Source of the DNA: an uncultured Spirochaetota bacterium
GTDB lineage: Bacteria; Spirochaetota; Brevinematia; Brevinematales; JAOACQ01
Direction of reading: 5' to 3'
DNA: 64,000 bases
NCBI GenBank assembly: GCA_963768055.1
Contig: CAVYGN010000001.1
Location: 352,001-416,000 of the forward strand
Under the pieces are notes generated by a model. It searched no databases and was not told where the DNA came from. It was given only the letters and a program-made list of their open reading frames with translations. This document shows positions 1 to 64,000 of this stretch, piece after piece. A program made the position numbers and the translations under genes. How positions within the stretch are numbered: the first letter of the stretch is position 1; every line of letters starts with the position of its first letter.

Positions 1-597
1 ACTATTTACATTGGATTCCCAATTCTTGAGATTTTCTTCCGAGCTTGAATAGAATATGTTGCCCGTCCAATCAAAGTTTGTATTTGACGGGGTACTTCCG
101 TTATCCATCATGTATTTTGCAAGCTCATACCTGTGGTTTTGTATAGTTGTGAACAGGTTATCGTACCCCTGAGCTAAATTCATGTATTGGTCGATTTGCT
201 GTAATATTTCGTCGCAATGATAATATTCCATAACTACTGCCAGAAATGCGGATATTGCCATATCAACATTATCAGGCGAGAATAACCATGAAATATGGTC
301 ATAAACTTTATAAAACATATCTCCGGAACTGTTTATTGTCAGGTCGCCCTGCCAGTCTATGCCGTATGGTCCGAATTGCGGTATAATGGATTCTGCGGGC
401 GGCATTGTAAAAGGCTGCCCTATCTGCTGGTCTATCCTTTTTGAAAATTGTATTCCGCCGTTATTCGTGCTTATTGAATTTTTCCATTCATTAGCCCAAT
501 TTTGCCATTCGCCTTCAAACATTGTAACTGCGTCATAAGCAAATGATAATTGTATCGATGAAATGTTTATAACCATCATTATATATAAAAATTTCAT
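1..597 (-). CDS. Secreted conjugative-transfer protein, TraH-like (partial, runs off window start; absent from ORF track)
   Basis: ATG at 597, 5 bp after the traC stop; translated by hand with no stop seen: MKFLYIMMVINISSIQLSFAYDAV...NNGGIQFSKR...PFTMPP...GPYGIDWQGDLTINS... Signal-peptide-like N-terminus; GG..R / P....GID..G spacing resembles the TraH N-terminus. Confidence 0.45.
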   Translation of the reverse strand, partial: MKFLYIMMVINISSIQLSFAYDAVTMFEGEWQNWANEWKNSISTNNGGIQFSKRIDQQIGQPFTMPPAESIIPQFGPYGIDWQGDLTINSSGDMFYKVYDHISWLFSPDNVDMAISAFLAVVMEYYHCDEILQQIDQYMNLAQGYDNLFTTIQNHRYELAKYMMDNGSTPSNTNFDWTGNIFYSSSEENLKNWESNVNS

Positions 598-601
598 ATT
601 A

Positions 602-3124
602 TTATCTCCGTTCTTCTTTTTCCAGGGCTATTTTTTCTATTGCTTCCGACAGGCTAAGCCCGTCCTTTTCAAGTTCTTTCACCCGCATAACCTCTTTCGC
701 TTCCGATCCGAAAAGAGCTTTTTCAAACGGAGAGGCAATATGCCTTAAAAGCGTATTCCCGTGAGGAGTCATAAGCATAAATTCCGAGTATGAGCCTTTC
801 ACTCCGCCTATGCTTCTGAATAATTTTTCTGTAGCCTCATTGGACAAGTTCAGCTTGTGTTCGTTTTTAAGCCTGTCGATCGATGCGGGTTTCTGCTGGA
901 ATACTACCTGGTAAGAAGCAGTGTCAGCGAGGACCTTTGAATGTTCATTGCAATGAACGTCTTCCAGGGATTGAGTTCCTATAACTATCGAAGCGTAGCA
1001 TTTCCGGTATTGTCTGAAATCCTTTGATATCATTGGAGAAAGGTAAGGGTTGTCCTTGACATTATGGTATTCGTCGTAAGCTATGAATTTTTTCCTGTTA
1101 TAATGCTTTTTCGAATATACGATACTTGATATCTTTGAAAAAATAACCATGTATTCAAAAGTCAGCAGGGTTTCACCTATTTCTTTAACTGGAGGGAGTG
1201 CTATTGCGGTAAGATTGTTATCAAGGGAAAACTGCTTTTTTGAGGGGTTGCAAAGAGCGCCATATATCCCTTTCATTGAATAATTGAATAGCCTGTCCGC
1301 AAGGTTCGGATGTTTTTCTTTCTTTAACTCCGACATTACTTTCTCAACTGTTCCTTCAGAGCCATATTTTTCTGCCACCATTCTTATCGAACTTGACAGA
1401 TATCCAATCAAATCCTCGCCAAGTTTCTCTTTCGGGCTGGCCATAAACTGGAATATGTTTGTGAAATTGAGAAGTTCCTCCGGGCTGATGAACTTTCCTT
1501 CAAGGTTTAAGAATGGGTTAAATGAAATATCGTTATCTTTGTTATTGAAATCCACATATCGGCCGCCAAGAAGCTTTGTCGAGTTCTCATATGAATGCCC
1601 TACCTCGGTAATAACAATTATTGCGTCTTCAGCCAGGTAATTAGCCGCTATGGTCTGGATCAAAAAGGATTTTCCTGTTCCTGGAGGGCCGAATATTAAC
1701 ATCGCGTAATCGGGCGAATCCTCATCGAATATATCGAATAAATATAATTGGGACCTGCGGGTTATGAAAAATAAAGACGGCTTATATGTATTTCCCTTGA
1801 TATCACCGTAATAGGGCGCGATCGATGCGCAATTCCAGGCTGAAAAATGACGCTTCCTATCAAAAAAATCAAGGTTTTGAATATTAAAATTAAGAGGAAG
1901 CGAGTTAAGAAATATCGGGCATTTTATTAATGTTTCCTTTTGTGAAAGGTAACCCGCTCCCTCTATCTGCGAAGTAAGCTTTCTTGAAGAGTCGTTAATA
2001 TCATAGTGTTTTGAATTATTCCTTACCGCCATAAATGAAAGATATCCCTCATGAATATGGTTTCCATCATTGATATCTTTCTCCATTTTTTCAAGTTCGT
2101 TAACCTTCTCCCTTGCGTTCTTGAGTCTTTTCATTACATTGTATGTCGCCTTCTTTTTTTGTATCGTTTCCTTTAATGTCTCCTGCGACAATACCCTGAG
2201 ATTAAAGCATGATACGGTATTGGCGGGAACCTGGTTCCTGTCGGAAATATGGCTCCCAAGAAGGTTCGACGTTCCATATGGATAGATCGAAGAAGGATAA
2301 TTTTTTATTGTTGTTACCGATATTTCCGTTCCATTTGTTTTGATATACTTAGGGTTACTTAAATCAATATACATTTCGGAATCGAGCAGCTGCTCGGCTA
2401 TGAATTCGTCAGGATTGATCTTTGAATATCCGTCCCGGCCGAATAATCTGTCGAAATACCATTTAAGGTTATCGGGTGTGAAATCCGTGCATGGCGTCCC
2501 GGCTTGGATAAATAGATTGGTACATTCTTTCAAAATCCTTAAAACTCTTATTCTTTCATAATTAAAATCATTCTCAATTTCGGACTTTTCTAAACGGCCT
2601 GCTATAGCATTAAATAAATTCTTAAATCCCTCAGGGCTTATAATGCTTTTAATATATGAAACCCCGGTTCGGAATGTGAATAAGACCCTGAAATCCTTCG
2701 GGGTGTAGGTATCCGGGAATCCTCCCCTATATCCCGAATCTTTTGCTTTAAATATAGAATGAGCATTATCCATACAGTATTTTTTTAAAAGTTCGAAATT
2801 CGTCTTTTTCTTTGATATATATGTGCTGAGGTAAGGATCTATGAAATCAGTAGCAAAATTTATTACCTGGATCGAATCGTTCTCTTTTAAAAGGTCGATA
2901 GAGAATATATCTTTCAAAGCTTTTAGCCCGGCCTCGTCAATTCCAAGAATAGGGTAAATTTCAAGTATAAATCCGATCGATCCGTCTTTCATGTGGTAGA
3001 TCCGGTCGGTTTCATCATAATACAAATAGTCGATGAATTCGGAAGTTTTAATCCTTCCTCCGCCGCATAACAGTTCCCATAATGTATAATCAGGTCCATT
3101 ATAATGGACCTTTGATTGATTCAT
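602..3124 (-). CDS. traC: VirB4/TraC-family type IV secretion ATPase
   Basis: 840 aa; Walker A GPPGTGKS, Walker B IAYDEYH, RQYRKCYASIVIGTQS motif; N-terminal LYYDETDRIY...SIGFILE typical of F-type TraC; position after A-L-E-K-B-V genes. Confidence 0.9.
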   Translation of the reverse strand: MNQSKVHYNGPDYTLWELLCGGGRIKTSEFIDYLYYDETDRIYHMKDGSIGFILEIYPILGIDEAGLKALKDIFSIDLLKENDSIQVINFATDFIDPYLSTYISKKKTNFELLKKYCMDNAHSIFKAKDSGYRGGFPDTYTPKDFRVLFTFRTGVSYIKSIISPEGFKNLFNAIAGRLEKSEIENDFNYERIRVLRILKECTNLFIQAGTPCTDFTPDNLKWYFDRLFGRDGYSKINPDEFIAEQLLDSEMYIDLSNPKYIKTNGTEISVTTIKNYPSSIYPYGTSNLLGSHISDRNQVPANTVSCFNLRVLSQETLKETIQKKKATYNVMKRLKNAREKVNELEKMEKDINDGNHIHEGYLSFMAVRNNSKHYDINDSSRKLTSQIEGAGYLSQKETLIKCPIFLNSLPLNFNIQNLDFFDRKRHFSAWNCASIAPYYGDIKGNTYKPSLFFITRRSQLYLFDIFDEDSPDYAMLIFGPPGTGKSFLIQTIAANYLAEDAIIVITEVGHSYENSTKLLGGRYVDFNNKDNDISFNPFLNLEGKFISPEELLNFTNIFQFMASPKEKLGEDLIGYLSSSIRMVAEKYGSEGTVEKVMSELKKEKHPNLADRLFNYSMKGIYGALCNPSKKQFSLDNNLTAIALPPVKEIGETLLTFEYMVIFSKISSIVYSKKHYNRKKFIAYDEYHNVKDNPYLSPMISKDFRQYRKCYASIVIGTQSLEDVHCNEHSKVLADTASYQVVFQQKPASIDRLKNEHKLNLSNEATEKLFRSIGGVKGSYSEFMLMTPHGNTLLRHIASPFEKALFGSEAKEVMRVKELEKDGLSLSEAIEKIALEKEERR

Positions 3125-3128
3125 TTTT

Positions 3129-3479
3129 TTACTCCATCCAATCGGCCCGTTTTAATACCATCATAATATCTGTCCTGGGAACTCTTATAAGGTCGCCTTG
3201 TTTCTTAGGCATGATAACAATCCTTTTGATGATCTCATTTCTTCTCAGCGGAACTATAAGGGTATCGTCATACTGTATTGTATACCCCTGTCCTGCGGTA
3301 AAATATTGCTGGTTTTTATCGGTATTTTCATATTCCTTTCCAGTAAAAGGATCTCCGGAACGCAAATACACTCCATGATACAATGACATTGTATTGTACG
3401 ATGTCGGTATCCTATTCTGGGTCATTGAAATGCATGATGACAGCATTGCTGCAACCATCAGTAATAGAAAATATTTCAT
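3129..3479 (-). CDS. Lipoprotein, TraV-like by position
   Basis: Lipobox MLSSC; lies between traB and traC; C-terminal VPLRRNE..KRIVIMP....GDL......W resembles TraV. Confidence 0.6.
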   Translation of the reverse strand: MKYFLLLMVAAMLSSCISMTQNRIPTSYNTMSLYHGVYLRSGDPFTGKEYENTDKNQQYFTAGQGYTIQYDDTLIVPLRRNEIIKRIVIMPKKQGDLIRVPRTDIMMVLKRADWME

Positions 3480-3499
3480 ATTTACCTTCCTAAACCCAT

Positions 3500-4186
3500 T
3501 TATTTTTCAACAAAATCTTTTGTAAAGAACTCTACAGGCGAAAGCCATGTAACCTCAATTTGCTTCGAATTGATTACAACTAATTCGGGAAGCGTTTCCG
3601 CGGCCATCTTGAGATAAAATGATGATATTTGCGCGAAACTGCTTGAACCTGCCTCCTCAATGACTGTGCCGGCATTGTAATTAGTATTATTACCAGTCCC
3701 GCCGATAGTTAGATTCCCTTTTTGAAGCCATACGGCTAATGATTCCATCGCCGATGCTATGGCGGCCATGGCCACCTGTTCTTCTTCATGGCTTATTATC
3801 GCATCGGCCACAATACCCTCCATACCCTTATAACTAACGAATCCATTTATATCTATATAGCGGGGTGTATTGTTATAATCATAATAGGACATCCCAGTAC
3901 ATTTGATCATGATCTTGCGGCCTGTAAAATCCCCAACTGCCCACCCGGTTACTACTACTCCGTCGACATTAATTTTTCTTTTGTTGGGGGCCTCAGCATA
4001 ACCTTTTAATTGGATCAATATCGGACGAGTCCCTGACGGCGCCCCTTCCATCGGCGCTGTCGCTGATATGAGAAGTATTCCACTCGCTGTAGTTCCGGGG
4101 AGGATTGTAGTTTTGACAGCTTTTTCATCTGTGAATATATATTTGTTAATAAGCAGAAGGAGTATTAAGGGTATCGTTTTTTTCAT
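3500..4186 (-). CDS. traB: TraB/VirB10 (TrbI-like) C-terminal domain protein
   Basis: ILPGTTASGILL..ATAP...PILIQL...G.AVGD...R.MIKC..MS...INGFV...G.EG pattern of the TraB C-domain; own RBS (GGGAGA) and signal-peptide-like N-terminus. Confidence 0.75.
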   Translation of the reverse strand: MKKTIPLILLLLINKYIFTDEKAVKTTILPGTTASGILLISATAPMEGAPSGTRPILIQLKGYAEAPNKRKINVDGVVVTGWAVGDFTGRKIMIKCTGMSYYDYNNTPRYIDINGFVSYKGMEGIVADAIISHEEEQVAMAAIASAMESLAVWLQKGNLTIGGTGNNTNYNAGTVIEEAGSSSFAQISSFYLKMAAETLPELVVINSKQIEVTWLSPVEFFTKDFVEK

Positions 4187-4544
4187 TTTTATTCTCCCGT
4201 TTATCTTTAATGATTGTTACTTTCGGCGGCAGTTTTTCAAGGGTTTGCAGCTGCCGGGATAATGTTTCATTAGTTTTTTCCTGGCATTCGATTTCACTCT
4301 GGAGGTTGGAATTATTTATTTCCATTCTCTTTTTTATATCGTTATGATAGGCGTTTTGTTCTTCGAGTAGCAGGTCCGTGTTATAATTCGAGAATTTTAT
4401 TGTATTTCCTGTTATATTTTCCTTGCGATGACTGCCCTTGACAATTCCCCATAATAATGCGATTATAAGAACTGTTGCAGAGAATATTACTTGTATTCGC
4501 TTTTGTGATAATGCATTATGCGGGGTTTTTGGTTTTTCAATCAT
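4146..4544 (-). CDS. Membrane-anchored coiled-coil protein equivalent to the TraB N-terminal half
   Basis: Likely start MIEKPK at 4544, just after the traK stop; single TM helix (VIFSATVLIIALLWGIV) then a coiled coil; overlaps the traB C-domain ORF by 41 bp. Confidence 0.6.
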   Translation of the reverse strand: MIEKPKTPHNALSQKRIQVIFSATVLIIALLWGIVKGSHRKENITGNTIKFSNYNTDLLLEEQNAYHNDIKKRMEINNSNLQSEIECQEKTNETLSRQLQTLEKLPPKVTIIKDKRENKNEKNDTLNTPSAY

Positions 4545-4563
4545 CTTCTTTACCCATTCTTTT

Positions 4564-5358
4564 TTATTTTTGATAAATAACAAAGAGGCCGGTCTTTCTT
4601 CCTGCAGGTATGAAATATGAATCGATAAAAAAGGCCTCTGACTCTGAATAGCCCTCAAGTCTTTCGACTGAAGTAATGAAAGGAATCAGGTCGTCGTCTT
4701 TTAATTCCATATCAGGTCCGTTATTTCTTATTTCGAATACCCTCCCCGAATAACCGGCTGTCGTCATATCAAGGCATTCTACTATATCCGCAGATTTGAT
4801 TTGTGATATCAGCTTTTCGACTTTTTCTGTAAGGAATCCGGCAATAAGGTTTTCTTTCCCTTCAAGTATTTGATAATACGCGTTATAAATTTCATGGAAC
4901 ATGGATATTTCCTGTTCGGACAGTAATATCAGATCTCCGTTTTCATAGGTTTCTACATATTCTCCTTTCGATGTTTCTTTTTGTAATGAGTTTTCTTTTG
5001 TTATCGTATCTTCTATATTGAAAGCAAAAGTCTTAACGTTTTTCGATGGAATTAACCGGATAGGATAGACGCTGCCGTCGGATAATATAACGGTAATAGG
5101 AGATTCCGCCTTTGCAGACACCTGGAGAAAGTTCTTGTCCTTGGCTGCCCTCATATCATTAGTCGATACACTTGTCCAGATCGTCCTGACAATCTCAGGA
5201 AACTGTATTGTTGTATTCTGGTTATAAGGTATTTCAAGGATAGTTTCTTTTGCCGCTTTAATTGATACAGTCTCCTGGGTTTCAAAGGATTTTCCATAGG
5301 ATAGGACTCTTATATTTATTAAAAATACTACTGATGTTAAAAAAAGAAACTTATTCAT
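4564..5358 (-). CDS. traK: TraK-like (VirB9/secretin-like) conjugative transfer protein
   Basis: Signal peptide; NTTIQFP...PITVIL.DG.VYPIRLIP N-domain; C-terminal GRVFEIRN...L.DDD...IPAG.KT.LFVI; position between traE and traB. Confidence 0.7.
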   Translation of the reverse strand: MNKFLFLTSVVFLINIRVLSYGKSFETQETVSIKAAKETILEIPYNQNTTIQFPEIVRTIWTSVSTNDMRAAKDKNFLQVSAKAESPITVILSDGSVYPIRLIPSKNVKTFAFNIEDTITKENSLQKETSKGEYVETYENGDLILLSEQEISMFHEIYNAYYQILEGKENLIAGFLTEKVEKLISQIKSADIVECLDMTTAGYSGRVFEIRNNGPDMELKDDDLIPFITSVERLEGYSESEAFFIDSYFIPAGRKTGLFVIYQK

Positions 5359-5368
5359 TTCCCCTCCA

Positions 5369-5935
5369 TTAACCCTTTTTAGATTCTTGTATATCAGTGC
5401 TGTCGATATAAATACCGCTTATTGTTCTTTTAAAATGGATGGATATTTTTGTTTCATACTGCGCCGCCAGATTGTCTCCCATGTATGAAACCCTTGTTCC
5501 GAAAAGTGTAACTGAATATTTTGAAGGATCGATTTCGGTATCACCCTTCAATTCGAATTCGCTTCGCATTGAATACTTTAAAATTTTTGTATCGTAAAAA
5601 TTCCTGTATTCTTTGTCGTAATCTGCAGTCCTTTCAGGGGTGATCATCGATTTTATCATATCGAAATGAGATAAATAATTCTTTTCATTATAATTTTGAG
5701 TCTGATAAGCATATATTGTTGCGTAATACCTCATTACTGTTACAGGCATGTCAATGTCCGACAATTCCAGTACCTTATTGCTGATCCCCGGGATAATAAT
5801 AGGTTGTTTTTTTATCGCGGATACAGTAAGAATTAAAATCACGAGAACAGCCATTACAATCCTGTCTTTTGTTATTTGCATCCGGTATTTTGTTATTTCG
5901 TCAACGAGTTTGACCGTAAGGTCATTTCCTGTCAT
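5369..5935 (-). CDS. traE: TraE-like (VirB8 fold) conjugative transfer protein
   Basis: 188 aa; single N-terminal TM followed by IIIP; C-terminal VTLFG....YMGD...; position after traL. Confidence 0.75.
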   Translation of the reverse strand: MTGNDLTVKLVDEITKYRMQITKDRIVMAVLVILILTVSAIKKQPIIIPGISNKVLELSDIDMPVTVMRYYATIYAYQTQNYNEKNYLSHFDMIKSMITPERTADYDKEYRNFYDTKILKYSMRSEFELKGDTEIDPSKYSVTLFGTRVSYMGDNLAAQYETKISIHFKRTISGIYIDSTDIQESKKG

Positions 5936-5946
5936 TTTAATATCCT

Positions 5947-6249
5947 CTATTCAAAAAGAACGCTATTTATTTTTTCTCCGGGCGGTATAGTTTTCAGGGG
6001 ATTATAGTATCCATAATGATATAATAAATGAATGAAATACCCTTTCGGTTTGTTCATCCTGAAATGCCTGAATATCATAATTGCCGCTATTCCTATAAAA
6101 AAAGGAAGGATATTCATGAATATCCACCCGGCTATCCCGGAAACAAAAGCGATCGCAATATCGGGTATGATAAATCCGTACATTTCTTCCCGCCGGTATA
6201 ACATGCTTATGATTTTAAACCTTTCTTCATTCATAACATAATCATCCAT
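5947..6249 (-). CDS. traL: TraL-like (VirB3) membrane protein
   Basis: About 100 aa, two TMs, KPKGYFIHLLYHYG...IPP motif typical of TraL; start overlaps the pilin stop (TAATG); alternative start 6234. Confidence 0.8.
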   Translation of the reverse strand: MDDYVMNEERFKIISMLYRREEMYGFIIPDIAIAFVSGIAGWIFMNILPFFIGIAAIMIFRHFRMNKPKGYFIHLLYHYGYYNPLKTIPPGEKINSVLFE

Positions 6250-6548
6250 TACGATAATAACGCTACAGCCAGGAATGCGCAGATTGCCGTAACGCCTATT
6301 CTTATCCATGAAACCTGGCCGGTCGCTCCCTTCGAAAGCAGCAAAATGATGAACATTATTATAGCTATCACTCCAAGTATACCGCCGATGATAGTTTTAG
6401 CGCTATTGAGAAAAGTCTGGATAGACTGCAAGAAACTCAGGCTCTGGCTGGATAGGTCGCCGTTCGAGGAAGTCTGTGAGAACACATTCCCGTATAATGC
6501 TGCCAATAAGATGGAGGCGGCAGGTTTTCGCATTTTTTTTAAATTCAT
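6249..6548 (-). CDS. Conjugative pilin (TraA/VirB2-like)
   Basis: 99 aa; long leader plus two hydrophobic helices separated by a short loop; immediately upstream of traL; RBS GAGGA. Confidence 0.7.
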   Translation of the reverse strand: MNLKKMRKPAASILLAALYGNVFSQTSSNGDLSSQSLSFLQSIQTFLNSAKTIIGGILGVIAIIMFIILLLSKGATGQVSWIRIGVTAICAFLAVALLS

Positions 6549-6555
6549 ATAATCC

Positions 6556-6990
6556 TCACTTTAGAAAATAAAATTCTATATCGCTGCCGGGGCTCTCCCT
6601 GAATTCGAGGGCTGCCGGTTTCTCCATGTTCGACAGGACGCTTTCTATAAGCGTCTTGTTCGAATAACTGCATATTGCGACGGTTCTTTTTAGGGGGAAG
6701 TAATCGCCGATCTTATCGATGCAATACCTGACGGTCCATTGGCTTATCTCCTTTTCTTTTATGAGGAGAGGGGCGGAAGCGGTTTCAAGGGTTTCTTCAT
6801 GATTGTCATCGTTTCTCAGGATGGCATAGCAGTTTTGGGGTAGTATGTACAAGGAGCCGTCTTTTCTGGCTTCTTCTTTTTTTATCATGACGATATCGCC
6901 GCTTAATTTGCCTTTTTTGGTATAATCCGGAAGTTCCGTGCAGGAACAGGCAAGGGCCGCAATGAATAATATTGCAATCGGTTTTAACAT
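6556..6990 (-). CDS. Hypothetical lipoprotein, first gene of the tra operon
   Basis: Lipobox ALACSC; RBS GAGG; 7 bp from the pilin gene. Confidence 0.6.
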   Translation of the reverse strand: MLKPIAILFIAALACSCTELPDYTKKGKLSGDIVMIKKEEARKDGSLYILPQNCYAILRNDDNHEETLETASAPLLIKEKEISQWTVRYCIDKIGDYFPLKRTVAICSYSNKTLIESVLSNMEKPAALEFRESPGSDIEFYFLK

Positions 6991-7078
6991 TTTCAGCCTC
7001 TATAATCAATAATAAATTGGTACTACCTATTAAAAAGTATCCGTGCCTTTTTTAAAAAATTCATATAAACGAGTAACG

Positions 7079-7107
7079 ATTATAAAACAATTTAATAATG
7101 ATGTCAA
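7079..7107 (-). promoter_or_regulatory. Consensus sigma70 promoter for the tra operon
   Basis: Minus strand TTGACA (7107-7102), 17 bp spacer, TATAAT (7084-7079); about 90 bp upstream of the 6990 start. Confidence 0.75.
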
Positions 7108-7270
7108 TAGGCGATTGGTAATATATTAAAAATATTTTTGAAGTGATATACTATATTGCGGACAAAGCCGGATAAGTGAATATATTTTTTCACATCCTCA
7201 TTTTTCCTGGTGTATCCGGATAATCGGAACCGGGTAATGTGCCGACAATCGATAATTGTCAATAATGCCT

Positions 7271-7300
7271 TTGACAAAGATGTTATTGTCATGGTATCAT
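7271..7300 (+). promoter_or_regulatory. sigma70-like promoter
   Basis: TTGACA (7271), N18, TATCAT with TG extension, upstream of the 7348 ORF. Confidence 0.5.
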
Positions 7301-7347
7301 TGTTATGGTACTGAAATGGGATCAAATATGGCAAAGGGGTTGGTCTT

Positions 7348-7839
7348 ATGGGAAATATCGATTTAATTCCGGATTTTCCAAATGAGGAAAAGTTAAAGCC
7401 CGTTGAAAGAGAAATAATAACCAAATGGACAAAAAAATACATTGACATGACTATTAGCGAAAATAAAAATTACAAAATTAGTGAAATAATAAAATCATGT
7501 TCGATCGAACATTTCAATGCAGTAAATATGCAAGAGGTGCTTGAAAAGTATGTCGGAAAGGTTGAAGAATTCATAGAATTTATTCAAAACGAATGGAAAT
7601 GGAAAATTACATTCAATAAAGAGAATGGGATAATCATTGCAGATGAAAACAAAAACTATTGTGTTTGCCCTTTAGTAAAAATGAATCTGATAAAATCAAA
7701 AAAATTGTGTTTATGTTCGGAAGGATTTGGTGAAAAAATGTTTTCTTATATACTGAAAAAAACGGTAAAAGCAAAAGTAATAAGATCATTTCTCAGGGAT
7801 GGGAAAAGCTGTATTTATAAAATAATCATCAATCCCTGA
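7348..7839 (+). CDS. Cys-containing hypothetical protein (DUF6144-like / V4R-like)
   Basis: CS..H, CVCPLV, LCLCSEG and C-terminal S..R.G..C motifs. Confidence 0.6.
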   Translation: MGNIDLIPDFPNEEKLKPVEREIITKWTKKYIDMTISENKNYKISEIIKSCSIEHFNAVNMQEVLEKYVGKVEEFIEFIQNEWKWKITFNKENGIIIADENKNYCVCPLVKMNLIKSKKLCLCSEGFGEKMFSYILKKTVKAKVIRSFLRDGKSCIYKIIINP

Positions 7840-7878
7840 AAAAAACTCTAAGACCGGTTTAATTGTAAGGAGCATAAT

Positions 7879-8409
7879 ATCGCTGATAATTTAAAGAAAT
7901 TAAATTTGATCGGATGCTGCGGAATATCCTGCGGGTTATGCCCGCGATATCATTCCAAAGCAAAATCCGGATGCCTTGGATGCGGACCGGACGGGCATTG
8001 CTCCTTCTGCTCTATCTTTAGATGCTGTCAAATGAAACGAACCTTTGAGACTTGTGCAGACTGTAATGAATTTCCATGTAATAAATTCAACAAATGGTTT
8101 GATACGGATAGTTTTGTTACTCATAATAATTGTCTTGTAAATATTCAAAAGATTAAAAATATTGGAATTATTGATTTTTTGAAGGAACAATCGGAAAGAA
8201 AAAATATTCTTGAATTTATTTTAGAGAATTATAATACAGGAAGGCTTATGAGCTTTTATTGCCTTGCATCATCCCTTTTAAATATTGAATCATTAAAAAA
8301 AGCCTTAAAGAAAATTGAAAACATTAATGAAAACAAAGCGAAATCATTCGAGATGATAATAAAAGAATACGGGGATAGTGAAAATATTTCCTTGAAACTT
8401 AGGAAGTAA
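7879..8409 (+). CDS. DUF3795-type Cys-rich protein
   Basis: GCCGISCGLCPRY...C.GC....C..C....CC.....TCADC.EFPC; RBS AAGGAG is followed by an in-frame ATC at 7879 (ORF track uses TTG 7906). Confidence 0.75.
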   Translation: MADNLKKLNLIGCCGISCGLCPRYHSKAKSGCLGCGPDGHCSFCSIFRCCQMKRTFETCADCNEFPCNKFNKWFDTDSFVTHNNCLVNIQKIKNIGIIDFLKEQSERKNILEFILENYNTGRLMSFYCLASSLLNIESLKKALKKIENINENKAKSFEMIIKEYGDSENISLKLRK

Positions 8410-8601
8410 AATATCAGACTGGCTTATAGGAATATCCCTAACGATGATCTATACAAAATCGTATCCCGGAAATAATGTTCTTTCGGCTTTAACTGTAAAA
8501 ATATGAGTTCAACTGATTTGACTTACCAATGAATTATTTAACATTTGTCCGGCGCTTGTATTTCCGGCGCTTTTTTCTTTTGTTCTTTTGGAAAGCATTA
8601 A

Positions 8602-8618
8602 GGGCGGTTCCAATAACT
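8602..8618 (+). repeat. Copy of a dispersed IS5-like terminal inverted repeat (GGGCGGTTCCAATAACT)
   Basis: Matches copies at 37481, 37631-37647 (inverted), 58467 and 59982-59996 (inverted); a degenerate partner TTATTGGAA lies at about 8672-8680. Confidence 0.55.
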
Positions 8619-8729
8619 TGCAATGTTGTTAGTAATTTGATTTCTAATTATAATAAAAAAAGGAACTATATTTATTGGAATAATTATAAATGGTTTGATT
8701 ATAATTCTTTGATCAAAAAGGAGTCGCTA

Positions 8730-9221
8730 ATGAAGGTGAATGATACCGGTGATGTTTCCGTAAAAGGCGAAATGCCGGCGGGTAAAAAGCAGAGAAGGTT
8801 ATGGAAATATTACAGCGCCGTTTTATGGAATATTATTTTTTTCTTTTTCATTAATCTTTATCCGCTCTGGATTTCAAAGACCCGGGGGGGTGTTACAAAC
8901 GATTATATAAAGGTGCTTCTGGCTATGGATGTCTCCGTCATCACAATTATTATTGGAAATGCGGTGCTTATTGCGTTCTCGCCGAAGCGGCTGCGGGAGT
9001 TGATCGAATTTTTCATATCGGTTACTTCGCTGATCTCTGTTTCAGTCTTTCTTGGTATTTTTCCTCTTGATTTTTCTCATATTGCCGGTTCCTGGCTGAA
9101 TACCGTTATAAGATGCCTTCTGATTGCCGGGATCGTCGGGACTTCCATAGGAACAATATCTTCACTTATTAAGTTTATAAAAGCAATTATGCTGACTGAT
9201 TCCAAAGTATTGCTATTGTAA
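8730..9221 (+). CDS. Hypothetical 4-TM membrane protein
   Basis: RBS AAGGAG before ATG 8730 (MKVNDTG...); four hydrophobic segments. Confidence 0.7.
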   Translation: MKVNDTGDVSVKGEMPAGKKQRRLWKYYSAVLWNIIFFFFINLYPLWISKTRGGVTNDYIKVLLAMDVSVITIIIGNAVLIAFSPKRLRELIEFFISVTSLISVSVFLGIFPLDFSHIAGSWLNTVIRCLLIAGIVGTSIGTISSLIKFIKAIMLTDSKVLLL

Positions 9222-9250
9222 CCGGACTAAATAAATTCGGAATTATATAC

Positions 9251-9279
9251 TTGACAAACCAAAGAAAATGAGTTATACT
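9251..9279 (+). promoter_or_regulatory. Transposase promoter with -35 inside the left TIR
   Basis: TTGACA (9251-9256), N17, TATACT (9274-9279). Confidence 0.65.
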
Positions 9280-9310
9280 ATTCTTGAAATAAATGAATAG
9301 GAGAAAAAAT

Positions 9311-10261
9311 ATGAAATTTAATCTTCCTGAATATAAGAATATGAGCGAAATGGCTTATATTGATGTCTGCCGATTATCGGAAGATGAAGCGAGAACAATT
9401 TTAGAAAATATTCGCTGGAAGGATGGTATAATATGTCCTCATTGTGAAAGTAAAAATATTGTTAGAATCATCGGAAAAGCAAAAACCATAAGAGATGGTC
9501 TTATACGCTGTAAGGATTGCAGAAAGCAATTTACAGTTACATCCGGGACAATAATGCATGGGTCACATATTACATTAAGGCAATGGGTACAGGCTTATTA
9601 TTCAATGTGTTCTCATAAAAAGGGTGTTTCGTCTCTCCAGTTACAAAGAAACCTCGGATTACATACTTATAAATCCGCATGGCATTTATCCCATAGGATT
9701 AGGATGACGATGAAAAAGGAGCCTTTAGCAAATATGCTCAATGGACAAGTTGAAGTCGATGAAACCTATGTTGGCGGGAAGCCGAGAAAGGGAAATAACA
9801 GCAACAGCAAAAGAGGGCGAGGAACTGAAAAAGTCCCTGTAATGGTATTGGTTGAAAGAAACGGTAAAGCCGTATCTCATCCTGTTCCCGATGTAACCGG
9901 GGAAACATTAAAGTCAGCCATTAAAGAAGTAGTTAATAAAGAATCAACAATTATTACTGACGAATGGAGAAGTTATAACGGGATTGAAAAAGAGTATAAA
10001 GGCGGCCATAAAGTAATTAATCACGGGATAGGCCAGTATTCAGAGAATGGGATCAATACAAATACCGCCGAATCATATTTTTCACTCTTAAAGAGGGGAA
10101 TCGTAGGAACCTTCCATCATATTTCTAAAAAACATCTTTTCAGGTATTGTGCGGAATTTAATTTCAGATGGAATAACAGGAAAAAAAGCGATGGAGAAAG
10201 AACAGAAAACGCTATTAGGGGGATAGTCGGAAAAAGATTAAAATATAAGGGGGCTTTTTAA
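9311..10261 (+). CDS. IS1595-family DDE transposase
   Basis: Zn ribbon CPHC...CKDC; VEVDETYVGG, ITDEW and NTNTAESYFSLLKRG...HHIS.KHL.RY..EF.FRWN motifs; RBS AGGAG before 9311. Confidence 0.93.
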   Translation: MKFNLPEYKNMSEMAYIDVCRLSEDEARTILENIRWKDGIICPHCESKNIVRIIGKAKTIRDGLIRCKDCRKQFTVTSGTIMHGSHITLRQWVQAYYSMCSHKKGVSSLQLQRNLGLHTYKSAWHLSHRIRMTMKKEPLANMLNGQVEVDETYVGGKPRKGNNSNSKRGRGTEKVPVMVLVERNGKAVSHPVPDVTGETLKSAIKEVVNKESTIITDEWRSYNGIEKEYKGGHKVINHGIGQYSENGINTNTAESYFSLLKRGIVGTFHHISKKHLFRYCAEFNFRWNNRKKSDGERTENAIRGIVGKRLKYKGAF

Positions 10262-10911
10262 TGGATAGCATAAGTAAAGAGACTATACAGATTTTGTTTT
10301 TTCTAATGCCAGGATTATTAGCATCAATATTTGTAGAATCATTAATTGTAAGAAAAGGACGGGATCAGTTTACTTTAATAGTTGAAGCATTGATATTTTC
10401 AGTATTTATTTACATTACTTATCAATTAATTAACGGAAAAAAAATCATAAACTTTCTGGAAAATTATGATTATATGTGTATTACTCAATATTTAGAATTG
10501 GTTGGAATAAGTATATTTTATGGAATATTATTTGGCGTATTAATATACAGAGACGCTTTCCATTGGTTTTTCAGAACAATTAAGATCACAAAAAAAACAT
10601 CAAGAATGTCTATATGGAACGATATTATGGAAACAAATTTGGGAAAGAAAAATTGGGCAAATATCCATATGTCTAATGGTCAAATTATTATAGGTCAAAT
10701 TTATGGATATTCTGATAGTCCAGATAGTCAATATATATTTGTTGAGAATCCTTATCTTAAAAAGAATGAAGAAGAAATATTATCTCATCCTTATTATAAC
10801 CCTATTCTTTTGAAGAAAGGCAAAAAAAAATTAATTGATGGGATATTGATAACACCCGAAATGAAAATAGATTATATTGAATTTTTTAAAGATGAAACAA
10901 TTAAGAATTAA
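10261..10911 (+). CDS. IS passenger membrane protein (DUF6338-like)
   Basis: LMPG motif, three TMs, then SIW..., G..IIG....YSDSP....IF soluble domain; very AT-rich; TAATG-coupled to the transposase. Confidence 0.65.
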   Translation: MDSISKETIQILFFLMPGLLASIFVESLIVRKGRDQFTLIVEALIFSVFIYITYQLINGKKIINFLENYDYMCITQYLELVGISIFYGILFGVLIYRDAFHWFFRTIKITKKTSRMSIWNDIMETNLGKKNWANIHMSNGQIIIGQIYGYSDSPDSQYIFVENPYLKKNEEEILSHPYYNPILLKKGKKKLIDGILITPEMKIDYIEFFKDETIKN

Positions 10912-11063
10912 TTATCTGATGTACTATTATTAGAGTTATTATTATTTTCTTGTGTAGTAGTTTCTGTTTGAGGGGTATCAAACAATGTGCTTATATCCTC
11001 ACCTTCAAGAGGTTCGTGATGACCGACTAATGATTTCCATACAACATTATTGGGGTTTGGCAT
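10908..11063 (-). CDS. Small 51-aa passenger protein (not in ORF track)
   Basis: MPNPNNVVWKSLVGHHEPLEGEDISTLFDTPQTETTTQENNNNSNNSTSDN; RBS AAGGAG; dedicated consensus promoter; stop overlaps the convergent gene's stop (TTAA). Confidence 0.6.
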   Translation of the reverse strand: MPNPNNVVWKSLVGHHEPLEGEDISTLFDTPQTETTTQENNNNSNNSTSDN

Positions 11064-11094
11064 ATTTTATACTCCTTAATGATTTACCTAAAAT

Positions 11095-11124
11095 ATTATA
11101 AAGGAATTATATATATTATGTCAA
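11095..11124 (-). promoter_or_regulatory. Consensus sigma70 promoter for the 51-aa ORF
   Basis: Minus strand TTGACA (11124-11119), N18, TATAAT (11100-11095). Confidence 0.65.
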
Positions 11125-11147
11125 GTATATAAAAATGGGGTTATGAA

Positions 11148-11279
11148 ATGAGAAAGAGAAAAACGAGAACAAACGAAGGGAAAAAGTATGATAAACCAAT
11201 ATCGGCCTATCCCTTAAAACCCGAAGAATTGATAAAGGCTATTTTTGAGGTTAAGATAGATGGTTTGTCAAAGGTATAG
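11148..11279 (+). CDS. Small basic 43-aa ORF ending inside the right TIR
   Basis: MRKRKTRTNEGKKYDKPISAYPLKPEELIKAIFEVKIDGLSKV; GGGG about 8 nt upstream; amphipathic C-terminal helix. Confidence 0.35.
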   Translation: MRKRKTRTNEGKKYDKPISAYPLKPEELIKAIFEVKIDGLSKV

Positions 11280-11345
11280 TTCCGAATAAATTTTCAGAAT
11301 TTGCCAAATTATTTTTCTGATTAAATTACAATAATGGAGCTGGCG

Positions 11346-12535
11346 ATGCCTGTTTTTGAACCTGATGAATACGCAGGTTAAGTAAACTGACTGGTATAAT
11401 ACGAACCAAGAGCCTTGATTTGGTTCTTATCAGCTACCCGAGGGATATCTATTATTATACGGGTTCCTTGCAGCCGCTGTATTTCATAGTATCTACCGGG
11501 AATGAACCGCTTGCCGCGGCCAGAAAAGGCATCCCCAGAATAGAAGAAGAAACTGTTAATGTTGAAATAGCGCCGTTTTCAAATACGAATGAATTTGAGA
11601 AAATACTCAGAAGCAGGACATCAAAAAAGAACCCCGGAATCGGATTATGCTTCGAAACTATCAGCCATAAGTCATACAACAGGATAAGCGAAATTTTCCC
11701 GGGTTCTTTAATATCCGATATTTCCTGGGATGTAAGGCTTCTAAGAACCGTAAAAAGCATAAAAGAAATCGAGTTGATCAGGCATGCGGGAAAGATCATG
11801 GCAAGGATACCTGAGATACTTCTTTCGCGTTTTCATTCCGGAATGACCGAGCTTGAGATGTCTGTTATTATTGAGGATTATTTCAGGTCGGAAGGCCTCG
11901 GTTATAATTGCAGCCGTCAGGATGGGATCAATTTCGGCTTCGGAGTCTTCAGTGCCGGCATTAATTCCATGAATCCGACAAGGTTTGACGGGATCTGCTC
12001 AGGCAAAGGCCTTTCTCCGGCTATGCCTTTCGGGGCCGGACATTCGATGATTGGAAAGGGAGTCCCCGTAATTGCAGATTTCGGCGTAACTATGGAAGGT
12101 TATCATGCCGACCAGACAAGGATGTTCTGCTGGGGCAAGCCAAGCAGCCTTGTAATAGAGGCATATTCGGCAATGCTTGAGATCGAAAACGATCTGATTG
12201 ACTTCATTAAGCCGGGAATGCCATGGTATTCTCCATATGAAAGGTCGTTGAAACTCGCAGAAGAAAAGGGTTATGCAAGCTCTTTCATGGGATCGGGGAG
12301 AGAAAGGGTTAAATTTATAGGGCATGGCGTCGGGCTTGAACTCGATGAACCGCCATTCCTTTCAAAGGGTATGGATTATATAATCGAGGAAGGCATGGTC
12401 ATTGCCGTTGAACCTAAGGTTAGCCTTGCCGGGTATGGGGTTATTGGTGTCGAGGATACGATAGTTATAACAAAGGATGGGAACAACTATCTTACAGAAG
12501 CGCCCAGGGATTTTATTTGCAGCCGAGGCAAATAA
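11346..12535 (+). pseudogene. Xaa-Pro aminopeptidase (M24) with an N-terminal frameshift (or sequence error)
   Basis: M24 motifs DFG...YHADQTR, GHGVGLELDEPP, AVEPK, GVEDT; the RBS-preceded ATG 11346 (MPVFEPDE) is out of frame with the body (IRRLSKLTG...) by one base near 11368. Confidence 0.75.
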
Positions 12536-12571
12536 TTATACCGGACGGGGACAGGGGAGGTCGGAGAAAAT

Positions 12572-13765
12572 ATGCCCTTAAAACGTTCCGTGGAAGAAAA
12601 AAGATTGAATATTATGCTTCATGCGTTACCCGGTTACATGAGAGCCGTAATAATGGAGCTTCGAAATAAAAAATTATCGCGTGAAGAAATAGCTGAAAGC
12701 TTGAGCCATATCGTAAGTATGACTGTTTTAAATGGAAATAAAAGGACCGGGCGTTCGAAATTTAAGGAAATGACGGATAGCGGCATTGAAATAGCTTTAA
12801 AACTCGGTATTATTGAAGAAAATAAGGGATCGTATTATCTCACTGGCGACGGCGAAAAAGTAGCCGGATTTATGCATGTGAATATATTTATATTCTTCAG
12901 AAGATTCTTTTCGATCGAAACCTCTATAAAAATATCCGTCTTTGTATTGATAATTCTAGGTATATTGAAGCTCGGCTTCGGCTTCGTTTCCGGTTCGGCC
13001 GGTTTGATAGCGGACGGTATAGACAATACCATGGATATATTGTCTTCCTTAATCGTATGGGCCGGCTTAAAATTAAAAAAGGAAAAAGCCTCTTCAGTAT
13101 TCATAATTGCTATGATGTTTATCTCTATAATATTCCTTGTTATAACGGGAATAGGTAAGATAATTGATCCGAAGCCTATCAGCGAAGGTATGCTCACGAT
13201 TGCAGTATCGCTTATAGCCGGTCTGACAATGATGATGCTTTCCCTTTACCAGGATGCGGCGGGTAAGAAAAACGGAAATTTTACAGTCATATGCCAGTCG
13301 GTTGAATCGAAAAACCATTTTTACATTTCGATCATGGTAAGCCTGGGCATCCTGCTGTCAATTGTTTCGAAAAGTTTGAAGTTTGACTGGCTGATTTACT
13401 CCGACGGAGCAGTTTCAATTATCATTACATTATTAATATTCAGGGCTGCGTTATCGCTGACTCTTTCTTTCCTGAAAGGAGGTGAAAACGAGGGGCAGGT
13501 CGCTGATTATCTCAAAGGCAAAACAAGGTCTTTTAAAAGGCGTTTCCTTTATAACTGGATAATGCAACAGCTTGCCGATGAAGGATTGACGGCAAACGAA
13601 CTGGTATCGAGGTTTAAGGACGAATTTTGCCGGACTCCTCCGGCAATCCTCAGCCTGACGGGATTCGGATATATGCCTGAAGACGCCCGGGACCTTGAAA
13701 TTCACCTCGATAAATTTATCAAAGAGAAAAAAATAAAGCTGGAAGGCGGGAAATATTATCGTTAG
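12572..13765 (+). CDS. Cation diffusion facilitator family transporter with an N-terminal wHTH-like extension
   Basis: GS.GLIADGID...D motif, six TMs; N-terminal helical segment ending YYLT..GE. Confidence 0.75.
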   Translation: MPLKRSVEEKRLNIMLHALPGYMRAVIMELRNKKLSREEIAESLSHIVSMTVLNGNKRTGRSKFKEMTDSGIEIALKLGIIEENKGSYYLTGDGEKVAGFMHVNIFIFFRRFFSIETSIKISVFVLIILGILKLGFGFVSGSAGLIADGIDNTMDILSSLIVWAGLKLKKEKASSVFIIAMMFISIIFLVITGIGKIIDPKPISEGMLTIAVSLIAGLTMMMLSLYQDAAGKKNGNFTVICQSVESKNHFYISIMVSLGILLSIVSKSLKFDWLIYSDGAVSIIITLLIFRAALSLTLSFLKGGENEGQVADYLKGKTRSFKRRFLYNWIMQQLADEGLTANELVSRFKDEFCRTPPAILSLTGFGYMPEDARDLEIHLDKFIKEKKIKLEGGKYYR

Positions 13766-14405
13766 ATTCCCCGCGATGCTGCTTTTCTGCGATATGCACC
13801 TTTAAAGGATACATTATCGATCCGCTTTTTATATGCGTTAAGCCGGCTTCTTTAAACATATTTTTGTATTCTTTAGTGCTGTAAAATTTAACATGCTCCT
13901 GTTCTTTTTTCTGTACTATTTTATTGATCCTTGCTGTTATAAAATCGTCAGACGTTACATCCAGGATATAAATTTTTCCTCCCTGTTTTAATACTCTTTT
14001 AACTTCAATTAAGACCTTTACAGGATTGAGATAATGGTGAAATGAATTTGTACAGATGATATTATCGAAGTAATAGCTTTCTAATGGTAAAGATTCGGCA
14101 CTTGCTTTATAAAAATGCACGTTCTTTAAACCGCGGGAATTTTCAATTGCTTTTTCTATCATTCCGCCGGAAATATCGATACCTGTAAAATCGCCTTCTC
14201 CGTCAAGGATTTCAGCGGCGTAGCGGACAGCCCAGCCGGTTCCGCAGCCTATATCGAGAAAATTCGATCCCTTTTTCAAATCCAGCGGCGATATAAGGCG
14301 TTTTTGCATGTACCTGAAATAATCGAACCTCTTTTCGTCGTAAGTCCGGGAACGCCTGCTCCACTTTTGTTCGTTGGCTTTTTCATGGCCTGTATTTGAA
14401 TCCAT
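13719..14405 (-). CDS. Class I SAM-dependent methyltransferase (UbiE-like)
   Basis: LDIGCGTG, GIDIS, AESLP...FD...SFHH motifs. Confidence 0.88.
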   Translation of the reverse strand: MDSNTGHEKANEQKWSRRSRTYDEKRFDYFRYMQKRLISPLDLKKGSNFLDIGCGTGWAVRYAAEILDGEGDFTGIDISGGMIEKAIENSRGLKNVHFYKASAESLPLESYYFDNIICTNSFHHYLNPVKVLIEVKRVLKQGGKIYILDVTSDDFITARINKIVQKKEQEHVKFYSTKEYKNMFKEAGLTHIKSGSIMYPLKVHIAEKQHRGESNDNISRLPALFFSL

Positions 14406-14836
14406 TAGTCGCCTTTATCGAAATAACTCCGGGTCCTCTCCAGGTTGAGAATATCGTTTTTCTTTATAGCGGATAAAATCATTTCTTCCCTGGATTTGAA
14501 ATTATCATCAAGTTCGAATTCGTTGATATGTTTGAGCAAAGTTCCGTCTTTATGCTCTAAAAATATTTTAACAGTCAGCTGATATGCAAAAGGCGCCAGC
14601 GGCGGCATTCTGATTGTAACCAGTGAGAAATTCTCGGGAATAATGATTCTCTCCAGCTCCACATCTCCGGACGGGGTTCCCCTGGATATTGTGCGGAGCG
14701 ATCTTTCATTCCGGAATAATATTTCAGTATTAGCGGCAACAGGGTCGATTTTTTTCATGAATTCCGCTGCCGCCATTTCATTAAACGCTTTTTCCCTGGG
14801 GCATTTTAAAATTATTTCCTCGCATATCTTCGGCAT
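14405..14836 (-). CDS. SRPBCC/polyketide-cyclase-like protein
   Basis: 143 aa; N-terminal I...CPREKAF, PFAY...W/K.F....GT.L and C-terminal helix pattern. Confidence 0.55.
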   Translation of the reverse strand: MPKICEEIILKCPREKAFNEMAAAEFMKKIDPVAANTEILFRNERSLRTISRGTPSGDVELERIIIPENFSLVTIRMPPLAPFAYQLTVKIFLEHKDGTLLKHINEFELDDNFKSREEMILSAIKKNDILNLERTRSYFDKGD

Positions 14837-14884
14837 AATTATATCTCCTATATTATTGAAACGGCTATTATTGAATCGTCGGAG

Positions 14885-15188
14885 CTACCTGCCGGCCTGC
14901 GAGAACCCGAAGCTTAATAGGACGCTCATCAGAACAATTGCGGCAAAAAATATGACCCGCCCCCACTTATCCGGGCCTGCAACCTTGCCGAGCTTGAATA
15001 GGATATATCCTGCGGCGAGGTTGCCGAGCGCCCATAGCGTATTCACGACCGGGGGCGAAAGGCCCTTTCCCGGGGGATTTGCGAACGGAGTGGGAAATAA
15101 TTCACCCGATACTCCATGGATAAAGTGCGGGACGGTATTTACAAGAAAAGCCCGCGAAGAAACAAGCCAGGTAATTGTACCATTTCAT
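14885..15188 (-). pseudogene. Small membrane protein with a frameshift (not in ORF track)
   Basis: RBS AAGGAG; MKWYNYLACFFAG, then shift near 15147 into LVNTVPHFIHGVSGELFPTPFANPPGKGLSPPVVNTLWALGNL...; length 304 bp (3n+1). Confidence 0.7.
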
Positions 15189-15205
15189 GGTCTGACTCCT
15201 TAATT

Positions 15206-16129
15206 CTATTTTCGTCTTTCAGCTTCCATTTCAAGAGTTGCCGGTTTGTATTGAAATAACGACAATAATTCCCGATGCAATTCAGGCAATTCCGAAACAT
15301 AAGATTGGGGGAAATTGTTTAATAATTTAATATAACCGAGCAGGTTATGAATAAAAAGCATATTGTCGGAAAATAAGGATAAAGGAGATGTCAGATTATA
15401 AGCTATCAACGGAAAAATAAGAGGTATTTTTTGGAATTTTATTTTCTTTTCCCAGACTTTCGATATCCTTTTTGCCGCATCCGGAAAAGAAAGAGCTTCC
15501 GGCCCAACCAATTTGATTCTTAATCCTGACAGATCTTCTCTTAAGGATGCTTGAGCGGCAATTTCTCCCAGATCTAAAGGGGATATTGTCGGGAGGCCGG
15601 CAGGGCCGCCGCCCGGGACCATCATTTTATTTCCCCGGATCATTGAAAAGAATATCTGCATAGAAGGGGGCGCTCCAAGTACCGTCCAGTTGAGATCTGA
15701 ACTTTTTAACCATAGCTCAACTTCGGCCTTTTCGTTCGCTGCAGCTAAATTGTGTTTGCCGGCAAATTCCCGGTTAGCTTCAAATACTGAAATGTAAACG
15801 ATCCTGTTGATTCCTTCATTTTTAGCCGTTTTTAGCATTGAGATTACAGCATCCTGTTCTATTTCCTTCAGACGTCTGATCTGTTTTGGAACAAATGCTG
15901 AAATTGCTATAATAATACAATCAACTCCGAATATGGCCTGTTTTACTGAAAAATTTGATAAAATATCTCCCGAAACAAATTCGACTTTATCACCCAGGGT
16001 TTCCCCGGCTTGTTCGATATTGCGGGTCATTACCCGGACGTTAACATCTTTTGACAAAAGACTTTTTACAATACAACGCCCATAATGCCCGGTCCCTCCC
16101 AAAACAAGAACGGTTTTTCTGTTTGCCAT
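15206..16129 (-). CDS. NAD(P)H-binding protein (NmrA/atypical SDR)
   Basis: VLVLGGTGHYG Rossmann motif. Confidence 0.85.
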   Translation of the reverse strand: MANRKTVLVLGGTGHYGRCIVKSLLSKDVNVRVMTRNIEQAGETLGDKVEFVSGDILSNFSVKQAIFGVDCIIIAISAFVPKQIRRLKEIEQDAVISMLKTAKNEGINRIVYISVFEANREFAGKHNLAAANEKAEVELWLKSSDLNWTVLGAPPSMQIFFSMIRGNKMMVPGGGPAGLPTISPLDLGEIAAQASLREDLSGLRIKLVGPEALSFPDAAKRISKVWEKKIKFQKIPLIFPLIAYNLTSPLSLFSDNMLFIHNLLGYIKLLNNFPQSYVSELPELHRELLSLFQYKPATLEMEAERRK

Positions 16130-16130
16130 G

Positions 16131-16802
16131 TTATTTAACTACTCCTATTGCCATACCATCGTATCCCTTTTCTCCGATCGTCTGAATGACGGCAAAATCC
16201 GCCGCGGTGCATTTTTTAAGGTAATCATTCAGCCTTTGAACGCCCAGGACTTTAGGGTCTTCGGTTTTTTTATTAAGTATTTCCCCTTTACGAATGACAT
16301 TGTCCAATGCAATTACAGTTCCTTTTCTTGAGAGTTTGATCGCCCATTTTAAATATTCTACATAAGGAGGCTTATCAGCGTCGATAAAGATGAAATCGAA
16401 AGGGGCAATATTGCTTTCCAGTATTTCCGGCAAAATTTCCAGCGCTTTTCCGTTTTTCAGGGAAACTGTTTTATCGAGACCGGCTGATTTTATATTTTCT
16501 TTTGCAATAGCCCAATTACCTTTATCATACTCGATCGTTATAAGTATCCCGTCATGGCTTAAAGCCCTTGCCAGCCATATGGTGCTGTATCCGACGAGAG
16601 TCCCGATCTCCAGTATTTTTTTTGCTCCGCATGACCTGGCCAGAACCTGGAGAAATTTGCCCTGAACAGGCGTAATAGCGGCTTCCGGCATCGACGACCT
16701 TTTACAGGAGGCCCTGACAGTTTTCAGGACTTCGTCTTCCTCTCCGGTCCGTTCTTTGATATAATTATCAACTGATTTGAAAAGTTTTTTATTCATTTTC
16801 AT
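16131..16802 (-). CDS. O-methyltransferase (COMT/CCoAOMT-like)
   Basis: ILEIGTLVGYSTIW, FDFIFIDADK, DNV and GYDG motifs. Confidence 0.92.
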   Translation of the reverse strand: MKMNKKLFKSVDNYIKERTGEEDEVLKTVRASCKRSSMPEAAITPVQGKFLQVLARSCGAKKILEIGTLVGYSTIWLARALSHDGILITIEYDKGNWAIAKENIKSAGLDKTVSLKNGKALEILPEILESNIAPFDFIFIDADKPPYVEYLKWAIKLSRKGTVIALDNVIRKGEILNKKTEDPKVLGVQRLNDYLKKCTAADFAVIQTIGEKGYDGMAIGVVK

Positions 16803-16944
16803 ATATAGTTTCCTTTGATTCCATTATTCTAATCCCTTCACAGGGATTTATCAAAATTTCGTCCGGACCGACGCCGCATTAACTGGACAAACATGCCCGG
16901 CCAAATTAGAATATTACAATGTTGCAAGGCAGGTAGATAACTTA

Positions 16945-18252
16945 ATGAGAAACAATATCATCCATCCGGGCGCGGATGAATTGACCTATGAAATAAGGGA
17001 AATCGTTGAAATCGGGAACAGGATCGAAAAAACAGGGGTTGATATATACTGGGAGAATATCGGCGATCCGGTTGCCAAGGGAGAAGAAGTTCCTGTATGG
17101 ATCAAGGAAATAGTAGCGGATCTTGTCAGGAATGAAAATCTCAGCTACTCCTATTCACCGACAAAAGGACTGCTTAAGACGCGGGAATACATAGCTTATG
17201 AAAGAAACCTGGAAGGCGGCGCTCAGATTGACGCCGACGACATACTCTTTTTCAACGGTTTAGGCGACGCGATCTCGAATGTTTACACTTACCTCAATAA
17301 AAATGCCCGGGTAATAGGCCCAAATCCGGCTTATTCGACGCATTCATCCGCGGAAGGGGCTCACGCCGGTTCGCCCCACATTACATACAAACTCGATCCC
17401 GATAATAACTGGTACCCGGATGTCGACGATTTAAGGGCAAAGATTATCAAGTTCCCTGAAATAAGCGGGATCCTGATCGTAAACCCCGACAACCCGACTG
17501 GCATGGTATATTCGAAGGACGTTATCAAAAAGGTCGTAGACATAGCAAGGGAATTCGATCTTTTTATTATTTCGGATGAAATCTATTCCAACCTGTATTA
17601 CGGAGGTTCCGTCCATAACAAGCTGGCTTCTGTAATCGACAAGGTTCCCGGTATCGGCTTGAGGGGAATATCCAAGGAATTTCCCTGGCCGGGTGCCCGC
17701 TGCGGCTGGGCTGAATTTTATAACCGGGATAAGGACGCCGCGTTCGCCAGGTATACCAAAACGATCATCGACGCTAAAATGCTCGAAGTATGCTCCACTA
17801 CCTTGCCGCAGAAAGCCCTCCCTATTGTCATGTCGGATAAAAGGTATTATCCCTATCTTTCCGAGCGCAACGCCCGGTATTGGGAAAAGTCGCAGATGGC
17901 TTACGATATTTTCTCGGAAGTGCCGGGGCTCAAGCTGAATAAAGCGTACGGGGCATTTTACATAACGGTTCTTTTTAAAGATGGTTCTCTTCGCCCCGGT
18001 CAATACCTGAAACCGGCGAATAACGAGGCGGCCGGCATCATAAAGCCTTTTACCGATACGCCTTACCTGGATAAATGTTTCGTTTATTATTTGCTGGCAT
18101 CGAGGGGGATCTGCGTAGTACCTCTCTCGTCCGGATTTAACTCCGATTTGTTCGGGTTCAGAATTACTCTGCTTGAGCCCGATATCGTCAAATTCAAGTC
18201 TGTCATGCTCGAAATCGCCGGCGCCGCAAGGGAATTTATCGATTCAAATTGA
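16945..18252 (+). CDS. PLP-dependent class I/II aminotransferase (AlaA-like)
   Basis: NIGDP, NPDNPTG, SDEIY and GISKE..WPGARCGW motifs. Confidence 0.9.
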   Translation: MRNNIIHPGADELTYEIREIVEIGNRIEKTGVDIYWENIGDPVAKGEEVPVWIKEIVADLVRNENLSYSYSPTKGLLKTREYIAYERNLEGGAQIDADDILFFNGLGDAISNVYTYLNKNARVIGPNPAYSTHSSAEGAHAGSPHITYKLDPDNNWYPDVDDLRAKIIKFPEISGILIVNPDNPTGMVYSKDVIKKVVDIAREFDLFIISDEIYSNLYYGGSVHNKLASVIDKVPGIGLRGISKEFPWPGARCGWAEFYNRDKDAAFARYTKTIIDAKMLEVCSTTLPQKALPIVMSDKRYYPYLSERNARYWEKSQMAYDIFSEVPGLKLNKAYGAFYITVLFKDGSLRPGQYLKPANNEAAGIIKPFTDTPYLDKCFVYYLLASRGICVVPLSSGFNSDLFGFRITLLEPDIVKFKSVMLEIAGAAREFIDSN

Positions 18253-18261
18253 TCCTGAAAT

Positions 18262-18819
18262 TCATTCTATGATCGTGTAATATTTCTCGTATTTCCTTGC
18301 AGGCGGCTTCAACTGCAGGTTTTCTTTTTTATATCCGAGGGCCAGGCCGTAGCAGGGCTCGTAGCCTTCGGGTATCGGTATCTTCGCAGCGTTCTCCTTA
18401 GAGTCGAAAAAGTATTTCGCGAAGCCTATCCAGCATGAACCGATATTAAGGCTCTCCGCCGCTATCATCATATTCGCTATGGCGGCGCAGACGTCCGCGA
18501 ACGGCGAGACCGCTTCCGTTTTTCCTGAAACGATGATCACTGTAGGAGCATGGTGGAAAATGTGAAGGTCTTCGTTTTTGCCGGCCTTTTCAATCCAGTC
18601 GATATCCGCGTATCTCATTTCGACTTTGCTGCCCCGGTTGAACGCATCGATCAATTCCCTGTTGCGTATTACGGTAAAATAACAGGACTGCTCGTTGTGC
18701 GCCGAGGGCGCCTGGATTCCGGCCTCGAGAATCGATAGCAGTTCGTCCTCTTTAATTTGTTCGCTCCTGTATTGCCGGACGCTTCTCCTGCCGGCTATGG
18801 TTTGAAGTACTTTATTCAT
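18262..18819 (-). CDS. Nitroreductase family protein
   Basis: RRSVRQY, APSAHNEQ and NMMIAAESLNIGSCWIG motifs. Confidence 0.92.
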   Translation of the reverse strand: MNKVLQTIAGRRSVRQYRSEQIKEDELLSILEAGIQAPSAHNEQSCYFTVIRNRELIDAFNRGSKVEMRYADIDWIEKAGKNEDLHIFHHAPTVIIVSGKTEAVSPFADVCAAIANMMIAAESLNIGSCWIGFAKYFFDSKENAAKIPIPEGYEPCYGLALGYKKENLQLKPPARKYEKYYTIIE

Positions 18820-18895
18820 CGTACCCCCCTGTTAATATAACTTCAAGTAATTAAATTTAGTAAAAATACTGCAATATTGCAAGGGCGCGCATGGC

Positions 18896-20533
18896 TTATT
18901 CCAGGCTAAGCCTCTCGTGTCCGTGGTACATCCTGTCCCGCAGTTTCCTGACTTCTTCATCCTCCAGGTATTCGTCGAAACGCATTTTCCTGTCTATCAC
19001 GCCGGAGGGGGTGAATTCTATGATCCTGTTTGCTATCGAGTCTATAAACTGGCGGTCATGAGAGGAAAAAAGCACCGCCTCCGGAAAATTGATCAGCCCG
19101 TTATTTAAAGCGGTGATGGATTCCAGGTCCAGGTGGTTCGTAGGTTCGTCAAGCACAAGAACGTTGGCGCCGGCCTGCATCATCCTTGACAGCATGCAGC
19201 GTACCCTTTCGCCTCCGGAGAGCACGCCGACCCTTTTCAACGATTCCTCTCCCGAAAAAAGCATCCTCCCCAAAAAACCCCTGACAGCGGTTTCATCCTT
19301 GTCCTTTGAATACTGCCTGAGCCATGCTATGAGATTGATATCGTCGTTGAAGTAGGGGCTGTTATCTTTGGGAAAATAGGCTTTAGTAATTGTCTCGCCC
19401 CATTTTACCAGTCCCGAGTCCGGCTTTTCCTCTTCCATTATTATCCGGAATAATATTGTTTTGGCAAGGTTGTTATGCCCGACAAAGGCGATCTTATCGC
19501 CCCGGTTTACCGAGAGGTTGAAATCCGAAAGGACCGGCGCGCCTTCGATCGCCTTATCGAGATTCTTGATATCGAGCACTCTTGCCCCGCATTCCCTGTC
19601 GGGCTTGAAAGCTATATAGGGAAAACGCCGCGAGGATTCCGGGATTTCTTCAAGCGTTAATTTTTCGAGGAGCTTTTTCCTCGAAGTTGCCTGTTTCGCC
19701 TTGGAGGCGTTCGCGCTGAACCTGTCGATGAAAGACTTCAGTTCCTTAGCCTGTTCCTCTTTTTTCCTGTTCTCGTCTTTCTTCTGCTTTAAAGCGAGCT
19801 GGCTCGCCTGGGCCCAGAAATCGTAATTGCCCGTATAGACCTGTATCTTGCCGAAATCGATATCGGCTATATGGGTGCAGACCCTGTTGATGAAATGCCT
19901 GTCATGCGACACGACTATAACTGTATTTTTAAAGTCGTAAAGAAAATTCTCAAGCCATGTAATGGATTCTATATCGAGGTGGTTGGTCGGCTCGTCTAGA
20001 AGGAGTATATCCGGGTTTCCGAATAAAGCCTGGGCGAGAAGCACGCGCACCTTGACCCCGCTTTCAAGCTCCTTCATTTTCAAATTATGGAATTCGTTCG
20101 ATATGCCCAGATTGGACAGCAGGCTCGCCGCGTCGGACTCAGCCTCGTAGCCGTTCATCCTGCCGAGCTGCTCTTCAAGATCGGCGGCCCTGTGGCCGTC
20201 CTCTTCTGAAAAGTCTTCCTTTGAATAAAGTTTCTTTCTTTCAATTAAGACATCATGCAGTTTCCGGTGGCCCATAATGACAGTATCGAGCACCTGAAAT
20301 TCGTCGAAAGCGAATTGGTCCTGGGACAACATGGCTATGCGTTCGTGCTTTCCATGGGTAACGGAGCCCTCGTTGGGTTCTGTCTCTCCGGACAGTACCT
20401 TGAGAAAAGTCGATTTTCCCGATCCGTTCGCACCGATCAGGCCGTAGCAGTTGCCGGGGGAGAATTTGATATTTACGTCCTTGAAAAGCAATTTCTTGCC
20501 GTACGACAGCATAAGGCCGCTTACTTCGATCAC
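18896..20533 (-). CDS. ABC-F family ATPase (YbiT-like)
   Basis: Two NBDs (GANGSGKST; LLLDEPTNHLD twice; LSGGE), no TM domains; GTG start. Confidence 0.92.
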   Translation of the reverse strand: MIEVSGLMLSYGKKLLFKDVNIKFSPGNCYGLIGANGSGKSTFLKVLSGETEPNEGSVTHGKHERIAMLSQDQFAFDEFQVLDTVIMGHRKLHDVLIERKKLYSKEDFSEEDGHRAADLEEQLGRMNGYEAESDAASLLSNLGISNEFHNLKMKELESGVKVRVLLAQALFGNPDILLLDEPTNHLDIESITWLENFLYDFKNTVIVVSHDRHFINRVCTHIADIDFGKIQVYTGNYDFWAQASQLALKQKKDENRKKEEQAKELKSFIDRFSANASKAKQATSRKKLLEKLTLEEIPESSRRFPYIAFKPDRECGARVLDIKNLDKAIEGAPVLSDFNLSVNRGDKIAFVGHNNLAKTILFRIIMEEEKPDSGLVKWGETITKAYFPKDNSPYFNDDINLIAWLRQYSKDKDETAVRGFLGRMLFSGEESLKRVGVLSGGERVRCMLSRMMQAGANVLVLDEPTNHLDLESITALNNGLINFPEAVLFSSHDRQFIDSIANRIIEFTPSGVIDRKMRFDEYLEDEEVRKLRDRMYHGHERLSLE

Positions 20534-20617
20534 TATTTACCTTCCTGATAAAATTATTAGGGAATTTTATAGCATATAAACGCATATTTAGCCAGAAAAC
20601 TGCGGGGAAGGTGAAAC

Positions 20618-20646
20618 TTGACAATCGGATAAATTATTATTAAGAT
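20618..20646 (+). promoter_or_regulatory. sigma70-like promoter
   Basis: TTGACA, N17, TAAGAT upstream of 20676. Confidence 0.45.
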
Positions 20647-20675
20647 AATATGAAATCATATTTAGGATTATCTTA

Positions 20676-21854
20676 ATGTGGATACCAAGATATCTTGAAA
20701 AAAAGATCGCTGAAGTGGTATTATCAAGGCCGGCAATGTTGCTGACGGGGATTCGCCAGGCCGGCAAAAGCGCCCTGTTGAAAAAAATGTATCCGGAAGC
20801 TTTATATGTTACTCTTGACAGGGTGATGACAGCCGCAAGCTCCGAAGAAAATCCCCATGCTTTTCTCGAACAATTCAAAGAAGAGGCCTGTGTAGTACTT
20901 GATGAAATACAATATGCCCCATCGCTTTTCAGGGAATTGAAAATAAGAATTGATGAAAACAGGGCCATATACGGAAAATGGCTGCTTACAGGCAGCCAGA
21001 AATTCTCCTTGATGAAAAACGCAAGCGAATCTCTTGCCGGCAGGATCAGCATACTGGAATTGGAAACTCTCAGTACTCATGAATTAAGACAAAGCGGATA
21101 TTTTCAGGAACTGGACGATATCCTCTGGAAGGGAGGATTTCCTGAAACATGGGCCGGCCGGAATATTGATACGGCCCTTTTTTTTGAGGATTATATTCAA
21201 ACTTATCTTGAAAAGGATCTCAGGGCCATCCTTCAGGTGACCAGTCTCAGAGATTTTCAGAGATTTATAAGGGCATGCGCCGCGAGGACAGGACAGCTTC
21301 TGAATCTAACCGATATTGCGAAGGACATAGGCGTAAGCTCAAACACTATAAAATCCTGGATAAACTCCCTTGAAACATCGGGGATTATTTTTCTTCTCCA
21401 GCCGTATTCTTCGAATATCGGTAAACGCCTTGTAAAAGCCCCGAAAATATTCTTTTCGGATCAGGGTTTATTGTGCAGCTTATTGAATATACACAGCCTC
21501 AATGATGTGAGAGGTCATATTTATGAAGGACGGATCTGGGAAAATTTTGTATTTACTGAAATTTTGAAGACAGCCGGTATACGTCCTTCGAAAAACCTTT
21601 TCTTTTACCGCGACCAGAACATGGTTGAGATAGATTTCCTTATTGAACTGGACAATAAAATTTTCCTGATCGAAGCGAAATCGGCGGAGATCGTCAGCGG
21701 TTCAAAACTCAATTTCAATAAGATTAAAAATCTCTTCAGGGATGTAAAAACCGAGTGTTTTTTGGCCTCAAGGATAGGAGAAAACGGCCTCCTCGAACTG
21801 AAGGATTACAGAATTTACAATCCTCTGAATTATTCCCCTGAATTCTGTTCTTAG
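20676..21854 (+). CDS. AAA+ ATP-binding protein (AAA_14 + DUF4143 architecture)
   Basis: GIRQAGKS, LDEIQ, LTGS, ESLAGR, GGFP, K.PK.FF.D.G and EIDF..E.K motifs. Confidence 0.9.
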   Translation: MWIPRYLEKKIAEVVLSRPAMLLTGIRQAGKSALLKKMYPEALYVTLDRVMTAASSEENPHAFLEQFKEEACVVLDEIQYAPSLFRELKIRIDENRAIYGKWLLTGSQKFSLMKNASESLAGRISILELETLSTHELRQSGYFQELDDILWKGGFPETWAGRNIDTALFFEDYIQTYLEKDLRAILQVTSLRDFQRFIRACAARTGQLLNLTDIAKDIGVSSNTIKSWINSLETSGIIFLLQPYSSNIGKRLVKAPKIFFSDQGLLCSLLNIHSLNDVRGHIYEGRIWENFVFTEILKTAGIRPSKNLFFYRDQNMVEIDFLIELDNKIFLIEAKSAEIVSGSKLNFNKIKNLFRDVKTECFLASRIGENGLLELKDYRIYNPLNYSPEFCS

Positions 21855-21932
21855 CCTTTCTTATTCTTGACAAAAAAGGATTTCATGGTAGAATTTTGTT
21901 ATGACAGTATTATCTATTTAAATTGGAGGGCT

Positions 21933-22542
21933 ATGATGAGGCGTATCGGGATCAGAGATTTTATTTCTATTGGTCGCCGGTATTGTCTGCCCGGGCTTCT
22001 CGGGTTGTTTTGACGGAGTCAGCTTTTACCACGCCGATTATGCGGCCAAAGGCGGCGATCGAGATCGGAAATGTTTACAATTCACGGGAAACCGACTTCG
22101 GGAAATCCGAACCGGCTCCGGTGGGCAATATCAGGAGCAGAGGGCAGCTTAGGCTTACCCGATCCAATATATCTGCAAAAAGGCAAGACCATAACCGGGG
22201 AAGTAAAGAAAACGATAGAACAAGTTCTTACTCAAAGCGGTTTTTCGGTTGTGGAAAACGGCTCGCCGTCTCTTGAAGTTTACTTCAACTGTTTCTGGTG
22301 CGACGGATTCATGGCCGCAAAGGTTGAAGGCACCGTTGAAATCCGGCTGATCGCTTCCGGCAAATCGACCGTCCTTTATAAAAAGGAGGTCGATGAGATT
22401 ACTAGACTTTCAACCTATCATTGGGATATTTATGAAGTAGATTATACTTTCAGCACTAATGAACGATATAGGAAAGGATATCGCGGAAGTTGTCAAATCC
22501 GAGGAATTCCAGGCCGCTTACAAAAAAGCCGGGAAAATTTAA
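21933..22542 (+). pseudogene. Multiply frameshifted lipoprotein gene (YajG-like)
   Basis: RBS GGAGG and an upstream promoter (TTGACA 21867); protein-like segments jump across three frames: ...FSGC lipobox / IEIGNVYNSRE..VGNIRS / GLPDPIYL...FWCDGF / ALMNDIGKDIAEVVKSEEFQAAYKK. Confidence 0.55.
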
Positions 22543-22562
22543 TTAAACGGAATTAATGCTAT

Positions 22563-22580
22563 CCCCTGGCGGGGTTCTTT
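22563..22580 (+). terminator. Possible intrinsic terminator
   Basis: CCCC-TGGC-GGGG followed by TTCTTT between convergent genes. Confidence 0.35.
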
Positions 22581-23140
22581 TACTGAAATAGCATCATTTT
22601 GTCGTCCTTTGTCGTGTTGACGATATCTTCGAATAAAATTGCTGCAAGATATGCGCCGTTATTATTTTGAGTCCAGCTAGTATAAGGGTTTCCTACTACA
22701 TGAAGCTCAGCCTGCCACATTTTTTCTTTAGAATTATTATTAATGATTTCAACATTATAATACGATTCTTTAATCAGGCCGCTCCCTTGAAAAATAATGC
22801 TGTCCCCTTCTTCGATTGTGATTACCGCCGTTGGATTCATATCCGAGATGATTTTTTCGGTATCCGGTTTATCGAATTTATATTTATTCATGACCACGCA
22901 TTTAATATTGATAGATTTGTTTGTAAATTCGTCCCGCATAGCCTCTTCAAAATCATCATAAAATGTAGTATCTTCCCCCGTTGAAAAAAGCGCATGGTTT
23001 TTTCTTAAATGAAAATTGCATAGCATTACCACCGATGAAATTTTTTCATTAGAGTAAACGGGGTTTGCTTTTGAGATCACATCCCGCCCGCAGGAACTTA
23101 TGATTATCAGGCAGGTTAAAACAATCAATATCCTGTACAT
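22580..23140 (-). CDS. Hypothetical lipoprotein, paralog 1 of 3
   Basis: RBS AGGAGG, start MYRILIV, lipobox ISSC; shares KANP.Y, FY.DFE...DEF, NKY.F.K.D..KIISD.NP and MWQA motifs with its neighbours. Confidence 0.8.
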   Translation of the reverse strand: MYRILIVLTCLIIISSCGRDVISKANPVYSNEKISSVVMLCNFHLRKNHALFSTGEDTTFYDDFEEAMRDEFTNKSINIKCVVMNKYKFDKPDTEKIISDMNPTAVITIEEGDSIIFQGSGLIKESYYNVEIINNNSKEKMWQAELHVVGNPYTSWTQNNNGAYLAAILFEDIVNTTKDDKMMLFQ

Positions 23141-23161
23141 ATATCCTCCTTTTGACCGCAT

Positions 23162-23740
23162 TTACTGGAACAGTATCATGCCGTCATTTCTTGTCGAATT
23201 GGAAATGGTTCTGAACAAAACCGATGAGAGCATTCCCCCGTAAAGTAAATACAACCCTCTTATTTCAATCTGAGCCTGCCACATCGGTTCTTTCGATTTA
23301 CTATCGATAATTTCAGTCTTAAAAAGTGAATATAAATTCCAGGGATCCCTCTTTTCGACGGTGCTCTCCTCTTCATCTATATTAATTATCACAGTGGGAT
23401 TCATATCGGAGATGATTTTATCGATATCCGGTTTTTTAAATACATATTTATTCATGACGACGCATTTGCTGTTTATATCTACCTTTGTAAATTCATCCTG
23501 GATGGTGTCTTCAAAATCATTGTAAAAATTGGTATATTCGGAAAATTTATTTATCAGCCGTTTATGAAAATTTCCTATTATGACAACAGATGAAATAGTT
23601 ACATTTGTGTATTCCGGATTCGCCTTTTTGATTTTACATATTCCAAAATATAACGGAAAGGTATTTGTATGTTGACACGTTCCTGTTTCGTAAAAACCGA
23701 TAATAATAAGGAAGGTTAAAACCAATAATCTTTTATACAT
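23162..23740 (-). CDS. Hypothetical secreted protein, paralog 2 of 3
   Basis: Same conserved blocks; canonical lipobox replaced by a longer N-terminal insert. Confidence 0.78.
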   Translation of the reverse strand: MYKRLLVLTFLIIIGFYETGTCQHTNTFPLYFGICKIKKANPEYTNVTISSVVIIGNFHKRLINKFSEYTNFYNDFEDTIQDEFTKVDINSKCVVMNKYVFKKPDIDKIISDMNPTVIINIDEEESTVEKRDPWNLYSLFKTEIIDSKSKEPMWQAQIEIRGLYLLYGGMLSSVLFRTISNSTRNDGMILFQ

Positions 23741-23852
23741 ATTTATACTCCTTATAGAGCAATATATACGTATTTTAAATATCGATTATTTTATCGTCAA
23801 AAAACTGTAATGCGCAGGCAAATTAATAATTGTCCTGCTTTATAATATATAT

Positions 23853-24392
23853 TTACTTGAATAGCATCATCCTGTCTTTTCTCGTCGAGTTGGTGATATT
23901 TTCGAACAAAACTAAAGCCAGCGTTTTGCCGTTATTAAGTTCATTATAAAATATTAATTCGGTCCCATACACGTCGAATTGAGCCTGCCACATTTTTTCT
24001 TTTGAATTACTATTTATGATTGCGATATCATAAAATGATTCTACGACTAAATCCCCTTTCATTATACGATCCCCTTCATCGATAATAATTATAGCCTTAG
24101 GATTCAAATCGGAGATGATTTTATCGAAATCCAGTTTTTCGAAAATATATTTGTTAGTTACTATGCATTTGTTGAAAATATTTATCTTTATGAATTCATC
24201 CTGTAGAGCGTTTTCAAAATCATTGTAAAAATTGGTATTTAAAATCCCGCGTTGTATACTGCATATAATAACCGCCGAATGGATTCTTTCATTGTTATAA
24301 ACCGGATTAGCCTTTGTGGTTATGCCTGTATGTCCCACTCCGCAGTAACTGAAAATGACGAGGCCTGTTAATATTAAAAATATTTTATGCAT
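23853..24392 (-). CDS. Hypothetical lipoprotein, paralog 3 of 3
   Basis: Same conserved blocks; lipobox-like FSYC. Confidence 0.8.
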   Translation of the reverse strand: MHKIFLILTGLVIFSYCGVGHTGITTKANPVYNNERIHSAVIICSIQRGILNTNFYNDFENALQDEFIKINIFNKCIVTNKYIFEKLDFDKIISDLNPKAIIIIDEGDRIMKGDLVVESFYDIAIINSNSKEKMWQAQFDVYGTELIFYNELNNGKTLALVLFENITNSTRKDRMMLFK

Positions 24393-24578
24393 TTATCCTC
24401 TTCTAAGGCTGCTTATGATCAGAATTATAATTATCTGTCAGTTAATTGTCAATGCGAATGTCATTATGTGTGCCATTATTATTCGGGGTTTTGAAACAGG
24501 CCCGGATTTTCGATCCGGCGTCCTTGACAATTGTATAACAAAAGATTATATATAAAGAAAATTCGAGGAGGGTGCCAT

Positions 24579-25274
24579 ATGGAAAGGCCGAAATTGCTTT
24601 CTACAAGCCTGCACGACGAGACCTTCGCCGGGGTTTCCTATCATCTTGACGGGGAGGTGGTTCCCGCGTTAACCGTAGAATTAACGGAAAGCCAATCGGT
24701 TTATTTTGAGCATCATATATTGTTCTGGAAACATCCGAGCATCACAATGAGCATTCGGGCTATGAAAGGCATGATGAAGCGTATGATGGCTGGAATCCAG
24801 ATATTCATTACCGAGGCGAAAGGCCCCGGCCAGATATCTTTCAGCCGGGACGGGCCCGGGCATATCGTCAGCATCCATCTTAAACAGGGCGAGGAACTGC
24901 AGGTGCGCGAGCATCAATTTCTCGCGGCGACGGGAAATATCGACTATACCTTTGAGAGGGTGAAAGGGATCACGAATATGCTCATGGGAGGCACGGGGTT
25001 CTTTATCGATAAGTTCAAAGGCGCAGGCGGGGACGGTATTTTATGGCTTCATGGCTACGGGAATGTTTTTGAAAAAGTCCTGGCGGCGGGGGAGCAGATC
25101 GATGTGGAACCGGGCGGCTGGCTGTATAAAGATCCAGGCGTCAAAATGGATACCAACATGCAGAGAATAGCCTCGGGTTTGATCGCAGGCGTGAATATGA
25201 TCACCAACCGCTTTACAGGCCCCGGGAGGCTGGGACTTCAGTCTATGTATGTACACATACCTACTACTGAATAA
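24579..25274 (+). CDS. AIM24 family protein
   Basis: RBS GAGGAGG; L.V.L...Q.V.FE, G.G.I.F....PG.I, FLAA, GG.GFF and F.GPG...LQS motifs. Confidence 0.85.
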   Translation: MERPKLLSTSLHDETFAGVSYHLDGEVVPALTVELTESQSVYFEHHILFWKHPSITMSIRAMKGMMKRMMAGIQIFITEAKGPGQISFSRDGPGHIVSIHLKQGEELQVREHQFLAATGNIDYTFERVKGITNMLMGGTGFFIDKFKGAGGDGILWLHGYGNVFEKVLAAGEQIDVEPGGWLYKDPGVKMDTNMQRIASGLIAGVNMITNRFTGPGRLGLQSMYVHIPTTE

Positions 25275-25280
25275 CCAAAA

Positions 25281-25706
25281 TCAATTTTTTACGGTAAAAT
25301 AATTCGGCTTGCAAACTGAACAGCCGATGATATGCAGGCGCAGTTTTTTTCCCTCTTCCCACATTTTCCCGAGTACGTAGCCTTTCCCGCCAAGTTCGTT
25401 TTTACAGACGGGGCATATTCTTTTTACGGCTTTTCCGGGCGGATAGCAGGAGGGGCAGCCGTATAAAAGGACAAGTTTTTCCCTGCCGAGGGAATAAGCG
25501 GCGGTTTTGACCCTGTCCCCTTCCTTTATCATGGAACCGCAGACAGGGCAGGGGGTTTTTTTAAGGTTGAGTTCGACTGTACCGGTTTTATATTTTTTCA
25601 GGGCGAATAAAACGTTGCTCCTGATTATAAAATAAGCCAGAGCAAACACAATGAGGGAGATTGAAATAGTAGCGGTTAATTCTAAAATATGCCTTTCCTT
25701 TTTCAA
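25281..25706 (-). CDS. Membrane-anchored Zn-finger hypothetical protein
   Basis: N-terminal TM; four CxxC pairs (CPVC, CPSC, CPVC, CSVC). Confidence 0.65.
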   Translation of the reverse strand: MKKERHILELTATISISLIVFALAYFIIRSNVLFALKKYKTGTVELNLKKTPCPVCGSMIKEGDRVKTAAYSLGREKLVLLYGCPSCYPPGKAVKRICPVCKNELGGKGYVLGKMWEEGKKLRLHIIGCSVCKPNYFTVKN

Positions 25707-25726
25707 ATAAAAAAAACCGATGGCTT

Positions 25727-26830
25727 CTAATCCCGGTTTGTCATCATATCCCTAACAAATCTTCCCGATACTGTTAAATCCCCGTCCGCCCATTGGCCGC
25801 CTGCTCCGGCCCCGTTTCTTAAAAAGGACGTGGTTTCATTGATGTCGGAAAGGGAATAATTACACCAGCTTATCTTCCTGCTGTTAAGGAACCTTACCCA
25901 TGTCCCGGAGCTTTCAAGATCCGACGGACCTGTCGGGTTGCTGCCTGTAGTCCCCCATTCCGTGCAAAATATGGGGATATCGGATAATTCCCTGTCTATC
26001 CTGTTGGTGAAGGATAACGGATGCGTGCCTGAATAAAAATGCAGAGTATACATAATATTGTTATATTTCAAGGGATCCTCAGCAGCCCGGTGAAGATCGA
26101 AACTCCAGAATTCAGTACCTACGATTATTAATGCTCCCGGATCGCCGGCTTTGATTACAGGTATTATATATTCAGCATAAGGTTTTATACTGGCTTCCCA
26201 TCCAGTATGATTTGGTTCATTGCAGATCTCGTAAATTACATGCTTTTTCGCCCCGTATAGAAATGCCATACGCTTGAAGAAATCATGGGCCTCCTGCCTG
26301 TGAAGGTTAGGGTCGCCGTCATACATAATATGCCAGTCGATAATGCAGTATATCCCGCATTTCTCGGTGATATCCACGGCTTTCCTTATAAAGTTTTCAA
26401 GATCAGGGTTTTTTAAATAGCCGGGTTCGAATACCTGTCCCCAATTCCCTCCCACGACCCAGAGAGGTACCCTAAGTACATCCATTTTCCATTTTTTTGA
26501 AAGATAAGAAACAGCTTCATAATTAATATATTTAGCTTCATAGTTAAGCCCCCTTATAAACAAACCCCTCAATTGCACCGGGTTTCCATGTTCGTTGCAA
26601 AGCTGCGTCCTTATAACCTTCAGCTTGCCGTATTTTGCGACAATCGAATCCTGCGGGTATATGCCGGGTATTCCTGAATTTGTAACAGGCAGACTTTCCG
26701 CCGCCTTAGTATTATTGGTTATCGCAGGATGATCAGGTTCGATGAAGAAAGACTCGACATCTATACACGATGTAAAAAAAACTGCTATTAAGGCAGCGAC
26801 AAAAACTCCTGCAAATGGCACAAATTTCAT
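25727..26830 (-). CDS. Glycoside hydrolase family 5 endoglucanase (lipoprotein)
   Basis: G.PVQLRG, IIDWH, acid/base YEICNEP, YTLHFY, nucleophile CTEWG; lipobox FFTSC. Confidence 0.9.
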   Translation of the reverse strand: MKFVPFAGVFVAALIAVFFTSCIDVESFFIEPDHPAITNNTKAAESLPVTNSGIPGIYPQDSIVAKYGKLKVIRTQLCNEHGNPVQLRGLFIRGLNYEAKYINYEAVSYLSKKWKMDVLRVPLWVVGGNWGQVFEPGYLKNPDLENFIRKAVDITEKCGIYCIIDWHIMYDGDPNLHRQEAHDFFKRMAFLYGAKKHVIYEICNEPNHTGWEASIKPYAEYIIPVIKAGDPGALIIVGTEFWSFDLHRAAEDPLKYNNIMYTLHFYSGTHPLSFTNRIDRELSDIPIFCTEWGTTGSNPTGPSDLESSGTWVRFLNSRKISWCNYSLSDINETTSFLRNGAGAGGQWADGDLTVSGRFVRDMMTNRD

Positions 26831-26923
26831 AAATTTTCCTTAAAATCCTGCTATTAAGTCACCTGTTTGCAATGAAACCGCGGATGATGTTGTAATTTAT
26901 ATTAATTGAATGCTTTAAAAAAC

Positions 26924-29277
26924 TCAAAATTCCACCCTGAATCCTGCAAGGGGTATTATCGGCCAGTCTTTCGTTTCCTGACGCTGCAATTTTCCGTTGG
27001 TAACCGTGTATGAGTACGACGAAATATTGTCCCAATCGAGCGCGTTTATAACTTCTATATAAACAAATCCGCTCGCATACTGGCCTAGCAGGCCTTTAAG
27101 CCAGCCGACATCGACAGGAATAGTCAATTTCAAATCGAGCCTGAAATACCAGGGCGTATAAGCGCCGTCGTAATCCCCGTTAAAAAAGTAATACCGGGTT
27201 CCTCCGCTGACGTTCATGGATGTGAAATTTGTTACAGGAGTATAAGGGATTCCGCTCATGGCGGACAGTTCGGCTGAAAATTCCCACTCCTGCATGAAGT
27301 CGAAAAACGAAGCCTTATCTGGGTTTTTATAGTATGTCATCGATACAAGTGCCGATATCGTATGGGACCTCAGGTAGCTCGGTGTAAACCACTGGTTAAG
27401 CGGCGCAGTGTATGGATTGTTGGGGTCTTCCATGGAGCGGTTTGTCACTTCCTCGAATCCGTTCACGTAAGTGTAGGAGATCCATCCGGAAAGCCAGTCG
27501 CCTTTTTTCGGCTTTTTTTGTAAATATATATCCCCGCCGTAAACCGTCCTTATCCCGTTATTGTTATAATTGAGGACGGAATCGGTTTCCTCAAGATCGT
27601 AATAGTACTTGTAAAAGCCTTCAACCCTGAACATATAGTCTGAATCCGAACACTCGGCTCCTGCGATGGCATGGTAGACCTTTTCGCTTTTCAGGTTCGG
27701 ATTGCCGCCGTTGCTGTTTAATGACCAGACAGTTGGAAATTGGTCGTATAGGCCTCCCCTTGCATAAAAGTCCAGTTCTTTAGTCGCCTCCCACTTGATC
27801 CCGGCTTGCGGAGTGAATTCATTTTCACTGTTAAGCGTGAAATATTCGTCCCTGGCCCCTAATTCAAGAATAAGGGAGGGGATGAACTCCCAGTTATCCA
27901 TCAGGTAAGCGCTGTAATATGCCGTCTGCTCAGGGCCGATAGTATAACTGCTGTTCTGGTAATTGGTCCATGTCCCCTGCGGCGTAAGCAGGTATTCGTT
28001 AAATTGTTCGGTGCTGTAATCGGGGTTATTGTAGATGATCATGCCGCCCAACTGCATTTTATTGCCCTTTATGGAATTCAGGTAATAATCCGAGCTAAGC
28101 TGATAATAGTACAGGTCGAAATTTTCACTCCAGGACATCGCCGGATTCTGGCTGAAATTGTCATAGCCGATTGTCGGCATGGTTCCGGCTATTATGTCGA
28201 AAGAGTCCCCGCTGTCGAAATTGTGGGTGTATTTCGCACTGCCGACAAGGTTAAGTATCTGATAATTAAAGTTCCCTACGAGGTTATTGAAATTTTCAGG
28301 CGCATTGGTGTCTCCGGAAAAAGAATAATTCACCCCCTCGAAAGAAGCATAAGCGTCGAAGGTAATGTTGTCTTCAGGGGATAAGTCCCAGCTTACTTTG
28401 AGGATACTGTCCCAGAGGTAGGGATACTGCGTATTGGAGCTCTGGCCGTTTGTATAAATGAGAGGTACATAAAGATCGTAAAAGGTCCTTCTCATGTCGA
28501 AGGCGACAGTCAGGTTCGACGCTCTAGGCCCTCCACAAGCATTTCGGCCGATATGGGAGAAAGGTCGATAAAGCCCTTCCACCTGTCCTTGCTGCCTTTA
28601 ACGGTATCCACCACTATTACGCCGGAAAGGCCCTGTCCGTACATAGCCGGATATCCGGCTGTATAAAGGTCTATGCTGTCAACAACATACGGGTTGAACA
28701 TGGAAACCGTGTCCGCGCCGCCCCATCTCGTCGGTCTCGTTATATATATTCCGTCCATGCTTGCAATAAATTCGCTGCTGTCCCCGCCCTGAATATACAT
28801 CCTGCTGTCCATAACGCTTCCGCTGGATGAAACTCCCGGCATAAGCTGGAGGGTTTTAAACGAGTCGTTTATCAGAGTCTGGGAATTTGCGTCCAGTTCC
28901 TCTTTCTTCACTGTCGTCTCCGTGTCCGTCTTCCCCTTGTTTTTTTTCGATTCTACGTCGATCTCGCCCAGGGAATATACGGCTTTCTTCAGCCGGATGC
29001 CCATATCCTGATCAGCGCCGCTTATCGTTATAGCGTTTGAATATTTTTCATATCCGGGAAGGATCGCGTAAATAGTGTATGTTCCGGCGGGTAAATTTTT
29101 AAACACGCAGACCCCCCTATCGTCTGTCAGCATGTTCAGTTTAAGTTCTCCTAAAGAAATGCTTGCGTCCTCGAGGGTCTCGATGCCGTCCGTGACTTTT
29201 ACGGTCAGGTTCGCGGAAAATATACAGGCGGCTGCCGCAAAGAACAGGGCAAGTGTAACCGTTAATACCTTCATCAA
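26924..29277 (-). pseudogene. TonB-dependent receptor, copy 1, split by a 1-bp frameshift
   Basis: Colinear with the intact paralog at 30092-32446; CCC at 28529-28531 where the paralog has CCCC (31700-31703); C-terminal GFRVEF. Confidence 0.85.
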
Positions 29278-29352
29278 AATAATCCTTAATGAAATTTTAC
29301 GGATTTAATTGCAATTATTGTGCCATATCATATGTTGATATCCGGCAGAGGA

Positions 29353-29412
29353 AGATTTCTCCCCGCTGTAGCGGGATAAACCCCCGGGATAAACACTTCG
29401 TTCGAAATGACA
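29353..29412. repeat. REP-like palindromic element (composite half-element)
   Basis: AGATTTCTC...CACTTCGTTCGAAATGACA frame interrupted by a CCCGC-TGTA-GCGGG hairpin and a duplicated CGGGATAAAC. Confidence 0.45.
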
Positions 29413-29548
29413 GCTATGGTAAAAATGGCTCATTGGATTACCTCAGATCATATATGATATATCAATTTTGGTAAGGCTAAAAAATTTGAATTACTATCAT
29501 GTAATTGTTATATTATTTCATTGGATCAATTGCGTCGAAGGAGGAAAA

Positions 29549-30064
29549 ATGAAAATTCTTAGAGGAATTGTTTTAACTGCTGCGGCTTCAATCTGCCTGA
29601 CTTGCCTTTTATACGGCCTGGAAAAAAAGGAAGCGGCGCCCAAAGGAAAGATCGTTATCTGCGAGGACCGCGGTTTTTCCGGATTTCCAGAACGCTCCGC
29701 GGATCTTATGGCGGGTTTATTGAAGGCCAGGGGTTACGAGGTTGAAGTAATTAAAACCGACCTGAAAGCCGGGGACTTATCCGATATATATGCGCTGATT
29801 GTAACCGGCCCGATCTATGCGGGAAACCCCACCTGGAAATGCCAGGGATTTTTAAATAAAATCCCTTCCGGCGCAACTTTCCAGGTCCTGGTTTATGTGA
29901 CCTACGGGGGTGAAAAAATTCAGGGGGAAAAAGGCGTCGAGGACATGTTGAACAAAAAGAATATCAAGCTTACCGGTTATTCAGGCTTCAGGCAGCCCAT
30001 GGAAAAGAGCGACCAGGCCGGATGGAACAAAAGCATAGAGGAATTTGTAAATTTGATACAATAG
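29549..30064 (+). CDS. Secreted flavodoxin-like fold protein
   Basis: RBS AAGGAGG; signal peptide; YALIVTGPIYAG...FL and V.VYVT.GG flavodoxin-like motifs. Confidence 0.6.
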   Translation: MKILRGIVLTAAASICLTCLLYGLEKKEAAPKGKIVICEDRGFSGFPERSADLMAGLLKARGYEVEVIKTDLKAGDLSDIYALIVTGPIYAGNPTWKCQGFLNKIPSGATFQVLVYVTYGGEKIQGEKGVEDMLNKKNIKLTGYSGFRQPMEKSDQAGWNKSIEEFVNLIQ

Positions 30065-30091
30065 GTCAGGCCCTTGGGCCGCTGCGGCAGT

Positions 30092-32446
30092 TTAAAATTC
30101 CACCCTGAAGCCTGCAAGCGGTATTATCGGCCAGTCTTTCGTTTCTTTCCTTGTCAACTGCCCGTTAGTAACTGTGTAAGTGTATGACGTGACATTGTCC
30201 CAGTCGAGCGCGTTTATAAGTTCTATGTAAACAAACCCCCGGGTATACTGTCCTAACAGGCCTTTAAGCCAGCCGACATCGACCGGGATCGTCAATTTAA
30301 GATCGAGCCTGAAATACCAGGGTGTATATGCGCTATCGTAATCACCGTAATTAAAGTAATACTGGGTAAGGCCGTTGACATTCGCGGAAATGAAATTTGT
30401 TGCCGGTGTATAAGGCGCTCCGCTCATGGCCGACAATACCACGGAAAATTGCCACTCGTTCATAAAATCGAAAAATGAGGGATTGTCCGGATTTTTATAA
30501 TAAGTCATTCCTGCAAGTGCCGATATCGTATGGGATCTCAGGTAACTCGGGACGAACCACTGGTCCAGCGGGGTGGTGTAGGGATTGTTGGGGTCTTCCA
30601 GGGAGCGGTTTGTCACTTCTTCGAGTCCGTTTACATAAGTGTATGAGATCCATCCGGAAAGCCAGTCGCCCTTTTTCTGTTTTTTTTGTAAATATATATC
30701 TCCGCCGTAAACTGTCCTTATCCCGTTATTATTATAATTCTTAATGGAATCCGATTCGTTGAGGTCGTAATAATACTTGTAAAAGCCCTCCATCCTGAAT
30801 GAATAATCTTCGTCCGAGTAATCTGCGCCGGCCATCGCATGATAAACCTTCTGGCTTTTCAAATCCGGGTTGCCCGTATTGCTGTTCACTTCATAAACAT
30901 TAAATGGGAATTCGTGATATAGGCCGCCCCTCACATAAAAGTCGAGCTCCTTTGTGCTTTCCCACTTGATCCCGCCCTGTGGGCTGAATTCGTTTCCCTT
31001 GTTGAGCGTGTAATATTCCTCCCTCCCGCCTAATTCAAGTATTATTGATGGTACGATCTCCCAGTTGTCCATAAGATAGGCGCCGTAATAAGCTGACTGC
31101 ATAGGGTTGATCGTAGTGTTTATATCGCTGTAATTCGTCCAGACGCCCTGGGGGGTGAGCGCATATTCATTCAGATTTGCGCTTCCGTAAATGGGGTTGG
31201 CGTCGATAAATATTCCGCCGATTTGTATCTTATGGCCTTTTATGGAATTTAGATAAAAATCCGAGCTCAGCTGGTAGAGGTATTGTGTGAAGGTTTCATC
31301 CCAGGATATAGATTCGCTCTGGTTTAGCCGGTCGTAGCCGAATTCGGGCATGACGCCCGCAACGACGTCGAAAGAGTCCTCCGAATCGAAATTGTGGGTA
31401 TATCTCGCGCTGCCGATCAGATTAAGTATCTGATATTCGAAATTTCCCGAAAAATTCGCCGTGTTTTGGGGAGAGTTTGTATCGCCATAGGTATAATAAT
31501 TCATCCCTTCCAGTGAGCCGTAGGCGTCGAACGAAAGATTGTCTTTAGGTGTGATGTCCCAGCTCAATTTGAGGAGAGTGTCCCAGAGATAAGGCCACTG
31601 CACATTGGCATTCTGGTTGTTTGTATAGAAAAAAGGGATGATAAGATCGTAATAAGTCCTCCTCATATCGAAGACTACGGTCAGGTTCGATGCTATCGGC
31701 CCCTCGACGAGCATTTCGGCTGAAATAAAAGAGACGTCGAAAAAGCCCTTCCACCTGTCCTTGCTTCCGTTAATGGTATCCACGACAATTACGCCCGATA
31801 AACCCTGTCCGTACATGGGAGGGTAACCGGCGGTATAAAGGTCTATGCTGTCAACAAGATAAGGGTTGAACATGGATACCGTGTCCGGGCCGCCCCATCT
31901 TGTAGGGTTCGCTATGAATACTCCGTCCATGTTTGCTATCCACTCGGAATTGTCGCCGCCCTGGATATACATCCTGCTGTCGTCGGCGGACCCGCCCGAT
32001 GAAACCCCGGGCATAAGCTGCAGCGTCTTGAAAGAGTCGTTCATTAAAGTCTGGGAATTTTCTTTCAATTCCTCTTTCTTCAATGTTGTCTCAGTGTCCG
32101 CTTTGCCCTTGTTCCGTTTGGATTCGACGTTTATCTCGCCAAGGGAATACACCGTCTTTTTAAGGCGTATGCCGATATCCTGGTCGGCGCCTTTTATTTC
32201 TATGGTGTTGGAGTATTTTTCATAACCCGGGAGGATTGCGTAAATGGTGTATGCGCCGTCAGTCAGGTTTTTAAAAACGCAGACGCCCCTGTCGTCAGTC
32301 AATTGGCTTATTTTGAGTTCCGCGATCGAGACGCTTGCATCCTCCAGGGTTATGGCGCCGTCAGTCACTTTTATAGTCAGGTTTGAAGAGAAAATCCGGG
32401 CGTTCGCCGCGAGGAACAGGGCCAGGATAATTGCCGATACTTTCAT
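30092..32446 (-). CDS. TonB-dependent receptor, copy 2 (intact)
   Basis: Signal peptide, carboxypeptidase-regulatory-like N-domain, plug (LQLMPGV...YIQGG...DG...SMFNP...LSGVI), NPDLK and terminal Phe. Confidence 0.9.
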   Translation of the reverse strand: MKVSAIILALFLAANARIFSSNLTIKVTDGAITLEDASVSIAELKISQLTDDRGVCVFKNLTDGAYTIYAILPGYEKYSNTIEIKGADQDIGIRLKKTVYSLGEINVESKRNKGKADTETTLKKEELKENSQTLMNDSFKTLQLMPGVSSGGSADDSRMYIQGGDNSEWIANMDGVFIANPTRWGGPDTVSMFNPYLVDSIDLYTAGYPPMYGQGLSGVIVVDTINGSKDRWKGFFDVSFISAEMLVEGPIASNLTVVFDMRRTYYDLIIPFFYTNNQNANVQWPYLWDTLLKLSWDITPKDNLSFDAYGSLEGMNYYTYGDTNSPQNTANFSGNFEYQILNLIGSARYTHNFDSEDSFDVVAGVMPEFGYDRLNQSESISWDETFTQYLYQLSSDFYLNSIKGHKIQIGGIFIDANPIYGSANLNEYALTPQGVWTNYSDINTTINPMQSAYYGAYLMDNWEIVPSIILELGGREEYYTLNKGNEFSPQGGIKWESTKELDFYVRGGLYHEFPFNVYEVNSNTGNPDLKSQKVYHAMAGADYSDEDYSFRMEGFYKYYYDLNESDSIKNYNNNGIRTVYGGDIYLQKKQKKGDWLSGWISYTYVNGLEEVTNRSLEDPNNPYTTPLDQWFVPSYLRSHTISALAGMTYYKNPDNPSFFDFMNEWQFSVVLSAMSGAPYTPATNFISANVNGLTQYYFNYGDYDSAYTPWYFRLDLKLTIPVDVGWLKGLLGQYTRGFVYIELINALDWDNVTSYTYTVTNGQLTRKETKDWPIIPLAGFRVEF

Positions 32447-32671
32447 AAAAAATAATCCTTAAACGATATTATAGAATCTTTTGGCAAATACCGTGCCATA
32501 ACAGATTACTCATGCTAACAGCAAGCCCGACGATCAAAATTTCTTTAATACACAATCTATTAGAACACATGAAAAAAGAAAAAATGTCACTATTTTTTTT
32601 GTTTTTCCCGGATTTTAGATGCGGGATTGAATCGCCCGATCACTTATGATATATCTATTTTGAAAAGGATA

Positions 32672-32863
32672 TCAGAGGATCTCTTTAACCCTGCCTATCC
32701 GGCCGTCTTCCAGGCGGACCTTGATGCCATGCGGATGGGTCGGGGAACTAGTCAGTATGTCCCTGACTATCCCTTCCGTTAATGCTCCCGTCGGCTGGTC
32801 TTTTTTTAAAACAATGAAAACCTTCATCCCCGGTTTGATCCGGGCCCGGATCGTTCCGTCCAT
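32672..32863 (-). CDS. YwbE family protein
   Basis: IVLKKDQPTG.LTEG.V.DILT.S..HPHGIKVRL.DG.IGRV signature. Confidence 0.9.
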   Translation of the reverse strand: MDGTIRARIKPGMKVFIVLKKDQPTGALTEGIVRDILTSSPTHPHGIKVRLEDGRIGRVKEIL

Positions 32864-32918
32864 TTAAAACTCCTGCCTGCATTATTTTTTTATTACTATA
32901 ACCGGTTTTTATGGATAC

Positions 32919-32979
32919 TTCCAATCCTGAAGCCGCCGAGAGGCATGTAAGACCGGTCTTTCGTTTCTTTCCTTGTCAA
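32919..32979 (-). pseudogene. Relic 3' end of a third TonB-receptor copy
   Basis: 24-bp exact match (32956-32979 = 30134-30157); translates LTRKETKDRSYMPLGGFRI versus LTRKETKDWPIIPLAGFRV. Confidence 0.7.
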
Positions 32980-33012
32980 AACGCAAGGAACGTGCCGTAA
33001 TGAATTATTTCG

Positions 33013-33042
33013 TTGACATCCGGCGGCCTTTATCTTTACAAT
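33013..33042 (+). promoter_or_regulatory. sigma70-like promoter
   Basis: TTGACA, N18, TACAAT upstream of 33087. Confidence 0.5.
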
Positions 33043-33086
33043 AAAGAAAGAATTTTATATTCCAAACGTCGGCCAGGGGGAAAATT

Positions 33087-33539
33087 ATGGAAAATGATGT
33101 CCTCGACATTATGATAGGCGTTGAAGACGAACTTGCGTCCCTGTATACTAAAATTAAAAACGTATCGCGTCTTGAATCTGTCAAAGAAGTGCTGGATTAT
33201 TTAATTGAAGAAACCGTATTTCACTCGAAGAGGATCGAAGGCCTGAAAACGAAATTCGATAAACCGGTTCTTCAAACGGAAATGATTCAGGTTTTATACG
33301 GGCGCATTAAGGATTCCCTTTACAATACGCTGAGCAAAACATACGATTATAACAGCAGCATCGATATCATGGCGAATACTGAAGACAGCATAGGTAAAAT
33401 ATACAAAACAATTTCAAATCACTTCTCCAGGCTTTCGGATTACTATCAAAAAGTTTCGGATGAGATCAATCAGCTTTCCACGGAGGAAGCGGAGCATAAG
33501 AGTATTTTGCTGCAGAAAAAAACGGGAATAGCCGGGTAA
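33087..33539 (+). CDS. Ferritin/rubrerythrin-like four-helix protein
   Basis: Duplicated E.....LY...EE..H pattern (EETVFH; EEAEH). Confidence 0.55.
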   Translation: MENDVLDIMIGVEDELASLYTKIKNVSRLESVKEVLDYLIEETVFHSKRIEGLKTKFDKPVLQTEMIQVLYGRIKDSLYNTLSKTYDYNSSIDIMANTEDSIGKIYKTISNHFSRLSDYYQKVSDEINQLSTEEAEHKSILLQKKTGIAG

Positions 33540-33630
33540 TAATCTGACGCTACTGGCCTGTTTTTTGAATATTATCCCGTCCTGTGCCATAATATCAGGT
33601 TGAAAAACATCATGGAATAAGGAGGCGCAT

Positions 33631-34488
33631 ATGTCCTGTAAAAAATTGTCTTTATCAGGAACTATTATATTCTGTTCTTTTATCGTTTTTACCGCAATGG
33701 GCTGCGGCATGATCTCTTCGGTATGGTTCAATAACAGCGGGCTTCAGAAATATAAAAAAGGGGATTATACCGGCGCCGTTAAAGATTTCAGCGAAGCCGT
33801 GAAGCAGAACCCTAAAATGGCTGAAGCCTATTACTACCTCGGCCTTTCCCAGCTCGAACTCCCGGATAATAACGGCGCAGTAGATAGTTTCAATAAGGCT
33901 CTTGATCTGGATTCGAGAAACGCTGACGCTTATAACAAGCGGGCCCTTGCTGAAAACAACCTCAGGAATTTTCAGTCGTCAATCGAGGACTGCAACCTTG
34001 CCATTAAAATCAATCCGAAACTGGCCGATGCCTATAATAACCGGGGATTTGCAAGGTTTTCTATCGGCGACTTGATGTTTGCGGCACAGGATTATACCAC
34101 TGCGTTAGAGATCGACACCAACTTTGCGAAGGCTTATAATAACCGCGGCATGTTGAAAAACGATTACAGGAACTTTAAGGGTGCAATAGAGGATTTTACA
34201 AAGGCTGTGCAGATAGACCCGAAACTCGCTGTCGCTTTCAATAACCGGGCCATGTCTAAATTATATCTTGGAGACTTTAAAGGCGCGGCGGACGATTGCG
34301 GCGAGGCGCTTAAATTGAGCCCGATGATGGGCGAAGCCTTGCTGAACCTGGGGGTCGCGAAATTCAGCCTGGGCGATAAAAAGGGCGCCAGAGAGGACCT
34401 GGCAAAGGCTAAAAAGATAGGCGAAGACAACGCCGATGTGATCCTGATCAAAGCCAGCGACGACCTTTTGAAAAACCTAGTTAAATAA
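33631..34488 (+). CDS. Tetratricopeptide-repeat lipoprotein
   Basis: Lipobox AMGC; repeated AYNNRG..K....DY..A...P TPR units. Confidence 0.88.
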   Translation: MSCKKLSLSGTIIFCSFIVFTAMGCGMISSVWFNNSGLQKYKKGDYTGAVKDFSEAVKQNPKMAEAYYYLGLSQLELPDNNGAVDSFNKALDLDSRNADAYNKRALAENNLRNFQSSIEDCNLAIKINPKLADAYNNRGFARFSIGDLMFAAQDYTTALEIDTNFAKAYNNRGMLKNDYRNFKGAIEDFTKAVQIDPKLAVAFNNRAMSKLYLGDFKGAADDCGEALKLSPMMGEALLNLGVAKFSLGDKKGAREDLAKAKKIGEDNADVILIKASDDLLKNLVK

Positions 34489-34503
34489 TCCGGAGGATAA
34501 TAG

Positions 34504-35850
34504 ATGGATATACTTATATATATAATAGCGCTCCCTATTCTGGGAATACTTGTTTTTGTGCATGAACTTGGCCATTTTGTAGTTGCGAAACTTAACGGTA
34601 TAGGTGTCGATGTATTCTCGCTCGGTTTTGGAAAAGAATTGATAGGTTTTACCTTGGGGGACACTCGCTACCGGGTGTCGCTGATACCCTTCGGGGGCTA
34701 CTGTAAGCTGAGGGGTGAGGAGGCGAAGGACCGCAACGATAATACGGAAAAGGACCCGAAGGCCTGGTATAATAAACCGCCTTTATCGAGGTTCGCGACA
34801 GTAATAGCGGGCCCGGTTTTCAATTATTTGTTTGCCGTAGTTCTCATGGCGGCTCTTCTTTACGCCGGGTATAAGGCGACATACCTGTCCTCCCAGGTCA
34901 CCGTGCTCCAGGATAAATCGGCTCCCGCCATGATATCAGGCCTCAGATCGGGCGATACTATCTTGTCCATCGATAATAAAAAGATAGAGAATTTCGAACA
35001 AATACTTCCGGCGGTTATGTTTAACGCTAAAAGGGAACTCGAGTTCACCTATCTGCATGAAGGCGCTACAAACCATTCTCATGTGACCCCTGTTTTCAAC
35101 AAGCAGAACGGCGCAGCTTACATCGGCGTGCTTCCCCTCTTTTACTCCTTTGTGGGTTCCGTCGGCTCGAACACCCCGGCCCTCGAAGCTGGCATTAAAC
35201 CCGGAGACGAGATAAAATCCATCGACGGGGTGAAGACAGCCTATTTTTATCAGATTGAAGATTTTATAGAGCATAAAACTAACGGGCAGGCGGTATCTCT
35301 CGTTATTTCGAGGGCAACCAACAACCTGACCACCACTATTACTAACGTTGTAAGGCTTGCGGGTTTTAACGGCAGGGGATATCTCGGCATCGAGCCCGAC
35401 GGTTCCCAGAGCCCTAAATTTTCAAAAGTAATCAGGGCCGGCAGTTTATACGGAGCCTTTATCGGAGGCATAAAACAGTCTGACGATCTCATCATCATGA
35501 CACTCAAGGGTCTTCGTGCGATGGTCACCGGAAAGATCGACGTGCGCAAGAGCGTGGCGGGGCCTTTAAGGATACTTCAGTTCACGGGGACGATTGCGAC
35601 GCGGGCCGACCTGTGGTATATAATCTGGTTTATATCTTATATAAGCATCGCGCTGGGTATAGCCAACATACTGCCCCTTCCCGGTTTCGACGGAGGACAT
35701 GCGATCATAAGCTTCGGCGAATTCGTATCCAGGAGAAGGCTTCCGGAAAGGGCCCGGGCTGTAATAGAAATGATAGGCCTTATATGCATAATAATGCTGG
35801 GAATATTCGTTGTGCAGAACGACATTATCAATATGTTCTTCGGAAAATGA
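34504..35850 (+). CDS. rseP: RIP metalloprotease RseP
   Basis: HELGH, two PDZ domains, NILPLPGFDGGH. Confidence 0.93.
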   Translation: MDILIYIIALPILGILVFVHELGHFVVAKLNGIGVDVFSLGFGKELIGFTLGDTRYRVSLIPFGGYCKLRGEEAKDRNDNTEKDPKAWYNKPPLSRFATVIAGPVFNYLFAVVLMAALLYAGYKATYLSSQVTVLQDKSAPAMISGLRSGDTILSIDNKKIENFEQILPAVMFNAKRELEFTYLHEGATNHSHVTPVFNKQNGAAYIGVLPLFYSFVGSVGSNTPALEAGIKPGDEIKSIDGVKTAYFYQIEDFIEHKTNGQAVSLVISRATNNLTTTITNVVRLAGFNGRGYLGIEPDGSQSPKFSKVIRAGSLYGAFIGGIKQSDDLIIMTLKGLRAMVTGKIDVRKSVAGPLRILQFTGTIATRADLWYIIWFISYISIALGIANILPLPGFDGGHAIISFGEFVSRRRLPERARAVIEMIGLICIIMLGIFVVQNDIINMFFGK

Positions 35851-36476
35851 AGTTCAGGATAGCGGTCCTGGTTTCCGGGCGCGGCTCGAACCTTGAGGCT
35901 ATAATAAAATCTATAGAATCCGGATACCTGGAGAATGCACGAATAGTACTTGTGTTAAGCGATAACAAGGCCGCGAAGGCGTTTGACATTTGCTCCCGTC
36001 ACAGGATAAAGGCCGTTTATATCGATCCCGGGAATTACAAAACCAAACTCGAGGGAAGCGCGGAATACATGTATATCGAAAGGCTTAAGAAAGCTAAACC
36101 GGATCTTATTGTCCTCGCGGGTTTCATGAGGATCCTGAAAGAGAATTTCATCAGGAGCCTTGGTCATGACCGCATAATCAACATCCACCCCTCTCTGCTC
36201 CCGAAATATCCCGGCCTTCATACTCACAAAAAAGCACTCGAAGCGGGCGACCGGTTCACCGGCTGTTCAGTTCATTATGTGAACGAGGTGACTGACGGGG
36301 GGAAACTTATCATGCAGGCGAGGGTCCCGGTCATGCTGGGAGACACGGAGGAAAAACTTGCCGCGAGGGTGCTCGAACAGGAACACCTGGTCCTTCCCGA
36401 GGTTATAAAAATGATAATCGAAAAAAAGATAATTTATGAAAAGCTGAGCGGAGAACCGATTATTTACGGCGGGTAA
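35847..36476 (+). CDS. purN: Phosphoribosylglycinamide formyltransferase
   Basis: IAVLVSGRGSNL, LAGFMRIL, INIHPSLLP, GCSVH..DGG; ATGA overlap with rseP. Confidence 0.95.
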   Translation: MKFRIAVLVSGRGSNLEAIIKSIESGYLENARIVLVLSDNKAAKAFDICSRHRIKAVYIDPGNYKTKLEGSAEYMYIERLKKAKPDLIVLAGFMRILKENFIRSLGHDRIINIHPSLLPKYPGLHTHKKALEAGDRFTGCSVHYVNEVTDGGKLIMQARVPVMLGDTEEKLAARVLEQEHLVLPEVIKMIIEKKIIYEKLSGEPIIYGG

Positions 36477-36480
36477 TTCC

Positions 36481-37128
36481 ATGAATAAAAGAAGGATGCT
36501 CCTGCATACATGCTGCGCTCCCTGCCTCTCCCAATGCCTCAATGTCCTTTCGGGTTCGGATTCCTGGGAAAGGATCCTCAGGAAGAGGCCCGATTTCAAG
36601 GTTTCCCTCTTTTTCGACAACCCTAACATCTACCCGCAGGAAGAATTCGGCAGGAGAAGGAATGAGTTGAAAAAGGTTTTCAGCTTATTTTCAGGCAGCG
36701 GACTTGGCCTTACCCTGACCGGGGACTCTTCCGAATCAAGGCGCGGACTATGGCGGGAATCGGTAAAATTATACCATGAAGAGCCGGAAAAGGGGTTGAG
36801 GTGCCGTATCTGCTATTCTTTAAGGCTCGAGGAAACATTCAGGAAGGCCCGGGAGGGTTCTTTCGACGCTGTCGCGACCACCCTGACGCTTTCGCCATGG
36901 AAGGATTCTGAAAAAATAAACTGCATAGGCTGGGAATTATCCCAAAAATACGGACTTGAATATATTGAATCGGATTTTAAAAAAAACGGAGGCTACGCAA
37001 AATCGGCAGCAATATGCGCGAAGTCGGGGATTTACAGGCAGAATTACTGCGGATGCGTATTCTCGCTTTCAGCGCAAGCTATCAAGAATACTGATAATCC
37101 ACAAACGAAAGCTCGGCGTTGTCTATGA
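36481..37128 (+). CDS. queH: Epoxyqueuosine reductase QueH
   Basis: LLHTCCAPC, NPNIYP, PEKG.RC..CY..RL and YRQNYCGC motifs. Confidence 0.9.
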   Translation: MNKRRMLLHTCCAPCLSQCLNVLSGSDSWERILRKRPDFKVSLFFDNPNIYPQEEFGRRRNELKKVFSLFSGSGLGLTLTGDSSESRRGLWRESVKLYHEEPEKGLRCRICYSLRLEETFRKAREGSFDAVATTLTLSPWKDSEKINCIGWELSQKYGLEYIESDFKKNGGYAKSAAICAKSGIYRQNYCGCVFSLSAQAIKNTDNPQTKARRCL

Positions 37129-37393
37129 TCCTCTTGACGACGTCGGTCGGGTTCTTGATGATGAGCCTCTTTCCCTTGGTGTCGTTATATTTGCCAGCCA
37201 TAATAAGAAGGCTGATAGCCGCCGAATCGATATAATTGACGTTGCGCATCTCGAAAATCAGGCTCGACACATGACCGCTGGCTATATCCTTTTCAATATC
37301 GAGCTTTATATTGTTTAAAAAAAAGATTGTGAAGTCGCCGCTTATCGTATACTGGATAACGTCTCCTTCAAGGCTGTTCCTCGAGTACTGCAT
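37082..37393 (-). CDS. STAS-domain anti-sigma factor antagonist
   Basis: 103 aa; V.YIDSAA motif; RBS AAGGAGG. Confidence 0.85.
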   Translation of the reverse strand: MQYSRNSLEGDVIQYTISGDFTIFFLNNIKLDIEKDIASGHVSSLIFEMRNVNYIDSAAISLLIMAGKYNDTKGKRLIIKNPTDVVKRIIDNAELSFVDYQYS

Positions 37394-37480
37394 AAGACCT
37401 CCTTATTATTCACTTTCAAATTATAAAATAAAAGCAGAAATTTACAAGTATTTTACCGTTACTTTACAATATTTAATTTA

Positions 37481-37647
37481 GGGCACTTCTAATAACTGCC
37501 CCCCTTACGGGGACAAGCCCTTTGGGGCAGCAAGGTAGCGCACCTGTCCTGGGGACTGGCACCAGTCCAGGCACCAGGGCCCATTAGGCGGAATTATTTG
37601 ATTCATTATTACGATTGTTTTTTAAAATCTGGTTTTTGGAACCGCTC
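37481..37647. mobile_element. MITE-like element with IS5-like ends and a GC-rich hairpin interior
   Basis: Left GGGCACTTCTAATAACT, right GGTTTTTGGAACCGCTC; internal stems CTGCCCC...GGGGCAG and GGACTGG-CA-CCAGTCC. Confidence 0.55.
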
Positions 37648-37679
37648 TTTATACTTACAGTACTTAAAATAAACTTTTG

Positions 37680-38960
37680 TTAATTTCCGGCAGTGACCGC
37701 GACCGCACCGTCAAGGTATTTCTGCAATATCCCGGGTATGGCGACGCTTCCGTCCTCCTGCTGGTAATTCTCAAGGACCGCCACCAGAGTCCTTCCCACG
37801 GCAAGGCCTGAACCGTTGAGGGTGTGCACGAACTCAGGTTTACCCGTCGATTCCCTTCTGAATTTTATATTTGCCCTTCTTGCCTGAAAATCCATGCAGT
37901 TTGACACGGATGAAATTTCCTTGTAATTATTAAGTCCCGGCAGCCAGACTTCAAGGTCGTAACACTTGGCCGCGGAGAAACCCATATCTCCGCTCGAAAG
38001 CAGGACGACCCTGTAAGGAAGTTCCAGGAGCTGGAGGATCTTCTCGGCTTCTTTAAGCATATCCTGATGCAGTATTTCAGAATCTTCGGGCCTGGAGAAA
38101 TTGACAAGTTCGACCTTGTTAAACTGGTGCTGGCGTATGAGGCCCCTTGTCTGGCTGCCCCAGCTGCCGGCTTCGAGCCTGAAACTGGGGGCGTAAGCCG
38201 TGAACTTTAAAGGAAGGTCCGGTTCGCCGATCACTTCATTGCTGTAGATGTTCGTGAGCGGCACCTCGGCCGTGGGATTCAGGTAAAGGTCCGAGGATTC
38301 TATCCTGTAAATGTCCTCCTTGAATTTCGGAAGCTGTCCAGTTCCCCGGAGAGAAGAGGAATTGATTAAAAAAGGAACGAATTTCTCCTCGTAGCCCGCA
38401 CCCGAATGCGTGTCGAGCATGAAATTGATAAGGGCCCGCTCTAGCCTTGCCGCTCCCCCGTTATAGAGGGTAAAACCGCTGCCGGCTATCTTTGCGCCCC
38501 TTTCAAAGTCGAGGATGCCGAGTTTTTGAGCTAATTCGTAATGGGGCAGGGGTTCGAACGTAAATTCGCGGACCTTCCCCCATTTTTTTATTTCCATGTT
38601 GAATGTTTCGTCGGGACCTTCCGGCACGCCGTCCATAGGCATATTCGGGACCATGAGGAGCGCGGTTTCGAGTTCGACGTTTAACGATTTTTCCATTTCC
38701 TCGACCGTCAGGAGTTCCGCATTGATGCCGGCGACCTCTTTCATCTGCCCTTCGGCGTCCCCTCCCTTCGATTTCAGAAGGCCGACTTCTTTTGAGAGAG
38801 ATTTCTTCCGGTGCCTGAGCTCGTCAGCGGTCTTCTGGGTTTCTTTTTTTTTATAATTCAATACGGATATTTTTTCGATAAGTTCCATGGTTTTAAGCCT
38901 GAATTTAAGCTTTGCTTTTACTCCCCGTTCGTCTTCCATTATCCGGTTGATGTCCAGCAT
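37680..38960 (-). CDS. serS: Serine--tRNA ligase
   Basis: GTGQLPKF, PTAEVP, FR.EAG, GLIRQHQFNKVE, EISSVSNC.DFQARR and HTLNGSGLAVGR motifs. Confidence 0.98.
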   Translation of the reverse strand: MLDINRIMEDERGVKAKLKFRLKTMELIEKISVLNYKKKETQKTADELRHRKKSLSKEVGLLKSKGGDAEGQMKEVAGINAELLTVEEMEKSLNVELETALLMVPNMPMDGVPEGPDETFNMEIKKWGKVREFTFEPLPHYELAQKLGILDFERGAKIAGSGFTLYNGGAARLERALINFMLDTHSGAGYEEKFVPFLINSSSLRGTGQLPKFKEDIYRIESSDLYLNPTAEVPLTNIYSNEVIGEPDLPLKFTAYAPSFRLEAGSWGSQTRGLIRQHQFNKVELVNFSRPEDSEILHQDMLKEAEKILQLLELPYRVVLLSSGDMGFSAAKCYDLEVWLPGLNNYKEISSVSNCMDFQARRANIKFRRESTGKPEFVHTLNGSGLAVGRTLVAVLENYQQEDGSVAIPGILQKYLDGAVAVTAGN

Positions 38961-38977
38961 AATCTTCCGCCTTACAA

Positions 38978-41900
38978 TTATTGAACATGTCTTTCAAATA
39001 TCAGTTCCACGTAAGCCCTCGATATTTTCAGGCTTTTAGATATATCCTCGATGCTCCATGCCTGCTCCTTGAGCCGCAATATGTTCTTGATCACATCCTC
39101 GTCCGCGCCGGATTCTTCCGAAAGAGCCCTTCTCGAGCCCGGCCTCGAGCCGAGTGACGTTTCCTGAGAATCCTTGACCCTTTCGAGCCTGTTTTCCAGC
39201 TTCGCTACCCAGTCCCTCATTTTCTGCACCTTCTTCGATTCCTCCTCGATAAGCACAAGGAGGTTATCGATATCGACGATCTTGTCGACGGCGTAACTCA
39301 CCTTATCCTGGTCGCCGAAAATTTTTGTTATGTTGGCCTGGGCGTTCTTGATGTCGTCCTCGATCTTTTTGGAAGTTTTGACTATCCCCCCGAGTTTTTC
39401 TTCGGCGCCGGCGATCTTTGAATGAACGTCTTTAAGGTCTTCCTTGGACGTTTCGATCGAATTCATTATTTTATTGATGACTTCTTTTTTCTTTTCTACA
39501 TCGGCCGCTTTTAACTTGATGTCCTCGTATGATTTCAGGGTTTCGAGAAGGACGTTCCTGACCTCCTCGGCTTTTCCCTGCTGTTTTTCTATAAGGGTGA
39601 GAATGCCTTCGGTTTCCCTGGCTTTCTGAAGGGCTTCCGTCACGGTCTGGTAGATAAGCGCCGTTTCTTTTTTATTATTGCCGATATTCACGAAAAGCGC
39701 GCTCAAATCCCTGTTTTCGATCCTTATCAGGTCTATTGTTTTCAGCGACTCTTCAATGTCTTTTCTCCGGGAGTCCAGTTCTTTCAGGAACTGGCTTATT
39801 ATCTCTATCTGGGAATTAGACTTTGCCGCAAGTCCTTCAGCTCTTTCGAGGACCGAGGACTTTTTCAGCAGGCCGTCGTAACGGGCTTCAATTTCCCTTG
39901 TCTTCTTGTTCAGCTCCTTGATATCTTCGAGGATCTCGGCCTTGAAGTCCTCTTTTTCATTTTTAAGCTGTCCCGCCAGGGCAGTAATATCCTTTTTACC
40001 CGAGTTATAAACCTGCATTATCTCTTCACCGCCTTTCTTCACATACGAATCGAATTCGGCAGCGATCTCTTTTATCTTTTTCGATATCTCGCCTTCGACG
40101 GTTATCGCCTTATTGCGGATGGAAACTATTGTCTTTTCCTCGAAATTCCTGAGCTCCTTCTCCATTCCGGCTATCCGGTCGAATACTTTTTTATATTCCT
40201 CGCTGGATTTGGTCAGATATACGCCGATGCCGTCGGAAAAGGTATTTTTATACTCTTCTATTTTAGAGGCGTAGCCTGTAATAATGGCTTCGGTTTTTTT
40301 GGAGAGTTCGTCCTCCCTTTGCTTAGCCCGTGCGGTGAAATCGCCGATCTCCCTGGCAAAGGCTCCGGCCTTTTTTTCCATATCGTCCTGTATCTCCAGC
40401 GCCCTGCCGTTAAGTTTTTTAACGATTTCGTCGGCGGGAGGGGTGAACGAATCCTTGAAACTGTCTATTTCTTCTTCCATTTTCACCCTGTATTCATTAA
40501 GCGCCGACTGGAGCATTTTCACGTTTTCATCGGAGTTTTTAGCGATGAATTTCCTGTCCTGTTCCCTGAGCCCCTCGAGGAAATTGGTGTGAACCTGCCT
40601 TAATTTTGAGAGTTCTTCATCCATCCCGGTTTTTTCAAGGTCGATCTTATCGTATATTTCCTTTATCCTGTCTTTAATAAGTCCTTCAAAGCCCGCCTTT
40701 CTCTCTTCGATGGCCTTTTCAAGGGTAGATATCTCACGCCTCATTTCCTCGTAGGTAAGATGCATGGCGTTCAATTCCTCCGCACTTTTTATCCTGGCCG
40801 AATCGATGACATTCCTAGACTGATCCAGCTCTTTCTGCAAATTAATAATCTCGCTTTTATTGTCCGACAGGGCCCCTTTGAGGCCTGCAAGCTCCTTTTT
40901 ATAAAATTCGATGTTGTTCATGGTATCGAGTTTTACCTCTTCAAGGATGCCGTCTATATCATGCCGGAAGTTCTGCAGCCCGCTCTCGCCCTTTCCCGAC
41001 AGTTCTTCATAAAATTTCTGGAAACGCTGTTCTATATTTTTGTTGATGGAATTAAGCTGAATGTCGGCCTTCCTGACAGCTTCATCCATTATCGAACTGA
41101 GGCGCTCGATTTTTTTGTTCATTTCTTTGTCTTTTTCGTTGACCTGTACGATCATTTCGTTCGTGAGGTTCCTGAGCTCCGTTCTCTTCGCTATGAAATC
41201 GCCGTCGGACCCCTTGAGGGCCTCGGCGAGCTTTTGAGCGAGGGCCGAGTTATATTCATTCAGCTTTGATTCGGATTCTTCCCTTAAGTCCTCGATCATA
41301 GCCCCGGTCCTGAGTTTCGCGCTTTCTATTTCGTCTTTCAGGGTCCCGATCTGCGTCAGGCTCCAGCTTCTCGCTTCTTCAAGGGAAGAAGATATTTCTT
41401 TTATTACATGATCCTTCCGGTCTGCGGCGGCTTTGTGGGCCGCGGCAATCTCGTTTTTCAGTTCTTTTATCTCGTTCCTGGTGTTGCTGATCAGTTCTTT
41501 ATAGTCCCCGACGAAGCCTATTTTGAGATCGTCGACAAACTTATCCATTTCCTTCGATTTCCCCGCGATGATATCCTGTATCCCGGTCTGCGCTTTCAAG
41601 CCTGCGGTTTTAAGGCTTTCCACGTTATTCTTGTATTCCTCGAGTTCTCCCATAAGGGACGTCTGCGAGCTTTTCAGCTTCTTGCCGAATTCCGTCTCAA
41701 AGTGGGTGACTGTCCGTTCGAGAAGGGAGAGCTTCTCGGAGATCGAAACAGTCGACTTGTCGATCCCTGAAAAAATCTCTTTTTCCTTGTCCCTGATCTT
41801 CTGCAGAGCGGATTCGGCCGCCTCCTTTCCCTGACCCTTGATTTCGTTCCCGACGCCCGACAATTCGGTCTTCACCGATTGCAGGAGCGATCCGAGCTCT

Positions 41901-44900
41901 TTCTCTTTTTCCGCAATTTCGCCTATCAAAGCGTTTGTCTCGATCGAGGCCTGTTTCTGGAGTTCGGCGACGTCGTCCTTGAATTTATCTGTAATTTCTT
42001 TCACGAACTTCGAAAGTTTTCCGCCCATTTCATTTACCGCTCCAGAATTCGCTGCGAGTTTTACGTTTATATTCTTCATATTTAAGTTGAATTCCTCTTC
42101 GAACTTCTTTTCAGACCTGGAATACTGCTCGTCAAGAGCGTTAAGGCGTTCTTCGGTTTTTTCGATGGCCGATTTTTTCATGTTTTCGATTTCTCTGGTA
42201 ATCTCGGTTCCTGCCCGTTTAAACATGGCGTCGGCTTCCCCGGAGATTTTAGCCTGAAGGGCTTCGATCTCGTTATTCATAGACCCGAATTTTTCTTCCA
42301 TGCCGGCGACCTTGGAGTTGTAGCGGGTTTCGATTTCTTTTACGCCGCTCTCAATGGAAGAGATCTTCTGGGTTAAAGTCGATTCGATGTTCTTAGAAAG
42401 GCTGTCGGATTTCGCCTTCAGCAGGGCCTCGGTATCCTCAAGTTTTTTATTTACGATCTTTTCACTCTGTTCGAGCCTCGTTTCAAGTTCCGAACTCTTT
42501 GAGAATATCTCCCTGCTCATCTCGTTGAAGCGTTTGACGGCCTCGGCGAGTTTCCCGCTGTATTCGGAGAGCGTAGAGCCTGTGCTGTTTTTCAGGTTCT
42601 GCACGGCAGTTAAAAATTCCTTTTTAGCTTCGTTCACTTCGCCGGCGACTTCCTTTGCCGCCTTGTCCGACTCTTCCCTGTAAGCTGCGATCCTGCTCTC
42701 GAAAGTTTCCCTGATGTCTGAAGCCTCCTCCTGGTATTTGGAGGTGAGCCCTACGAGGTTCTTCTCAATCTCTTCGCGCGTCACTTCGTATCTTCCGTCG
42801 AGGCCGGAAAGCCTTTCCTCGACGCTCGTCTCGAGGGATTTCTTAAGTGAATCTATTTCCTTCATTATCTCTGCGTTGGCCCTTGTAAAGAGGTTCTCAG
42901 CCTCGCTCTGTATTCTCTTCTCGAGGACCGAGATCTCCGAATTAATCTTGCCGAATTTCTGCTCCATGCCGGTGATCCTCGAGTTGTAGCCGGACTCGAT
43001 CTCCTTGAACTGTTTGTCGAGGCCCGAGGCGAGGGCTTCCATCCTTCCGCCGATCTCGGTCTTCCTTTCTTCGAATTCCTTGACGGTTTGCCGGAGTTCA
43101 ATTTCAATCGAAGAAACCCTGTCCTCCATCGATTCCCTGAGTTCCTTTTCAGTCTGGGAGAGGTTTATCTCGAGGGTCTTTGCGATGCTGTCGGTCCTGG
43201 CCTTCACGCCCGATTCCATCTTTGAAAATTCCTTATCGTACTGTTCGCTCTTTCGTGAGATTATATCTTCGAGCGAGGATTCGAAGCCCGTTACGCTCTT
43301 TGAAAGCAGGGCCTGGGTATCCTCGAGTTTTTTATTAACTGTCTTTTCGCTCTGAGCGAGCCTCGTTTCAAGTTCCGAACTCTTGGAGAGTATCTCCCTG
43401 CTCATCTCGTTGAAGCGCTTGACGGCCTCGGCGAGTTTCCCGTTGTATTCGGAGAGCGTAGAGCCTGTGCTGTTTTTCAGGTTCTGCGCGTTCGTTAAAA
43501 ATTCCTTTTTAGCTTCGTTCACTTCGCCGGCTACATCATGAGCCGCCTTATCCGTGTCCGCCCTGTAAGAGGCTATTTTTTCCTCGAAGGTCTCTCGTAT
43601 GTCTGAAGCCTCCTCCTGGTACTTCGAAATGAGACCTACGAGGTTCTTCTCTATCTCTTCCCGGGTCTGTTCGTATCTTCCGTCGAGGCCGGAAAGCCTT
43701 TCCTCGACGCTCGTCTCGAGGGATTTCTTAAGCGAATCTATTTCCTTCATTATTTCAGCGTTGGCCTTTGAAAAAAGCGTCTCAGCCTCGCTCTGTATCT
43801 TCTTCTCGAGGACCGCGATCTCGGAATTAATCTTGCCGAATTTCTGCTCCATGCCGGCGATCCTCGAGTTGTAGCCGGACTCGATCTCCTTGAACTGTTT
43901 GTCGAGGCCCGAGGCGAGGGCTTCCATCCTTCCGCCTATTTCGCTCTTCCTTCCCTCGAATTCCTTGACGGTTTGCCGGAGTTCAATTTCAATCGAAGAA
44001 ACCCTGTCCTCCATCGATTCCCTGAGTTCCTTTTCAGTCTGGATAAAACCGGATTCGATGTTCTTTGAAAGGCTGTCGGATTTTGCTTTGAGAAGGGCCT
44101 CTGTATCCTCAAGTTTTTTATTAACTGTCTTTTCGCTCTGAGCGAGCCTCGTTTCAAGTTCCGAACTCTTGGAGAGTATCTCCCTGCTCATCTCGTTGAA
44201 GCGCTTGACGGCCTCGGCGAGTTTCCCGTTGTATTCGGAGAGCGTAGAGCCTGTGCTGTTTTTCAGGTTCTGCGCGTTCGTTAAAAATTCCTTTTTAGCT
44301 TCGTTCACTTCGCCGGCTACATCATGAGCCGCCTTATCCGTGTCCGCCCTGTAAGAGGCTATTTTTTCCTCGAAGGTCTCTCGTATGTCTGAAGCCTCCT
44401 CCTGGTACTTCGAAATGAGACCTACGAGGTTCTTCTCTATCTCTTCCCGGGTCTGTTCGTATCTTCCGTCGAGGCCGGAAAGCCTTTCCTCGACGCTCGT
44501 CTCGAGGGATTTCTTAAGCGAATCTATTTCCTTCATTATCTCAGCGTTGGCCTTTGAAAAAAGCGTCTCAGCCTCGCTCTGTATCTTCTTCTCGAGGACC
44601 GCGATCTCGGAATTAATCTTGCCGAATTTCTGCTCCATGCCGGCGATCCTCGAGTTGTAGCCGGACTCGATCTCCTTGAACTGTTTGTCGAGGCCCGAGG
44701 CGAGGGCTTCCATCCTTCCGCCTATTTCGCTCTTCCTTCCCTCCAGCTCCTTTGCGACCTGGCGCAGGTCGTTATCGATCGAAGAGACCTTGTCCTCCAT
44801 AGCCTCCCTCAATTCCTTTTCAGTCTGGGAGAGGTTTATCTCGAGGGCCTTCGCGATGCTGTCGGTCCTTGCCTTCACGCCCGATTCCATCTTTGAAAAT

Positions 44901-47800
44901 TCCTTGTCGTACTGTTCGCTCTTACGGGAGATTATATCTTCGAGCGAGGATTCGAAGCCCGTTACGCTCTTTGAAAGCAGGGCCTGGGTATCCTCGAGTT
45001 TTTTATTAACTGTCTTTTCGCTCTGAGCGAGCCTCGCTTCAAGTTCCGAACTCTTGGAGAGTATCTCCCTGCTCATCTCGTTGAAGCGCTTGACGGCCTC
45101 GGCGAGTTTCCCGTTGTATTCGGAGAGCGTAGAGCCTGTGCTGTTTTTCAGGTTCTGCGCGTTCGTTAAAAATTCCTTTTTAGCTTCGTTCACTTCGCCG
45201 GCTATATCATGAGCCGCCTTGTCCGTATCTGCCCTGAAAGCTGCGATCCTGCTCTCGAATGTTTCCCTGATGTCGGAAGCCTCCTCCTGGTACTTGGAGG
45301 TGAGCCCTACGAGGTTTTTCTCTATCTCTTCCCGGGTCTGTTCGTATCTTCCGTCGATTCCCGAAAGCCTTTCCTCGACGCTCGTCTCGAGGGATTTCTT
45401 AAGCGAATCTATCTCCTTCATTATCTCCGTGTTAGCCCTTGTAAAGAGGTTTTCCGCCTCAACCTGCAATTTCTTCTCGAGGACGGCGATCTCGGAATTA
45501 ATCTTGCCGAATCTCTGCTCCATGCCGGCGATCCTCGAGTTGTAGCCGGACTCGATCTCCTTGAACTGTTTGTCGAGGCCTGAGGCGAGTGCTTCCATCC
45601 TTCCGCCGATCTCGGTCTTCCTTCCCTCCAGCTCCTTTGCGACCTGGCGCAGGTCGTTATCGATCGAAGAGACCTTGTCCTCCATAGCCTCCCTCAATTC
45701 CTTTTCAGTCTGGGAGAGGTTTATCTCGAGGGCCTTCGTGATACTGTTCGTCCTGGCTTTCACGCCGGATTCTATCTTTGAAAATTCCTTGTCGTACTGT
45801 TCGCTCTTGCGGGAGATTATATCTTCGAGCGAGGATTCGAAGCCCGTTACGCTCTTTGAAAGCAGGGCTTCCGTATCCTCGAGTTTCTTATTCATGATCT
45901 TTTCGGTCTGAGAGAGCCTTGTTTCAAGTTCAGAACTCTTCGAGAGTATCTCCCTGTTCATCTCGTTGAAGCGCTTGACGGCCTCGGCGAGTTTCCCGTT
46001 GTATTCGGAGAGTGTGGAACCCGTGCTGTTTTTCAGGTTCTGCAGGTTCGTTAAAAACTCCTTCTTCGCTTCGTTCATTTCGCCTGCGATATCCCTGGCC
46101 GTTTTGTCCGTATCGGCCCTGAAAGTCGCGATCCTGCTCTCGAATGTTTCCCTGATGTCGGAAGCCTCCTCCTGGTACTTGGAGGTGAGCCCTACGAGGT
46201 TTTTCTCTATCTCTTCCCGGGTCTGTTCGTATCTTCCGTCGATTCCCGAAAGCCTTTCCTCGACGCTCGTCTCGAGGGATTTCTTAAGCGAATCTATCTC
46301 CTTCATTATCTCCGTGTTAGCCCTTGTAAAGAGGTTTTCCGCCTCAACCTGCAATTTCTTCTCGAGGACGGCGATCTCGGAATTAATCTTGCCGAATCTC
46401 TGCTCCATGCCGGCGATCCTCGAGTTGTAGCCGGACTCGATCTCCTTGAACTGTTTGTCGAGGCCTGAGGCGAGTGCTTCCATCCTTCCGCCGATCTCGG
46501 TCTTCCTTCCCTCCAGCTCCTTTGCGACCTGGCGCAGGTCGTTATCGATCGAAGAGACCTTGTCCTCCATAGCCTCCCTCAATTCCTTTTCAGTCTGGGA
46601 GAGGTTTATCTCGAGGGCCTTCGTGATACTGTTCGTCCTGGCTTTCACGCCGGATTCTATCTTTGAAAATTCCTTGTCGTACTGTTCGCTCTTGCGGGAG
46701 ATTATATCTTCGAGCGAGGATTCGAAGCCCGCTACGCTCTTTAAAAGCAGGGCTTCCGTATCCTCGAGTTTTTTATTCACGATCTTGTCGCTCTGGTCCA
46801 GGCGTTTTTCAAGATCCGAGCTCTTTGAAAGGACTTCCCTGTTCATTTCGTTAAAACGCTTGACCGCTTCGTTCCACCGGCTGTTTATCTCGCCAAGGGT
46901 GCCGGATACATTCGTTTTTAATTCCTTGGCCCCGTTAAGCAATTCCTCCTTCGATTCCCTTATCTGTTCTTCGAGGGACCTGGAGGCTGTTTCGGTTTCT
47001 TTTTTGAACGATTCTATTTTCTCGTTTAAAACCGCCTGTAAGTCCGAAGCCATGCCCTCATAATGCTTCGAGAGTTCCGTGAACTGAGTGCCGATCGTTT
47101 CCTCGATCTCCCTTTCCCTATCGTCAAGTTCCACCAGCGCCGATGAACGGAATTCATCCATGCTCTTCCTGGCGGTATCTACAGACTGGTCTATTTCGGA
47201 AACAAGCGACTGCACTTCTTCCGACTTTTTTTCAAGGCCTTCCTCTATGTTCCTTATGTCCTGGATTGAATTGTCCTTGTACCCCGAAATTTCCTCCCGG
47301 GCGTTATTCATGAATTCCTCGATGTTTTTTCTCGCCCATTCCTTGGACTGTTCGATCTCGCTTCTGGTTTGAGCCGAGGTCTTTTTCATCTCGGACATTT
47401 CCCGTTTTAATGTTTCGAATCTGCCGGAAATTTCGTTTATATCGGAGAGCTTTTCCTTTACCGATGAGATCTCGCTGTCGAACTTGGACGCCTGTTTGAG
47501 GTCGCCGGAAAGCCCTTCCCTGATCTCCTGGAATCTGGCCAGGGTGTCTTTTATGTCAACAAGCTTGTTATTTATATAGGTAGTGGCTTTATCCAATTTT
47601 TTAAGCGAAATGTCCAGATTTATGGTTTTATCGAGAAGATCCTTTTCCCGGTCCCGGAACATCATTTTCATATTGGTAACGGAGGTCGAAATAAAATTTT
47701 TAAGGGTGCTCAACTGGGTGTTGCGCTTGTCCTTCCTTCTGAAATATAGAATTAAAAAAAAGCATAGAAATGCCGTTGTTACGCTGATAAATATTTCCAT
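38978..47800 (-). CDS. SpiroCoCo-family giant coiled-coil protein
   Basis: N-terminal TM + YFRRKDK.N..L..LK, about 2900 aa of coiled coil, C-terminal HTH-like WSIEDISKSLKISRAYVELI; RBS GGAGGG before 47800 (ORF track start 47818). Confidence 0.8.
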   Translation of the reverse strand: MEIFISVTTAFLCFFLILYFRRKDKRNTQLSTLKNFISTSVTNMKMMFRDREKDLLDKTINLDISLKKLDKATTYINNKLVDIKDTLARFQEIREGLSGDLKQASKFDSEISSVKEKLSDINEISGRFETLKREMSEMKKTSAQTRSEIEQSKEWARKNIEEFMNNAREEISGYKDNSIQDIRNIEEGLEKKSEEVQSLVSEIDQSVDTARKSMDEFRSSALVELDDREREIEETIGTQFTELSKHYEGMASDLQAVLNEKIESFKKETETASRSLEEQIRESKEELLNGAKELKTNVSGTLGEINSRWNEAVKRFNEMNREVLSKSSDLEKRLDQSDKIVNKKLEDTEALLLKSVAGFESSLEDIISRKSEQYDKEFSKIESGVKARTNSITKALEINLSQTEKELREAMEDKVSSIDNDLRQVAKELEGRKTEIGGRMEALASGLDKQFKEIESGYNSRIAGMEQRFGKINSEIAVLEKKLQVEAENLFTRANTEIMKEIDSLKKSLETSVEERLSGIDGRYEQTREEIEKNLVGLTSKYQEEASDIRETFESRIATFRADTDKTARDIAGEMNEAKKEFLTNLQNLKNSTGSTLSEYNGKLAEAVKRFNEMNREILSKSSELETRLSQTEKIMNKKLEDTEALLSKSVTGFESSLEDIISRKSEQYDKEFSKIESGVKARTNSITKALEINLSQTEKELREAMEDKVSSIDNDLRQVAKELEGRKTEIGGRMEALASGLDKQFKEIESGYNSRIAGMEQRFGKINSEIAVLEKKLQVEAENLFTRANTEIMKEIDSLKKSLETSVEERLSGIDGRYEQTREEIEKNLVGLTSKYQEEASDIRETFESRIAAFRADTDKAAHDIAGEVNEAKKEFLTNAQNLKNSTGSTLSEYNGKLAEAVKRFNEMSREILSKSSELEARLAQSEKTVNKKLEDTQALLSKSVTGFESSLEDIISRKSEQYDKEFSKMESGVKARTDSIAKALEINLSQTEKELREAMEDKVSSIDNDLRQVAKELEGRKSEIGGRMEALASGLDKQFKEIESGYNSRIAGMEQKFGKINSEIAVLEKKIQSEAETLFSKANAEIMKEIDSLKKSLETSVEERLSGLDGRYEQTREEIEKNLVGLISKYQEEASDIRETFEEKIASYRADTDKAAHDVAGEVNEAKKEFLTNAQNLKNSTGSTLSEYNGKLAEAVKRFNEMSREILSKSSELETRLAQSEKTVNKKLEDTEALLKAKSDSLSKNIESGFIQTEKELRESMEDRVSSIEIELRQTVKEFEGRKSEIGGRMEALASGLDKQFKEIESGYNSRIAGMEQKFGKINSEIAVLEKKIQSEAETLFSKANAEIMKEIDSLKKSLETSVEERLSGLDGRYEQTREEIEKNLVGLISKYQEEASDIRETFEEKIASYRADTDKAAHDVAGEVNEAKKEFLTNAQNLKNSTGSTLSEYNGKLAEAVKRFNEMSREILSKSSELETRLAQSEKTVNKKLEDTQALLSKSVTGFESSLEDIISRKSEQYDKEFSKMESGVKARTDSIAKTLEINLSQTEKELRESMEDRVSSIEIELRQTVKEFEERKTEIGGRMEALASGLDKQFKEIESGYNSRITGMEQKFGKINSEISVLEKRIQSEAENLFTRANAEIMKEIDSLKKSLETSVEERLSGLDGRYEVTREEIEKNLVGLTSKYQEEASDIRETFESRIAAYREESDKAAKEVAGEVNEAKKEFLTAVQNLKNSTGSTLSEYSGKLAEAVKRFNEMSREIFSKSSELETRLEQSEKIVNKKLEDTEALLKAKSDSLSKNIESTLTQKISSIESGVKEIETRYNSKVAGMEEKFGSMNNEIEALQAKISGEADAMFKRAGTEITREIENMKKSAIEKTEERLNALDEQYSRSEKKFEEEFNLNMKNINVKLAANSGAVNEMGGKLSKFVKEITDKFKDDVAELQKQASIETNALIGEIAEKEKELGSLLQSVKTELSGVGNEIKGQGKEAAESALQKIRDKEKEIFSGIDKSTVSISEKLSLLERTVTHFETEFGKKLKSSQTSLMGELEEYKNNVESLKTAGLKAQTGIQDIIAGKSKEMDKFVDDLKIGFVGDYKELISNTRNEIKELKNEIAAAHKAAADRKDHVIKEISSSLEEARSWSLTQIGTLKDEIESAKLRTGAMIEDLREESESKLNEYNSALAQKLAEALKGSDGDFIAKRTELRNLTNEMIVQVNEKDKEMNKKIERLSSIMDEAVRKADIQLNSINKNIEQRFQKFYEELSGKGESGLQNFRHDIDGILEEVKLDTMNNIEFYKKELAGLKGALSDNKSEIINLQKELDQSRNVIDSARIKSAEELNAMHLTYEEMRREISTLEKAIEERKAGFEGLIKDRIKEIYDKIDLEKTGMDEELSKLRQVHTNFLEGLREQDRKFIAKNSDENVKMLQSALNEYRVKMEEEIDSFKDSFTPPADEIVKKLNGRALEIQDDMEKKAGAFAREIGDFTARAKQREDELSKKTEAIITGYASKIEEYKNTFSDGIGVYLTKSSEEYKKVFDRIAGMEKELRNFEEKTIVSIRNKAITVEGEISKKIKEIAAEFDSYVKKGGEEIMQVYNSGKKDITALAGQLKNEKEDFKAEILEDIKELNKKTREIEARYDGLLKKSSVLERAEGLAAKSNSQIEIISQFLKELDSRRKDIEESLKTIDLIRIENRDLSALFVNIGNNKKETALIYQTVTEALQKARETEGILTLIEKQQGKAEEVRNVLLETLKSYEDIKLKAADVEKKKEVINKIMNSIETSKEDLKDVHSKIAGAEEKLGGIVKTSKKIEDDIKNAQANITKIFGDQDKVSYAVDKIVDIDNLLVLIEEESKKVQKMRDWVAKLENRLERVKDSQETSLGSRPGSRRALSEESGADEDVIKNILRLKEQAWSIEDISKSLKISRAYVELIFERHVQ
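42380..46870 (-). repeat. Intragenic near-identical tandem repeat (about 5 units of 885/786 bp)
   Basis: Marker GAAGCCTCCTCCTGG at 42720, 43605, 44391, 45276 and 46161 (spacings 885, 786, 885, 885); boundaries approximate. Confidence 0.92.
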
Positions 47801-47833
47801 GATTCCCTCCCAATCCAATCGCCAGGGCCGCCG

Positions 47834-48724
47834 CTATCTGACGATAACCCCTCCTGTTCCGGTTGAATAAAATGTGTAAATTTTATCGGGCACAGGGATT
47901 ATCCCTAATGCCTCGCCGTACGAGGTCCTTATGCCCATTTTCCTGGCAGCATTGGCATTAGTTACCGCGGCTACGAATTTCAAAACTTCAGCCTGGTAAT
48001 CGTTTTTATCGAGTATATACAGGTCTTTATCTTCGACATTAAAAGTATTGGGAAAATTTTCCTTTCCGTTAAATAAATCGACCCCGTTTTCATGGCTTAC
48101 GGTTTCGCTGAACAGCCTGTCCGGAAAAGCTATATTCTTAGCTTCGCCCTTTTCGATCATGGAGTAATCGAAATTAAGCACCCCGAAGTCCACGAAAAGC
48201 TTCCTACCCTGTATTGTGTATTCAGAAGCGCCGCTGGGTACGTCGGCATCTTTTACTGAGGAATAGGCGAAATATGTGATTTTTACCTGGATCGACCTGT
48301 TGTCGCCGTTTATCAAAGGCGCGGTTTTAACCTCCATGACTTTTCTCTCGGCTTTAAGGTTTTTGAGAGCGGCTTCCATTATTTTTACATCCCGGTAAAG
48401 CGAAAGTCCCGACGCCAGGTCTTTAAGCGTGGAATAAACAAAGGTCATAAAAAAGATCACAACCAGGCCGATTACAATGTTAGTAAGGTTCGAATAAAAA
48501 GCGAAGAGAAGTTCCGGCAATGAAGCGAGAAGATTGCCCGGTGAGAAATGGCCGTTTTTATCCCTGGATTTTCCTATTATTATCAGAATGATAAAAAAAA
48601 CAATAATGAGCCATCCCCAGACTGTAAGGAAAAGGAAATTGGCCACAGCCGCTATCGGGCCGATAAAATTCAAAAGGGAATTCACGACATTTTCAAGGTT
48701 CTGCACGATTTTAAGATTATCCAT
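47834..48724 (-). CDS. Hypothetical membrane protein
   Basis: Two N-terminal TMs, a short coiled coil, then a soluble beta-rich domain; in an operon with SpiroCoCo. Confidence 0.7.
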   Translation of the reverse strand: MDNLKIVQNLENVVNSLLNFIGPIAAVANFLFLTVWGWLIIVFFIILIIIGKSRDKNGHFSPGNLLASLPELLFAFYSNLTNIVIGLVVIFFMTFVYSTLKDLASGLSLYRDVKIMEAALKNLKAERKVMEVKTAPLINGDNRSIQVKITYFAYSSVKDADVPSGASEYTIQGRKLFVDFGVLNFDYSMIEKGEAKNIAFPDRLFSETVSHENGVDLFNGKENFPNTFNVEDKDLYILDKNDYQAEVLKFVAAVTNANAARKMGIRTSYGEALGIIPVPDKIYTFYSTGTGGVIVR

Positions 48725-49378
48725 TTAATTTACCTCCGTCAGCTCAAGACCGCCGCCGGGATGCACCGAACATCTGAATATCATGCCTTCTTCAATTCTC
48801 CTGGAAAAACCGGGGTGCAGAGATACGTCCATTATCCTTACCTTGCTGTCCCGGACCATGATATTCGTTTCGTTTCCCGAGGCTTCCATGGCGTTTTCAA
48901 ACAGGAAAGAGACCGTATTTTTATATGAAATGTCCATGTTCGCAAGGGTGAAAATCGACGGGAAACCGTTTATATAATAAAGGTTCGTAACGGATTTGCC
49001 GCTACCCGGGGGGATCGTATCGGTGTAAAGGTTGAACGGAAATACGAATGCGTTGCTAAAGCTTCCGCTCCGGGCGGCTACAACCTTGCATTCGAGAAAT
49101 ATATCTCTGCCGTCAAGCGTGAAAGTCTCGTCAGTAACCGCAGTCCCGCCGATATTAATAAGCTTCAGGTTATAGAGAAACGAATTCCCGGTTTTCGAAA
49201 GGACTGATATTTCAGCGAAAGAGTATTCGGATTTAATATACGCCAGCGCCTTTTCCAGGTCTATCTTCCTGTTCTTCAGGGAAAAATTGAACAGGTATAT
49301 CGCCGCTCCGGCAAGCATGACCAGGAACAGAAGCAGGATGATCCTTCCTCCTGCGCTTGTTTTTCCTCTTTCCGACAT
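48725..49378 (-). CDS. Hypothetical membrane-anchored protein, distant paralog of its neighbour
   Basis: One TM; shares T..GR.(L/I)F, FP..L(F/Y)..T....G and terminal GG(V/L) motifs with 47834-48724. Confidence 0.65.
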   Translation of the reverse strand: MSERGKTSAGGRIILLLFLVMLAGAAIYLFNFSLKNRKIDLEKALAYIKSEYSFAEISVLSKTGNSFLYNLKLINIGGTAVTDETFTLDGRDIFLECKVVAARSGSFSNAFVFPFNLYTDTIPPGSGKSVTNLYYINGFPSIFTLANMDISYKNTVSFLFENAMEASGNETNIMVRDSKVRIMDVSLHPGFSRRIEEGMIFRCSVHPGGGLELTEVN

Positions 49379-49458
49379 GAAATACTCTCCGGAAATTTAT
49401 GGATTTATCTTACAATATATAGCCGATAAAATCAAATAGTAGATAACCGGGGATGCTT

Positions 49459-49533
49459 CAGTCGTCAGTCTGCAGTCGTCAGTCTACAGTCAACAATCTT
49501 GACTGCCGACTATCGGCTGTCGACTGTTGACTT
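49459..49533. repeat. Inverted heptamer array (5 x CAGTCNN, 5-nt loop, 5 x NNGACTG)
   Basis: CAGTCGT CAGTCTG CAGTCGT CAGTCTA CAGTCAA caatc TTGACTG CCGACTA TCGGCTG TCGACTG TTGACTT. Confidence 0.85.
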
Positions 49534-49630
49534 TGGTTATTTAAATTTGATAAATTTGTGAAAAATAATTATAATTCACCGATAAATTAATATGAAATGA
49601 TAGGATCGGAAAAATCAGCGAGGAGGGCAA

Positions 49631-50755
49631 ATGAAGTTCACCGTAAATAAGGAAGAATTTATACGTAATTTAGGCATTGCCGATTCCATCATAAATATCA
49701 AAACGCCGCTGGCGATGCTGCTTAACGTGTATATTGAGGCCCAGAGCGACGGAACGATTATGCTCCTTTCTTATAATGGAGAAAACGGAGTAAAGGTTGA
49801 AGCAAGCGGGACCGTGGAAGAGGGGGGGAAGATATCTCTCCTCTCGAAAAAACTCCTTGAGGCGGTTAAAAAGCTTCCCGGCGAAAGGATTTCTTTTAAA
49901 ACGAAAACCGACAACGAACATGAAATCATTCTCCATTCCGAAGCCTCGGAGAACCCGATATTCAATATCAACGGAGTATCCGGGGACGCTTATCCTATTT
50001 TCTACGAATTCAACTGGGAGACATATATTAAAACAGCCCAGGAAACCCTTCTCGATCAGATAACTTCCACGGAATTTTCAATTTCGACCGATTTCGCGAA
50101 ACCCGCTTTTACAGGCACGTATATTGAAGAATCCGTTGACGGATATATATCTTTCGTTACCAGCGACGGCAAAAGGCTTGCTGTTATTACAAGGGAGTAC
50201 GAAGAAAAGAAGGGCGAGGTTAAACTCGGCGTTATAGTTCCCCAGAGGATATTCAAAACCCTCCAGCCGATACTGACCACCGGCGATGTTCTTTTTTCTG
50301 TGCATAATAACCAGGCTTTTTTCAAGATCGGGCAGGTCTATGTCTTTTCCAACCTGGTCGACGGCAAATTCCCGAATTATAAAGACGTGATCCCGGCCGA
50401 AAGGGTAAATATTGCTACTATCGACAGCGCGGATTTTCTGCAGGCCATAGACGTCGTATCGGTTATGAGCGACCCTGAAACAGGCAAGACCAAGTTCGAG
50501 CTTTCGGAGAATAAATTAACGATTATAACCACACATCCCATTTACGGCATCGCTAAAGAGGAAATGGAAATCGATTACAAGGGCACCCCGATAACGATAA
50601 TGTGCAATTACAAGGCAATCGTCGATTTCCTCAAGGTTACCCAGGGAAAGAGGATCGAGTTCGTAATAAATTCACAGGGAAGCCCGATGCTCTTCAAGAC
50701 CATCGGCGATGAAAATTACATCTACATATCGATGCCGCTGAAGCTCTACGAATAG
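49631..50755 (+). CDS. dnaN: DNA polymerase III beta sliding clamp
   Basis: 374 aa; MKFTVNKE, VTSDGKRLA, LVDGKFPNY..VIP and C-terminal Y.YISMP; RBS GAGGAGG. Confidence 0.92.
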   Translation: MKFTVNKEEFIRNLGIADSIINIKTPLAMLLNVYIEAQSDGTIMLLSYNGENGVKVEASGTVEEGGKISLLSKKLLEAVKKLPGERISFKTKTDNEHEIILHSEASENPIFNINGVSGDAYPIFYEFNWETYIKTAQETLLDQITSTEFSISTDFAKPAFTGTYIEESVDGYISFVTSDGKRLAVITREYEEKKGEVKLGVIVPQRIFKTLQPILTTGDVLFSVHNNQAFFKIGQVYVFSNLVDGKFPNYKDVIPAERVNIATIDSADFLQAIDVVSVMSDPETGKTKFELSENKLTIITTHPIYGIAKEEMEIDYKGTPITIMCNYKAIVDFLKVTQGKRIEFVINSQGSPMLFKTIGDENYIYISMPLKLYE

Positions 50756-50770
50756 CGTCGAATCGATCAA

Positions 50771-51016
50771 TATACAGATCTCTTCTTGAAGTAAATTTTT
50801 TCCGCGTAGTATTCGACAGCTTGAGTCGCTAAGGCTCAAAACATCAGCAAACGCTGATTGAATTCTTTTTTAATAAAAGAATTTTTCATTATCTGCAATA
50901 ATCGATTAAATTAAATAAACAGTCTTGGAAAGCGCCTGCTATGCTGTTTTTCGCCTTGCGTCTCTACACTGTCTCATAAGGCCGCGGAAAAAATTTACTT
51001 CAAATTGAGTCTTATA
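50771..51016. mobile_element. MITE-like element with long imperfect terminal inverted repeats
   Basis: Perfect 21-bp IR TTGAAGTAAATTTTTTCCGCG (50786-50806 / 50983-51003), extending imperfectly to about 80 bp per arm; TATA at both outer edges; AT-rich centre. Confidence 0.65.
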
Positions 51017-51060
51017 GTGTCTTAAATTCGTTGAGAAAGGATTGGGATTTCATATCGCCG

Positions 51061-51088
51061 TTTTTCGCCGGTTGAATCCGGCGGGAAA
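51061..51088. terminator. Hairpin between convergent genes, likely terminator
   Basis: TTTTT-CGCCGG-TTGAAT-CCGGCG-GGAAA. Confidence 0.5.
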
Positions 51089-51093
51089 GGATT

Positions 51094-51942
51094 TTAGTCG
51101 AACTGGTAATAGACATGCTGGCGGCCCAGGCCTATAAAGCCGTAATCCTTCACCCTTTCCTCGTAAGTTTCCCAGTTGTCCCCGTAATGGGTGAGGACTG
51201 TTTTCGCCTTTATCTCCGGGGGCAGGCCGTTGAGTTCGTCGAGAGACGCATGGACCCCGCCGGTAAAGAGCTGGCAGTCATGAAATATGTTTTCAAGCTT
51301 GAAAAGCTTGTCGTAAGAGACTATCAGTTCGTCGTCGTACCTGGTATCGCTTGTGAACATAACCCTGTCGTCTATAATCAAACCGCAGCTCCAGAATGAA
51401 GTTTCCCAGCTTTTTGAAGTATCCGGAATATGTTTGGTCCGGAACATTTTTATATTAATGGAACCGATACTTGTTTCGAACGTTTCCCTTGGATAATTCT
51501 TCAGCCATTCCGGGCGGATAACTTTCCAGAAATCCCCGAAGTCGAGGACGAAACCTTTTTTTTCTTCATTAAAGGCGCATCCCCCCCTGAGCGACATGTT
51601 CCAGAGGATATGCTGGTAATTTTCAGTTATGACCATCACGGGTTTCCTTTTTGCGAAGTATTTCCCCATCAGGGCCGCTTCTTCAAGTCCTCCTATGTGG
51701 TCGGCATGGGAATGGGTTATAAGATAATTATCGATGTCCGTCATATTAATACCCATTTCGAAAAGGGCCTGCGAACATTTTGTGCCGCAATCGACAAGGA
51801 GATGGTCGTCGCCTTTAACGATCAGAAGGTTGGTTTGATATAACCTCTTTGTGAAAGCGCTTCCTATCCCTATAAAAAAAAGGGACAGCTTTCCGCTGTT
51901 TTTCAGGGACAGCTTCGAGCCCTTCATTTCCAGAATTTTCAT
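51094..51942 (-). CDS. MBL-fold metallo-hydrolase
   Basis: G.GSAF, LVDCG, THSHADHIGGLE, FTSDT, HAS..EL and HYGD motifs. Confidence 0.88.
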   Translation of the reverse strand: MKILEMKGSKLSLKNSGKLSLFFIGIGSAFTKRLYQTNLLIVKGDDHLLVDCGTKCSQALFEMGINMTDIDNYLITHSHADHIGGLEEAALMGKYFAKRKPVMVITENYQHILWNMSLRGGCAFNEEKKGFVLDFGDFWKVIRPEWLKNYPRETFETSIGSINIKMFRTKHIPDTSKSWETSFWSCGLIIDDRVMFTSDTRYDDELIVSYDKLFKLENIFHDCQLFTGGVHASLDELNGLPPEIKAKTVLTHYGDNWETYEERVKDYGFIGLGRQHVYYQFD

Positions 51943-52033
51943 CGGCCCCCCTAACAATATTCCACTATATATTGTTATCGACTGTAATTAGTTAATCTTT
52001 AGTGAAATTTAAAACACAAGTTGAAATCAAAAA

Positions 52034-52083
52034 CCGGCACCGGTGCCGGAGAAATTGACAAAGAAGGGTGCCCGGTGTATGAT
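52034..52083 (+). promoter_or_regulatory. Promoter for thiG-tlyA with an upstream perfect 16-bp palindrome
   Basis: CCGGCACCGGTGCCGG (52034-52049); TTGACA (52055), N17, TATGAT (52078-52083); ATG follows after 5 nt. Confidence 0.6.
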
Positions 52084-52088
52084 TAATT

Positions 52089-52880
52089 ATGGTCAATGGA
52101 AACAAAAATCAAAGCGGCGATACGTTCGAAATCGGAGGCAAAGCTTTTACAAACAGGCTTTTTATCGGGACCGGCAAACTCTCTTCTTCTGAACTGATAC
52201 CCCGGATCCTGGAGGCCTCGGGAAGCGAAATGATAACCGTGGCCTTGCGGAGGGTCGATTTCGACGCCGGGAAAAACAATATTTTATCCTTCATCCCCGG
52301 GAACGTCACTCTCCTTCCCAATACGTCGGGGGCAAGGAATGCGGAAGAAGCCGTGAGGATAGCCCGGATAGCAAGGGAGCTCGGCTGCGGTAATTTTATA
52401 AAAGTCGAAGTAATTCATGAAATGACATACCTTATGCCGGACAACGAAGAGACCGTGAGAGCCACCGAAACCCTCGCCAGAGAAGGATTCATAGTCCTTC
52501 CCTACGTTCAGCCGGACCTTGTAATAGCGAGAAAACTTTATGACGCAGGAGCGGCCGCGGTCATGCCCCTCGGTTCTCCTATAGGCTCGAACAGGGGCCT
52601 CTTGGCCAGGGACTTCCTCGAAATGATTATTGAGAATTCGATGCTCCCCGTCATCGTGGACGCAGGAATAGGCAGGCCTTCCCACGCGGCGGAAGCAATG
52701 GAAATGGGCGCCGACGCTGTCCTTATAAATACCGCGATAGCTACCGCCCCGGATCCTGTCGCCATAAGCGGGGCGTTTTCTCTTGCCGTCAGGGCCGGAA
52801 GGATCTCCTACCTGTCGGGATACGCGGAAGAGAGCAGAACAGGGTCCGCCAGTTCCCCGCTGACAGGTTTCCTCGGGTGA
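52089..52880 (+). CDS. thiG: Thiazole synthase
   Basis: RLFIGTGK, TVALRR, LLPNTSGA, IKVEVI, VMPLGSPIGS, VDAGIG.PS and ASSP motifs. Confidence 0.96.
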   Translation: MVNGNKNQSGDTFEIGGKAFTNRLFIGTGKLSSSELIPRILEASGSEMITVALRRVDFDAGKNNILSFIPGNVTLLPNTSGARNAEEAVRIARIARELGCGNFIKVEVIHEMTYLMPDNEETVRATETLAREGFIVLPYVQPDLVIARKLYDAGAAAVMPLGSPIGSNRGLLARDFLEMIIENSMLPVIVDAGIGRPSHAAEAMEMGADAVLINTAIATAPDPVAISGAFSLAVRAGRISYLSGYAEESRTGSASSPLTGFLG

Positions 52881-53626
52881 ATAAAGTTCCTAAAGAAAGG
52901 CTCGATCTGCTTCTTGTTTCAAGGGGCTTCTGCGAAACCAGACAGAAGGCGAAGGCCCTTATCCTTGCAGGCGAAGTCGCTGTCAACGGGTCCGTCGTTA
53001 CCAAGAGCGGCATGTCTCTGCCGGCAGATTCCGAAATAACCGTAAAAAAAAAGTTCCCGTATGTAGGCAGGGGGGCGCTTAAACTCATCTCCGCACTCGA
53101 CTATTTCAAGATCGACCCGGATAAGAAAATTGCCATCGATATCGGCTCTTCGACAGGAGGCTTCACCCAGGTCCTTCTCGAAAGGGGGGCAATGCTGGTC
53201 TATGCGGTGGATTCGGGGACCAACCAGCTCGACTGGAGGATCAGGAACGACCCCCGGGTAGTAGTGATGGAAAACACCAATGCCAGGAATATCACTCCGG
53301 ACATGTTCGGGGAAAAGCCGGAAATCGGCGTCATAGACGTTTCGTTTATATCAATTACAAAAATCCTTCCCGCATTGCAGGCCGTTATGACAGGGGACTA
53401 TTCCATAATTGCATTGATAAAGCCCCAGTTCGAACTGGAAAAGAAAAAAATAGGCAAAAGGGGCCTGGCCGGCGAAAAGTTCAGGGAAGAGGCCGTCAAA
53501 AGGGTCCTCGATTTCGCGAAGGGCCTGGGCCTTGAAGCGGGGGAGGCGATCGAGTCGCCGATACGAGGCCTAAAGAGCGGGAACGTGGAGTATCTGGTGA
53601 GGTTCGGGAGGTCTTGCTTGCTGTAG
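52877..53626 (+). CDS. tlyA: TlyA family rRNA methyltransferase
   Basis: S4 domain (KERLD.LLV.RG), YV.RG.LKL, DIGSSTGGFT, DVSFIS, LIKPQFE and SPI.G..GN.EYL; GTG start overlapping the thiG stop. Confidence 0.95.
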   Translation: MNKVPKERLDLLLVSRGFCETRQKAKALILAGEVAVNGSVVTKSGMSLPADSEITVKKKFPYVGRGALKLISALDYFKIDPDKKIAIDIGSSTGGFTQVLLERGAMLVYAVDSGTNQLDWRIRNDPRVVVMENTNARNITPDMFGEKPEIGVIDVSFISITKILPALQAVMTGDYSIIALIKPQFELEKKKIGKRGLAGEKFREEAVKRVLDFAKGLGLEAGEAIESPIRGLKSGNVEYLVRFGRSCLL

Positions 53627-53687
53627 ATAGATAAAAAAGTTGCGTAATGGAAAATAAACATGGGTAATGGAAAAAAAGTTGCGTAAT
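53622..53687 (+). mobile_element. Tn7-like/TnsB-type transposon end (TGT plus three contiguous ~20-bp sites)
   Basis: TGTAGATAG ATAAAAAAGTTGCGTAATGG AAAATAAACATGGGTAATGG AAAAAAAGTTGCGTAAT; 24 bp of it recur perfectly inverted at 58426-58449. Confidence 0.6.
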
Positions 53688-53849
53688 TTCAAGCTGTGAT
53701 AAAGTTATTTTAAACAAAGCAATAACTCCTGATCTCTAATAAGCCAATTATATTTAATCGTCAATTTCCCGAGTACAAATCATCTTGTTGAGGTCATTCC
53801 CGCCATCCAGTTAATTCGAACTCGCTGTTGTACGCTGCCAGGCCGAAAA

Positions 53850-54734
53850 TCAGTTTAAAATTATGCTTTGTCTAAACATATCTTCAATATTCACATTTGG
53901 GTGGTGGTAATCCTTCCCCTCAAATTTACTCCAATGATGAATCGCCTTTGCCGGACACCACTCGTCACAGGCAAGGCACATCTCACAATGGTGCTGCCAA
54001 ACAGGCTTATTTTCAATTATTTTTATATTTTGGACAGGACAAACCTTAGCGCAAGTCCCACAACCATTACATTTATCATTAACATAAATACTTTTATCAG
54101 TCAATGGTATTAATTCATGAAAGCTAAGATTTGAATCTTCCGGTACTTTTGCAGTCTTCTTGAGGGATTTTTCAATATATTTATGCATTATAGAATACAT
54201 TGGGGCCAAAAGTACGTTAAATAGTGATTTTATAATTTTATATTTGGTATTTTTTCTTTTGATAATTCGCTGGCAAATATCCTCTATTTTTTTATGACTA
54301 TTTTTAAATATTATTTCATGATTTCTCTCAACAGGAACAGGAATATGATCATAATCTAAGTTGTTCAAAGGAAGTCTGACTGAAAATTCTCCAGAAAGTT
54401 TACCGCCCATTGACTGAATTAATTTAGATAAGTTTTTTAGAGCCGGAAGGGCGTTAACAGGACCATAACATCCATAAGTGCATACTGCAAAAATGTTTTT
54501 TAACTCTATGTTATCTAATTTTTTGATAAATTTCTCTACTATTAATGGTATACCATAGAGTTGGGAAAGATAACATGGAAATACAATCCCAACAATATCA
54601 GCTTCAGTTTTTATAATTTGTTTATTAATAATCGACGGAATGGATATCAAAGTCCCCTTTATTTTATCAGCTATATCCCTTGCCACAGCCAATGAATTGC
54701 CAGTTCCGGTAAAATAGTAAACTTCTCTATTCAT
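53850..54734 (-). CDS. EFR1-family ferredoxin (flavodoxin + 4Fe-4S domains)
   Basis: YYFTGTGNSL, CNGCGTCAKVCP and CEMCLACDEWCP motifs. Confidence 0.9.
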   Translation of the reverse strand: MNREVYYFTGTGNSLAVARDIADKIKGTLISIPSIINKQIIKTEADIVGIVFPCYLSQLYGIPLIVEKFIKKLDNIELKNIFAVCTYGCYGPVNALPALKNLSKLIQSMGGKLSGEFSVRLPLNNLDYDHIPVPVERNHEIIFKNSHKKIEDICQRIIKRKNTKYKIIKSLFNVLLAPMYSIMHKYIEKSLKKTAKVPEDSNLSFHELIPLTDKSIYVNDKCNGCGTCAKVCPVQNIKIIENKPVWQHHCEMCLACDEWCPAKAIHHWSKFEGKDYHHPNVNIEDMFRQSIILN

Positions 54735-54869
54735 AAAATAATTTTCCCATACTTTTTATTCTTCACAGAATTATAAATTATCAAACCATATTTGACAATA
54801 GGTATTATCATTAATCCCTAATTTGCCTTTTTACTAGGGAATCTGGGTGGCCCCGGACAACCGAACAAT

Positions 54870-55192
54870 TAACAAACAAAATAATTGATAGATTGTCGGA
54901 GCTTTTTGTTGAACGCGGAGCCCCGGAGTATATACGAAGCGATAATGGATCTGAATTTACGGCAAAGGCACTATGGAAATGGCTAAAAAGAGTCAATGTA
55001 AAAACATTGTATATTGAACCCGGGAGCCCATGGGAAAATGGGTATATTGAATCTTTTAATGGAAAATTAATGGATGAGTTTCTTAATGGAGAGCTGTTCG
55101 ATACCCTGCTTGAAGCAAAAGTATTGACCGGGAGATGGAGAAGGGAGTATAATCATGTACGGCCGCATAGTTCACTGGGTTATCGGCCGCCT
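54870..55192 (+). pseudogene. IS3-family transposase OrfB fragment
   Basis: RGAPEYIRSDNGSEF...IEPGSPWENGYIESFNG...W..EYN..RPHSSLGYRPP; N-terminus and true C-terminus missing. Confidence 0.88.
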
Positions 55193-55819
55193 TTTCCTTG
55201 CCGCCATGATCAGATAGGCTCTTTCGATATTTTCTCTCTCGTGAATTTCATAATGAATATCTTTAAAATTTGACGCCGATAATTTCCCGACGACTTCATC
55301 TAATGTGTATTTATTAAATATTTCATCGTCCACGTTGCTGAGATTATCCAGTGTCGAGGGGCTGGCCATATATAAATATAATAGCCCGCCGTCTTTTAAT
55401 AAACCGTATATTTTGCTAAAATATGTTCCAAGGTCATTCCAGAAATAGAGGACATTGATCCCGATTATTTTGCTGAAGCACTTTTGGGAATTATCAGAAT
55501 TATATGTCAATAAATCGTCATGCGACAGAAAGACAGTTCCCGCGCCGATATGGTCTTTATTTTTCCTTAAGGCTTTTTTATACATGACCTTCGAGAAATC
55601 GATCCCGGAAACCGTTATATTTTGATCCCGCCCGGCCAGGATATTTATCCCCGTTCCGGCGCCGTAGCCGATCTCCAGGACATGATCACCGTCTACGGTT
55701 TTAACGCGGGGCATGATCCACTGGTACAGCTTCGCGTTTTTCCTCTCCATCCTTCCGGATATTATTTTACCTAATAAACCCGAGGGTTTTCTATACTGTT
55801 TTGCGATCAATTTTGACAC
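55172..55819 (-). CDS. Class I SAM-dependent methyltransferase
   Basis: Q.RKPSG.LG, VLEIGYGAG, GIDFS and NVLYFW motifs; GTG start; last codons come from the antisense IS3 remnant. Confidence 0.85.
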   Translation of the reverse strand: MSKLIAKQYRKPSGLLGKIISGRMERKNAKLYQWIMPRVKTVDGDHVLEIGYGAGTGINILAGRDQNITVSGIDFSKVMYKKALRKNKDHIGAGTVFLSHDDLLTYNSDNSQKCFSKIIGINVLYFWNDLGTYFSKIYGLLKDGGLLYLYMASPSTLDNLSNVDDEIFNKYTLDEVVGKLSASNFKDIHYEIHERENIERAYLIMAARKRRPITQ

Positions 55820-55957
55820 GATTTCCTCTGTTTTGTATTAAAATTATCCGGCGATATTCTATAATGTTTTTGTTCCTGGTTAATAATATTAATTCGAAAT
55901 TTCCAAAATGCCTCAACATTTTTGCCAATCTCGAAAACACCTTCATCCCAGTAATAA

Positions 55958-55986
55958 ATTATAACAAGACCAAAACATCATGTCAA
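55958..55986 (-). promoter_or_regulatory. Consensus sigma70 promoter
   Basis: Minus strand TTGACA (55986-55981), N17, TATAAT (55963-55958). Confidence 0.65.
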
Positions 55987-56134
55987 ATCAGTTTTTGATT
56001 GTCGGCTCAACACAAACCTTCTCAAATGGGGCTTCCCCTTTATCGGCTTTGATAAAATATTTAAGACAAGATTTAACCAGCCTGGTGGAAGATAGAAGAT
56101 CTTGTTTCGAAAATTAATAACCTTGGGATCGAGA

Positions 56135-57292
56135 TCAGGGAAAAGCATAACCCGGATAGGTTGACCGGTTTGTCATTAAGTCTCTCACAAATTTCCCTGA
56201 CCGGGTTAAATCCGCCTCTCCCCAGCCGCCGTCAGTTTTAGTCCCATTAATTAAAAAAGATGTCGTTTCCCAGGGCACGTCTGAAAGAGAATAGTTGCAC
56301 CAGCTGATATTTTTACTGTTCAGGAAATTTATCCAGAGCCTGGCATTATTTAAATCAAGCGGTGTTGAAGGATTTAATCCTGAAATACAGGCTCCCCATT
56401 CCGTACAGAAAATGGCAATATTGGTTAACGCCGATGAAATACGGTTTGTCATCGAGAGAGGTTCTCCTGTATAAAAATGGGAAGTATACATAATATTTTC
56501 ATATTTCAGCGGATTGGCGGATGCATGGTGCTGGTCGATGCTCCAAAACTCGGTTCCGACAATTATAAGCGCATTGGAATCCCCCGCGCGGATTGCGGGT
56601 ATAATATACTCGGCATAAGGTTTTATACTGCTGTTCCACTTAACATGATTAGGCTCATTGCAGATCTCATAAATAACTTGTTTTTTCGCCCCATACAGAA
56701 ATGCCATCCTTTTAAAGAAATCATAAGCATTGGTTTTATGCAGATTCGGATCGCCGTCAAATAGGATTTGCCAATCGATTATACAGTAAATTCCGCATTC
56801 TTCAGTTATCCTTACGGCATCCTTTATATAATTTTCAAGAGCCGGATTATCTAAATATCCGGGTTCAATGACAGAGCCCGTACCGCTGCCCCAGTGTCCG
56901 CCTGCCGGCCAGAGTGGAACTCTAAGCACATCCATTTTCCAATTTTTTGACAGATATGATATAGCTTTATAGTTTATGAATTTTGCTTCATAATTCAGGC
57001 CGCGGAGGTACAGCCCCCTGAGCTGTACGGGATTGCCATATTCGTCGCAAAGCTGTGTCCCTACAATTTTCAATTTGCCGTGCCTGGCAACAGGCGATCC
57101 TTCAGGGTAAATTCCCAGTACCCCGCTATTGGTAAAAGGGAGATATTCCTGCCGGACCTGTAAGCTTGTCGTGATAGTTTCATCAGGTTCGGTATAGAAT
57201 GGTTCTAAATCAATACAGGATGTTAAACAGGCAATAACTGCAAGCATACAAGAAAATAAAAGGCATTTAATTCGAGATTTCCCATTTAGCAT
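56135..57292 (-). CDS. Glycoside hydrolase family 5 endoglucanase (lipoprotein), paralog of 25727-26830
   Basis: YEICNEP and CTEWG catalytic motifs; lipobox CLTSC; long identical stretches with the first copy. Confidence 0.9.
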   Translation of the reverse strand: MLNGKSRIKCLLFSCMLAVIACLTSCIDLEPFYTEPDETITTSLQVRQEYLPFTNSGVLGIYPEGSPVARHGKLKIVGTQLCDEYGNPVQLRGLYLRGLNYEAKFINYKAISYLSKNWKMDVLRVPLWPAGGHWGSGTGSVIEPGYLDNPALENYIKDAVRITEECGIYCIIDWQILFDGDPNLHKTNAYDFFKRMAFLYGAKKQVIYEICNEPNHVKWNSSIKPYAEYIIPAIRAGDSNALIIVGTEFWSIDQHHASANPLKYENIMYTSHFYTGEPLSMTNRISSALTNIAIFCTEWGACISGLNPSTPLDLNNARLWINFLNSKNISWCNYSLSDVPWETTSFLINGTKTDGGWGEADLTRSGKFVRDLMTNRSTYPGYAFP

Positions 57293-57537
57293 ATTGAAAC
57301 TCCAAAAATCCGAGCCCTAATGCGTTATACCAATACTTTATAAACCTTATCAGGACATGTCAATATAAATTCCGTCTTTCACAAACTTAAATTGGGCTGA
57401 TAAGCAGCATCGCCTTGGAAGTAGCGATCCGGAATATGATCTCTATATCTTTCAACAATAGCCTTTATTCATTCTTTCATCAATAATTATATCATTGTGT
57501 AAATTGATATTCAAAGTTTCATCTGGGAAATCCCGTT

Positions 57538-58197
57538 TTATATTTGCTTCTTTTTTAAACTATCATGCGCCATAGCGGTAATCACTGTTAATATAATTAA
57601 ACCAAGCACAGTCAAACCGCTGGCGATTGATAGTGTTACAAAGACATCCGGGTCCGGGTTTGGTCCATTCAATCCGGAGAGATAACCATAAATGATAGGC
57701 ACAGGGACCATTAAAAGCTCCGCTGTAAAAAACCAGGGCCAAAGCAGAGCAAGAAATCCCCTGAAAACAGAAGGTGTTTTGTTCCATAACTTGAAGGATG
57801 ATTTTATTTTAAAACCGGCAATACCGCTTAGGATTAAGAACAAAATCGGCGCAAATCCTCCTCCAACAAGCAGGAGCAGAATCAACAGTAAATAAAGAAT
57901 GATACTGCCGAACTTTTTATGGATAAAAAAAGCGGACCAGGCCATGATGATTAGTCCTGTTATCACGGCCAGGATTCCTGTTATTAAATAGTTCGGAATG
58001 ATAGTCATCGCCGGTTCAACGCCAAAGGGGAAAGGCAACCCTTTGCCGGTATAGGCGTTGATAACTGTGGTGGTTATAGCGATATTGCCATGGAGGATTT
58101 CGCCAATCCCATGTTCCAACCCTAATATTCCGCCCAACACGCCGAAAGAAGACGCGGTGATCCTGGATGCGTTAATCCCTTTTTTGAAATCTAACAT
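57538..58197 (-). CDS. Hypothetical multi-pass membrane protein
   Basis: RBS AAGGAG; G..G.EHGIGEIL.GN, EPAMTIIPN.L.TG and LVGGGF.P motifs. Confidence 0.75.
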   Translation of the reverse strand: MLDFKKGINASRITASSFGVLGGILGLEHGIGEILHGNIAITTTVINAYTGKGLPFPFGVEPAMTIIPNYLITGILAVITGLIIMAWSAFFIHKKFGSIILYLLLILLLLVGGGFAPILFLILSGIAGFKIKSSFKLWNKTPSVFRGFLALLWPWFFTAELLMVPVPIIYGYLSGLNGPNPDPDVFVTLSIASGLTVLGLIILTVITAMAHDSLKKKQI

Positions 58198-58425
58198 TAT
58201 AATACTCCTTTTCAACAACAATTGTTAAAATTATAATAAATTTCTTTGTTGATAAAAAATCACTCCAAATTCTTACTGTTTACTATATCTTACTTTTGAA
58301 TTTATTATTAATCAATAGGTATTTTATCCTATTTAAATTTATTAGAAACGCCAAGGAAGGCGGGCATCATTTTATAAATAAACTTCGGCACGGCTTTTGT
58401 ATAGATTTTTATCTATGATAAAATT

Positions 58426-58449
58426 TTTTCCATTACGCAACTTTTTTAT
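58426..58449 (-). repeat. Inverted copy of the transposon-end site
   Basis: Reverse complement is ATAAAAAAGTTGCGTAATGGAAAA, identical to 53631-53654. Confidence 0.85.
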
Positions 58450-58466
58450 TCACTTATTTATATATA

Positions 58467-58483
58467 GGGCGGTTCCAAAAACC
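58467..58483 (+). repeat. IS5-like TIR copy (GGGCGGTTCCAAAAACC)
   Basis: 16/17 identical to the reverse complement of 37631-37647; preceded by TA. Confidence 0.6.
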
Positions 58484-58511
58484 AACTTTAATTTTCGTTT
58501 GATTTATTGTT

Positions 58512-59435
58512 TTAATAGTCGGCAATTCTTTTTTCAATTCTATTTATTAAAAATGTAATCCATCTGGAGGGTTCATTTTTTTGTCCGAAATCAAAATCCG
58601 AATAATGCTTAACTATTGATTCAGCGTAAAACCTCCCATCTTTTGATTTCTCCCGAACATAATTTATCATACTATTGAAACTTTTGCTCTTTATAGCATA
58701 CGGAAACAGTGAAAGTACATCAATGACTCGTAAGATACCATAGGTTACAGCAGGATATTTTAATTTGGTAAAATCACTTCCTATCCCAAAACCATAAGGC
58801 CGCCATTTTTCGTTTCTTCTGTCCCAATGGGTCAATAATAAGTCAATTGCTCCGTTTAATTTTGGATCATTTCTATATTCTTCAAATTGGCCGAGCAGCA
58901 ATAAAATATTCTGATTATCCATTGGACATGATTCACTGTCTTGAAGCTTTTGACCGACGGCACGCTGTTTTGCGCAATGCCAGCCACCGTCTAATCTCTG
59001 TGTTTTAAAAATCAACTGAATGAATTTTTTATTCTTTTGTTCATTATTATATTTCATTTTTACTAATGAAGACAGAAGAATTGTTGGAATACAAAAATAG
59101 CTCGGTTTCATCTCTTTCGAAGTAATAAATGTCCCATCAGCCGATTGAAGATCGTACATTGTTTCCGCTTCTTTTTCAAGATTAATATCATTAACAGTTA
59201 ATCCAATATCTGCAAGGAAATACAGATCCCAATAAACATTCCCTTTATAAGAAAGTTCGCCTGTTATTAATGCCGTAAGTCCTTGAGAATCTTTTAGTTC
59301 ATTTACAATATTTTTTATTGAAATATCTGATAAAACATGTTTTACATCCGACTTTTTATCTAATAGCTGTAATTCTACTGCGTATTTCAACCATTTTGGT
59401 CCTTCAAGCAGCCAATCTATAATATTTTCATCCAT
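58512..59435 (-). CDS. Hypothetical alpha-helical protein (prenyltransferase/squalene-oxidase-repeat-like)
   Basis: IDWLLEG, Q..DG.F, Q..DGGW.C and SRWIT motifs. Confidence 0.6.
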   Translation of the reverse strand: MDENIIDWLLEGPKWLKYAVELQLLDKKSDVKHVLSDISIKNIVNELKDSQGLTALITGELSYKGNVYWDLYFLADIGLTVNDINLEKEAETMYDLQSADGTFITSKEMKPSYFCIPTILLSSLVKMKYNNEQKNKKFIQLIFKTQRLDGGWHCAKQRAVGQKLQDSESCPMDNQNILLLLGQFEEYRNDPKLNGAIDLLLTHWDRRNEKWRPYGFGIGSDFTKLKYPAVTYGILRVIDVLSLFPYAIKSKSFNSMINYVREKSKDGRFYAESIVKHYSDFDFGQKNEPSRWITFLINRIEKRIADY

Positions 59436-59480
59436 TTATAGGGCCTCTTATATATTCCAAGCCGTATACAATAAGCTTAA

Positions 59481-59996
59481 AGGCGGTTTAAAAACTGCCC
59501 TATCATGTACAAATAGACTAATTTAAGATAAAATAATAGTCAAGGTTAACATTGTAGAGGGGAATGTTAAAATGACAAAAATCAAGAAGCAGACGAATCA
59601 AGGACTGTTTGAATACCAGGAACGAATTGAAAAACTTGGCAAAACTCCATTAGACAAGCTTAACGAAAATATAGAATGGGAAGACTTCCGACCTATTCTA
59701 ACTGAACTGCTCGCCCTCAAAGAACAAAAGGCTCCAGGCGGCGCTTCACATTATGATTATGTTTTTATGTTCAAAATCCTCATTATTCAGAAGTATTATA
59801 ACCTTTCCGATGAGCATACAATTCATTTATAATGAGGCAAAAGGCGCAATATTTTACATAAACCCCATTGAAAATGGGGATATTTATGCCATGCTAAAGG
59901 TATTGATTAGAAATTTTGAAAATAAATTGGAATAAGAATTTTAATCAAATTGATGTTTGTGGATCACGGTTATAAAGAGTAGATATTGGAACCGCC
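59481..59996 (+). mobile_element. Truncated IS5-family element (transposase N-terminal fragment 59572-59832)
   Basis: GLF....R...L...PL..L...I.WE.FRP.L...GG...YD..FMFKILIIQ..YNLSDE; flanked by degenerate TIR-like AGGCGGTTTAAAAACT (59481) and GATATTGGAACCGCC (59982-59996). Confidence 0.75.
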
Positions 59997-60011
59997 ATTA
60001 AATTCTTTTAT

Positions 60012-61037
60012 ATGAGGGCTATTATGCAATTAATCGATTTCAGGGGAAATAAAGCCTACCCCGACAGCTTCTGGGCAAATTCATCACCGGAATCCGAGGG
60101 ATTGGATTCGGAATATTTATTAAAAGCGCTTGAATACATAGACAAGCAGGATTATGAAATACATAGTTTCCTGGTTATCCGTCATGAAAAACTGGTTTTC
60201 GAATATTACGGCCGGGACAAACAGGCCGGCGGCATTCAGTTGACCCCGAATGACCTGCATAAAATGTGGTCGACCACTAAAACTATCACATCGGCTTTAA
60301 TTGGGATTGCAATTGATGAAGGATTCATTCCCGGCGTTAAGGCTAAGGTAATGGATTATTTCCGTGATGACGGCATCATAAATTTAACTGAAACCAAAGA
60401 GAAATTGACCATTGAAGACCTTCTGACTATGCAAAGCGGCCTGGATTATTCAGAGGATAGCGACAGCTCTCTGTTTTCAAGCACATATAATTCCAGTAAA
60501 TTTTTTCTTGACAGGCCTATGGTATCCATTCCCGGATACTTATGGAATTATAGCACAGGTAACTCGCAGATCCTGGCGGAAATCCTGCGGAAAGTTACAG
60601 CTAAAACGCTTTCGGATTACTGCTCGGAAAAGCTTTTTTTGCCGATGGGAATAGTTGATTTTAACTGGCTCTGGGATAAAAACGGGACATACTTCGGCGG
60701 CTGGGGCCTTTCCATCAAGCCGAGGGACTTGGCCCGTTTCGGCTGTCTTTACTTGAAAAAGGGACTTTGGAAAGACCGGGAACTGGTCCCTTCATCATGG
60801 GTGGAGACATCCACAAAAGCTTATGCGGCTACGCCATGGGCAGGCGGCAAATACGGCTATCACTGCTGGATACCCGATTTTGGAGGATTTGCCACCCTCG
60901 GGAAAATGGGACAGAGCATGTATATATTTCCTGATAAAGATTTAATTGCCGTTTTTACGGCTGCGCTTCCCATACAGATGGCGGATACTATTCTCAACTA
61001 TATAGTTGAGAATTATGTTCTTCAAGAATTGAATTAA
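60012..61037 (+). CDS. Serine hydrolase (beta-lactamase class C-like family)
   Basis: SPE..GLD, SxxK (STTK), LLTM.SGL, WNYS, PRDLARFG.LYL and YGY..W motifs. Confidence 0.88.
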   Translation: MRAIMQLIDFRGNKAYPDSFWANSSPESEGLDSEYLLKALEYIDKQDYEIHSFLVIRHEKLVFEYYGRDKQAGGIQLTPNDLHKMWSTTKTITSALIGIAIDEGFIPGVKAKVMDYFRDDGIINLTETKEKLTIEDLLTMQSGLDYSEDSDSSLFSSTYNSSKFFLDRPMVSIPGYLWNYSTGNSQILAEILRKVTAKTLSDYCSEKLFLPMGIVDFNWLWDKNGTYFGGWGLSIKPRDLARFGCLYLKKGLWKDRELVPSSWVETSTKAYAATPWAGGKYGYHCWIPDFGGFATLGKMGQSMYIFPDKDLIAVFTAALPIQMADTILNYIVENYVLQELN

Positions 61038-61124
61038 TATAAAACGCATTTTCCCCACGGATGTTATCGTTCATATATAGTTCTAGCATAGAAATAAGAT
61101 TATTTTTTGCTTTCCGTAAAAAGG

Positions 61125-61230
61125 CTATATTTTTATCACCAAAGCGTCCAATATTTTTCTTTGATCCTCTTCAGGCGTAGTGACGATCTTGCAGGCCGTT
61201 CCATTCATTGTAATGCTTCCCGCTTAATTA
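61125..61230 (-). pseudogene. Possible IS1634-family transposase C-terminal relic
   Basis: Hand translation ...SITMNGTACKIVTTPEEDQRKILDALVIKI* resembles the T.P...Q..ILD.L C-terminus of IS1634 transposases. Confidence 0.4.
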
Positions 61231-61473
61231 TCTGGATTTTAACGAAACCGGAACACACCGGGAAGTAATGAGAAAGATAAAGAATATTGGCGATAAAAAA
61301 GGCTGGCTTTCAGCTTCTTCCGAATTACCTTCTGAGAAAGACTTGGATCTGGCGTATTATTCTCAATTTTTTACAAAATAAAATTGACTTTTATATTTTT
61401 TGTTATATTATATAATAACAATTATTACTTAATATTAATGAAAAAATCTTATTAATTAAAATGAGGAAAAATT

Positions 61474-62610
61474 ATGGGAAAAGGTAAATCGCCAAACAAT
61501 AATGATTCAAAGGGGATTTATGGCATATTGATTGCAATGGGCATAGGACTTATTATAGTTTTTCTGTCCGCTTTGAATTCCGGATGGTTATCAATCAGCA
61601 TTGGTCTCCTGGTTGCCGGTGCATCGATTATGGCAGGAGGCTTGCTGGGATTCCTGTTCGGTATTCCTCGATCGCTTCAAATCAGTGAATTAACAGGCGG
61701 GCAAGCGGATAAAACGGATAAAGGGGCATACAAAGCAAATACCAACCTCGAACAGATCTCGGACTGGCTTACTAAGATTCTCGTAGGAGTCGGACTGACA
61801 CAATTAACAAAGGTGCCTGAAAAATTGAATGATCTGGCAAAATTCCTTTCACCGGGATTCGGGGGTACGCCTCAATCGGAAATAATGGCTGTAACTATTG
61901 TGTTGTTGTTTTCTATTTCGGGTTTTTTGTTCGGTTACCTTTATACAAGATTGTTTGTTGGAGAACAGCTTAGAAAAGCTGACGATGCGGCTTTAGGAGA
62001 AATGATAAATGATGAAATTGGAAAACAGATGTCCCAGGATGCAAGAGCGCTGACGCTTGTTCAGCAGCACCTTAACCCGCGTAACGACACTCGGGCAGTA
62101 TCGTATGAAGAGTTAAGTGATGCTATCGCTAAGGCTTCTCCCGAAGAAAAAACAACAATATTCTATCAGGCAATGGAAATAAGAAACCAGAACTGGCAAA
62201 ACAATAAAGAGAAAATGGAGCGGACCATTCCGGTTTTCCAGGCCCTCGTTGATAGCGATAAGGAGAATTTATATCATAAAAATCATGGTCAATTAGGTTT
62301 CGCATTAAAGGACAAGAAAAAACCTGATTGGGAGGATGCAGAAAAGGAATTAAACACTGCTATTCGGATCCGCGGGGATTCGAAGACTCATGGCTGGCTG
62401 TATTATGAGTTCAATCGTGCAATCTGCCGAATCAACCTTGAATTACTAAAAGGAACAACTGGTCTTTCGCCCTATCATGATCAAATAATAGCTGATCTTA
62501 AGGAAGTCTATAGCAAAAGTGAACTTCAAAAATTGATTGAGGAAGACCAGACCATAATGGCATGGATGAATAGAAATAATGTGAAATTAGATGATCTTAA
62601 TTCCAACTAG
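61474..62610 (+). CDS. Membrane protein with a TPR-like C-terminal domain
   Basis: TM region with GGLLGFLFGIPRS...NTNLEQISDWLTKILVGVGLTQL; helical C-domain (HGQLGFALKD, YEFNRAICRI). Confidence 0.75.
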   Translation: MGKGKSPNNNDSKGIYGILIAMGIGLIIVFLSALNSGWLSISIGLLVAGASIMAGGLLGFLFGIPRSLQISELTGGQADKTDKGAYKANTNLEQISDWLTKILVGVGLTQLTKVPEKLNDLAKFLSPGFGGTPQSEIMAVTIVLLFSISGFLFGYLYTRLFVGEQLRKADDAALGEMINDEIGKQMSQDARALTLVQQHLNPRNDTRAVSYEELSDAIAKASPEEKTTIFYQAMEIRNQNWQNNKEKMERTIPVFQALVDSDKENLYHKNHGQLGFALKDKKKPDWEDAEKELNTAIRIRGDSKTHGWLYYEFNRAICRINLELLKGTTGLSPYHDQIIADLKEVYSKSELQKLIEEDQTIMAWMNRNNVKLDDLNSN

Positions 62611-62794
62611 ATGATCATAATGATAGCAGTAAGTCCTTTGTTACAAATGATATTTATATTATATTAGCTTCAAAAAATTAAAGTGAGGGTCAACATCGTC
62701 TGGATTTCATCGAAAATTCTTGAAATCCACTAGCAATTTTTTTGAATAGTTCTTCTTTTTCGAGGAAAGAATGTGGTGAAGCTAATTCGATATA

Positions 62795-63973
62795 TTATAA
62801 CAGATTGGAGCCACTTTTGATACTATTGCTTTGGGAATTTAGATTATTGGTAATTTCTGTTTCGAGTTTTTCATTGTGGTCTTTCGGCAGTCCAAGTTGA
62901 ACTAGAAGATCACTACTGTAAAATGCTTGATTCCAATTCTCAGCGCTCTTGATCATTTTGATTAGAAGAGGATTAACTTTTATTCCTTTGAGATCTGCAT
63001 ATTTGAGATCGGCTCCATCGAGGTGAGCCCCCTCGATGTCGGCTCCAGAAAAAACAGCATATTCGAGGATAGCTCCATTGAAATCCGCATATTTGAGATC
63101 GGCTCCATCGAGGTGAGCCCCATCGAAGTCAGCCGCAGAAAAAACAGCATATTCGAGTATGGCTTCATTAAAAAATGCCTTTTTAAAGTTGGCGCTTTTA
63201 AAGTTTACCTTCATAAATTCGGCATGTTCAAGTCTAGCTTCTTGAAGATCGGCGCCCTCAAAGTCAGCGTGGATAAAATTTGTGTCCGAGAAATACGAGC
63301 CTTCGTTACCCCTAGGAAGAATAGAAGCATATTTGAGGTCAGCTCCTTGAAGAATGGCCTTCTTAAAGTTGGCGCCATAAAAACGTGCATATTCGAGATT
63401 AGCTCCTTGAAGATTGCCTTCCCTGAAGTCGGTCATCTCTAAATCTATCAATCGCAGGTTGTTTCCCTGGAATTGGGCACCTTTTAAGCTGGCCCCCTTG
63501 AAATGGGCTTTATCAAGGATAGCTCCCTGGAAATTGGCGTTATTCAGGTTAGCTCCATTGAAAATAGTCCCCGTAAGATGTGCTTTTTGAAGATTCACGG
63601 AATGCATGAATGCGGAATGCAGATCCATAAACGCTAGCCATGATTCTTTGAGATCTTCCTGGTGAAGATCTAATGTCCGACGAAAAGATTCCGGGTTAAA
63701 AGGTAAATATGTCATTATGATGACGAGCAGACATAGGGTCATCCAACGAGGTTTATTCCATTCACGGCGTTGATTCTCAGAGCAACGACGTATTTGCAAG
63801 AAAATAAGAGAGAATGTGATTAAACATGCAACATAGATCAGAGGATATCCTAATTCAGGGCGAGCCGAAGCCTTCCAGGCTATTATCCACAAAGCTATCG
63901 ATACCATCCAATAGAAAATAAAGGATGAAAGGATACGCGGCATAGTATTTGTAATATTGAAAATGGTTGTCAT
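62795..63973 (-). CDS. Membrane-anchored pentapeptide-repeat protein
   Basis: Three N-terminal TMs; A(D/N)(L/F)xx repeats; internal 90-bp duplication (62998 versus 63088); RBS AGGAG-like region at the window end. Confidence 0.88.
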   Translation of the reverse strand: MTTIFNITNTMPRILSSFIFYWMVSIALWIIAWKASARPELGYPLIYVACLITFSLIFLQIRRCSENQRREWNKPRWMTLCLLVIIMTYLPFNPESFRRTLDLHQEDLKESWLAFMDLHSAFMHSVNLQKAHLTGTIFNGANLNNANFQGAILDKAHFKGASLKGAQFQGNNLRLIDLEMTDFREGNLQGANLEYARFYGANFKKAILQGADLKYASILPRGNEGSYFSDTNFIHADFEGADLQEARLEHAEFMKVNFKSANFKKAFFNEAILEYAVFSAADFDGAHLDGADLKYADFNGAILEYAVFSGADIEGAHLDGADLKYADLKGIKVNPLLIKMIKSAENWNQAFYSSDLLVQLGLPKDHNEKLETEITNNLNSQSNSIKSGSNLL

Positions 63974-64000
63974 GCTCTCTATAGGAGGGGCGTTTGTCTT

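Follow-up and report, generated by a model that had tools for sequence, protein, structure and literature searches.

The Rickettsiales rvh T4SS, a P-type (VirB/D) system thought to secrete proteins, has components that are scattered over the chromosome and vertically inherited, and the gonococcal genetic island (GGI) of Neisseria gonorrhoeae carries a near-complete F-type gene set. In the description given in PMC12857230, the GGI is a single island with a chromosomal F-like T4SS that has its own relaxase, of the MOBH class, and coupling protein, acts on chromosomal DNA and secretes ssDNA to the medium; so described, it sets a precedent for an F-like machine that resides in the chromosome and exports DNA. 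MPF-G systems (ICEHin1056/ICEclc type) are described in PMC4027160 as having TraL, TraE and TraG homologues and as the one class besides MPF-F in which TraH has a homologue. Here we describe an operon in a Brevinematales (spirochaete-lineage) genome whose predicted products support its assignment to a highly divergent F-type-related T4SS. The whole operon comprises 17 genes in 17.3 kb (G000:C1:341686-358990, G000 being the present genome). Positions 1-7107 of the window, by which we mean the whole 64-kb stretch of DNA analysed, hold its promoter-proximal 40%. It does not end at the window's left edge and stretches about 10.3 kb beyond (part left of the window, G000:C1:341686-351407).

Gene order, promoter and family assignments

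The ORF listing of window positions 1-7107 contains ten minus-strand ORFs that either overlap or lie 4-20 nt apart, in agreement with the tight packing described earlier. Read from the promoter they encode the lipoprotein, the pilin-like protein, TraL, TraE, TraK, a two-gene TraB, TraV, TraC and a 390-aa protein, so that the A-L-E-K-B-V-C order first proposed is recovered as pilin-L-E-K-B-V-C. The features are, by window position:

7079..7107, minus strand: TTGACA-N17-TATAAT, sigma-70-type promoter of the operon (12/12 consensus match; promoter function inferred)
6556..6990, minus strand: first gene, lineage-specific 144-aa predicted lipoprotein (hydrophobic N-terminus, then Cys residues)
6249..6548, minus strand: pilin-like protein, 99 aa, VirB2/TraA analogue (leader peptide and two hydrophobic helices, i.e. 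two TM segments)
5947..6309, minus strand: traL (VirB3-like); likely true start 6234 (95 aa), orthologues beginning at residue 26
5369..5935, minus strand: traE (VirB8-like), 188 aa (one N-terminal TM, residues 19-37)
4564..5358, minus strand: traK-like (VirB9-like secretin component), 264 aa (signal peptide; assigned by hhalign)
4146..4658, minus strand: putative N-terminal half of split TraB, a short membrane-anchored coiled-coil protein (start uncertain, 131-170 aa)
3500..4186, minus strand: traB C-terminal gene (TrbI/VirB10 domain), 228 aa (own hydrophobic N-terminus)
3129..3479, minus strand: traV-like lipoprotein (VirB7 analogue), 116 aa (signal peptide with Cys)
602..3124, minus strand: traC (VirB4 ATPase), 840 aa (Walker A and B present)
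1..597, minus strand: 3' part of the gene for a 390-aa secreted protein (whole gene G000:C1:351425-352597; last 199 codons in the window)

The perfect promoter noted in the first pass was confirmed: it is the sole such site in a 9-kb scan (7107..7079, minus strand), and across the 64-kb window there are 3 exact copies of the pattern, where shuffles predict 0.02. Two genomes of the same genus, G201 and G181, carry an identical -35 hexamer upstream of the orthologous operon, with an A/T-rich -10-like hexamer at about equal spacing.

TraC matched the TIGR02746 TraC-F-type model with an E-value of 1.4e-112 and 377 bits, which is below its equivalog cut-off of 567, with the families after it reaching 119 bits or less, and it also matched Pfam TraC_F_IV (8e-34). 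It shares 22-25% identity with TraC of F-type plasmids, and only 5 relatives were found at 40-76% identity, the next match lying at 20%. In a small tree of 19 rows, made by quick search with MPF-T as the sole outgroup and MPF-G VirB4 sequences left out, the Brevinematales sequences (8 rows) form a clade with an SH-aLRT of 97, whose sister group is the sampled F-type references. Nesting among proteobacterial F systems at high identity was accordingly not seen (identity at most 25%, sister clade), and the family and profile-profile matches uphold the earlier proposal of a highly divergent F-type T4SS in a spirochaete-like genome.

For the smaller proteins we used hhalign against profiles from five F-type plasmids, the query profiles being shallow (2-5 sequences). 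TraL matched the TraL reference profile at 96.9% (E 1.3e-10), along with Pfam TraL (2.3e-4) and TIGR02762 (1.5e-4), each slightly below its cut-off, and TraE exceeded the gathering score of Pfam TraE (7.9e-6, 25.9 bits vs cut-off 24.8; hhalign 35%). The TraK profile was matched at 93% (E 2.9e-7) across ~90 C-terminal columns, with a weak match to the Bacteroidetes TraN (VirB9-like) model TIGR03780 (8.5e-5), and the TraV profile at 88% (E 2.9e-6) across 45 C-terminal columns; PDB HMM searches with both proteins gave no match. The TraV-like lipoprotein is conserved in G201, G181 and G153, the last a genome of the same order that has the same architecture, including the 390-276-TraG order. The pilin-like protein showed weak Pfam matches (T4SS_pilin 0.016, TrbC 0.087) and no significant hhalign match to F TraA (2%), and the named Atlas clusters closest to it are families of T4SS pilins; its mature part (~69 residues) is nearly invariant across three genomes, with a dN/dS of ~0.07 for the gene. 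The extra lipoprotein heading the operon, correctly recognised in the first pass, has a signal peptide and cysteines fitting a lipobox, has orthologues in G201 (54%) and G181 (46%), and matched no known family in Pfam and NCBIfam searches. As a candidate TraV (hhalign 32%) it was rejected, the match being confined to the signal/lipobox region.

TraB is encoded by two genes rather than one, which overlap by 41 nt in different frames. The C-terminal gene (dN/dS ~0.03) matched Pfam TrbI (9.6e-9, 35.8 bits vs cut-off 35), NF010289 F-type TraB (7.2e-13) and, by hhalign at 99.6%, residues 209-414 of TraB over 199 columns. The short coiled-coil protein has a TM (residues 54-72) and, after it, a charged stretch resembling a coiled coil; it did not match the TraB profile (hhalign 2.5%), and its assignment as the N-terminal half therefore follows from position and topology only. 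The same two-gene arrangement is seen in G201, G181 and G153 (143 + 227 aa).

The left part of the operon and the missing F-type components

The part left of the window encodes a TraF-like protein, the N-domain of TraG, a DUF5710 protein and lineage-specific envelope proteins, namely three lipoproteins and a small outer-membrane barrel, the barrel being a prediction from sequence features alone. TraF is the top hhalign match of p276 (29%, E 6e-4), and the C-terminal domain of this TraF-like protein, which is devoid of a CXXC motif, gave 14 Foldseek matches with E<=0.001, thioredoxin-fold in all those listed. The TraG N-domain (VirB6-like) aligns over 459 columns (hhalign 98.4%). The three lipoproteins at the 3' end are a C11 (clostripain-family) peptidase with a PPC domain, a 727-aa protein and a 219-aa protein.

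The first-pass annotation had a TraH-like gene directly after traC, and no traW, traU, traN or traF. The absence of traW, traU and traN agrees with the searches run, and a TraF-like protein does follow, outside the window. TraU, TraN and TraH were not detected genome-wide with Pfam, and hhalign gave no profile match to TraW or TrbC in a comparison of 18 local gene families; the same searches readily detect the canonical F-type set in G186, a genome of the same phylum and class. The TraH-like gene itself is not substantiated. The 390-aa protein, taken to be periplasmic, had no match in Pfam, NCBIfam and PADLOC searches, aligned with TraH at only 0.7% and 0.2% in hhalign, and belongs to a family with only 9 representatives among 1.84 billion, none of whose 6 scanned members matches TraH; its AF2 model (pLDDT 52.7) found no Foldseek match. 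A protein language model placed 22 of its 30 nearest Atlas clusters in a TraH-bearing set (score 0.91, low recognition), and the label is an unproven lead from that source only. In F, according to the account in PMC4027160, some of the missing proteins are required for normal pili, so the machine may work differently or not make F-like pili.

Relaxase, chromosomal residence and probable function

The first pass reported no integrase, att site, relaxase or coupling protein. Its statement on integrases stands, with no integrase or recombinase among neighbouring ORFs (Pfam, NCBIfam) and no tRNA within ~10 kb on either side of the block, but a MOBF TrwC relaxase-helicase and a T4CP (PF08751 and PF10412 matches) are encoded on contig C2, other than that of the operon. 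This module adjoins ispE-spoVG-prs, amid housekeeping genes; tblastn places it at the same site in G132 and G181, and coordinates do so in G201. The histidine triad of the relaxase is intact, its motif aligning with R388 TrwC, and T4CP-1 (VirD4/TrwB-type) has an N-terminal TM segment. We found TrwC in 5/5 genomes of the genus and 0/7 genomes of the family's other genera. It is fast-evolving, at 43-64% identity between genomes in which the genes beside it are 87-100% identical. As the relaxase too is fixed in the chromosome, at a conserved site, its presence at a distance does not refute a domesticated system.

With this gene content, conservation and location, and with intact catalytic motifs, we consider it probable that the operon is the MPF part of a long-resident, chromosomally dispersed, reduced and deeply divergent F-like DNA-transfer system with separately encoded relaxase and T4CP. 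The two loci would then cooperate, with DNA as the substrate: TrwC would nick a putative chromosomal or mobilisable oriT, the T4CP would pass the relaxase-ssDNA complex to a TraC-powered channel and pilus, and DNA would be exported into the medium or, by Hfr-like or in-trans mobilisation, into a recipient. The alternative of a T4SS that acts without a relaxase and was exapted to secrete proteins, to adhere or to antagonise other bacteria, with the C11 peptidase and the 727-aa and 219-aa lipoproteins as surface or secreted cargo and the distant TrwC/T4CP as unrelated relics or servants of other elements, is as a whole rather unlikely. It would fit the lack of a relaxase or T4CP in the operon itself, the conservation of the three terminal lipoproteins in G181 and G201, and the MOB-less MPF-F systems of non-proteobacteria described in Guglielmini 2012 (PMC3548315). 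It would also fit G132, which retains TrwC and T4CP despite having no detectable TraC or other MPF component (assembly of 130 contigs, 95% complete); in G211 there are TrwC copies and neither T4CP nor TraC was found, so the two loci are not strictly co-inherited. However, every genome having the MPF block keeps a full-length MOBF relaxase and a T4CP with intact motifs, and in G153 relaxase, T4CP and MPF genes lie together on one contig, which supports their having ancestrally formed one system. Moreover, no recognisable effector/immunity pair was seen, and the DUF5710 protein hints at DNA handling, the domain being otherwise reported, in the account of PMC11233732, as fused to Rep_3 plasmid replication initiators.

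The block is best seen as a long-term chromosomal resident of one Brevinematales genus and not as a recently acquired ICE. It lies at one shared site in 3/5 genomes of the genus, with a left flank and junction gene common to G000, G181 and G201, although synonymous sites are saturated between them (pS 0.61-0.84; core genes pN 0.12-0.20). Block proteins (36-81% identity) and flanks (40-93%) diverge in step, G201 being closer than G181 for both, and the GC content of 0.398 is ordinary (genome 0.415; 21st percentile among same-size windows). Given these observations and the lack of a nearby integrase or att-like tRNA, the new ICE lineage offered as one option in the first pass is disfavoured, and its other option, in the form of a chromosomally fixed transfer or secretion system, is favoured. 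A still-mobile ICE of a new lineage, with integrase/excisionase and att unrecognised or distant and with relaxase and T4CP in trans, would explain why the block is not at that site in G132 (its flank running into unrelated DNA at the expected site) and G211, why synteny breaks exactly at the block, the strain-specific DNA beside it, including an IS1595 transposase, and the extra genes or IS inside the G181 and G201 operons; yet on the G181 contig at least 2 Mb separate the block from relaxase and T4CP, and we hold this explanation to be improbable. That the block is the decaying relic of an ancient conjugative element, no longer functional, is very improbable, for despite the missing F-type genes, the split TraB, the split C11 peptidase gene and internal IS of G181, and a second, TM-less T4CP paralogue that in G000 is interrupted by 5.5 kb of inserted DNA, all 17 ORFs reach the full length of their orthologues and are intact in G000 and G201, under strong purifying selection, with an invariant mature pilin and a conserved -35 hexamer, and the TraB split is a design rather than a lesion because it is conserved at the order level.

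Comparison with described systems

The reduced DNA-transfer system favoured here most resembles MPF-F. The pilin-traL-traE-traK-traB-traV-traC order is that of F (NC_002483) and of F-like plasmids of Aquicella, Novosphingobium, Vibrio and Pelobacter (pPRO1), traF-like and traG genes come later, TraC scores by far best on the F-type model, F and the present system both have a MOBF relaxase as partner, and no VirB11-like family is among the Pfam/NCBIfam matches of the operon proteins. It differs from them in the divergence of TraC and its position in a sister rather than nested clade, the undetected TraU, TraN, TraH, TraW and TrbC, the two-gene TraB, the unlinked and chromosomal relaxase and T4CP, and the additional leading lipoprotein, predicted barrel, DUF5710 protein, C11 peptidase and other lipoproteins. 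A canonical F-type T4SS with TraC and TraB homologues is present on contig C21 of G186, with Pfam TraH (3e-59), TraU (2e-90), TraN (1e-24) and TraF (8e-46) and an unsplit TraB of 438 aa; its TraC groups with Pelobacter pPRO1 (SH-aLRT 100), and the system has the look of an ordinary F-type acquisition, with no relation to the Brevinematales lineage. MPF-G systems are likewise typically chromosomal, but TraC here scores 95 bits on the MPF-G VirB4 model TIGR03744 against 377 on the F-type model, and no Tfc-type genes were recognised. In comparison with the GGI as it has been described, the present system has a MOBF relaxase, dispersed loci and a reduced gene set. Unlike the scattered rvh components, its MPF genes stay together in a single operon, from which only the relaxase/T4CP module is set apart.

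Organization and gene content of the F-like operon

Ten minus-strand ORFs, spaced by 4-20 nt or overlapping, lie within positions 1-7107 of the window, and a TTGACA-N17-TATAAT site with a 12/12 match is found upstream of the set (7107..7079, minus strand). The operon extends left of the window by seven further co-directional genes, to G000:C1:341686 (G000 being the source genome, of 3.69 Mb in two contigs, C1 and C2; the window corresponds to G000:C1:352001-416000). Two related genomes have the same -35 hexamer ahead of their orthologous operons, each with an A/T-rich -10-like hexamer at similar spacing. Three exact matches to the pattern are present in the 64 kb, where shuffled sequences predict 0.02 (the other perfect sites are at 24424-24452 and 55958-55986, minus), and the genome, as judged from sequence, seems to make real use of consensus sigma-70 promoters. 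Downstream of the -10 box and ahead of the first start codon we noted a short palindrome, CCAAT...ATTGAT (7010-7040, minus), which is kept in G000 as well as in G201 and G181, two genomes of the same genus, and which may be an operator.

For the hhalign comparisons, local alignments of 2-5 sequences were set against profiles of 1-5 sequences from five annotated F-type plasmids; each of 18 local families was compared with 16-25 reference families, and p727, p726 (operon proteins named by their length in aa) and TraC were left out of the batches. The tabulated hhalign values lie far above the 0-3% background of all other pairs.

Genes of the operon (window positions unless a contig is named)
6556-6990, minus strand: lipoprotein of 144 aa, without family match
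6249-6548, minus strand: pilin-like protein of 99 aa, with leader peptide and two hydrophobic helices
5947-6309, minus strand: TraL (Pfam 2e-4; hhalign 96.9%)
5369-5935, minus strand: TraE (Pfam 8e-6, above gathering score)
4564-5358, minus strand: TraK-like protein (hhalign 93%, E 3e-7)
4146-4658, minus strand: TM and coiled-coil protein, without family match
3500-4186, minus strand: TraB, TrbI domain (hhalign 99.6%)
3129-3479, minus strand: TraV-like lipoprotein (hhalign 88%, E 3e-6)
602-3124, minus strand: TraC (TIGR02746 E 1.4e-112; 377 bits, cut-off 567)
1-597, minus strand: 3' end of the gene for a 390-aa protein, without family match
G000:C1:348104-350566: TraG, 820 aa, TM clusters at 36-88 and 361-417

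The first-pass annotation had described ten tightly packed genes in F-type order behind a perfect promoter, and both the packing and the promoter are borne out; the core order traL-traE-traK-traB-traV-traC is likewise that of F, except that TraB is present as two genes. These two, the TM/coiled-coil gene and the TrbI-domain gene, overlap by 41 nt in different frames, and the same layout is seen in G201, G181 and the same-order genome G153 (143 + 227 aa), whereas TraB is a single 438-aa gene in the more distant G186, a genome of the same class. On the strength of these sequences we read the two-gene arrangement as a conserved split VirB10, and from position and topology only we infer that the TM/coiled-coil protein is the N-terminal half of TraB. 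The mature pilin (~69 residues) is almost identical across three genomes, in which the remaining operon proteins are 36-81% identical. Its closest named clusters in the Atlas, a protein-language-model cluster resource, are T4SS pilin families; the hhalign comparison with F TraA gave 2%, which is not significant. The leading lipoprotein was considered as a second TraV and rejected, its hhalign match (32%) being confined to the signal/lipobox region. The alignments of TraK, TraV and the pilin were also used for HMM searches of the PDB, and none of them gave a relevant match.

The gene that directly follows traC had been called TraH-like. No match to its 390-aa product was found in Pfam, NCBIfam or PADLOC, none of six scanned family members matches Pfam TraH, hhalign against TraH gave 0.7% (3 sequences) and 0.2% (10 sequences), and a poor AF2 model (pLDDT 52.7) had no Foldseek match at E<=0.001. 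The family is small, with nine members among the 1.84 billion representatives covered by an exhaustive profile search and only five close relatives in a word-based homologue search with its alignment. The language-model Atlas is the sole source that points to TraH: of the 30 clusters closest to the protein, 22 fall in a set with PF06122 (TraH), and the match to that set scores 0.91 with 208 of 256 features shared, at a low recognition value for the query. We retain TraH as a possible identity of the protein.

To the left of the window, the N-terminal 520 residues of the 820-aa protein match the TraG N-domain (hhalign 98.4%, E 1e-14, 459 columns). The best hhalign match of p276 is TraF, and is weak (29%, E 6e-4); TraW comes second with 11.5%. 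From an AF2 model (pLDDT 63), Foldseek gave 14 matches to its C-terminal domain (E<=0.001), those listed being thioredoxin-fold proteins throughout; p276 has no CXXC, and Pfam TraF has no match at the operon locus. TraF of F is itself a thioredoxin-fold protein devoid of CXXC. A 158-aa protein combines a signal peptide with a barrel-type C-terminal motif, and a 250-aa protein has DUF5710 at its N-terminus (5.7e-15), a domain described in Acinetobacter plasmids as fused to Rep_3 replication initiators (PMC11233732). At the operon's left end are three lipoprotein genes, with products of 219, 727 and 726 aa; p726 has a clostripain (C11) domain and matches the PPC domain weakly, below threshold. 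Directly downstream of the C11-peptidase gene, in G000 only, lies a gene for a Fic-domain protein (PF02661 1.5e-24; G000:C1:340619-341365).

Absent F-type components and the position of TraC

In whole-genome Pfam searches, a single G186 contig (C21, stretches L065-L066) gave TraH (3e-59), TraU (2e-90), TraN (1e-24) and TraF (8e-46), which together with an unsplit TraB make up an ordinary F-type T4SS. The same searches detected no TraH, TraU or TraN in G000, G181, G201 and G153, and the Pfam TraF model drew in only sub-threshold thioredoxins elsewhere in these genomes. As the method detects the canonical set where it is present, the Brevinematales lineage appears to be without it; the system of G186 also indicates that F-type systems of the ordinary kind reach Spirochaetota. 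In a locus-level test, no hhalign match above 12% to TraW or TrbC was obtained among the 18 local protein families. The first-pass annotation had seen no traW, traU, traN or traF between traC and the gene that follows it; TraU and TraN are undetected genome-wide and TraW locally, and for TraF the weak match of p276, left of the window, has to be considered. Some of the absent proteins are required by F for normal pili, according to PMC4027160.

The TraC of the operon is recognized best by TIGR02746 (377 bits, against 119 for VirB4_CagE, 95 for the MPF-G model and 47 for TrbE), at a score below the curated equivalog cut-off of 567. When it was searched against 72,556 plasmids, the best 25 places listed were all annotated as TraC or TraC family, with 22-25% identity over 92-95% of the query. 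A collection of 5.8 billion proteins held five relatives at 40-76% identity, the next match being at 20%, and among 401 sampled genomes of the phylum TraC was present in six, G000 included. We computed a quick maximum-likelihood VirB4 tree of 19 proteins, which has long branches, MPF-T as its only outgroup and no other MPF classes. In it, eight Brevinematales-type sequences form one clade (SH-aLRT 97), whose sister (SH-aLRT 93) unites G186 with the F-type TraCs of five plasmids and a gammaproteobacterial protein from a metagenome; the G186 TraC groups with that of the Pelobacter plasmid pPRO1, and the four MPF-T sequences are set apart from the other 15 (SH-aLRT 100). All that the tree shows is that the Brevinematales TraC clade does not nest within the F systems sampled. 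Both the low plasmid identity and the VirB4 phylogeny that had been proposed as a check agree with the initial description of the operon as highly divergent.

Chromosomal setting, relaxase and coupling proteins

The synteny comparison suggested in the first-pass annotation places the 17-gene block at one site in three of five genomes of the genus. A tblastn comparison with all G000 ORFs showed that the block adjoins the same left-flank genes (G000 313582-330052) in G000, G181 and G201, and one right-flank gene is common to G000 and G201. G132 and G211, also of the genus, possess the flank, with unrelated DNA at the block's expected place; no TraC was found genome-wide in either, in assemblies that are 94-95% complete (G132 in 130 contigs). 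Block proteins are 36-76% identical to those of G181 and 36-81% to those of G201, and flank proteins 40-93%, G201 being the closer genome for block and flank alike. The comparison of G000 with G201 shows saturation at synonymous sites (pS 0.61-0.84), against a core-gene pN of 0.12-0.20.

The GC content of the block is 0.398 against 0.415 for the genome, which is the 21st percentile of equal-sized windows; an early impression of a low-GC compositional island failed against this genome-wide distribution. Elsewhere in the window, positions 38000-48000 combine a strongly negative AT skew (-0.27 to -0.34) with the window's highest GC (0.47-0.51), and at least one very long gene may lie there on the minus strand. 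In accordance with the initial remark that neither integrase nor att site is visible, no recombinase family was detected among the ORFs from C1:332001 to window position 12535, where only an IS1595 transposase was found, and no tRNA that could mark an att site in 40 kb to the left and 25 kb to the right. This IS1595-family transposase (window 9293-10261; 322 aa, NF033547 E 1e-65) and a following DUF6338 protein (to 10911) occupy a strain-specific stretch, 9293-10911, between the operon promoter and an M24 peptidase gene.

Other local differences were also noted. A G000-specific insert of 11.6 kb separates the block from the left flank; besides that of the Fic protein, its genes include those for a kinase, an esterase and SPFH/NfeD proteins. 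Two extra small cytoplasmic ORFs lie between traE and traK in G181 (L012:15156-17339) and G201 (L016:5241-6144), and not in G000 or G153. The G181 region also holds an IS with DDE_Tnp_1, to which an 86-aa fragment in the window (59572-59832) is related, and the C11-peptidase gene is split in G181.

The first-pass annotation saw no relaxase or coupling protein at this end of the window. This is correct for the surroundings of the operon; both are present on the second contig of G000.

Relaxase and coupling protein on contig C2
G000:C2:438972-441866: TrwC-type relaxase, 964 aa (PF08751 6e-53; AAA_30 helicase 2e-8)
C2:434917-436431: T4CP-1, coupling protein of 504 aa (PF10412 2e-73, PF12696 4e-28, PF02534 1e-21)

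Alignment to R388 TrwC showed that the conserved histidine triad (H...HxH) and the YY site are kept, and the gene is accordingly predicted to encode a MOBF relaxase (TrwC/TraI type). T4CP-1 displays the features of VirD4/TrwB coupling proteins, with an N-terminal TM at 23-41 and a visible P-loop. Housekeeping genes surround the pair, with glycosyltransferases and a DegT-family aminotransferase on one side and an ispE-like kinase, spoVG, prs, the L25 gene, pth and tilS on the other. The ispE-spoVG-prs placement recurs in G132, with T4CP and trwC adjacent, in G181 and, from coordinates, in G201; two genomes from other genera have the prs neighborhood without trwC or T4CP. Among 12 genomes of the family, TrwC is found in five, namely all five of the genus and none of the other seven, and T4CP in four, G211 being without it. 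A search of four genomes for PF03432, the MOBP/Q-type relaxase family, gave no match. In G181 one contig carries both the relaxase/T4CP module and the MPF block, ~2.1 Mb apart, while in G153 relaxase, T4CP and one of two MPF clusters share a contig, ~30 kb apart, which suggests that relaxase, T4CP and MPF were originally linked.

A second coupling protein, T4CP-2 (C1:270746, ~75 kb left of the window), is a 37% identical paralogue without TM segment. In G000 a very AT-rich insertion of ~5.5 kb cuts it (interrupted region C1:270746-277534, L041:8746-15534). The insertion encodes a PLD-like nuclease, a protein that ends in a Mu-transposase C-terminal domain and a DUF3644 protein that matches PADLOC candidate PDC-S19 (E 1e-123). 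G181 and G201 have the uninterrupted gene, and the G132 copy is at a contig end. Beside it lie three consecutive genes for polytopic membrane proteins of 576, 495 and 465 aa (G000:C1:266063-270678, L041:4063-8678), which are kept in G181 and G201, G132 having the 576-aa gene before its contig end. These proteins have 4-10 predicted TM segments and a weak PMT-like match, and may be GT-C-type glycosyltransferases. They gave no hhalign match to 16 Tra families and belong to no Pfam or PADLOC family, and, given their polytopic nature, C1:266063-278494 was rejected as a source of the missing Tra proteins. Since its neighbors are unrelated to Tra families, T4CP-2 is not counted in the system.

Function and relation to known systems

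Taken together, these observations fit an apparatus of the conjugation type, complete but dispersed, which has been chromosomal in the genus since before its species diverged, and which is under selection. Its most likely activity is DNA export with relaxase and T4CP, which would proceed through a TraC-powered channel and a pilus, both encoded by the operon. We infer that the relaxase/T4CP locus and the MPF operon cooperate, and that the substrate is DNA. Caveats to this reading are the persistence of TrwC and T4CP in genomes without the MPF block and the absence of several proteins required for normal pili in F. The principal rival is a relaxase-independent system for secretion or adhesion, to set against a MOBF relaxase with its catalytic residues kept and a TM-anchored T4CP in the same genome. 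Next comes an ICE that is still mobile by means of an unrecognized recombinase; the block is indeed missing from its site in two genomes of the genus, and we found neither an integrase among the neighboring ORFs nor a tRNA att site nearby, and the relaxase and T4CP, which an ICE would carry together with its MPF genes, lie elsewhere. A decaying relic is least likely because the genes are intact, the mature part of the pilin is almost invariant and the -35 hexamer of the promoter is conserved.

Beyond DNA export as such, one may conceive of a domesticated conjugation machine in a free-living Brevinematales genus, serving host-owned gene exchange and not a selfish element, a proposal that we regard as rather unlikely in its entirety. 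It would consist of a stripped-down, chromosome-kept sister lineage of the F type, without TraU/N/W/TrbC and with a two-piece VirB10, which would rely on an outer-membrane barrel and lipoproteins of its own that suit the spirochaete envelope. The unlinked, chromosomally fixed MOBF relaxase and T4CP would act together with this T4SS, and chromosomal DNA would be exported or transferred, by Hfr-like transfer or GGI-like release of ssDNA.

In the main texts of the literature searched, Spirochaetota conjugation systems are essentially undescribed: full-text searches found no paper on T4SS in Brevinematales, supplements being a place where such systems could be listed, and "Spirochaet" does not occur in the main texts of Guglielmini 2012 (PMC3548315), Guglielmini 2014 and a 2025 T4SS review. 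Outside the Proteobacteria, the text of Guglielmini 2012 lists MPF-F for Aquificae, Protochlamydia and Deferribacteres alone (PMC3548315). From the present lineage one can see which parts of the F type can be dispensed with or replaced, as it is without TraU, TraN, TraW and TrbC and has a split VirB10 and new outer-membrane partners. It also provides a natural case of MPF and DNA-processing modules that are both chromosomally fixed and far apart, which bears on the domestication of conjugative elements and on chromosomal gene flow in environmental spirochaetes, and it could offer a native route for DNA delivery into genetically intractable spirochaete relatives.

Among known systems, that of the operon is related to MPF-F and would work like it. 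It differs in several of the MPF-F features, namely a TraC above the equivalog cut-off, TraU, TraN, TraW and TrbC, and is therefore ranked as a reduced sister lineage of MPF-F, not as a member. For a chromosome-resident F-like DNA exporter, the nearest functional precedent is the gonococcal genetic island as portrayed in PMC12857230.

Follow-up and report, generated by a model that had tools for sequence, protein, structure and literature searches.

Insertion sequences (IS) can be controlled by antisense RNAs that they encode themselves, and promoters can be embedded in their terminal repeats. An example is RNA-OUT of IS10. For the IS1595 family, we know of no experimental demonstration of antisense or end-promoter control. 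Some members of that family, the transporter IS (tIS), were reportedly defined by Siguier, Gagnevin and Chandler in 2009. The term "transporter IS" can be found in print in passages of PMC3129680 that cite Siguier et al. 2009.

A second system of interest comes from Pseudomonas stutzeri. According to the relevant passages of PMC10433244, a DUF6338 gene and three proline-rich small proteins form one predicted operon in this species. The three peptides, 36-47 aa long, are encoded directly after the DUF6338 gene and were detected by proteomics with 44-114 spectra. The same passages report them as not conserved outside P. stutzeri.

The locus described here lies in the window, the whole 64,000-nucleotide stretch of DNA that was analysed. 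Positions 9238-11284 of the window are an IS1595-family transporter IS of 2,047 bp. Its left terminal inverted repeat of 24 bp (9238..9261, + strand) pairs with the right one (11261..11284, - strand) at 20 of 24 bases. The 8-bp target-site duplication AATAAATT stands to the left at 9230..9237 and, with identical bases, to the right at 11285..11292. The genome contains two copies of the element on two contigs, 100% identical and with the same ends, and the second copy is flanked by a different 8-bp duplication. Since the two copies are identical, they are uninformative on selection.

A DDE transposase with a zinc ribbon, inverted ends, 8-bp duplications and mobility as a unit place the element in the IS1595 family. 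The presence of a DUF6338 gene and a small open reading frame, pep51, between the transposase and the right end makes it a transporter IS. It is an intact, recently mobile transporter IS of a known cargo-carrying kind. The earlier note had described an IS-borne convergent pair at 10261-11132. The pair does lie inside the ends of an IS1595-family element, but the span covers only its cargo part; the whole element extends from 9238 to 11284, between the two duplications.

The left-repeat core, TATACTTGACAAAC, is kept in relatives of many phyla. Across the whole genome, the core at up to 2 mismatches has 52 matches, compared with 36 for a control word, and is not enriched. A solo left-end relic occurs elsewhere in the same genome.

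The transposase gene (9311..10261, + strand) encodes 316 aa from the ATG at 9311. An alternative upstream ATG at 9293 would give 322 aa; AGGAG stands 7 nt before the ATG at 9311, and related transposases begin at the equivalent MKY or MKF. The protein matches the Pfam families DDE_Tnp_IS1595 (PF12762; 1.1e-44, 152.6 bits) and Zn_ribbon_IS1595 (PF12760; 4.8e-12, 46.1 bits), both above cut-off. Its predicted promoter, TTGACA-N17-TATACT (9251..9279, + strand), has its -35 box within the left repeat and, with 11 of 12 consensus bases, is the second-best promoter match in the region.

A search for related transposases found 135, and 80 loci were kept. Both ends could be recognized, within 2 mismatches of the core, at 27 of 77 distinct related loci. 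These elements are 1.6-3.8 kb long and so carry passengers. Relatives hold different cargo in the same slot, and DUF6338 cargo is absent from the relatives of this IS, including the 27 elements with both ends.

The slot is closed on the right by orf43 (11148..11279, + strand), a small basic reading frame of 43 codons whose stop codon lies inside the right repeat. Searches of Pfam and PHROGs gave nothing significant for orf43. By tblastn (E-values 1.6e-6 to 4e-3), relatives adjoin the right end at three related loci (L058, L059 and L065) and directly follow the transposase at four others (L054-57). In L059, the ORF has the same last five residues, encoded by the end. Judging from these sequences, orf43 and the right end are a conserved, ancestral backbone of the IS lineage. 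The earlier note had offered a 14-bp sequence at 11119-11132 as an older right end, implying stepwise growth of the IS. This is disfavoured, as orf43 and the right end, which lie beyond the 14-mer, belong to that backbone; a complete element would thus not have ended at 11132.

Between the transposase and orf43, the slot holds an apparently foreign, very AT-rich module, consisting of the DUF6338 gene and a convergent ORF of 51 codons. The GC content of the cargo is 25-28%; the genome as a whole has 41.5%, and the DNA adjoining the element on the right 39-48%.

The DUF6338 gene (10261..10911, + strand) encodes a protein of 216 aa. Its start overlaps the transposase stop (TAATG), and on this arrangement the gene is predicted to be translationally coupled to the transposase. 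The protein passes the gathering score of the Pfam family (PF19865; 28.4 bits, cut-off 26.5), its 4 non-self matches all carry PF19865, and its atlas neighbours are DUF6338 clusters (0.94). There are 383 representative relatives, and the closest (P0006) is 46% identical. Searching the genome contigs with the single cargo protein found no relative. A 15-row DUF6338 alignment was used as a profile on genome contigs and on viral contigs; loci were found in the former and nothing in the latter.

The AlphaFold2 model of the DUF6338 protein has a pLDDT of 86.1. It predicts three membrane helices followed by a cytoplasmic C-terminal small beta-barrel of the Sm/SH3-like type. Three helices peak above 2.0 in hydropathy, and basic loops lie on the barrel side. 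In the VIA search, residues 112-213 align with Sm/LSm/Hfq chains at Z 8.7-7.0 (rmsd about 2-3 Å over 60-76 residues). Among the matches listed, 12 chains have Z of at least 8, nearly all of them Sm/LSm/Hfq; values of Z 7-8 are common for unmatched models. The Foldseek matches listed are mostly Sm proteins as well, but they are weak (best E 7.5e-3), and no PDB match reached E <= 0.001.

Two other architectures, MscS-like and CBASS Cap15-like, were considered. Neither occurs among the 50 matches listed in each of the two fold searches, and neither is claimed.

The earlier note had suggested that the pair might act in toxin-antitoxin function or phage defence. In such a case, the DUF6338 gene and its small ORF would be an addiction or defence cargo of the IS. 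Some context points this way. PIN-domain genes occur in 6 related IS elements, an NYN gene, a restriction-methylase fusion and a Cas2-like gene are also found among the relatives, and the DUF2971 protein carried by a relative from the same genus matches the candidate defence family PDC-S31. The DUF6338 gene is also patchy, being present in 5 of 401 genomes of the phylum, and one full-length fold match of its protein is a siphovirus protein. However, DUF6338, pep51 and orf43 match no PADLOC model (E <= 0.1) and no Pfam toxin or antitoxin family. Searches by tblastn found no relative of the cargo in phage records and just one in plasmid records, a distant DUF6338 gene on a Paludisphaera plasmid. 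No known defence neighbours were seen at the related loci examined. Most cargo proteins of the IS relatives are without any Pfam family, so the cargo census is thin. A toxin-antitoxin-like or anti-phage module is therefore considered improbable; the suggestion draws on the PIN, restriction-modification and PDC-S31-like cargo of relatives and receives nothing from the PADLOC comparison of the two genes themselves.

DUF6338 genes of this subfamily have small neighbours. Downstream sequence is available for 14 distinct loci of the subfamily, and at each of them a small ORF stands at the 3' end of the gene. At 11 of the 14, the ORF directly after the gene shares a peptide motif, a Gly/Asn-Pro stretch followed by a Pro run ending in Lys. 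Ten of these loci encode motif-bearing peptides with 17-31% Pro and a net charge of +1 or more; the eleventh, L034, has 10% Pro and a charge of +5. The design recurs in named Spirochaetota and KSB1 MAGs, in a MAG labelled Clostridia and in unclassified metagenome contigs. Wider sampling across other phyla, for which few genomes were included, gave one extra DUF6338 locus (L136). Searches of Pfam and PHROGs with the partner peptides gave nothing significant. Judging from these loci, the usual arrangement in the subfamily is a DUF6338 gene with one to three genes for putative tiny basic, proline-rich proteins immediately behind it.

The small ORF can also be convergent, as it is in L003, L017 and L034. 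The first of these is a paralogous DUF6338 gene in the same genome. There, a convergent ORF of 77 aa has a stop abutting that of the DUF6338 gene, a TTGACA-N18 promoter of its own and an SD.

In the element, the partner position is occupied by pep51 (10908..11063, - strand), a convergent ORF of 51 codons that is acidic and rich in Asn and Thr. Its stop overlaps the DUF6338 stop on the opposite strand, both sharing TTAA at 10908-10911. A ribosome-binding site, AAGGAG (11072..11077, - strand), stands 8 nt before its ATG. With a net charge of -7 and 8% Pro, pep51 shares neither the motif nor the basic, proline-rich composition of the partner peptides, and the profile of 12 such peptides does not match it. 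Run against 79,586 six-frame genome ORFs, that profile gave 725 matches, and neither pep51 nor the paralog's 77-aa ORF was among them. BLASTP between these two gave an E-value of 48. A search of 5.8 billion proteins returned pep51 itself as the sole match, and Pfam and PHROGs held nothing significant. No remnant of a co-directional proline-rich ORF was seen on the + strand after 10911.

The proposal that the pair is a peptide/membrane-partner module thus holds at the level of the family (11 of 14 loci) but finds no support in pep51, whose sequence does not resemble the partner peptides. Likewise, the recommended survey for small ORFs beside DUF6338 homologs found them at 14 of 14 loci, but none was similar to pep51. 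The sequences suggest that the usual partner peptide has been replaced here by an unrelated gene of 51 codons under a promoter copied from the IS end.

The pep51 promoter, TTGACA-N18-TATAAT (11095..11124, - strand; -35 at 11119-11124, -10 at 11095-11100), is the sole 12/12 match in 9100-11450. Perfect promoters of this kind with spacers of 16-18 nt number 67 on both strands of the 3.69-Mb genome. Two of them are the pep51 promoter, one per IS copy, and 28 of the 67 have an SD, a start and an ORF of at least 100 codons within 120 nt downstream. Every feature that had been named for the small ORF (AAGGAG, the perfect promoter and the TTAA stop overlap) is present in the sequence and beyond chance.

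This promoter appears to be a mosaic of sequences copied from the left end. An inverted 14-bp sequence at 11119..11132 (- strand), which contains the -35 box, is the exact reverse complement of left-end bases 9243-9256, as the earlier note had seen. The 14-mer has 2 matches in the window where 0.02 are expected, and 2 matches occurred in 0 of 100 shuffles. A direct copy of left-end bases 9239-9249, 11 bp long, lies in the promoter spacer (11103..11113, + strand); it has 2 matches in the window where 0.09 are expected. Both copies exceed chance, which supports the derivation of the promoter from the terminal repeat.

The leader may be a copy of the left end as well, given its likeness to the transposase leader, which extends through the SD to the ATG. 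Aligned globally from the -35 box to the ATG (57/58 nt), the pep51 and transposase regions score 15; shuffles score -0.45 +/- 3.6, and 0 of 2,000 reach 15. The local score of the two leaders is 19, compared with 10.3 +/- 2.4 for 103 real promoter-leader regions from the same genome, of which one reaches 19.

The 14-mer carries 11 of 14 bases of the end core conserved across phyla. Shared binding by the transposase at both promoters therefore remains plausible. A hairpin in 11090-11150 is not above shuffles (z -0.53).

Taken together, these results favour a transporter IS with foreign DUF6338/pep51 cargo, in which the pep51 promoter derives from copies of the left end and in which regulation and barrel docking are putative parts. 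A rough probability of 0.6 is assigned to this reading. The promoter would be active, and its transcript would encode pep51. With no terminator between the abutting stops, the same transcript would also run antisense into the 3' part of the mRNA for transposase and DUF6338. The transposase, for which the conserved core of the ends is the expected target, may bind at both promoters, and the beta-barrel could be the docking site of the small partner protein.

Antisense read-through, which the earlier note had proposed, is consistent with the sequence, as the prediction placed no terminator-like site between the two converging genes or behind them. The sole terminator-like site in 9100-11450, a hairpin with a T run at 11190..11211 (- strand), faces transcription entering from the right flank; shuffles average 1.1 such sites, so it is not above chance.

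Alternatively, pep51 may be non-functional and its open frame incidental. The copied promoter would then be a source of convergent transcription and antisense RNA, which would damp the transposase-DUF6338 transcript or keep it from extending across orf43 and beyond the element. The overlapping stops, with no terminator-like site around them, suit this idea, and pep51 has no relatives. In the paralogous module, the convergent promoter and ORF are kept while the peptides share nothing, as expected if the arrangement, and not the protein, is conserved. The expression signals of pep51 appear to be inherited from the left end. Should duplication have supplied the promoter, SD and ATG, none of these signals would speak independently for a translated gene, and the remaining evidence would be how long the frame stays open (1.6-5% by chance).

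In 5,000 dinucleotide shuffles of 10908-11147, an ATG ORF of at least 51 codons arose in 5.0%, and one that also had an SD-like motif in 0.12%. With the ATG fixed, the frame stayed open for at least 50 codons in 1.6% of 20,000 shuffles. Against an incidental frame, then, stand its 50 open codons after the ATG, which fill the entire gap as far as the DUF6338 stop, the presence of a small ORF in the same place at 14 of 14 related loci, and the true translation of comparable small ORFs in P. stutzeri, as reported in passages of PMC10433244. A non-functional pep51 is considered somewhat unlikely.

The end copies at 11103-11132 could also be scars of cargo capture without a regulatory role. They might mark a former right end, or a nested mini-element (11103-11284) with these copies as its left end, or the collapse of two IS copies. 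The copies do lie exactly at the junction of cargo and backbone, and the solo left-end relic (L004) belongs to the same line of evidence. So does L091, in which two right-end cores lie 73 bp apart. L091 is the only other element in which a further copy of the end core lies inward of the end, so internal end copies are no lineage-wide design. On the other hand, the 14-mer is perfect, yet neither of its flanks resembles an end: the 5 outermost bases are missing, as is the inner AACC. A promoter piece that was selected or copied recently fits this better than an end in decay. The ancestral backbone beyond 11132 also counts against a former terminus of a complete element, and a separate copy of 11103-11284 was not found in the genome. 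Scars of capture are regarded as rather unlikely.

A bolder extension of the preferred reading, in which pep51 is cargo under a copied end promoter, concerns the DUF6338 family at large. Its members would be membrane-anchored small-barrel receptors for adjacent proline-rich peptides. In this genome, an IS would have captured such a module. The partner gene would have been inverted, its product exchanged for an acidic peptide, and its expression placed under a copied operator-promoter of the transposase. This is speculative, and the odds are distinctly against it. If true, a two-gene DUF6338/peptide module is widespread in several phyla and has been overlooked, since such short peptides seldom receive an annotation. 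In the IS, one control would then govern both the output of the module and the level of transposase; the arrangement could, for instance, promote retention of the IS by addiction or exclusion.

The new elements here are the backbone gene orf43, the copied promoter and the partner peptides beside DUF6338. Transporter IS blur the boundary between insertion sequence and transposon, and their cargo reveals which small functions spread most easily. Re-use of an end-embedded promoter for a passenger ORF would be a simple route to couple cargo expression with transposase control. DUF6338, a family without known function, gains a predicted fold of three membrane helices and a small beta-barrel. The proline-rich micro-proteins known from the proteomics of one Pseudomonas species become part of a design that recurs beside DUF6338 genes. 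The resulting hypothesis, that the barrel binds the peptide, is directly testable.

Among known proteins, the Sm/LSm/Hfq and SH3-like barrels may come nearest to the fold predicted for residues 112-213, in which a helix at the N-terminal side leads into a bent sheet of five strands. In contrast to Sm/LSm/Hfq barrels, the DUF6338 barrel is fused to three membrane helices, and sequence identity is only 8-18%.

The P. stutzeri system, as far as the passages of PMC10433244 describe it, likewise has a DUF6338 membrane protein followed by very small hydrophilic ORFs, and its peptide design is common to 11 of the 14 loci related to the gene in the window. The small ORF in the window differs from it in being convergent, acidic, not proline-rich and unrelated in sequence, and the module in the window is carried on an IS.

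With IS10 RNA-OUT, the element shares a transposase promoter within the end, through which the transposase could repress itself, and a predicted second promoter giving RNA antisense to the transposase operon. The antisense RNA here would cover the 3' end of the operon rather than the translation start, and it carries an ORF.

Finally, the element resembles the tIS of the IS1595 family in its single DDE transposase, which has a zinc ribbon in the N-terminal part, in its short inverted ends and 8-bp duplication, and in its co-mobile passenger genes unrelated to transposition. It differs from them in that its cargo is a DUF6338 gene and that a second, inward-facing promoter is apparently made of copies of the left end. 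The conserved small ORF that terminates inside the right end may be a further difference.

The convergent pair is carried by a recently mobile element. The transposase at 9293/9311-10261 belongs to the IS1595 family (Pfam: DDE_Tnp_IS1595, 1.1e-44, together with the family zinc ribbon). A second copy of the element, 100% identical, is present in the genome (3.69 Mb, two contigs). Alignment of the flanks of both copies places the limits at 9238 and 11284, giving 2,047 bp with ends of 24 bp (20/24 bases complementary). Because the copies are identical, have the same limits and are each flanked by their own, distinct 8-bp target duplication, the whole unit, including the 51-codon ORF pep51 and all that lies to its right, has transposed recently. 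The G+C content of the cargo is 25-28%, against a genome mean of 41.5% and 39-48% immediately right of the element. No full-length copy was found when 60 other genomes, four of them of the same genus, were searched with the element DNA. Among these, a related transposase (72% identity in both DNA and protein), with different cargo behind it, was seen in the same-genus genome G004 alone.

Relatives of the transposase can be found widely: 135 occur in a collection of species-representative genomes. Eighty loci were kept, of which 77 are distinct, L055-57 being left out as copies of L054. The left-end core TATACTTGACAAAC is common to relatives in Planctomycetota, Chloroflexota, Nitrospirota, Pseudomonadota and other phyla. 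In 27/77 loci both ends are at most two mismatches from the core, and since these elements are 1.6-3.8 kb long and the transposase gene takes up only ~0.95 kb, they carry passengers. (For L061 the automatically chosen outer end site is false; the true right end is at ~5200.) Passenger-carrying elements belong to a known kind, the transporter IS, in the available text of PMC3129680, and the element is of this kind. Contig 1 of the same genome (L004, ~1685013-1685056) also has a lone left-end-like repeat from a related IS; no transposase adjoins it, and it is probably a relic end.

Cargo proteins of the relatives (13 + 44) were checked with Pfam, and most have no Pfam family. PIN-type domains are found in six elements (L061, below the cut-off, L063, L064, L065, L085 and L097), with a NYN domain also in L063. 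L058 encodes an 843-aa methylase/restriction fusion, and DUF3800 occurs in three elements, DUF1828 in two, and DUF5343 and a Cas2-like protein in one each. In the G004 locus (L006, 188-2441) the transposase is followed by a DUF2971 protein matching the candidate defence family PDC-S31 (PADLOC), beside which lies a 140-aa protein with a NarE-family match below the cut-off; the retrieved stretch shows no inverted ends. Pfam found DUF6338 in none of the cargo ORFs, those of the G004 locus included.

The earlier note described a convergent pair of ORFs with its expression signals, and all of these are present; its interpretation finds partial support. The DUF6338-like ORF (216 aa) lies at 10261-10911 on the plus strand, its start codon overlapping the transposase stop, and pep51 runs from 11063 to 10908 on the minus strand. 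The TTAA at 10908-10911 supplies the four bases common to both stop codons. An AAGGAG is located 8 nt upstream of the pep51 ATG, preceded on the minus strand by a promoter matching the sigma-70 consensus at 12/12 positions (-35 TTGACA at 11124-11119, an 18-nt spacer, -10 TATAAT at 11100-11095). No other promoter match in 9100-11450 is as good; next comes the transposase promoter, which lies in the left end and matches at 11/12 positions. Terminator prediction found none between or behind the converging genes. The sole terminator-like hairpin of the element, at 11190-11211 on the minus strand, lies within the 43-codon orf43 on the opposite strand; it would halt transcription from the right flank short of the pep51 promoter, and the count is not above that of shuffles.

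The pep51 promoter contains material from the left end. The 14 bases at 11119-11132 are the exact reverse complement of 9243-9256 (2 matches in the 64-kb window vs 0.02 expected), and judged by sequence they are surely a copy of the left end. The promoter spacer holds a direct 11-bp copy (11103-11113) of left-end bases 9239-9249, with 2 window matches vs 0.09 expected. Aligned from -35 to ATG, the transposase and pep51 regions (57 and 58 nt) score 15, which 0/2,000 dinucleotide shuffles reach (-0.45 +/- 3.6). Functional convergence was controlled for with 103 real promoter-SD-ATG regions taken from this genome. The local alignment score of the two regions is 19, against 10.3 +/- 2.4 in the controls, one of which also reaches 19. 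Common descent of the two leaders is suggestive only.

Alternatively, as the note had proposed, the 14-mer could be an older right end; 11132 would then be the former terminus of a complete element. The 14-mer lacks the end's outermost five bases and inner AACC, and so could not act as a transposition end. Evidence against this reading is also provided by orf43 (11148-11279, plus strand), a part absent from the note, which has relatives in the closest IS relatives (tblastn: L059, E 1.6e-6; L054-57, 4e-6; L058, 3e-3; L065, 4e-3). An orf43-like ORF immediately precedes the right end in L058, L059 and L065, and in both the window and L059 the right end itself encodes the last five codons and the stop. 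Given these relatives, 11148-11284 is ancestral IS backbone, with the cargo slot between transposase and orf43. A former terminus at 11132 is thereby disfavoured.

Among other elements, an extra inward-facing core copy is found in L091 only. Two right-end cores lie there 73 bp apart (5367-5453, one mismatch each), which could represent a duplicated or stepwise-extended end. Further small ORFs were matched by tblastn near the cargo, on either strand, in L061, L063, L066, L068, L078, L084, L091, L095, L100 and L105. Their C termini have an acidic-Leu stretch in common, then a Thr-Pro-Pro stretch and finally a lysine-rich tail, which resembles orf43 and the DUF6338 partner peptides alike.

Whether pep51 is a gene can be approached through chance expectation. 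When the spacer region is shuffled, 5.0% of the sequences contain an ORF of pep51's length, and 0.12% one that also has an SD. If promoter, SD and ATG came with a duplicated left end, the length of the frame is the sole independent evidence, and a frame open for at least 50 codons after a fixed ATG occurs in 1.6% of shuffles. Perfect consensus promoters are in use in the organism: of the 67 in its genome, 28 lie ahead of an SD and a start codon that opens an ORF of at least 100 codons. The two IS copies, being identical, are uninformative on selection. Only pep51 itself was found among 5.8 billion proteins, and it has no match in Pfam, PHROGs or PADLOC.

The cargo protein, of 216 aa, is a true member of the DUF6338 family. 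Its AlphaFold2 model (41-row alignment; pLDDT 86.1, pTM 0.75) has three predicted membrane helices with hydropathy peaks above 2.0 (6-28, 36-58 and 74-96) and a small beta-barrel at residues 112-213. Because loops 29-35 and 97-117 are basic, the C-terminal domain would, by the positive-inside rule, lie in the cytoplasm. The best barrel matches listed by VIA are almost all Sm/LSm/Hfq chains (Z 8.7 to ~7, 12 chains with Z of at least 8), though Z values of 7-8 are common for unmatched models as well. Sm proteins also dominate the matches listed by Foldseek, with a best E of only 7.5e-3. The predicted barrel is likely of the Sm/LSm/Hfq fold class, of which it is a candidate member. One siphovirus protein matches the full-length fold (E 5.1e-6). 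Proline-rich ligands are a frequent target of small SH3/Sm-type barrels; this, with the linkage of DUF6338 and peptide genes, suggests that the predicted barrel docks the partner peptide.

If the transposase and pep51 promoters both fire, the 3' parts of the transposase-DUF6338 RNA and of the pep51 RNA would overlap. Both promoter copies might be occupied by the transposase, and pep51 or its RNA could modulate the DUF6338 gene. By analogy with the company of related elements, DUF6338 and the small ORF might form a toxin-antitoxin-like or anti-phage module serving as addiction or defence cargo, a possibility to which we would give about one chance in five.

An exhaustive search found 383 representatives related to the cargo protein at E <= 0.001 (72 at <= 1e-10; best non-self 46% identical). 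DUF6338 is rare in its own phylum: the protein query finds it in 5/401 genomes and the Pfam model in 16/401, nine of them over the cut-off. Downstream sequence is available for 14 distinct loci of the close subfamily (the window, L003, L015, L016, L017, L018, L019, L025, L026, L029, L030, L033, L034 and L136); L020, whose match runs off the contig, and L021, whose gene seems truncated (180 aa), were left out. In all 14, a small ORF (35-77 aa) begins or ends no more than 78 nt from the DUF6338 stop. Eleven share a design, a Gly/Asn-Pro stretch followed by a proline run with terminal lysines (17-31% Pro in ten, 10% in L034), which supports the peptide/membrane-partner module of the earlier note for the family, though not for pep51. 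Nine of these are co-directional; the other two, from the Spirochaetota loci L017 and L034, are convergent. The three loci without the design, namely the window, its paralog L003 and L015, have the most AT-rich genes (24-26% G+C). No small motif ORF lies beside the gene in 13 more distant DUF6338 loci of the phylum, and none of 154 retrieved proteins has a fused proline-rich tail. In L034 (Leptospirales; 3116-4185, minus strand) a same-strand gene for an HTH/repressor-like protein of 296 aa ends 12 nt ahead of the convergent peptide, which may thus be part of that operon and not go with the DUF6338 gene.

The sole publication found to mention DUF6338 reports, in its available text, three novel proline-rich proteins (36, 47 and 41 aa) directly after the P. 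stutzeri DUF6338 gene, detected with 85, 114 and 44 spectra by digest-free proteomics and called not conserved beyond the species (PMC10433244). Their sequences in supplementary file 3 have the same design as the partner peptides found here. A metagenome contig (L019, 1899-2408) has three tandem proline-rich small ORFs after one DUF6338 gene, a number equal to that detected in P. stutzeri. Of the by-products of the analysis, the most useful are this cross-phylum link of proline-rich micro-proteins to DUF6338 and a predicted fold for its family.

The paralog L003 (contig 2 of the same genome, 336674-339727; features at 800-925, 965-1582 and 1584-1817) is a second DUF6338 gene, 37% identical, with 24% G+C and not in an IS. 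An orf43-like small ORF lies just upstream and a 77-aa ORF converges from downstream. The genes seem to follow the order of the IS cargo, circularly permuted. Both loci have a DUF6338 gene, a convergent small ORF, abutting stops, and a separate TTGACA-N18 promoter with an SD. By BLASTP, pep51 gives E 48 against the L003 ORF and E 0.058 against that of L015. When a profile of 12 partner peptides was run on the complete set of 79,586 six-frame ORFs in the genome, neither pep51 nor the 77-aa ORF was among its 725 matches at E <= 1000. pep51 occupies the partner position at the 3' end of its DUF6338 gene, yet by its sequence it is not one of the proline-rich partner peptides: these are basic, whereas pep51 is acidic, with a net charge of -7.

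Follow-up and report, generated by a model that had tools for sequence, protein, structure and literature searches.

A putative relic Tn7-like transposon end at the 3′ end of tlyA, a candidate attachment site in one genus of Spirochaetota

The window, which is the whole stretch of 64,000 nucleotides analysed in our study, belongs to a Spirochaetota genome of 3,688,977 bases (G000; 94.75% complete, 2 contigs). The features that bear on the end of its tlyA gene, and on the 4.8 kb that follow, are listed by position in the window and strand.

52877–53626, plus strand: tlyA, an open reading frame for an S4 + FtsJ-type rRNA methyltransferase (Pfam FtsJ 1.1e-37, S4 2.9e-11)
53579–53596, plus strand: GNVEYL codons, the last conserved tlyA block (16/18 nt identical between G000 and the relative G003, next 25 nt 9/25)
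53617–53621, plus strand: CTTGC, the 5 bp adjoining the transposon tip, a predicted copy of a target-site duplication
53622–53690, plus strand: probable right end of a Tn7-clade transposon, a tip followed by three contiguous TnsB-type sites (the same build adjoins tnsA in relatives)
53631–53650, plus strand: site 1, ATAAAAAAGTTGCGTAATGG
53651–53670, plus strand: site 2, AAAATAAACATGGGTAATGG
53671–53690, plus strand: site 3, AAAAAAAGTTGCGTAATTTC
53850–54734, minus strand: cargo gene, flavodoxin-like / 4Fe-4S protein of 294 aa (homologue at another locus in G004, 79% DNA identity)
54893–55273, plus strand: IS3-family transposase remnant, C-terminal integrase core only (rve_3, 3e-28)
55172–55819, minus strand: cargo gene, SAM-dependent methyltransferase of 215 aa
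56135–57292, minus strand: cargo gene, GH5 cellulase-family lipoprotein of 385 aa (PF00150, 7.6e-43)
57538–58221, minus strand: cargo gene, membrane protein of 227 aa without a Pfam family
58426–58458, minus strand: left-end-type terminal segment, whose site at 58426–58449 is identical to right-end site 1

The TAG stop codon of tlyA (53624–53626) is part of the TGTAG at 53622–53626, and the last five bases of the gene, stop included, are transposon DNA, with the insertion point 25 nt downstream of the GNVEYL codons. The tip TGTAGATAG (53622–53630) leads into three head-to-tail, contiguous sites of about 20 bp each, spaced at 20 and 19 nt, which would be the binding sites of a TnsB transposase; AGTTGCGTAAT is present in sites 1 and 3, and ACATGGGTAAT in site 2. 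The original prediction for this DNA had described TGTAG as supplying the tlyA stop, three sites following it and a perfect 24-bp inverted copy further on, and all of these are present. The shared motif AAAGTTGCGTAAT occurs exactly three times in the genome, always at the right end or its inverted copy, and allowing one mismatch adds 6 further matches compared with 7 for a reversed control pattern. When the genome was scanned with a weight matrix built from 12 sites, the four sites of the locus scored 27.6, 27.6, 22.3 and 19.9, while the next-best match reached 21.0 and had no TGT; matches scoring at least 14 numbered 45, against 80 in the reversed control. The three right-end sites and the inverted copy are the only strong sites in 3.69 Mb, and the scatter of motif copies beside a simple IS that would have spoken against the prediction was not seen, all copies being at the tlyA locus.

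The inverted copy (58426–58449) is complementary to 53631–53654 over 24 nt without a mismatch and forms with it the longest perfect inverted pair in 52000–64000; the next one, of 16 nt, pairs site 3 with the same copy. Read inward, the adjacent tip (58450–58458) is AATAAGTGA, which keeps the tip spacing of the family and starts with AAT rather than the TGT found at 53622–53624 of the right end. As had been noted, the terminal ACA is missing here, its expected position (58456–58458) reading ATT, and the description of this site as a decayed end or an inner site still holds; we favour its being a terminal site of the left end whose tip has mutated. It is a single site with no second one adjoining. 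In the Tn7 clade, sites of about 20 bp adjoin one another at the right end and stand apart at the left, and the array at the locus appears to follow this arrangement, as does that of the relative G006, which has three contiguous right-end sites and left-end sites 64 nt apart. The proposal that CTTGC is a target-site duplication found no partner: the flank beyond the candidate left end (58459–58463) is TATAT, and ACA followed by CTTGC, with 0 or 1 mismatch and a site nearby, is absent from the 60 kb downstream.

In regard to the machinery, the genes tnsA, tnsB, tnsC and tniQ, which the original prediction proposed to look for, are nowhere in G000. The TniQ and Mu-transpos_C families and the TnsA protein each gave 0 matches, and the best tblastn hit of five Tns proteins had E = 0.13, so the genome does not encode TnsA, TnsB and TnsC together with a TniQ/TnsD selector. 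The statement that no transposase is in view is correct for Tn7-type genes and fails for other families, as the IS3-family remnant and a DUF772 transposase remnant (59572–59832) are present. Because tns genes are missing, the candidate left tip is AAT and the flank does not repeat CTTGC, the segment 53622–58458 is, judged from its sequence, a dead, immobile, cargo-only relic, probably reshuffled later by recombination. The right border of the accessory island that was thought to begin at the tlyA stop could not be set, since gene order is lost against every relative exactly from tlyA onward.

Ends of the same kind occur in relatives that possess a complete Tn7-type machinery. They consist of TGT, 11 nt, AAAGT and two to three contiguous sites, lie just past the stop of a conserved gene and directly upstream of tnsA-tnsB-tnsC-(tniQ)-tnsD operons, and their site sequence is partly the same as that of the window; this build adjoins tnsA in G004, G006, G012 and G019. 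The G004:C4 operon encodes TnsA (PF08721/PF08722), a 714-aa TnsB (Mu-transpos_C), TnsC (AAA_22/TniB), TniQ and TnsD (PF15978, 1e-46), and its end, composed of TGTAAATAAATAAAAAAGTTGTATAATGG and ATAAAAATGTTGTGTAATG, directly adjoins the stop codon of an rlmD-like gene. The order tnsA-B-C-D is also found in G006, G012 and G019, with rlmD-like, glmS and purU-like genes as neighbours, and ends of such a build follow glmS in G022 and G331. Compared with PDB entries, the G004 TnsB matches Tn7 TnsB (7pik) with E = 4.2e-102, and its TnsD matches Tn7 TnsD (8glu) with E = 2.2e-26. Both terminal tips, TGT and ACA, are retained in the elements of G003 and G006: a 187-bp mini-element in G003 has ends TGTA..AAAAAGT(A/T)GCGTAATG and TTTTC on both flanks, and a 21.3-kb element in G006 is flanked on both sides by AGTAC. 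The 5-bp duplications expected of the family are thus borne out by these relatives, and the Tn7-like identity of the end by the shared build upstream of tns operons and the closeness of TnsB to Tn7 TnsB.

The Tn5053/Tn402, IS21 and Mu-like families likewise have TGT tips, terminal sites in several copies and 5-bp duplications, and the end could accordingly be ascribed to another multi-site DDE transposon of that kind. We regard this as very improbable, since the only elements of relatives in which this tip spacing is combined with this site sequence have tnsA and tnsD beside the end, they lie in one orientation just past conserved genes, glmS included, and their TnsB is that close to the Tn7 protein. 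It is likely, in our view, that a prototypic Tn7-clade transposon at tlyA, dead in G000, has 53622–53690 as its right (tnsA-proximal) end, at a site that was hit repeatedly. As G000 has no tns genes, though the matching ends of relatives have them, the feature is classed within the Tn7-like family among relics or non-autonomous derivatives rather than among autonomous elements.

The prediction that tlyA is an attachment site is matched by its distribution. In the genus, whose five tlyA ends (G000 to G004) were compared, an end lies 22–25 nt past the GNVEYL codons in the same orientation in 5/5 genomes, three of them clear and two probable stumps, compared with 0/13 of the tlyA ends read from other genera. 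The clear ends begin 25 nt (G000), 24 nt (G003) and 23 nt (G002) after the block; the stumps are those of G001 (22 nt, a 5-nt insertion and a degenerate site) and G004 (23 nt, TTT for TGT), and these two degenerate ends could be over-read. A strict junction pattern picked out 3 of 401 genomes in the phylum sample, each belonging to this genus, and the reversed control gave 3 hits. The insertions are thus specific in site and orientation, beyond a conserved gene and with the right end towards its 3′ end. Relatives carrying the same sequence after tlyA had been named as a case against the prediction, and in form G003 is such a relative, but the sequence there is again a transposon end, and the DNA beyond it is different. 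From this comparison the 3′ end of tlyA looks like an attachment site that was hit more than once in the genus, and a TnsD-type selector would recognise it, with the GNVEYL codon block as the putative recognition region.

Repeats kept after tlyA in several species might also be native host signals, either operator/iteron-like sites or a terminator, with the second copy acting on the expression of a gene at 4.8 kb distance, and about 100 nt downstream of the inverted copy there is indeed a promoter-like region that the G004 flavodoxin gene also has. Such an origin is hardly credible, as none of the 13 genomes read from other genera has the repeats after tlyA, neither a terminator-like hairpin nor an Rfam match was found, the genome has no such sites outside this locus, and the same build adjoins tnsA in relatives.

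More weight has to be given to a single ancient insertion in the ancestor of the genus, after which the genes were lost and the stump was inherited vertically, so that tlyA would be neither a recurrent nor a current site. In all five genomes the end or stump occupies almost the same position and no tns genes are adjacent, and an intact element linked to tlyA was seen neither in the phylum sample nor in metagenomes. None of the 5 genus genomes has a tlyA-linked element with tns genes or a tlyA-linked selector gene; 7 of the 401 phylum genomes have a TnsA relative, none of these at tlyA (glmS, rlmD-like and purU-like genes, and one unclear case), and the metagenome scan yielded only two G002-like contigs, both without tns genes. 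G002 has, in addition, a tnsC-tnsD fragment on an unplaced 1.5-kb contig. We nevertheless consider the single insertion unlikely. The ends of G000 and G003 are identical at 45/50 positions, while the adjoining tlyA tail retains 9/25, the next 29 aligned positions 8/29 and tlyA DNA overall 72%, and neutral decay should have erased the end too. A tree of one protein (DnaN, six rows, deeper fork unresolved) unites G000, G001 and G002 at a support of 94/91 and places G003 outside, yet the nearer G002 has another site type, GTGCACT, as in G019. This motif is repeated in both G002 sites and in its cognate left end, which points to co-evolution with another TnsB rather than to drift. Furthermore, three end types are stacked at the G002 tlyA, where the 6.3 kb that follow the gene contain a right end together with the left end cognate to it, a 1.18-kb mini-element nested there and another left end, which is of a third type; the 4.67-kb unit there shows no target duplication (GGTGT against GGCTC). 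Junction offsets vary from 22 to 25 nt, and the GCGTAAT site type was recently mobile in G003, whose mini-element has an intact duplication. As the distribution of end types disagrees with the species tree and several ends are stacked in G002, the comparison argues for independent, repeated insertions at tlyA.

According to the repeated-insertion reading, the transposon would have entered the last codons of tlyA, leaving the gene to end in transposon DNA. In an active element, TnsB would bind the three sites, TnsA and TnsB would cut at the TGT tip, and a TnsD/TniQ-type selector placed on the conserved 3′ block of tlyA would recruit TnsC; the element would then insert a short, constant distance further downstream, always in the same orientation and with a 5-bp duplication. 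A broader reading, to which we give about an even chance, is that Tn7-clade transposons have in the 3′ end of tlyA an attachment site absent from the searched literature and reused in one genus by at least two to three lineages with different TnsB site types. Most insertions would be mini-elements that carry only cargo and are moved in trans by an autonomous element residing elsewhere, each insertion rewriting the TlyA tail and stop. A second, small TniQ accompanying TnsD in the G004 element exemplifies a possible route for mobilisation in trans. Intact TnsB sites may confer target immunity against further hits, which might even be the reason that orphan right ends persist in such good condition. 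Transposon insertion there explains the break in gene order exactly at tlyA in the genus and the different TlyA tail of each species.

With prototypic Tn7 (TnsABCDE, attTn7 at the 3′ end of glmS) the locus shares the TGT tip of the right end, about 8 more bases and a tandem array of sites, each about 20 bp long. Such sites adjoin one another at the right end and are dispersed at the left, as the G006 left end shows. A further common trait is that the right end faces a conserved gene at its 3′ end, with transcription of that gene running towards the transposon. The relatives additionally share the 5-bp duplication, the order tnsA-B-C-D, glmS as the site of some elements and the protein similarity to TnsB and TnsD (E = 4e-102 and 2e-26). 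In contrast to Tn7, the target here is tlyA, the insertion lies inside its last codons with the gene tail and stop made of transposon DNA, and G000 has no tns genes, intact left tip or duplication. The proposal of tlyA as an attachment site comes from comparative evidence on an element that is dead in G000.

Other Tn7-like elements use other attachment genes: the excerpted text of PMC11406308 gives yhiN for the Tn6230 family, and further comM, parE, tRNA, guaC, yciA, ffs and rsmJ. As described there, each recognises one conserved gene end, by a dedicated TniQ/TnsD-type selector or a guide RNA, and decayed ends remain at such sites, a pattern that our locus would share. tlyA is absent from the attachment sites named in that text and, so far, looks unlisted as a Tn7-family landing site in the literature searched (PMC11406308, in excerpt). 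CRISPR-Cas genes were not noticed in the relatives' elements on casual, non-systematic inspection. Our study adds an rRNA methyltransferase gene as a candidate attachment gene of the Tn7 family, with rlmD-like and purU-like sites in relatives, and, if a selector protein for tlyA is found, it would represent another natural protein-guided, single-site integration system close to Tn7. Stacked and cargo-only Tn7-like elements at one attachment site are also described for Acinetobacter resistance islands in the abstract of PMC11014353, to which the several end types of G002, the mini-elements without transposase and the loss of synteny exactly from the attachment gene are alike. Compared with those islands, the cargo here consists of ordinary metabolic and envelope genes. 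Among recognised resistance or defence genes, 53627–64000 holds only one, for a beta-lactamase-fold (PF00144) protein at 60012–61037.

In the window, tlyA ends inside a block of transposon-like DNA. The stop codon of the gene, TAG at 53624-53626, is part of a TGTAG tip (53622-53626) that is directly preceded by CTTGC and followed by three head-to-tail sites of about 20 bp, predicted to be of the TnsB type:

52877-53626, + strand, tlyA ORF, encoding a TlyA-type protein (Pfam FtsJ, 1.1e-37; S4, 2.9e-11)
53631-53650, 3′ of the tlyA stop, first site
53651-53670, 3′ of the tlyA stop, second site
53671-53690, 3′ of the tlyA stop, third site

Sites 1 and 3 contain AAAAAAGTTGCGTAAT and site 2 contains AAACATGGGTAATGG, while a perfect inverted copy of site 1, 24 nt in length, lies at 58426-58449, which confirms the tandem sites and the distant inverted copy of the original prediction. 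In the proposed scan of the 3.69-Mb genome for the motif, the 13-mer AAAGTTGCGTAAT was found exactly three times, each time at this locus. A weight-matrix scan (45 matches scoring at least 14, against 80 in a reversed control) revealed no further strong site in the genome beyond those at the tlyA locus. A generic TGT-N11-AAAGT pattern has 11 matches genome-wide, with tandem sites at the tlyA match only, and scans of the region for Rfam families, tRNAs and terminator-like hairpins were negative. The repeat block at tlyA is real and not a product of chance.

Ends of the same anatomy were found beside complete tns operons in related genomes. They consist of a TGT tip, 11 further bases, AAAGT and two or three abutting sites, each about 20 bp long, and they begin a few bases from the stop of a conserved gene whose transcription runs towards the end. 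In G004, a genome of the same genus, such an end (TGTAAATAAATAAAAAAGTTGTATAATGG/ATAAAAATGTTGTGTAATG) adjoins an rlmD-like TRAM/U5-methyltransferase gene, and is backed by a five-gene operon.

Operon behind the end in G004, in gene order
Gene 1, TnsA (PF08721, PF08722)
Gene 2, TnsB, 714 aa
Gene 3, TnsC (AAA_22/TniB)
Gene 4, TniQ, 330 aa
Gene 5, TnsD, 537 aa (PF15978, 1e-46)

With E = 4.2e-102, the TnsB of this operon matches the solved Tn7 TnsB (7pik), and for its TnsD the match to Tn7 TnsD (8glu) has E = 2.2e-26. In other relatives, tnsA-B-C-D genes in identical order lie behind like-built ends at an rlmD-like gene (G006), glmS (G012) and a purU-like gene (G019), and two more relatives (G022 and G331) carry ends of this build 3′ of glmS. 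Five-base-pair duplications were observed as TTTTC flanks of a 187-bp mini-element that bears the site type of the window at either end, in the congeneric G003, and as AGTAC flanks of the 21.3-kb element of G006, where the left-end sites are 64 nt apart and the right end is formed by three contiguous sites. With the build of these ends as the standard, the tlyA-adjacent block is a right end, and the like-built ends beside tnsA-B-C-D, together with the TnsB match, bear out the Tn7-like reading, so that we regard the block as very probably a Tn7-type end. The closest TnsD to that of G004 is the one from G006, located at the same gene (55% identity, vs 41% and 37% for the others). The rlmD-like gene of G004 and G006, with insertion 26-28 nt past the conserved DMFPQT.HVE codons, and the purU-like gene of G019 represent two further attachment genes for the clade (loci L041 9142-10425, L050 and L049).

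The element in the window is no longer intact. Read inward from 58458, the inverted copy consists of AATAAGTGAAT followed by the site; its tip keeps the spacing of the family tips (compare TGTAAATAAAT, TGTGGTCGAAT and TGTTGACTTAT) but begins with AAT instead of TGT, and no second site abuts it, as is the case in left ends. Its outer flank is TATAT and not CTTGC, and neither ACA followed by exact CTTGC, nor a version with one mismatch and a site nearby, is present in the 60 kb downstream, leaving the predicted CTTGC duplication without a partner copy. A possible partner end in G003, ACA followed by AATTG at +21,043, was taken as chance, since it lacks an inverted site. The tns genes that the original prediction expected to be searched for downstream are missing from the whole genome, which holds no TniQ or Mu-transposase-C family match and no TnsA relative, and tblastn with the five Tns proteins of G004 reached a best E of 0.13. 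The two ends are 4,837 bp apart (53622-58458) and enclose genes for a flavodoxin-like 4Fe-4S protein, a methyltransferase, a GH5 cellulase and a membrane protein, along with an IS3-family integrase-core remnant, and G+C falls from 0.47-0.53 to 0.32-0.42. What remains at the locus is the right end of a Tn7-clade transposon, a relic fused to tlyA, and at 4.8 kb from it a crippled end of the left type. The unequal flanks count against a simple single insertion, and we read 53622-58458 as a cargo-only unit, now dead, in which a later rearrangement swapped the left flank.

Target choice is assumed to follow the known mechanism, in which TnsD attaches to the conserved block at the 3′ end of a coding sequence, some 23 bp or further from where insertion takes place, TnsC links it to TnsAB, and right ends confer target immunity. 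The last conserved block of tlyA is formed by the GNVEYL codons, and an end or a probable stump of one follows it at a nearly constant distance in all five genomes of the genus.

Transposon ends and probable stumps after tlyA, by distance past the GNVEYL codons
G000 (genome of the window), 25 nt, clear
G003, 24 nt, clear
G002, 23 nt, clear
G001, 22 nt, degenerate, with 5 nt inserted and a weak site
G004, 23 nt, degenerate, with TTT in place of TGT and a single site

The tlyA stop codon consists of transposon DNA in G000, G001 and G002, and in G003 the gene retains a stop of its own, 3 nt ahead of the tip. In other genera 13 tlyA ends were read, none of them followed by a comparable end, and a strict junction pattern matched 3 of the 401 genomes of the phylum sample, all from this genus (three matches in the reversed control). 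Such a distribution could be explained by one old event or by repeated insertion, and three observations favour the latter. The ends of G000 and G003 are more alike (45/50 positions identical) than the adjoining tlyA tail (9/25), the DNA beyond the end (8/29) or tlyA overall (72%). The site type of G002, GTGCACT (compare GTGCCCT in G019), found in both right-end sites and in the cognate left end, differs from that of G000 despite the grouping of G000, G001 and G002 to the exclusion of G003 (support 94/91) in a species tree built on one protein, DnaN. Finally, several ends are stacked in the 6.3 kb 3′ of tlyA in G002, namely a right end and, at 4.67 kb from it, the cognate left end (flanks GGTGT and GGCTC, with no tns genes in between), together with a nested mini-element and a left end of a third type. 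The nested 1.18-kb Tn7-like mini-element (L058 1003-2178; G002:C13:19202-20377) has a right end with three GGAAAYT-type sites, a cognate left end, a single cargo ORF of 219 aa, and flanks AGATG and AAATG.

On these grounds tlyA is rather likely a true, repeatedly used attachment site. The comparison of tlyA 3′ ends among relatives that the original prediction suggested gave an end or probable stump at 22-25 nt in five of five genomes of the genus. Against an attachment site, an element with tns genes at tlyA was found neither in the genus, nor among the seven genomes with a TnsA relative in the phylum sample of 401, nor in the metagenome scan. Two of the six metagenome matches to the tlyA-junction pattern come from contigs that resemble G002, share its tlyA end and lack tns genes, and the other four are not tlyA. 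In one of these four (metagenome locus L069 7680-7860), a cutA-like gene that encodes GNVEYL by chance is followed by a TGT tip and repeated AAAGTAACTTCG-like sites, possibly a further right end of the Tn7-like kind, on a contig that ends soon after. In G004, the tlyA match (L046, G004:C2) covers the protein only to residue 234 of 249, and the reading frame of the GNVEYL codons has a stop upstream, which may be due to a frameshift or an assembly error near the 3′ end.

The attachment sites named in the available portion of one review comprise glmS, yhiN, comM, parE, tRNA genes, guaC, yciA, ffs and rsmJ, tlyA being absent from them (PMC11406308). No tlyA, hemolysin or methyltransferase target appears in the available main texts of PMC10293859 and PMC8649781, and no tlyA, hemolysin, FtsJ, rlmD or rumA in the available parts of their supplements. 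A full-text literature search of incomplete coverage linked tlyA with neither Tn7-like elements, TnsD, nor Tn7 plus "attachment site"; because of that coverage, tlyA as a Tn7-type attachment site is only provisionally undescribed.

In a search of genome contigs by peptide pattern for close relatives of the G004 TnsB, none of the 35 matching stretches could be confirmed; a two-site end pattern had one match in genome contigs, a promoter-like chance occurrence in an unrelated MAG contig, and none in metagenome contigs. Beside the Tn7-like operon of G004 (L041 1568-1648, G004:C4), an 80-bp block consists of TGTAGATGGA and three contiguous GTATAC-type sites. Its sites face the other way and end in ..TTTCACA, as a right-type end facing the operon (minus strand TGTGAAATGACAATAAAGTCG...). 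A role as left terminus of the G004 element finds no support in its flanks, ATTAT and GAAGG, which differ from CCTAT at the right end, and the block may represent abutting stumps of other elements.

Synteny between G003 and G000 ends exactly at the tlyA stop. The ORFs 3′ of tlyA in G003, G001 and G002 are located elsewhere in G000 or nowhere, and the 30 kb 3′ of tlyA in G000 have their matches in relatives dispersed over various loci and over pieces of multi-copy IS elements or repeats. Since synteny stops at tlyA and the downstream DNA is scattered, the proposed accessory island is a fair description, with a right border that cannot be set by synteny with these relatives. Within it, 58190-58345, 5′ of the membrane-protein ORF, holds a remnant of a second flavodoxin-like gene, comprising roughly ten initial codons with the ribosome-binding site and the DNA 5′ of it. 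The remnant aligns with the 5′ end of a homologue in G004:C6, the coding part of which matches 53867-54758. The two pieces (58190-58345 and 54690-54830) are contiguous in G004 and 3.5 kb apart in G000, which suggests that the unit began as a one-gene mini-element and was expanded later. A repeat of ~115 bp between the GH5 and membrane-protein genes (57267-57380), with many copies in G003 (84-87% identity) and others in G001, G002 and G004, is probably a small non-autonomous element. A DUF772-type transposase gene fragment (59477-59832) has G003 copies at 88% (three) and 73-74% identity and more than 20 copies in G004 at about 69%, and a ~55-bp repeat just 3′ of the pentapeptide-repeat gene (62790-62845) is present in many copies in G004 (85-90% identity).
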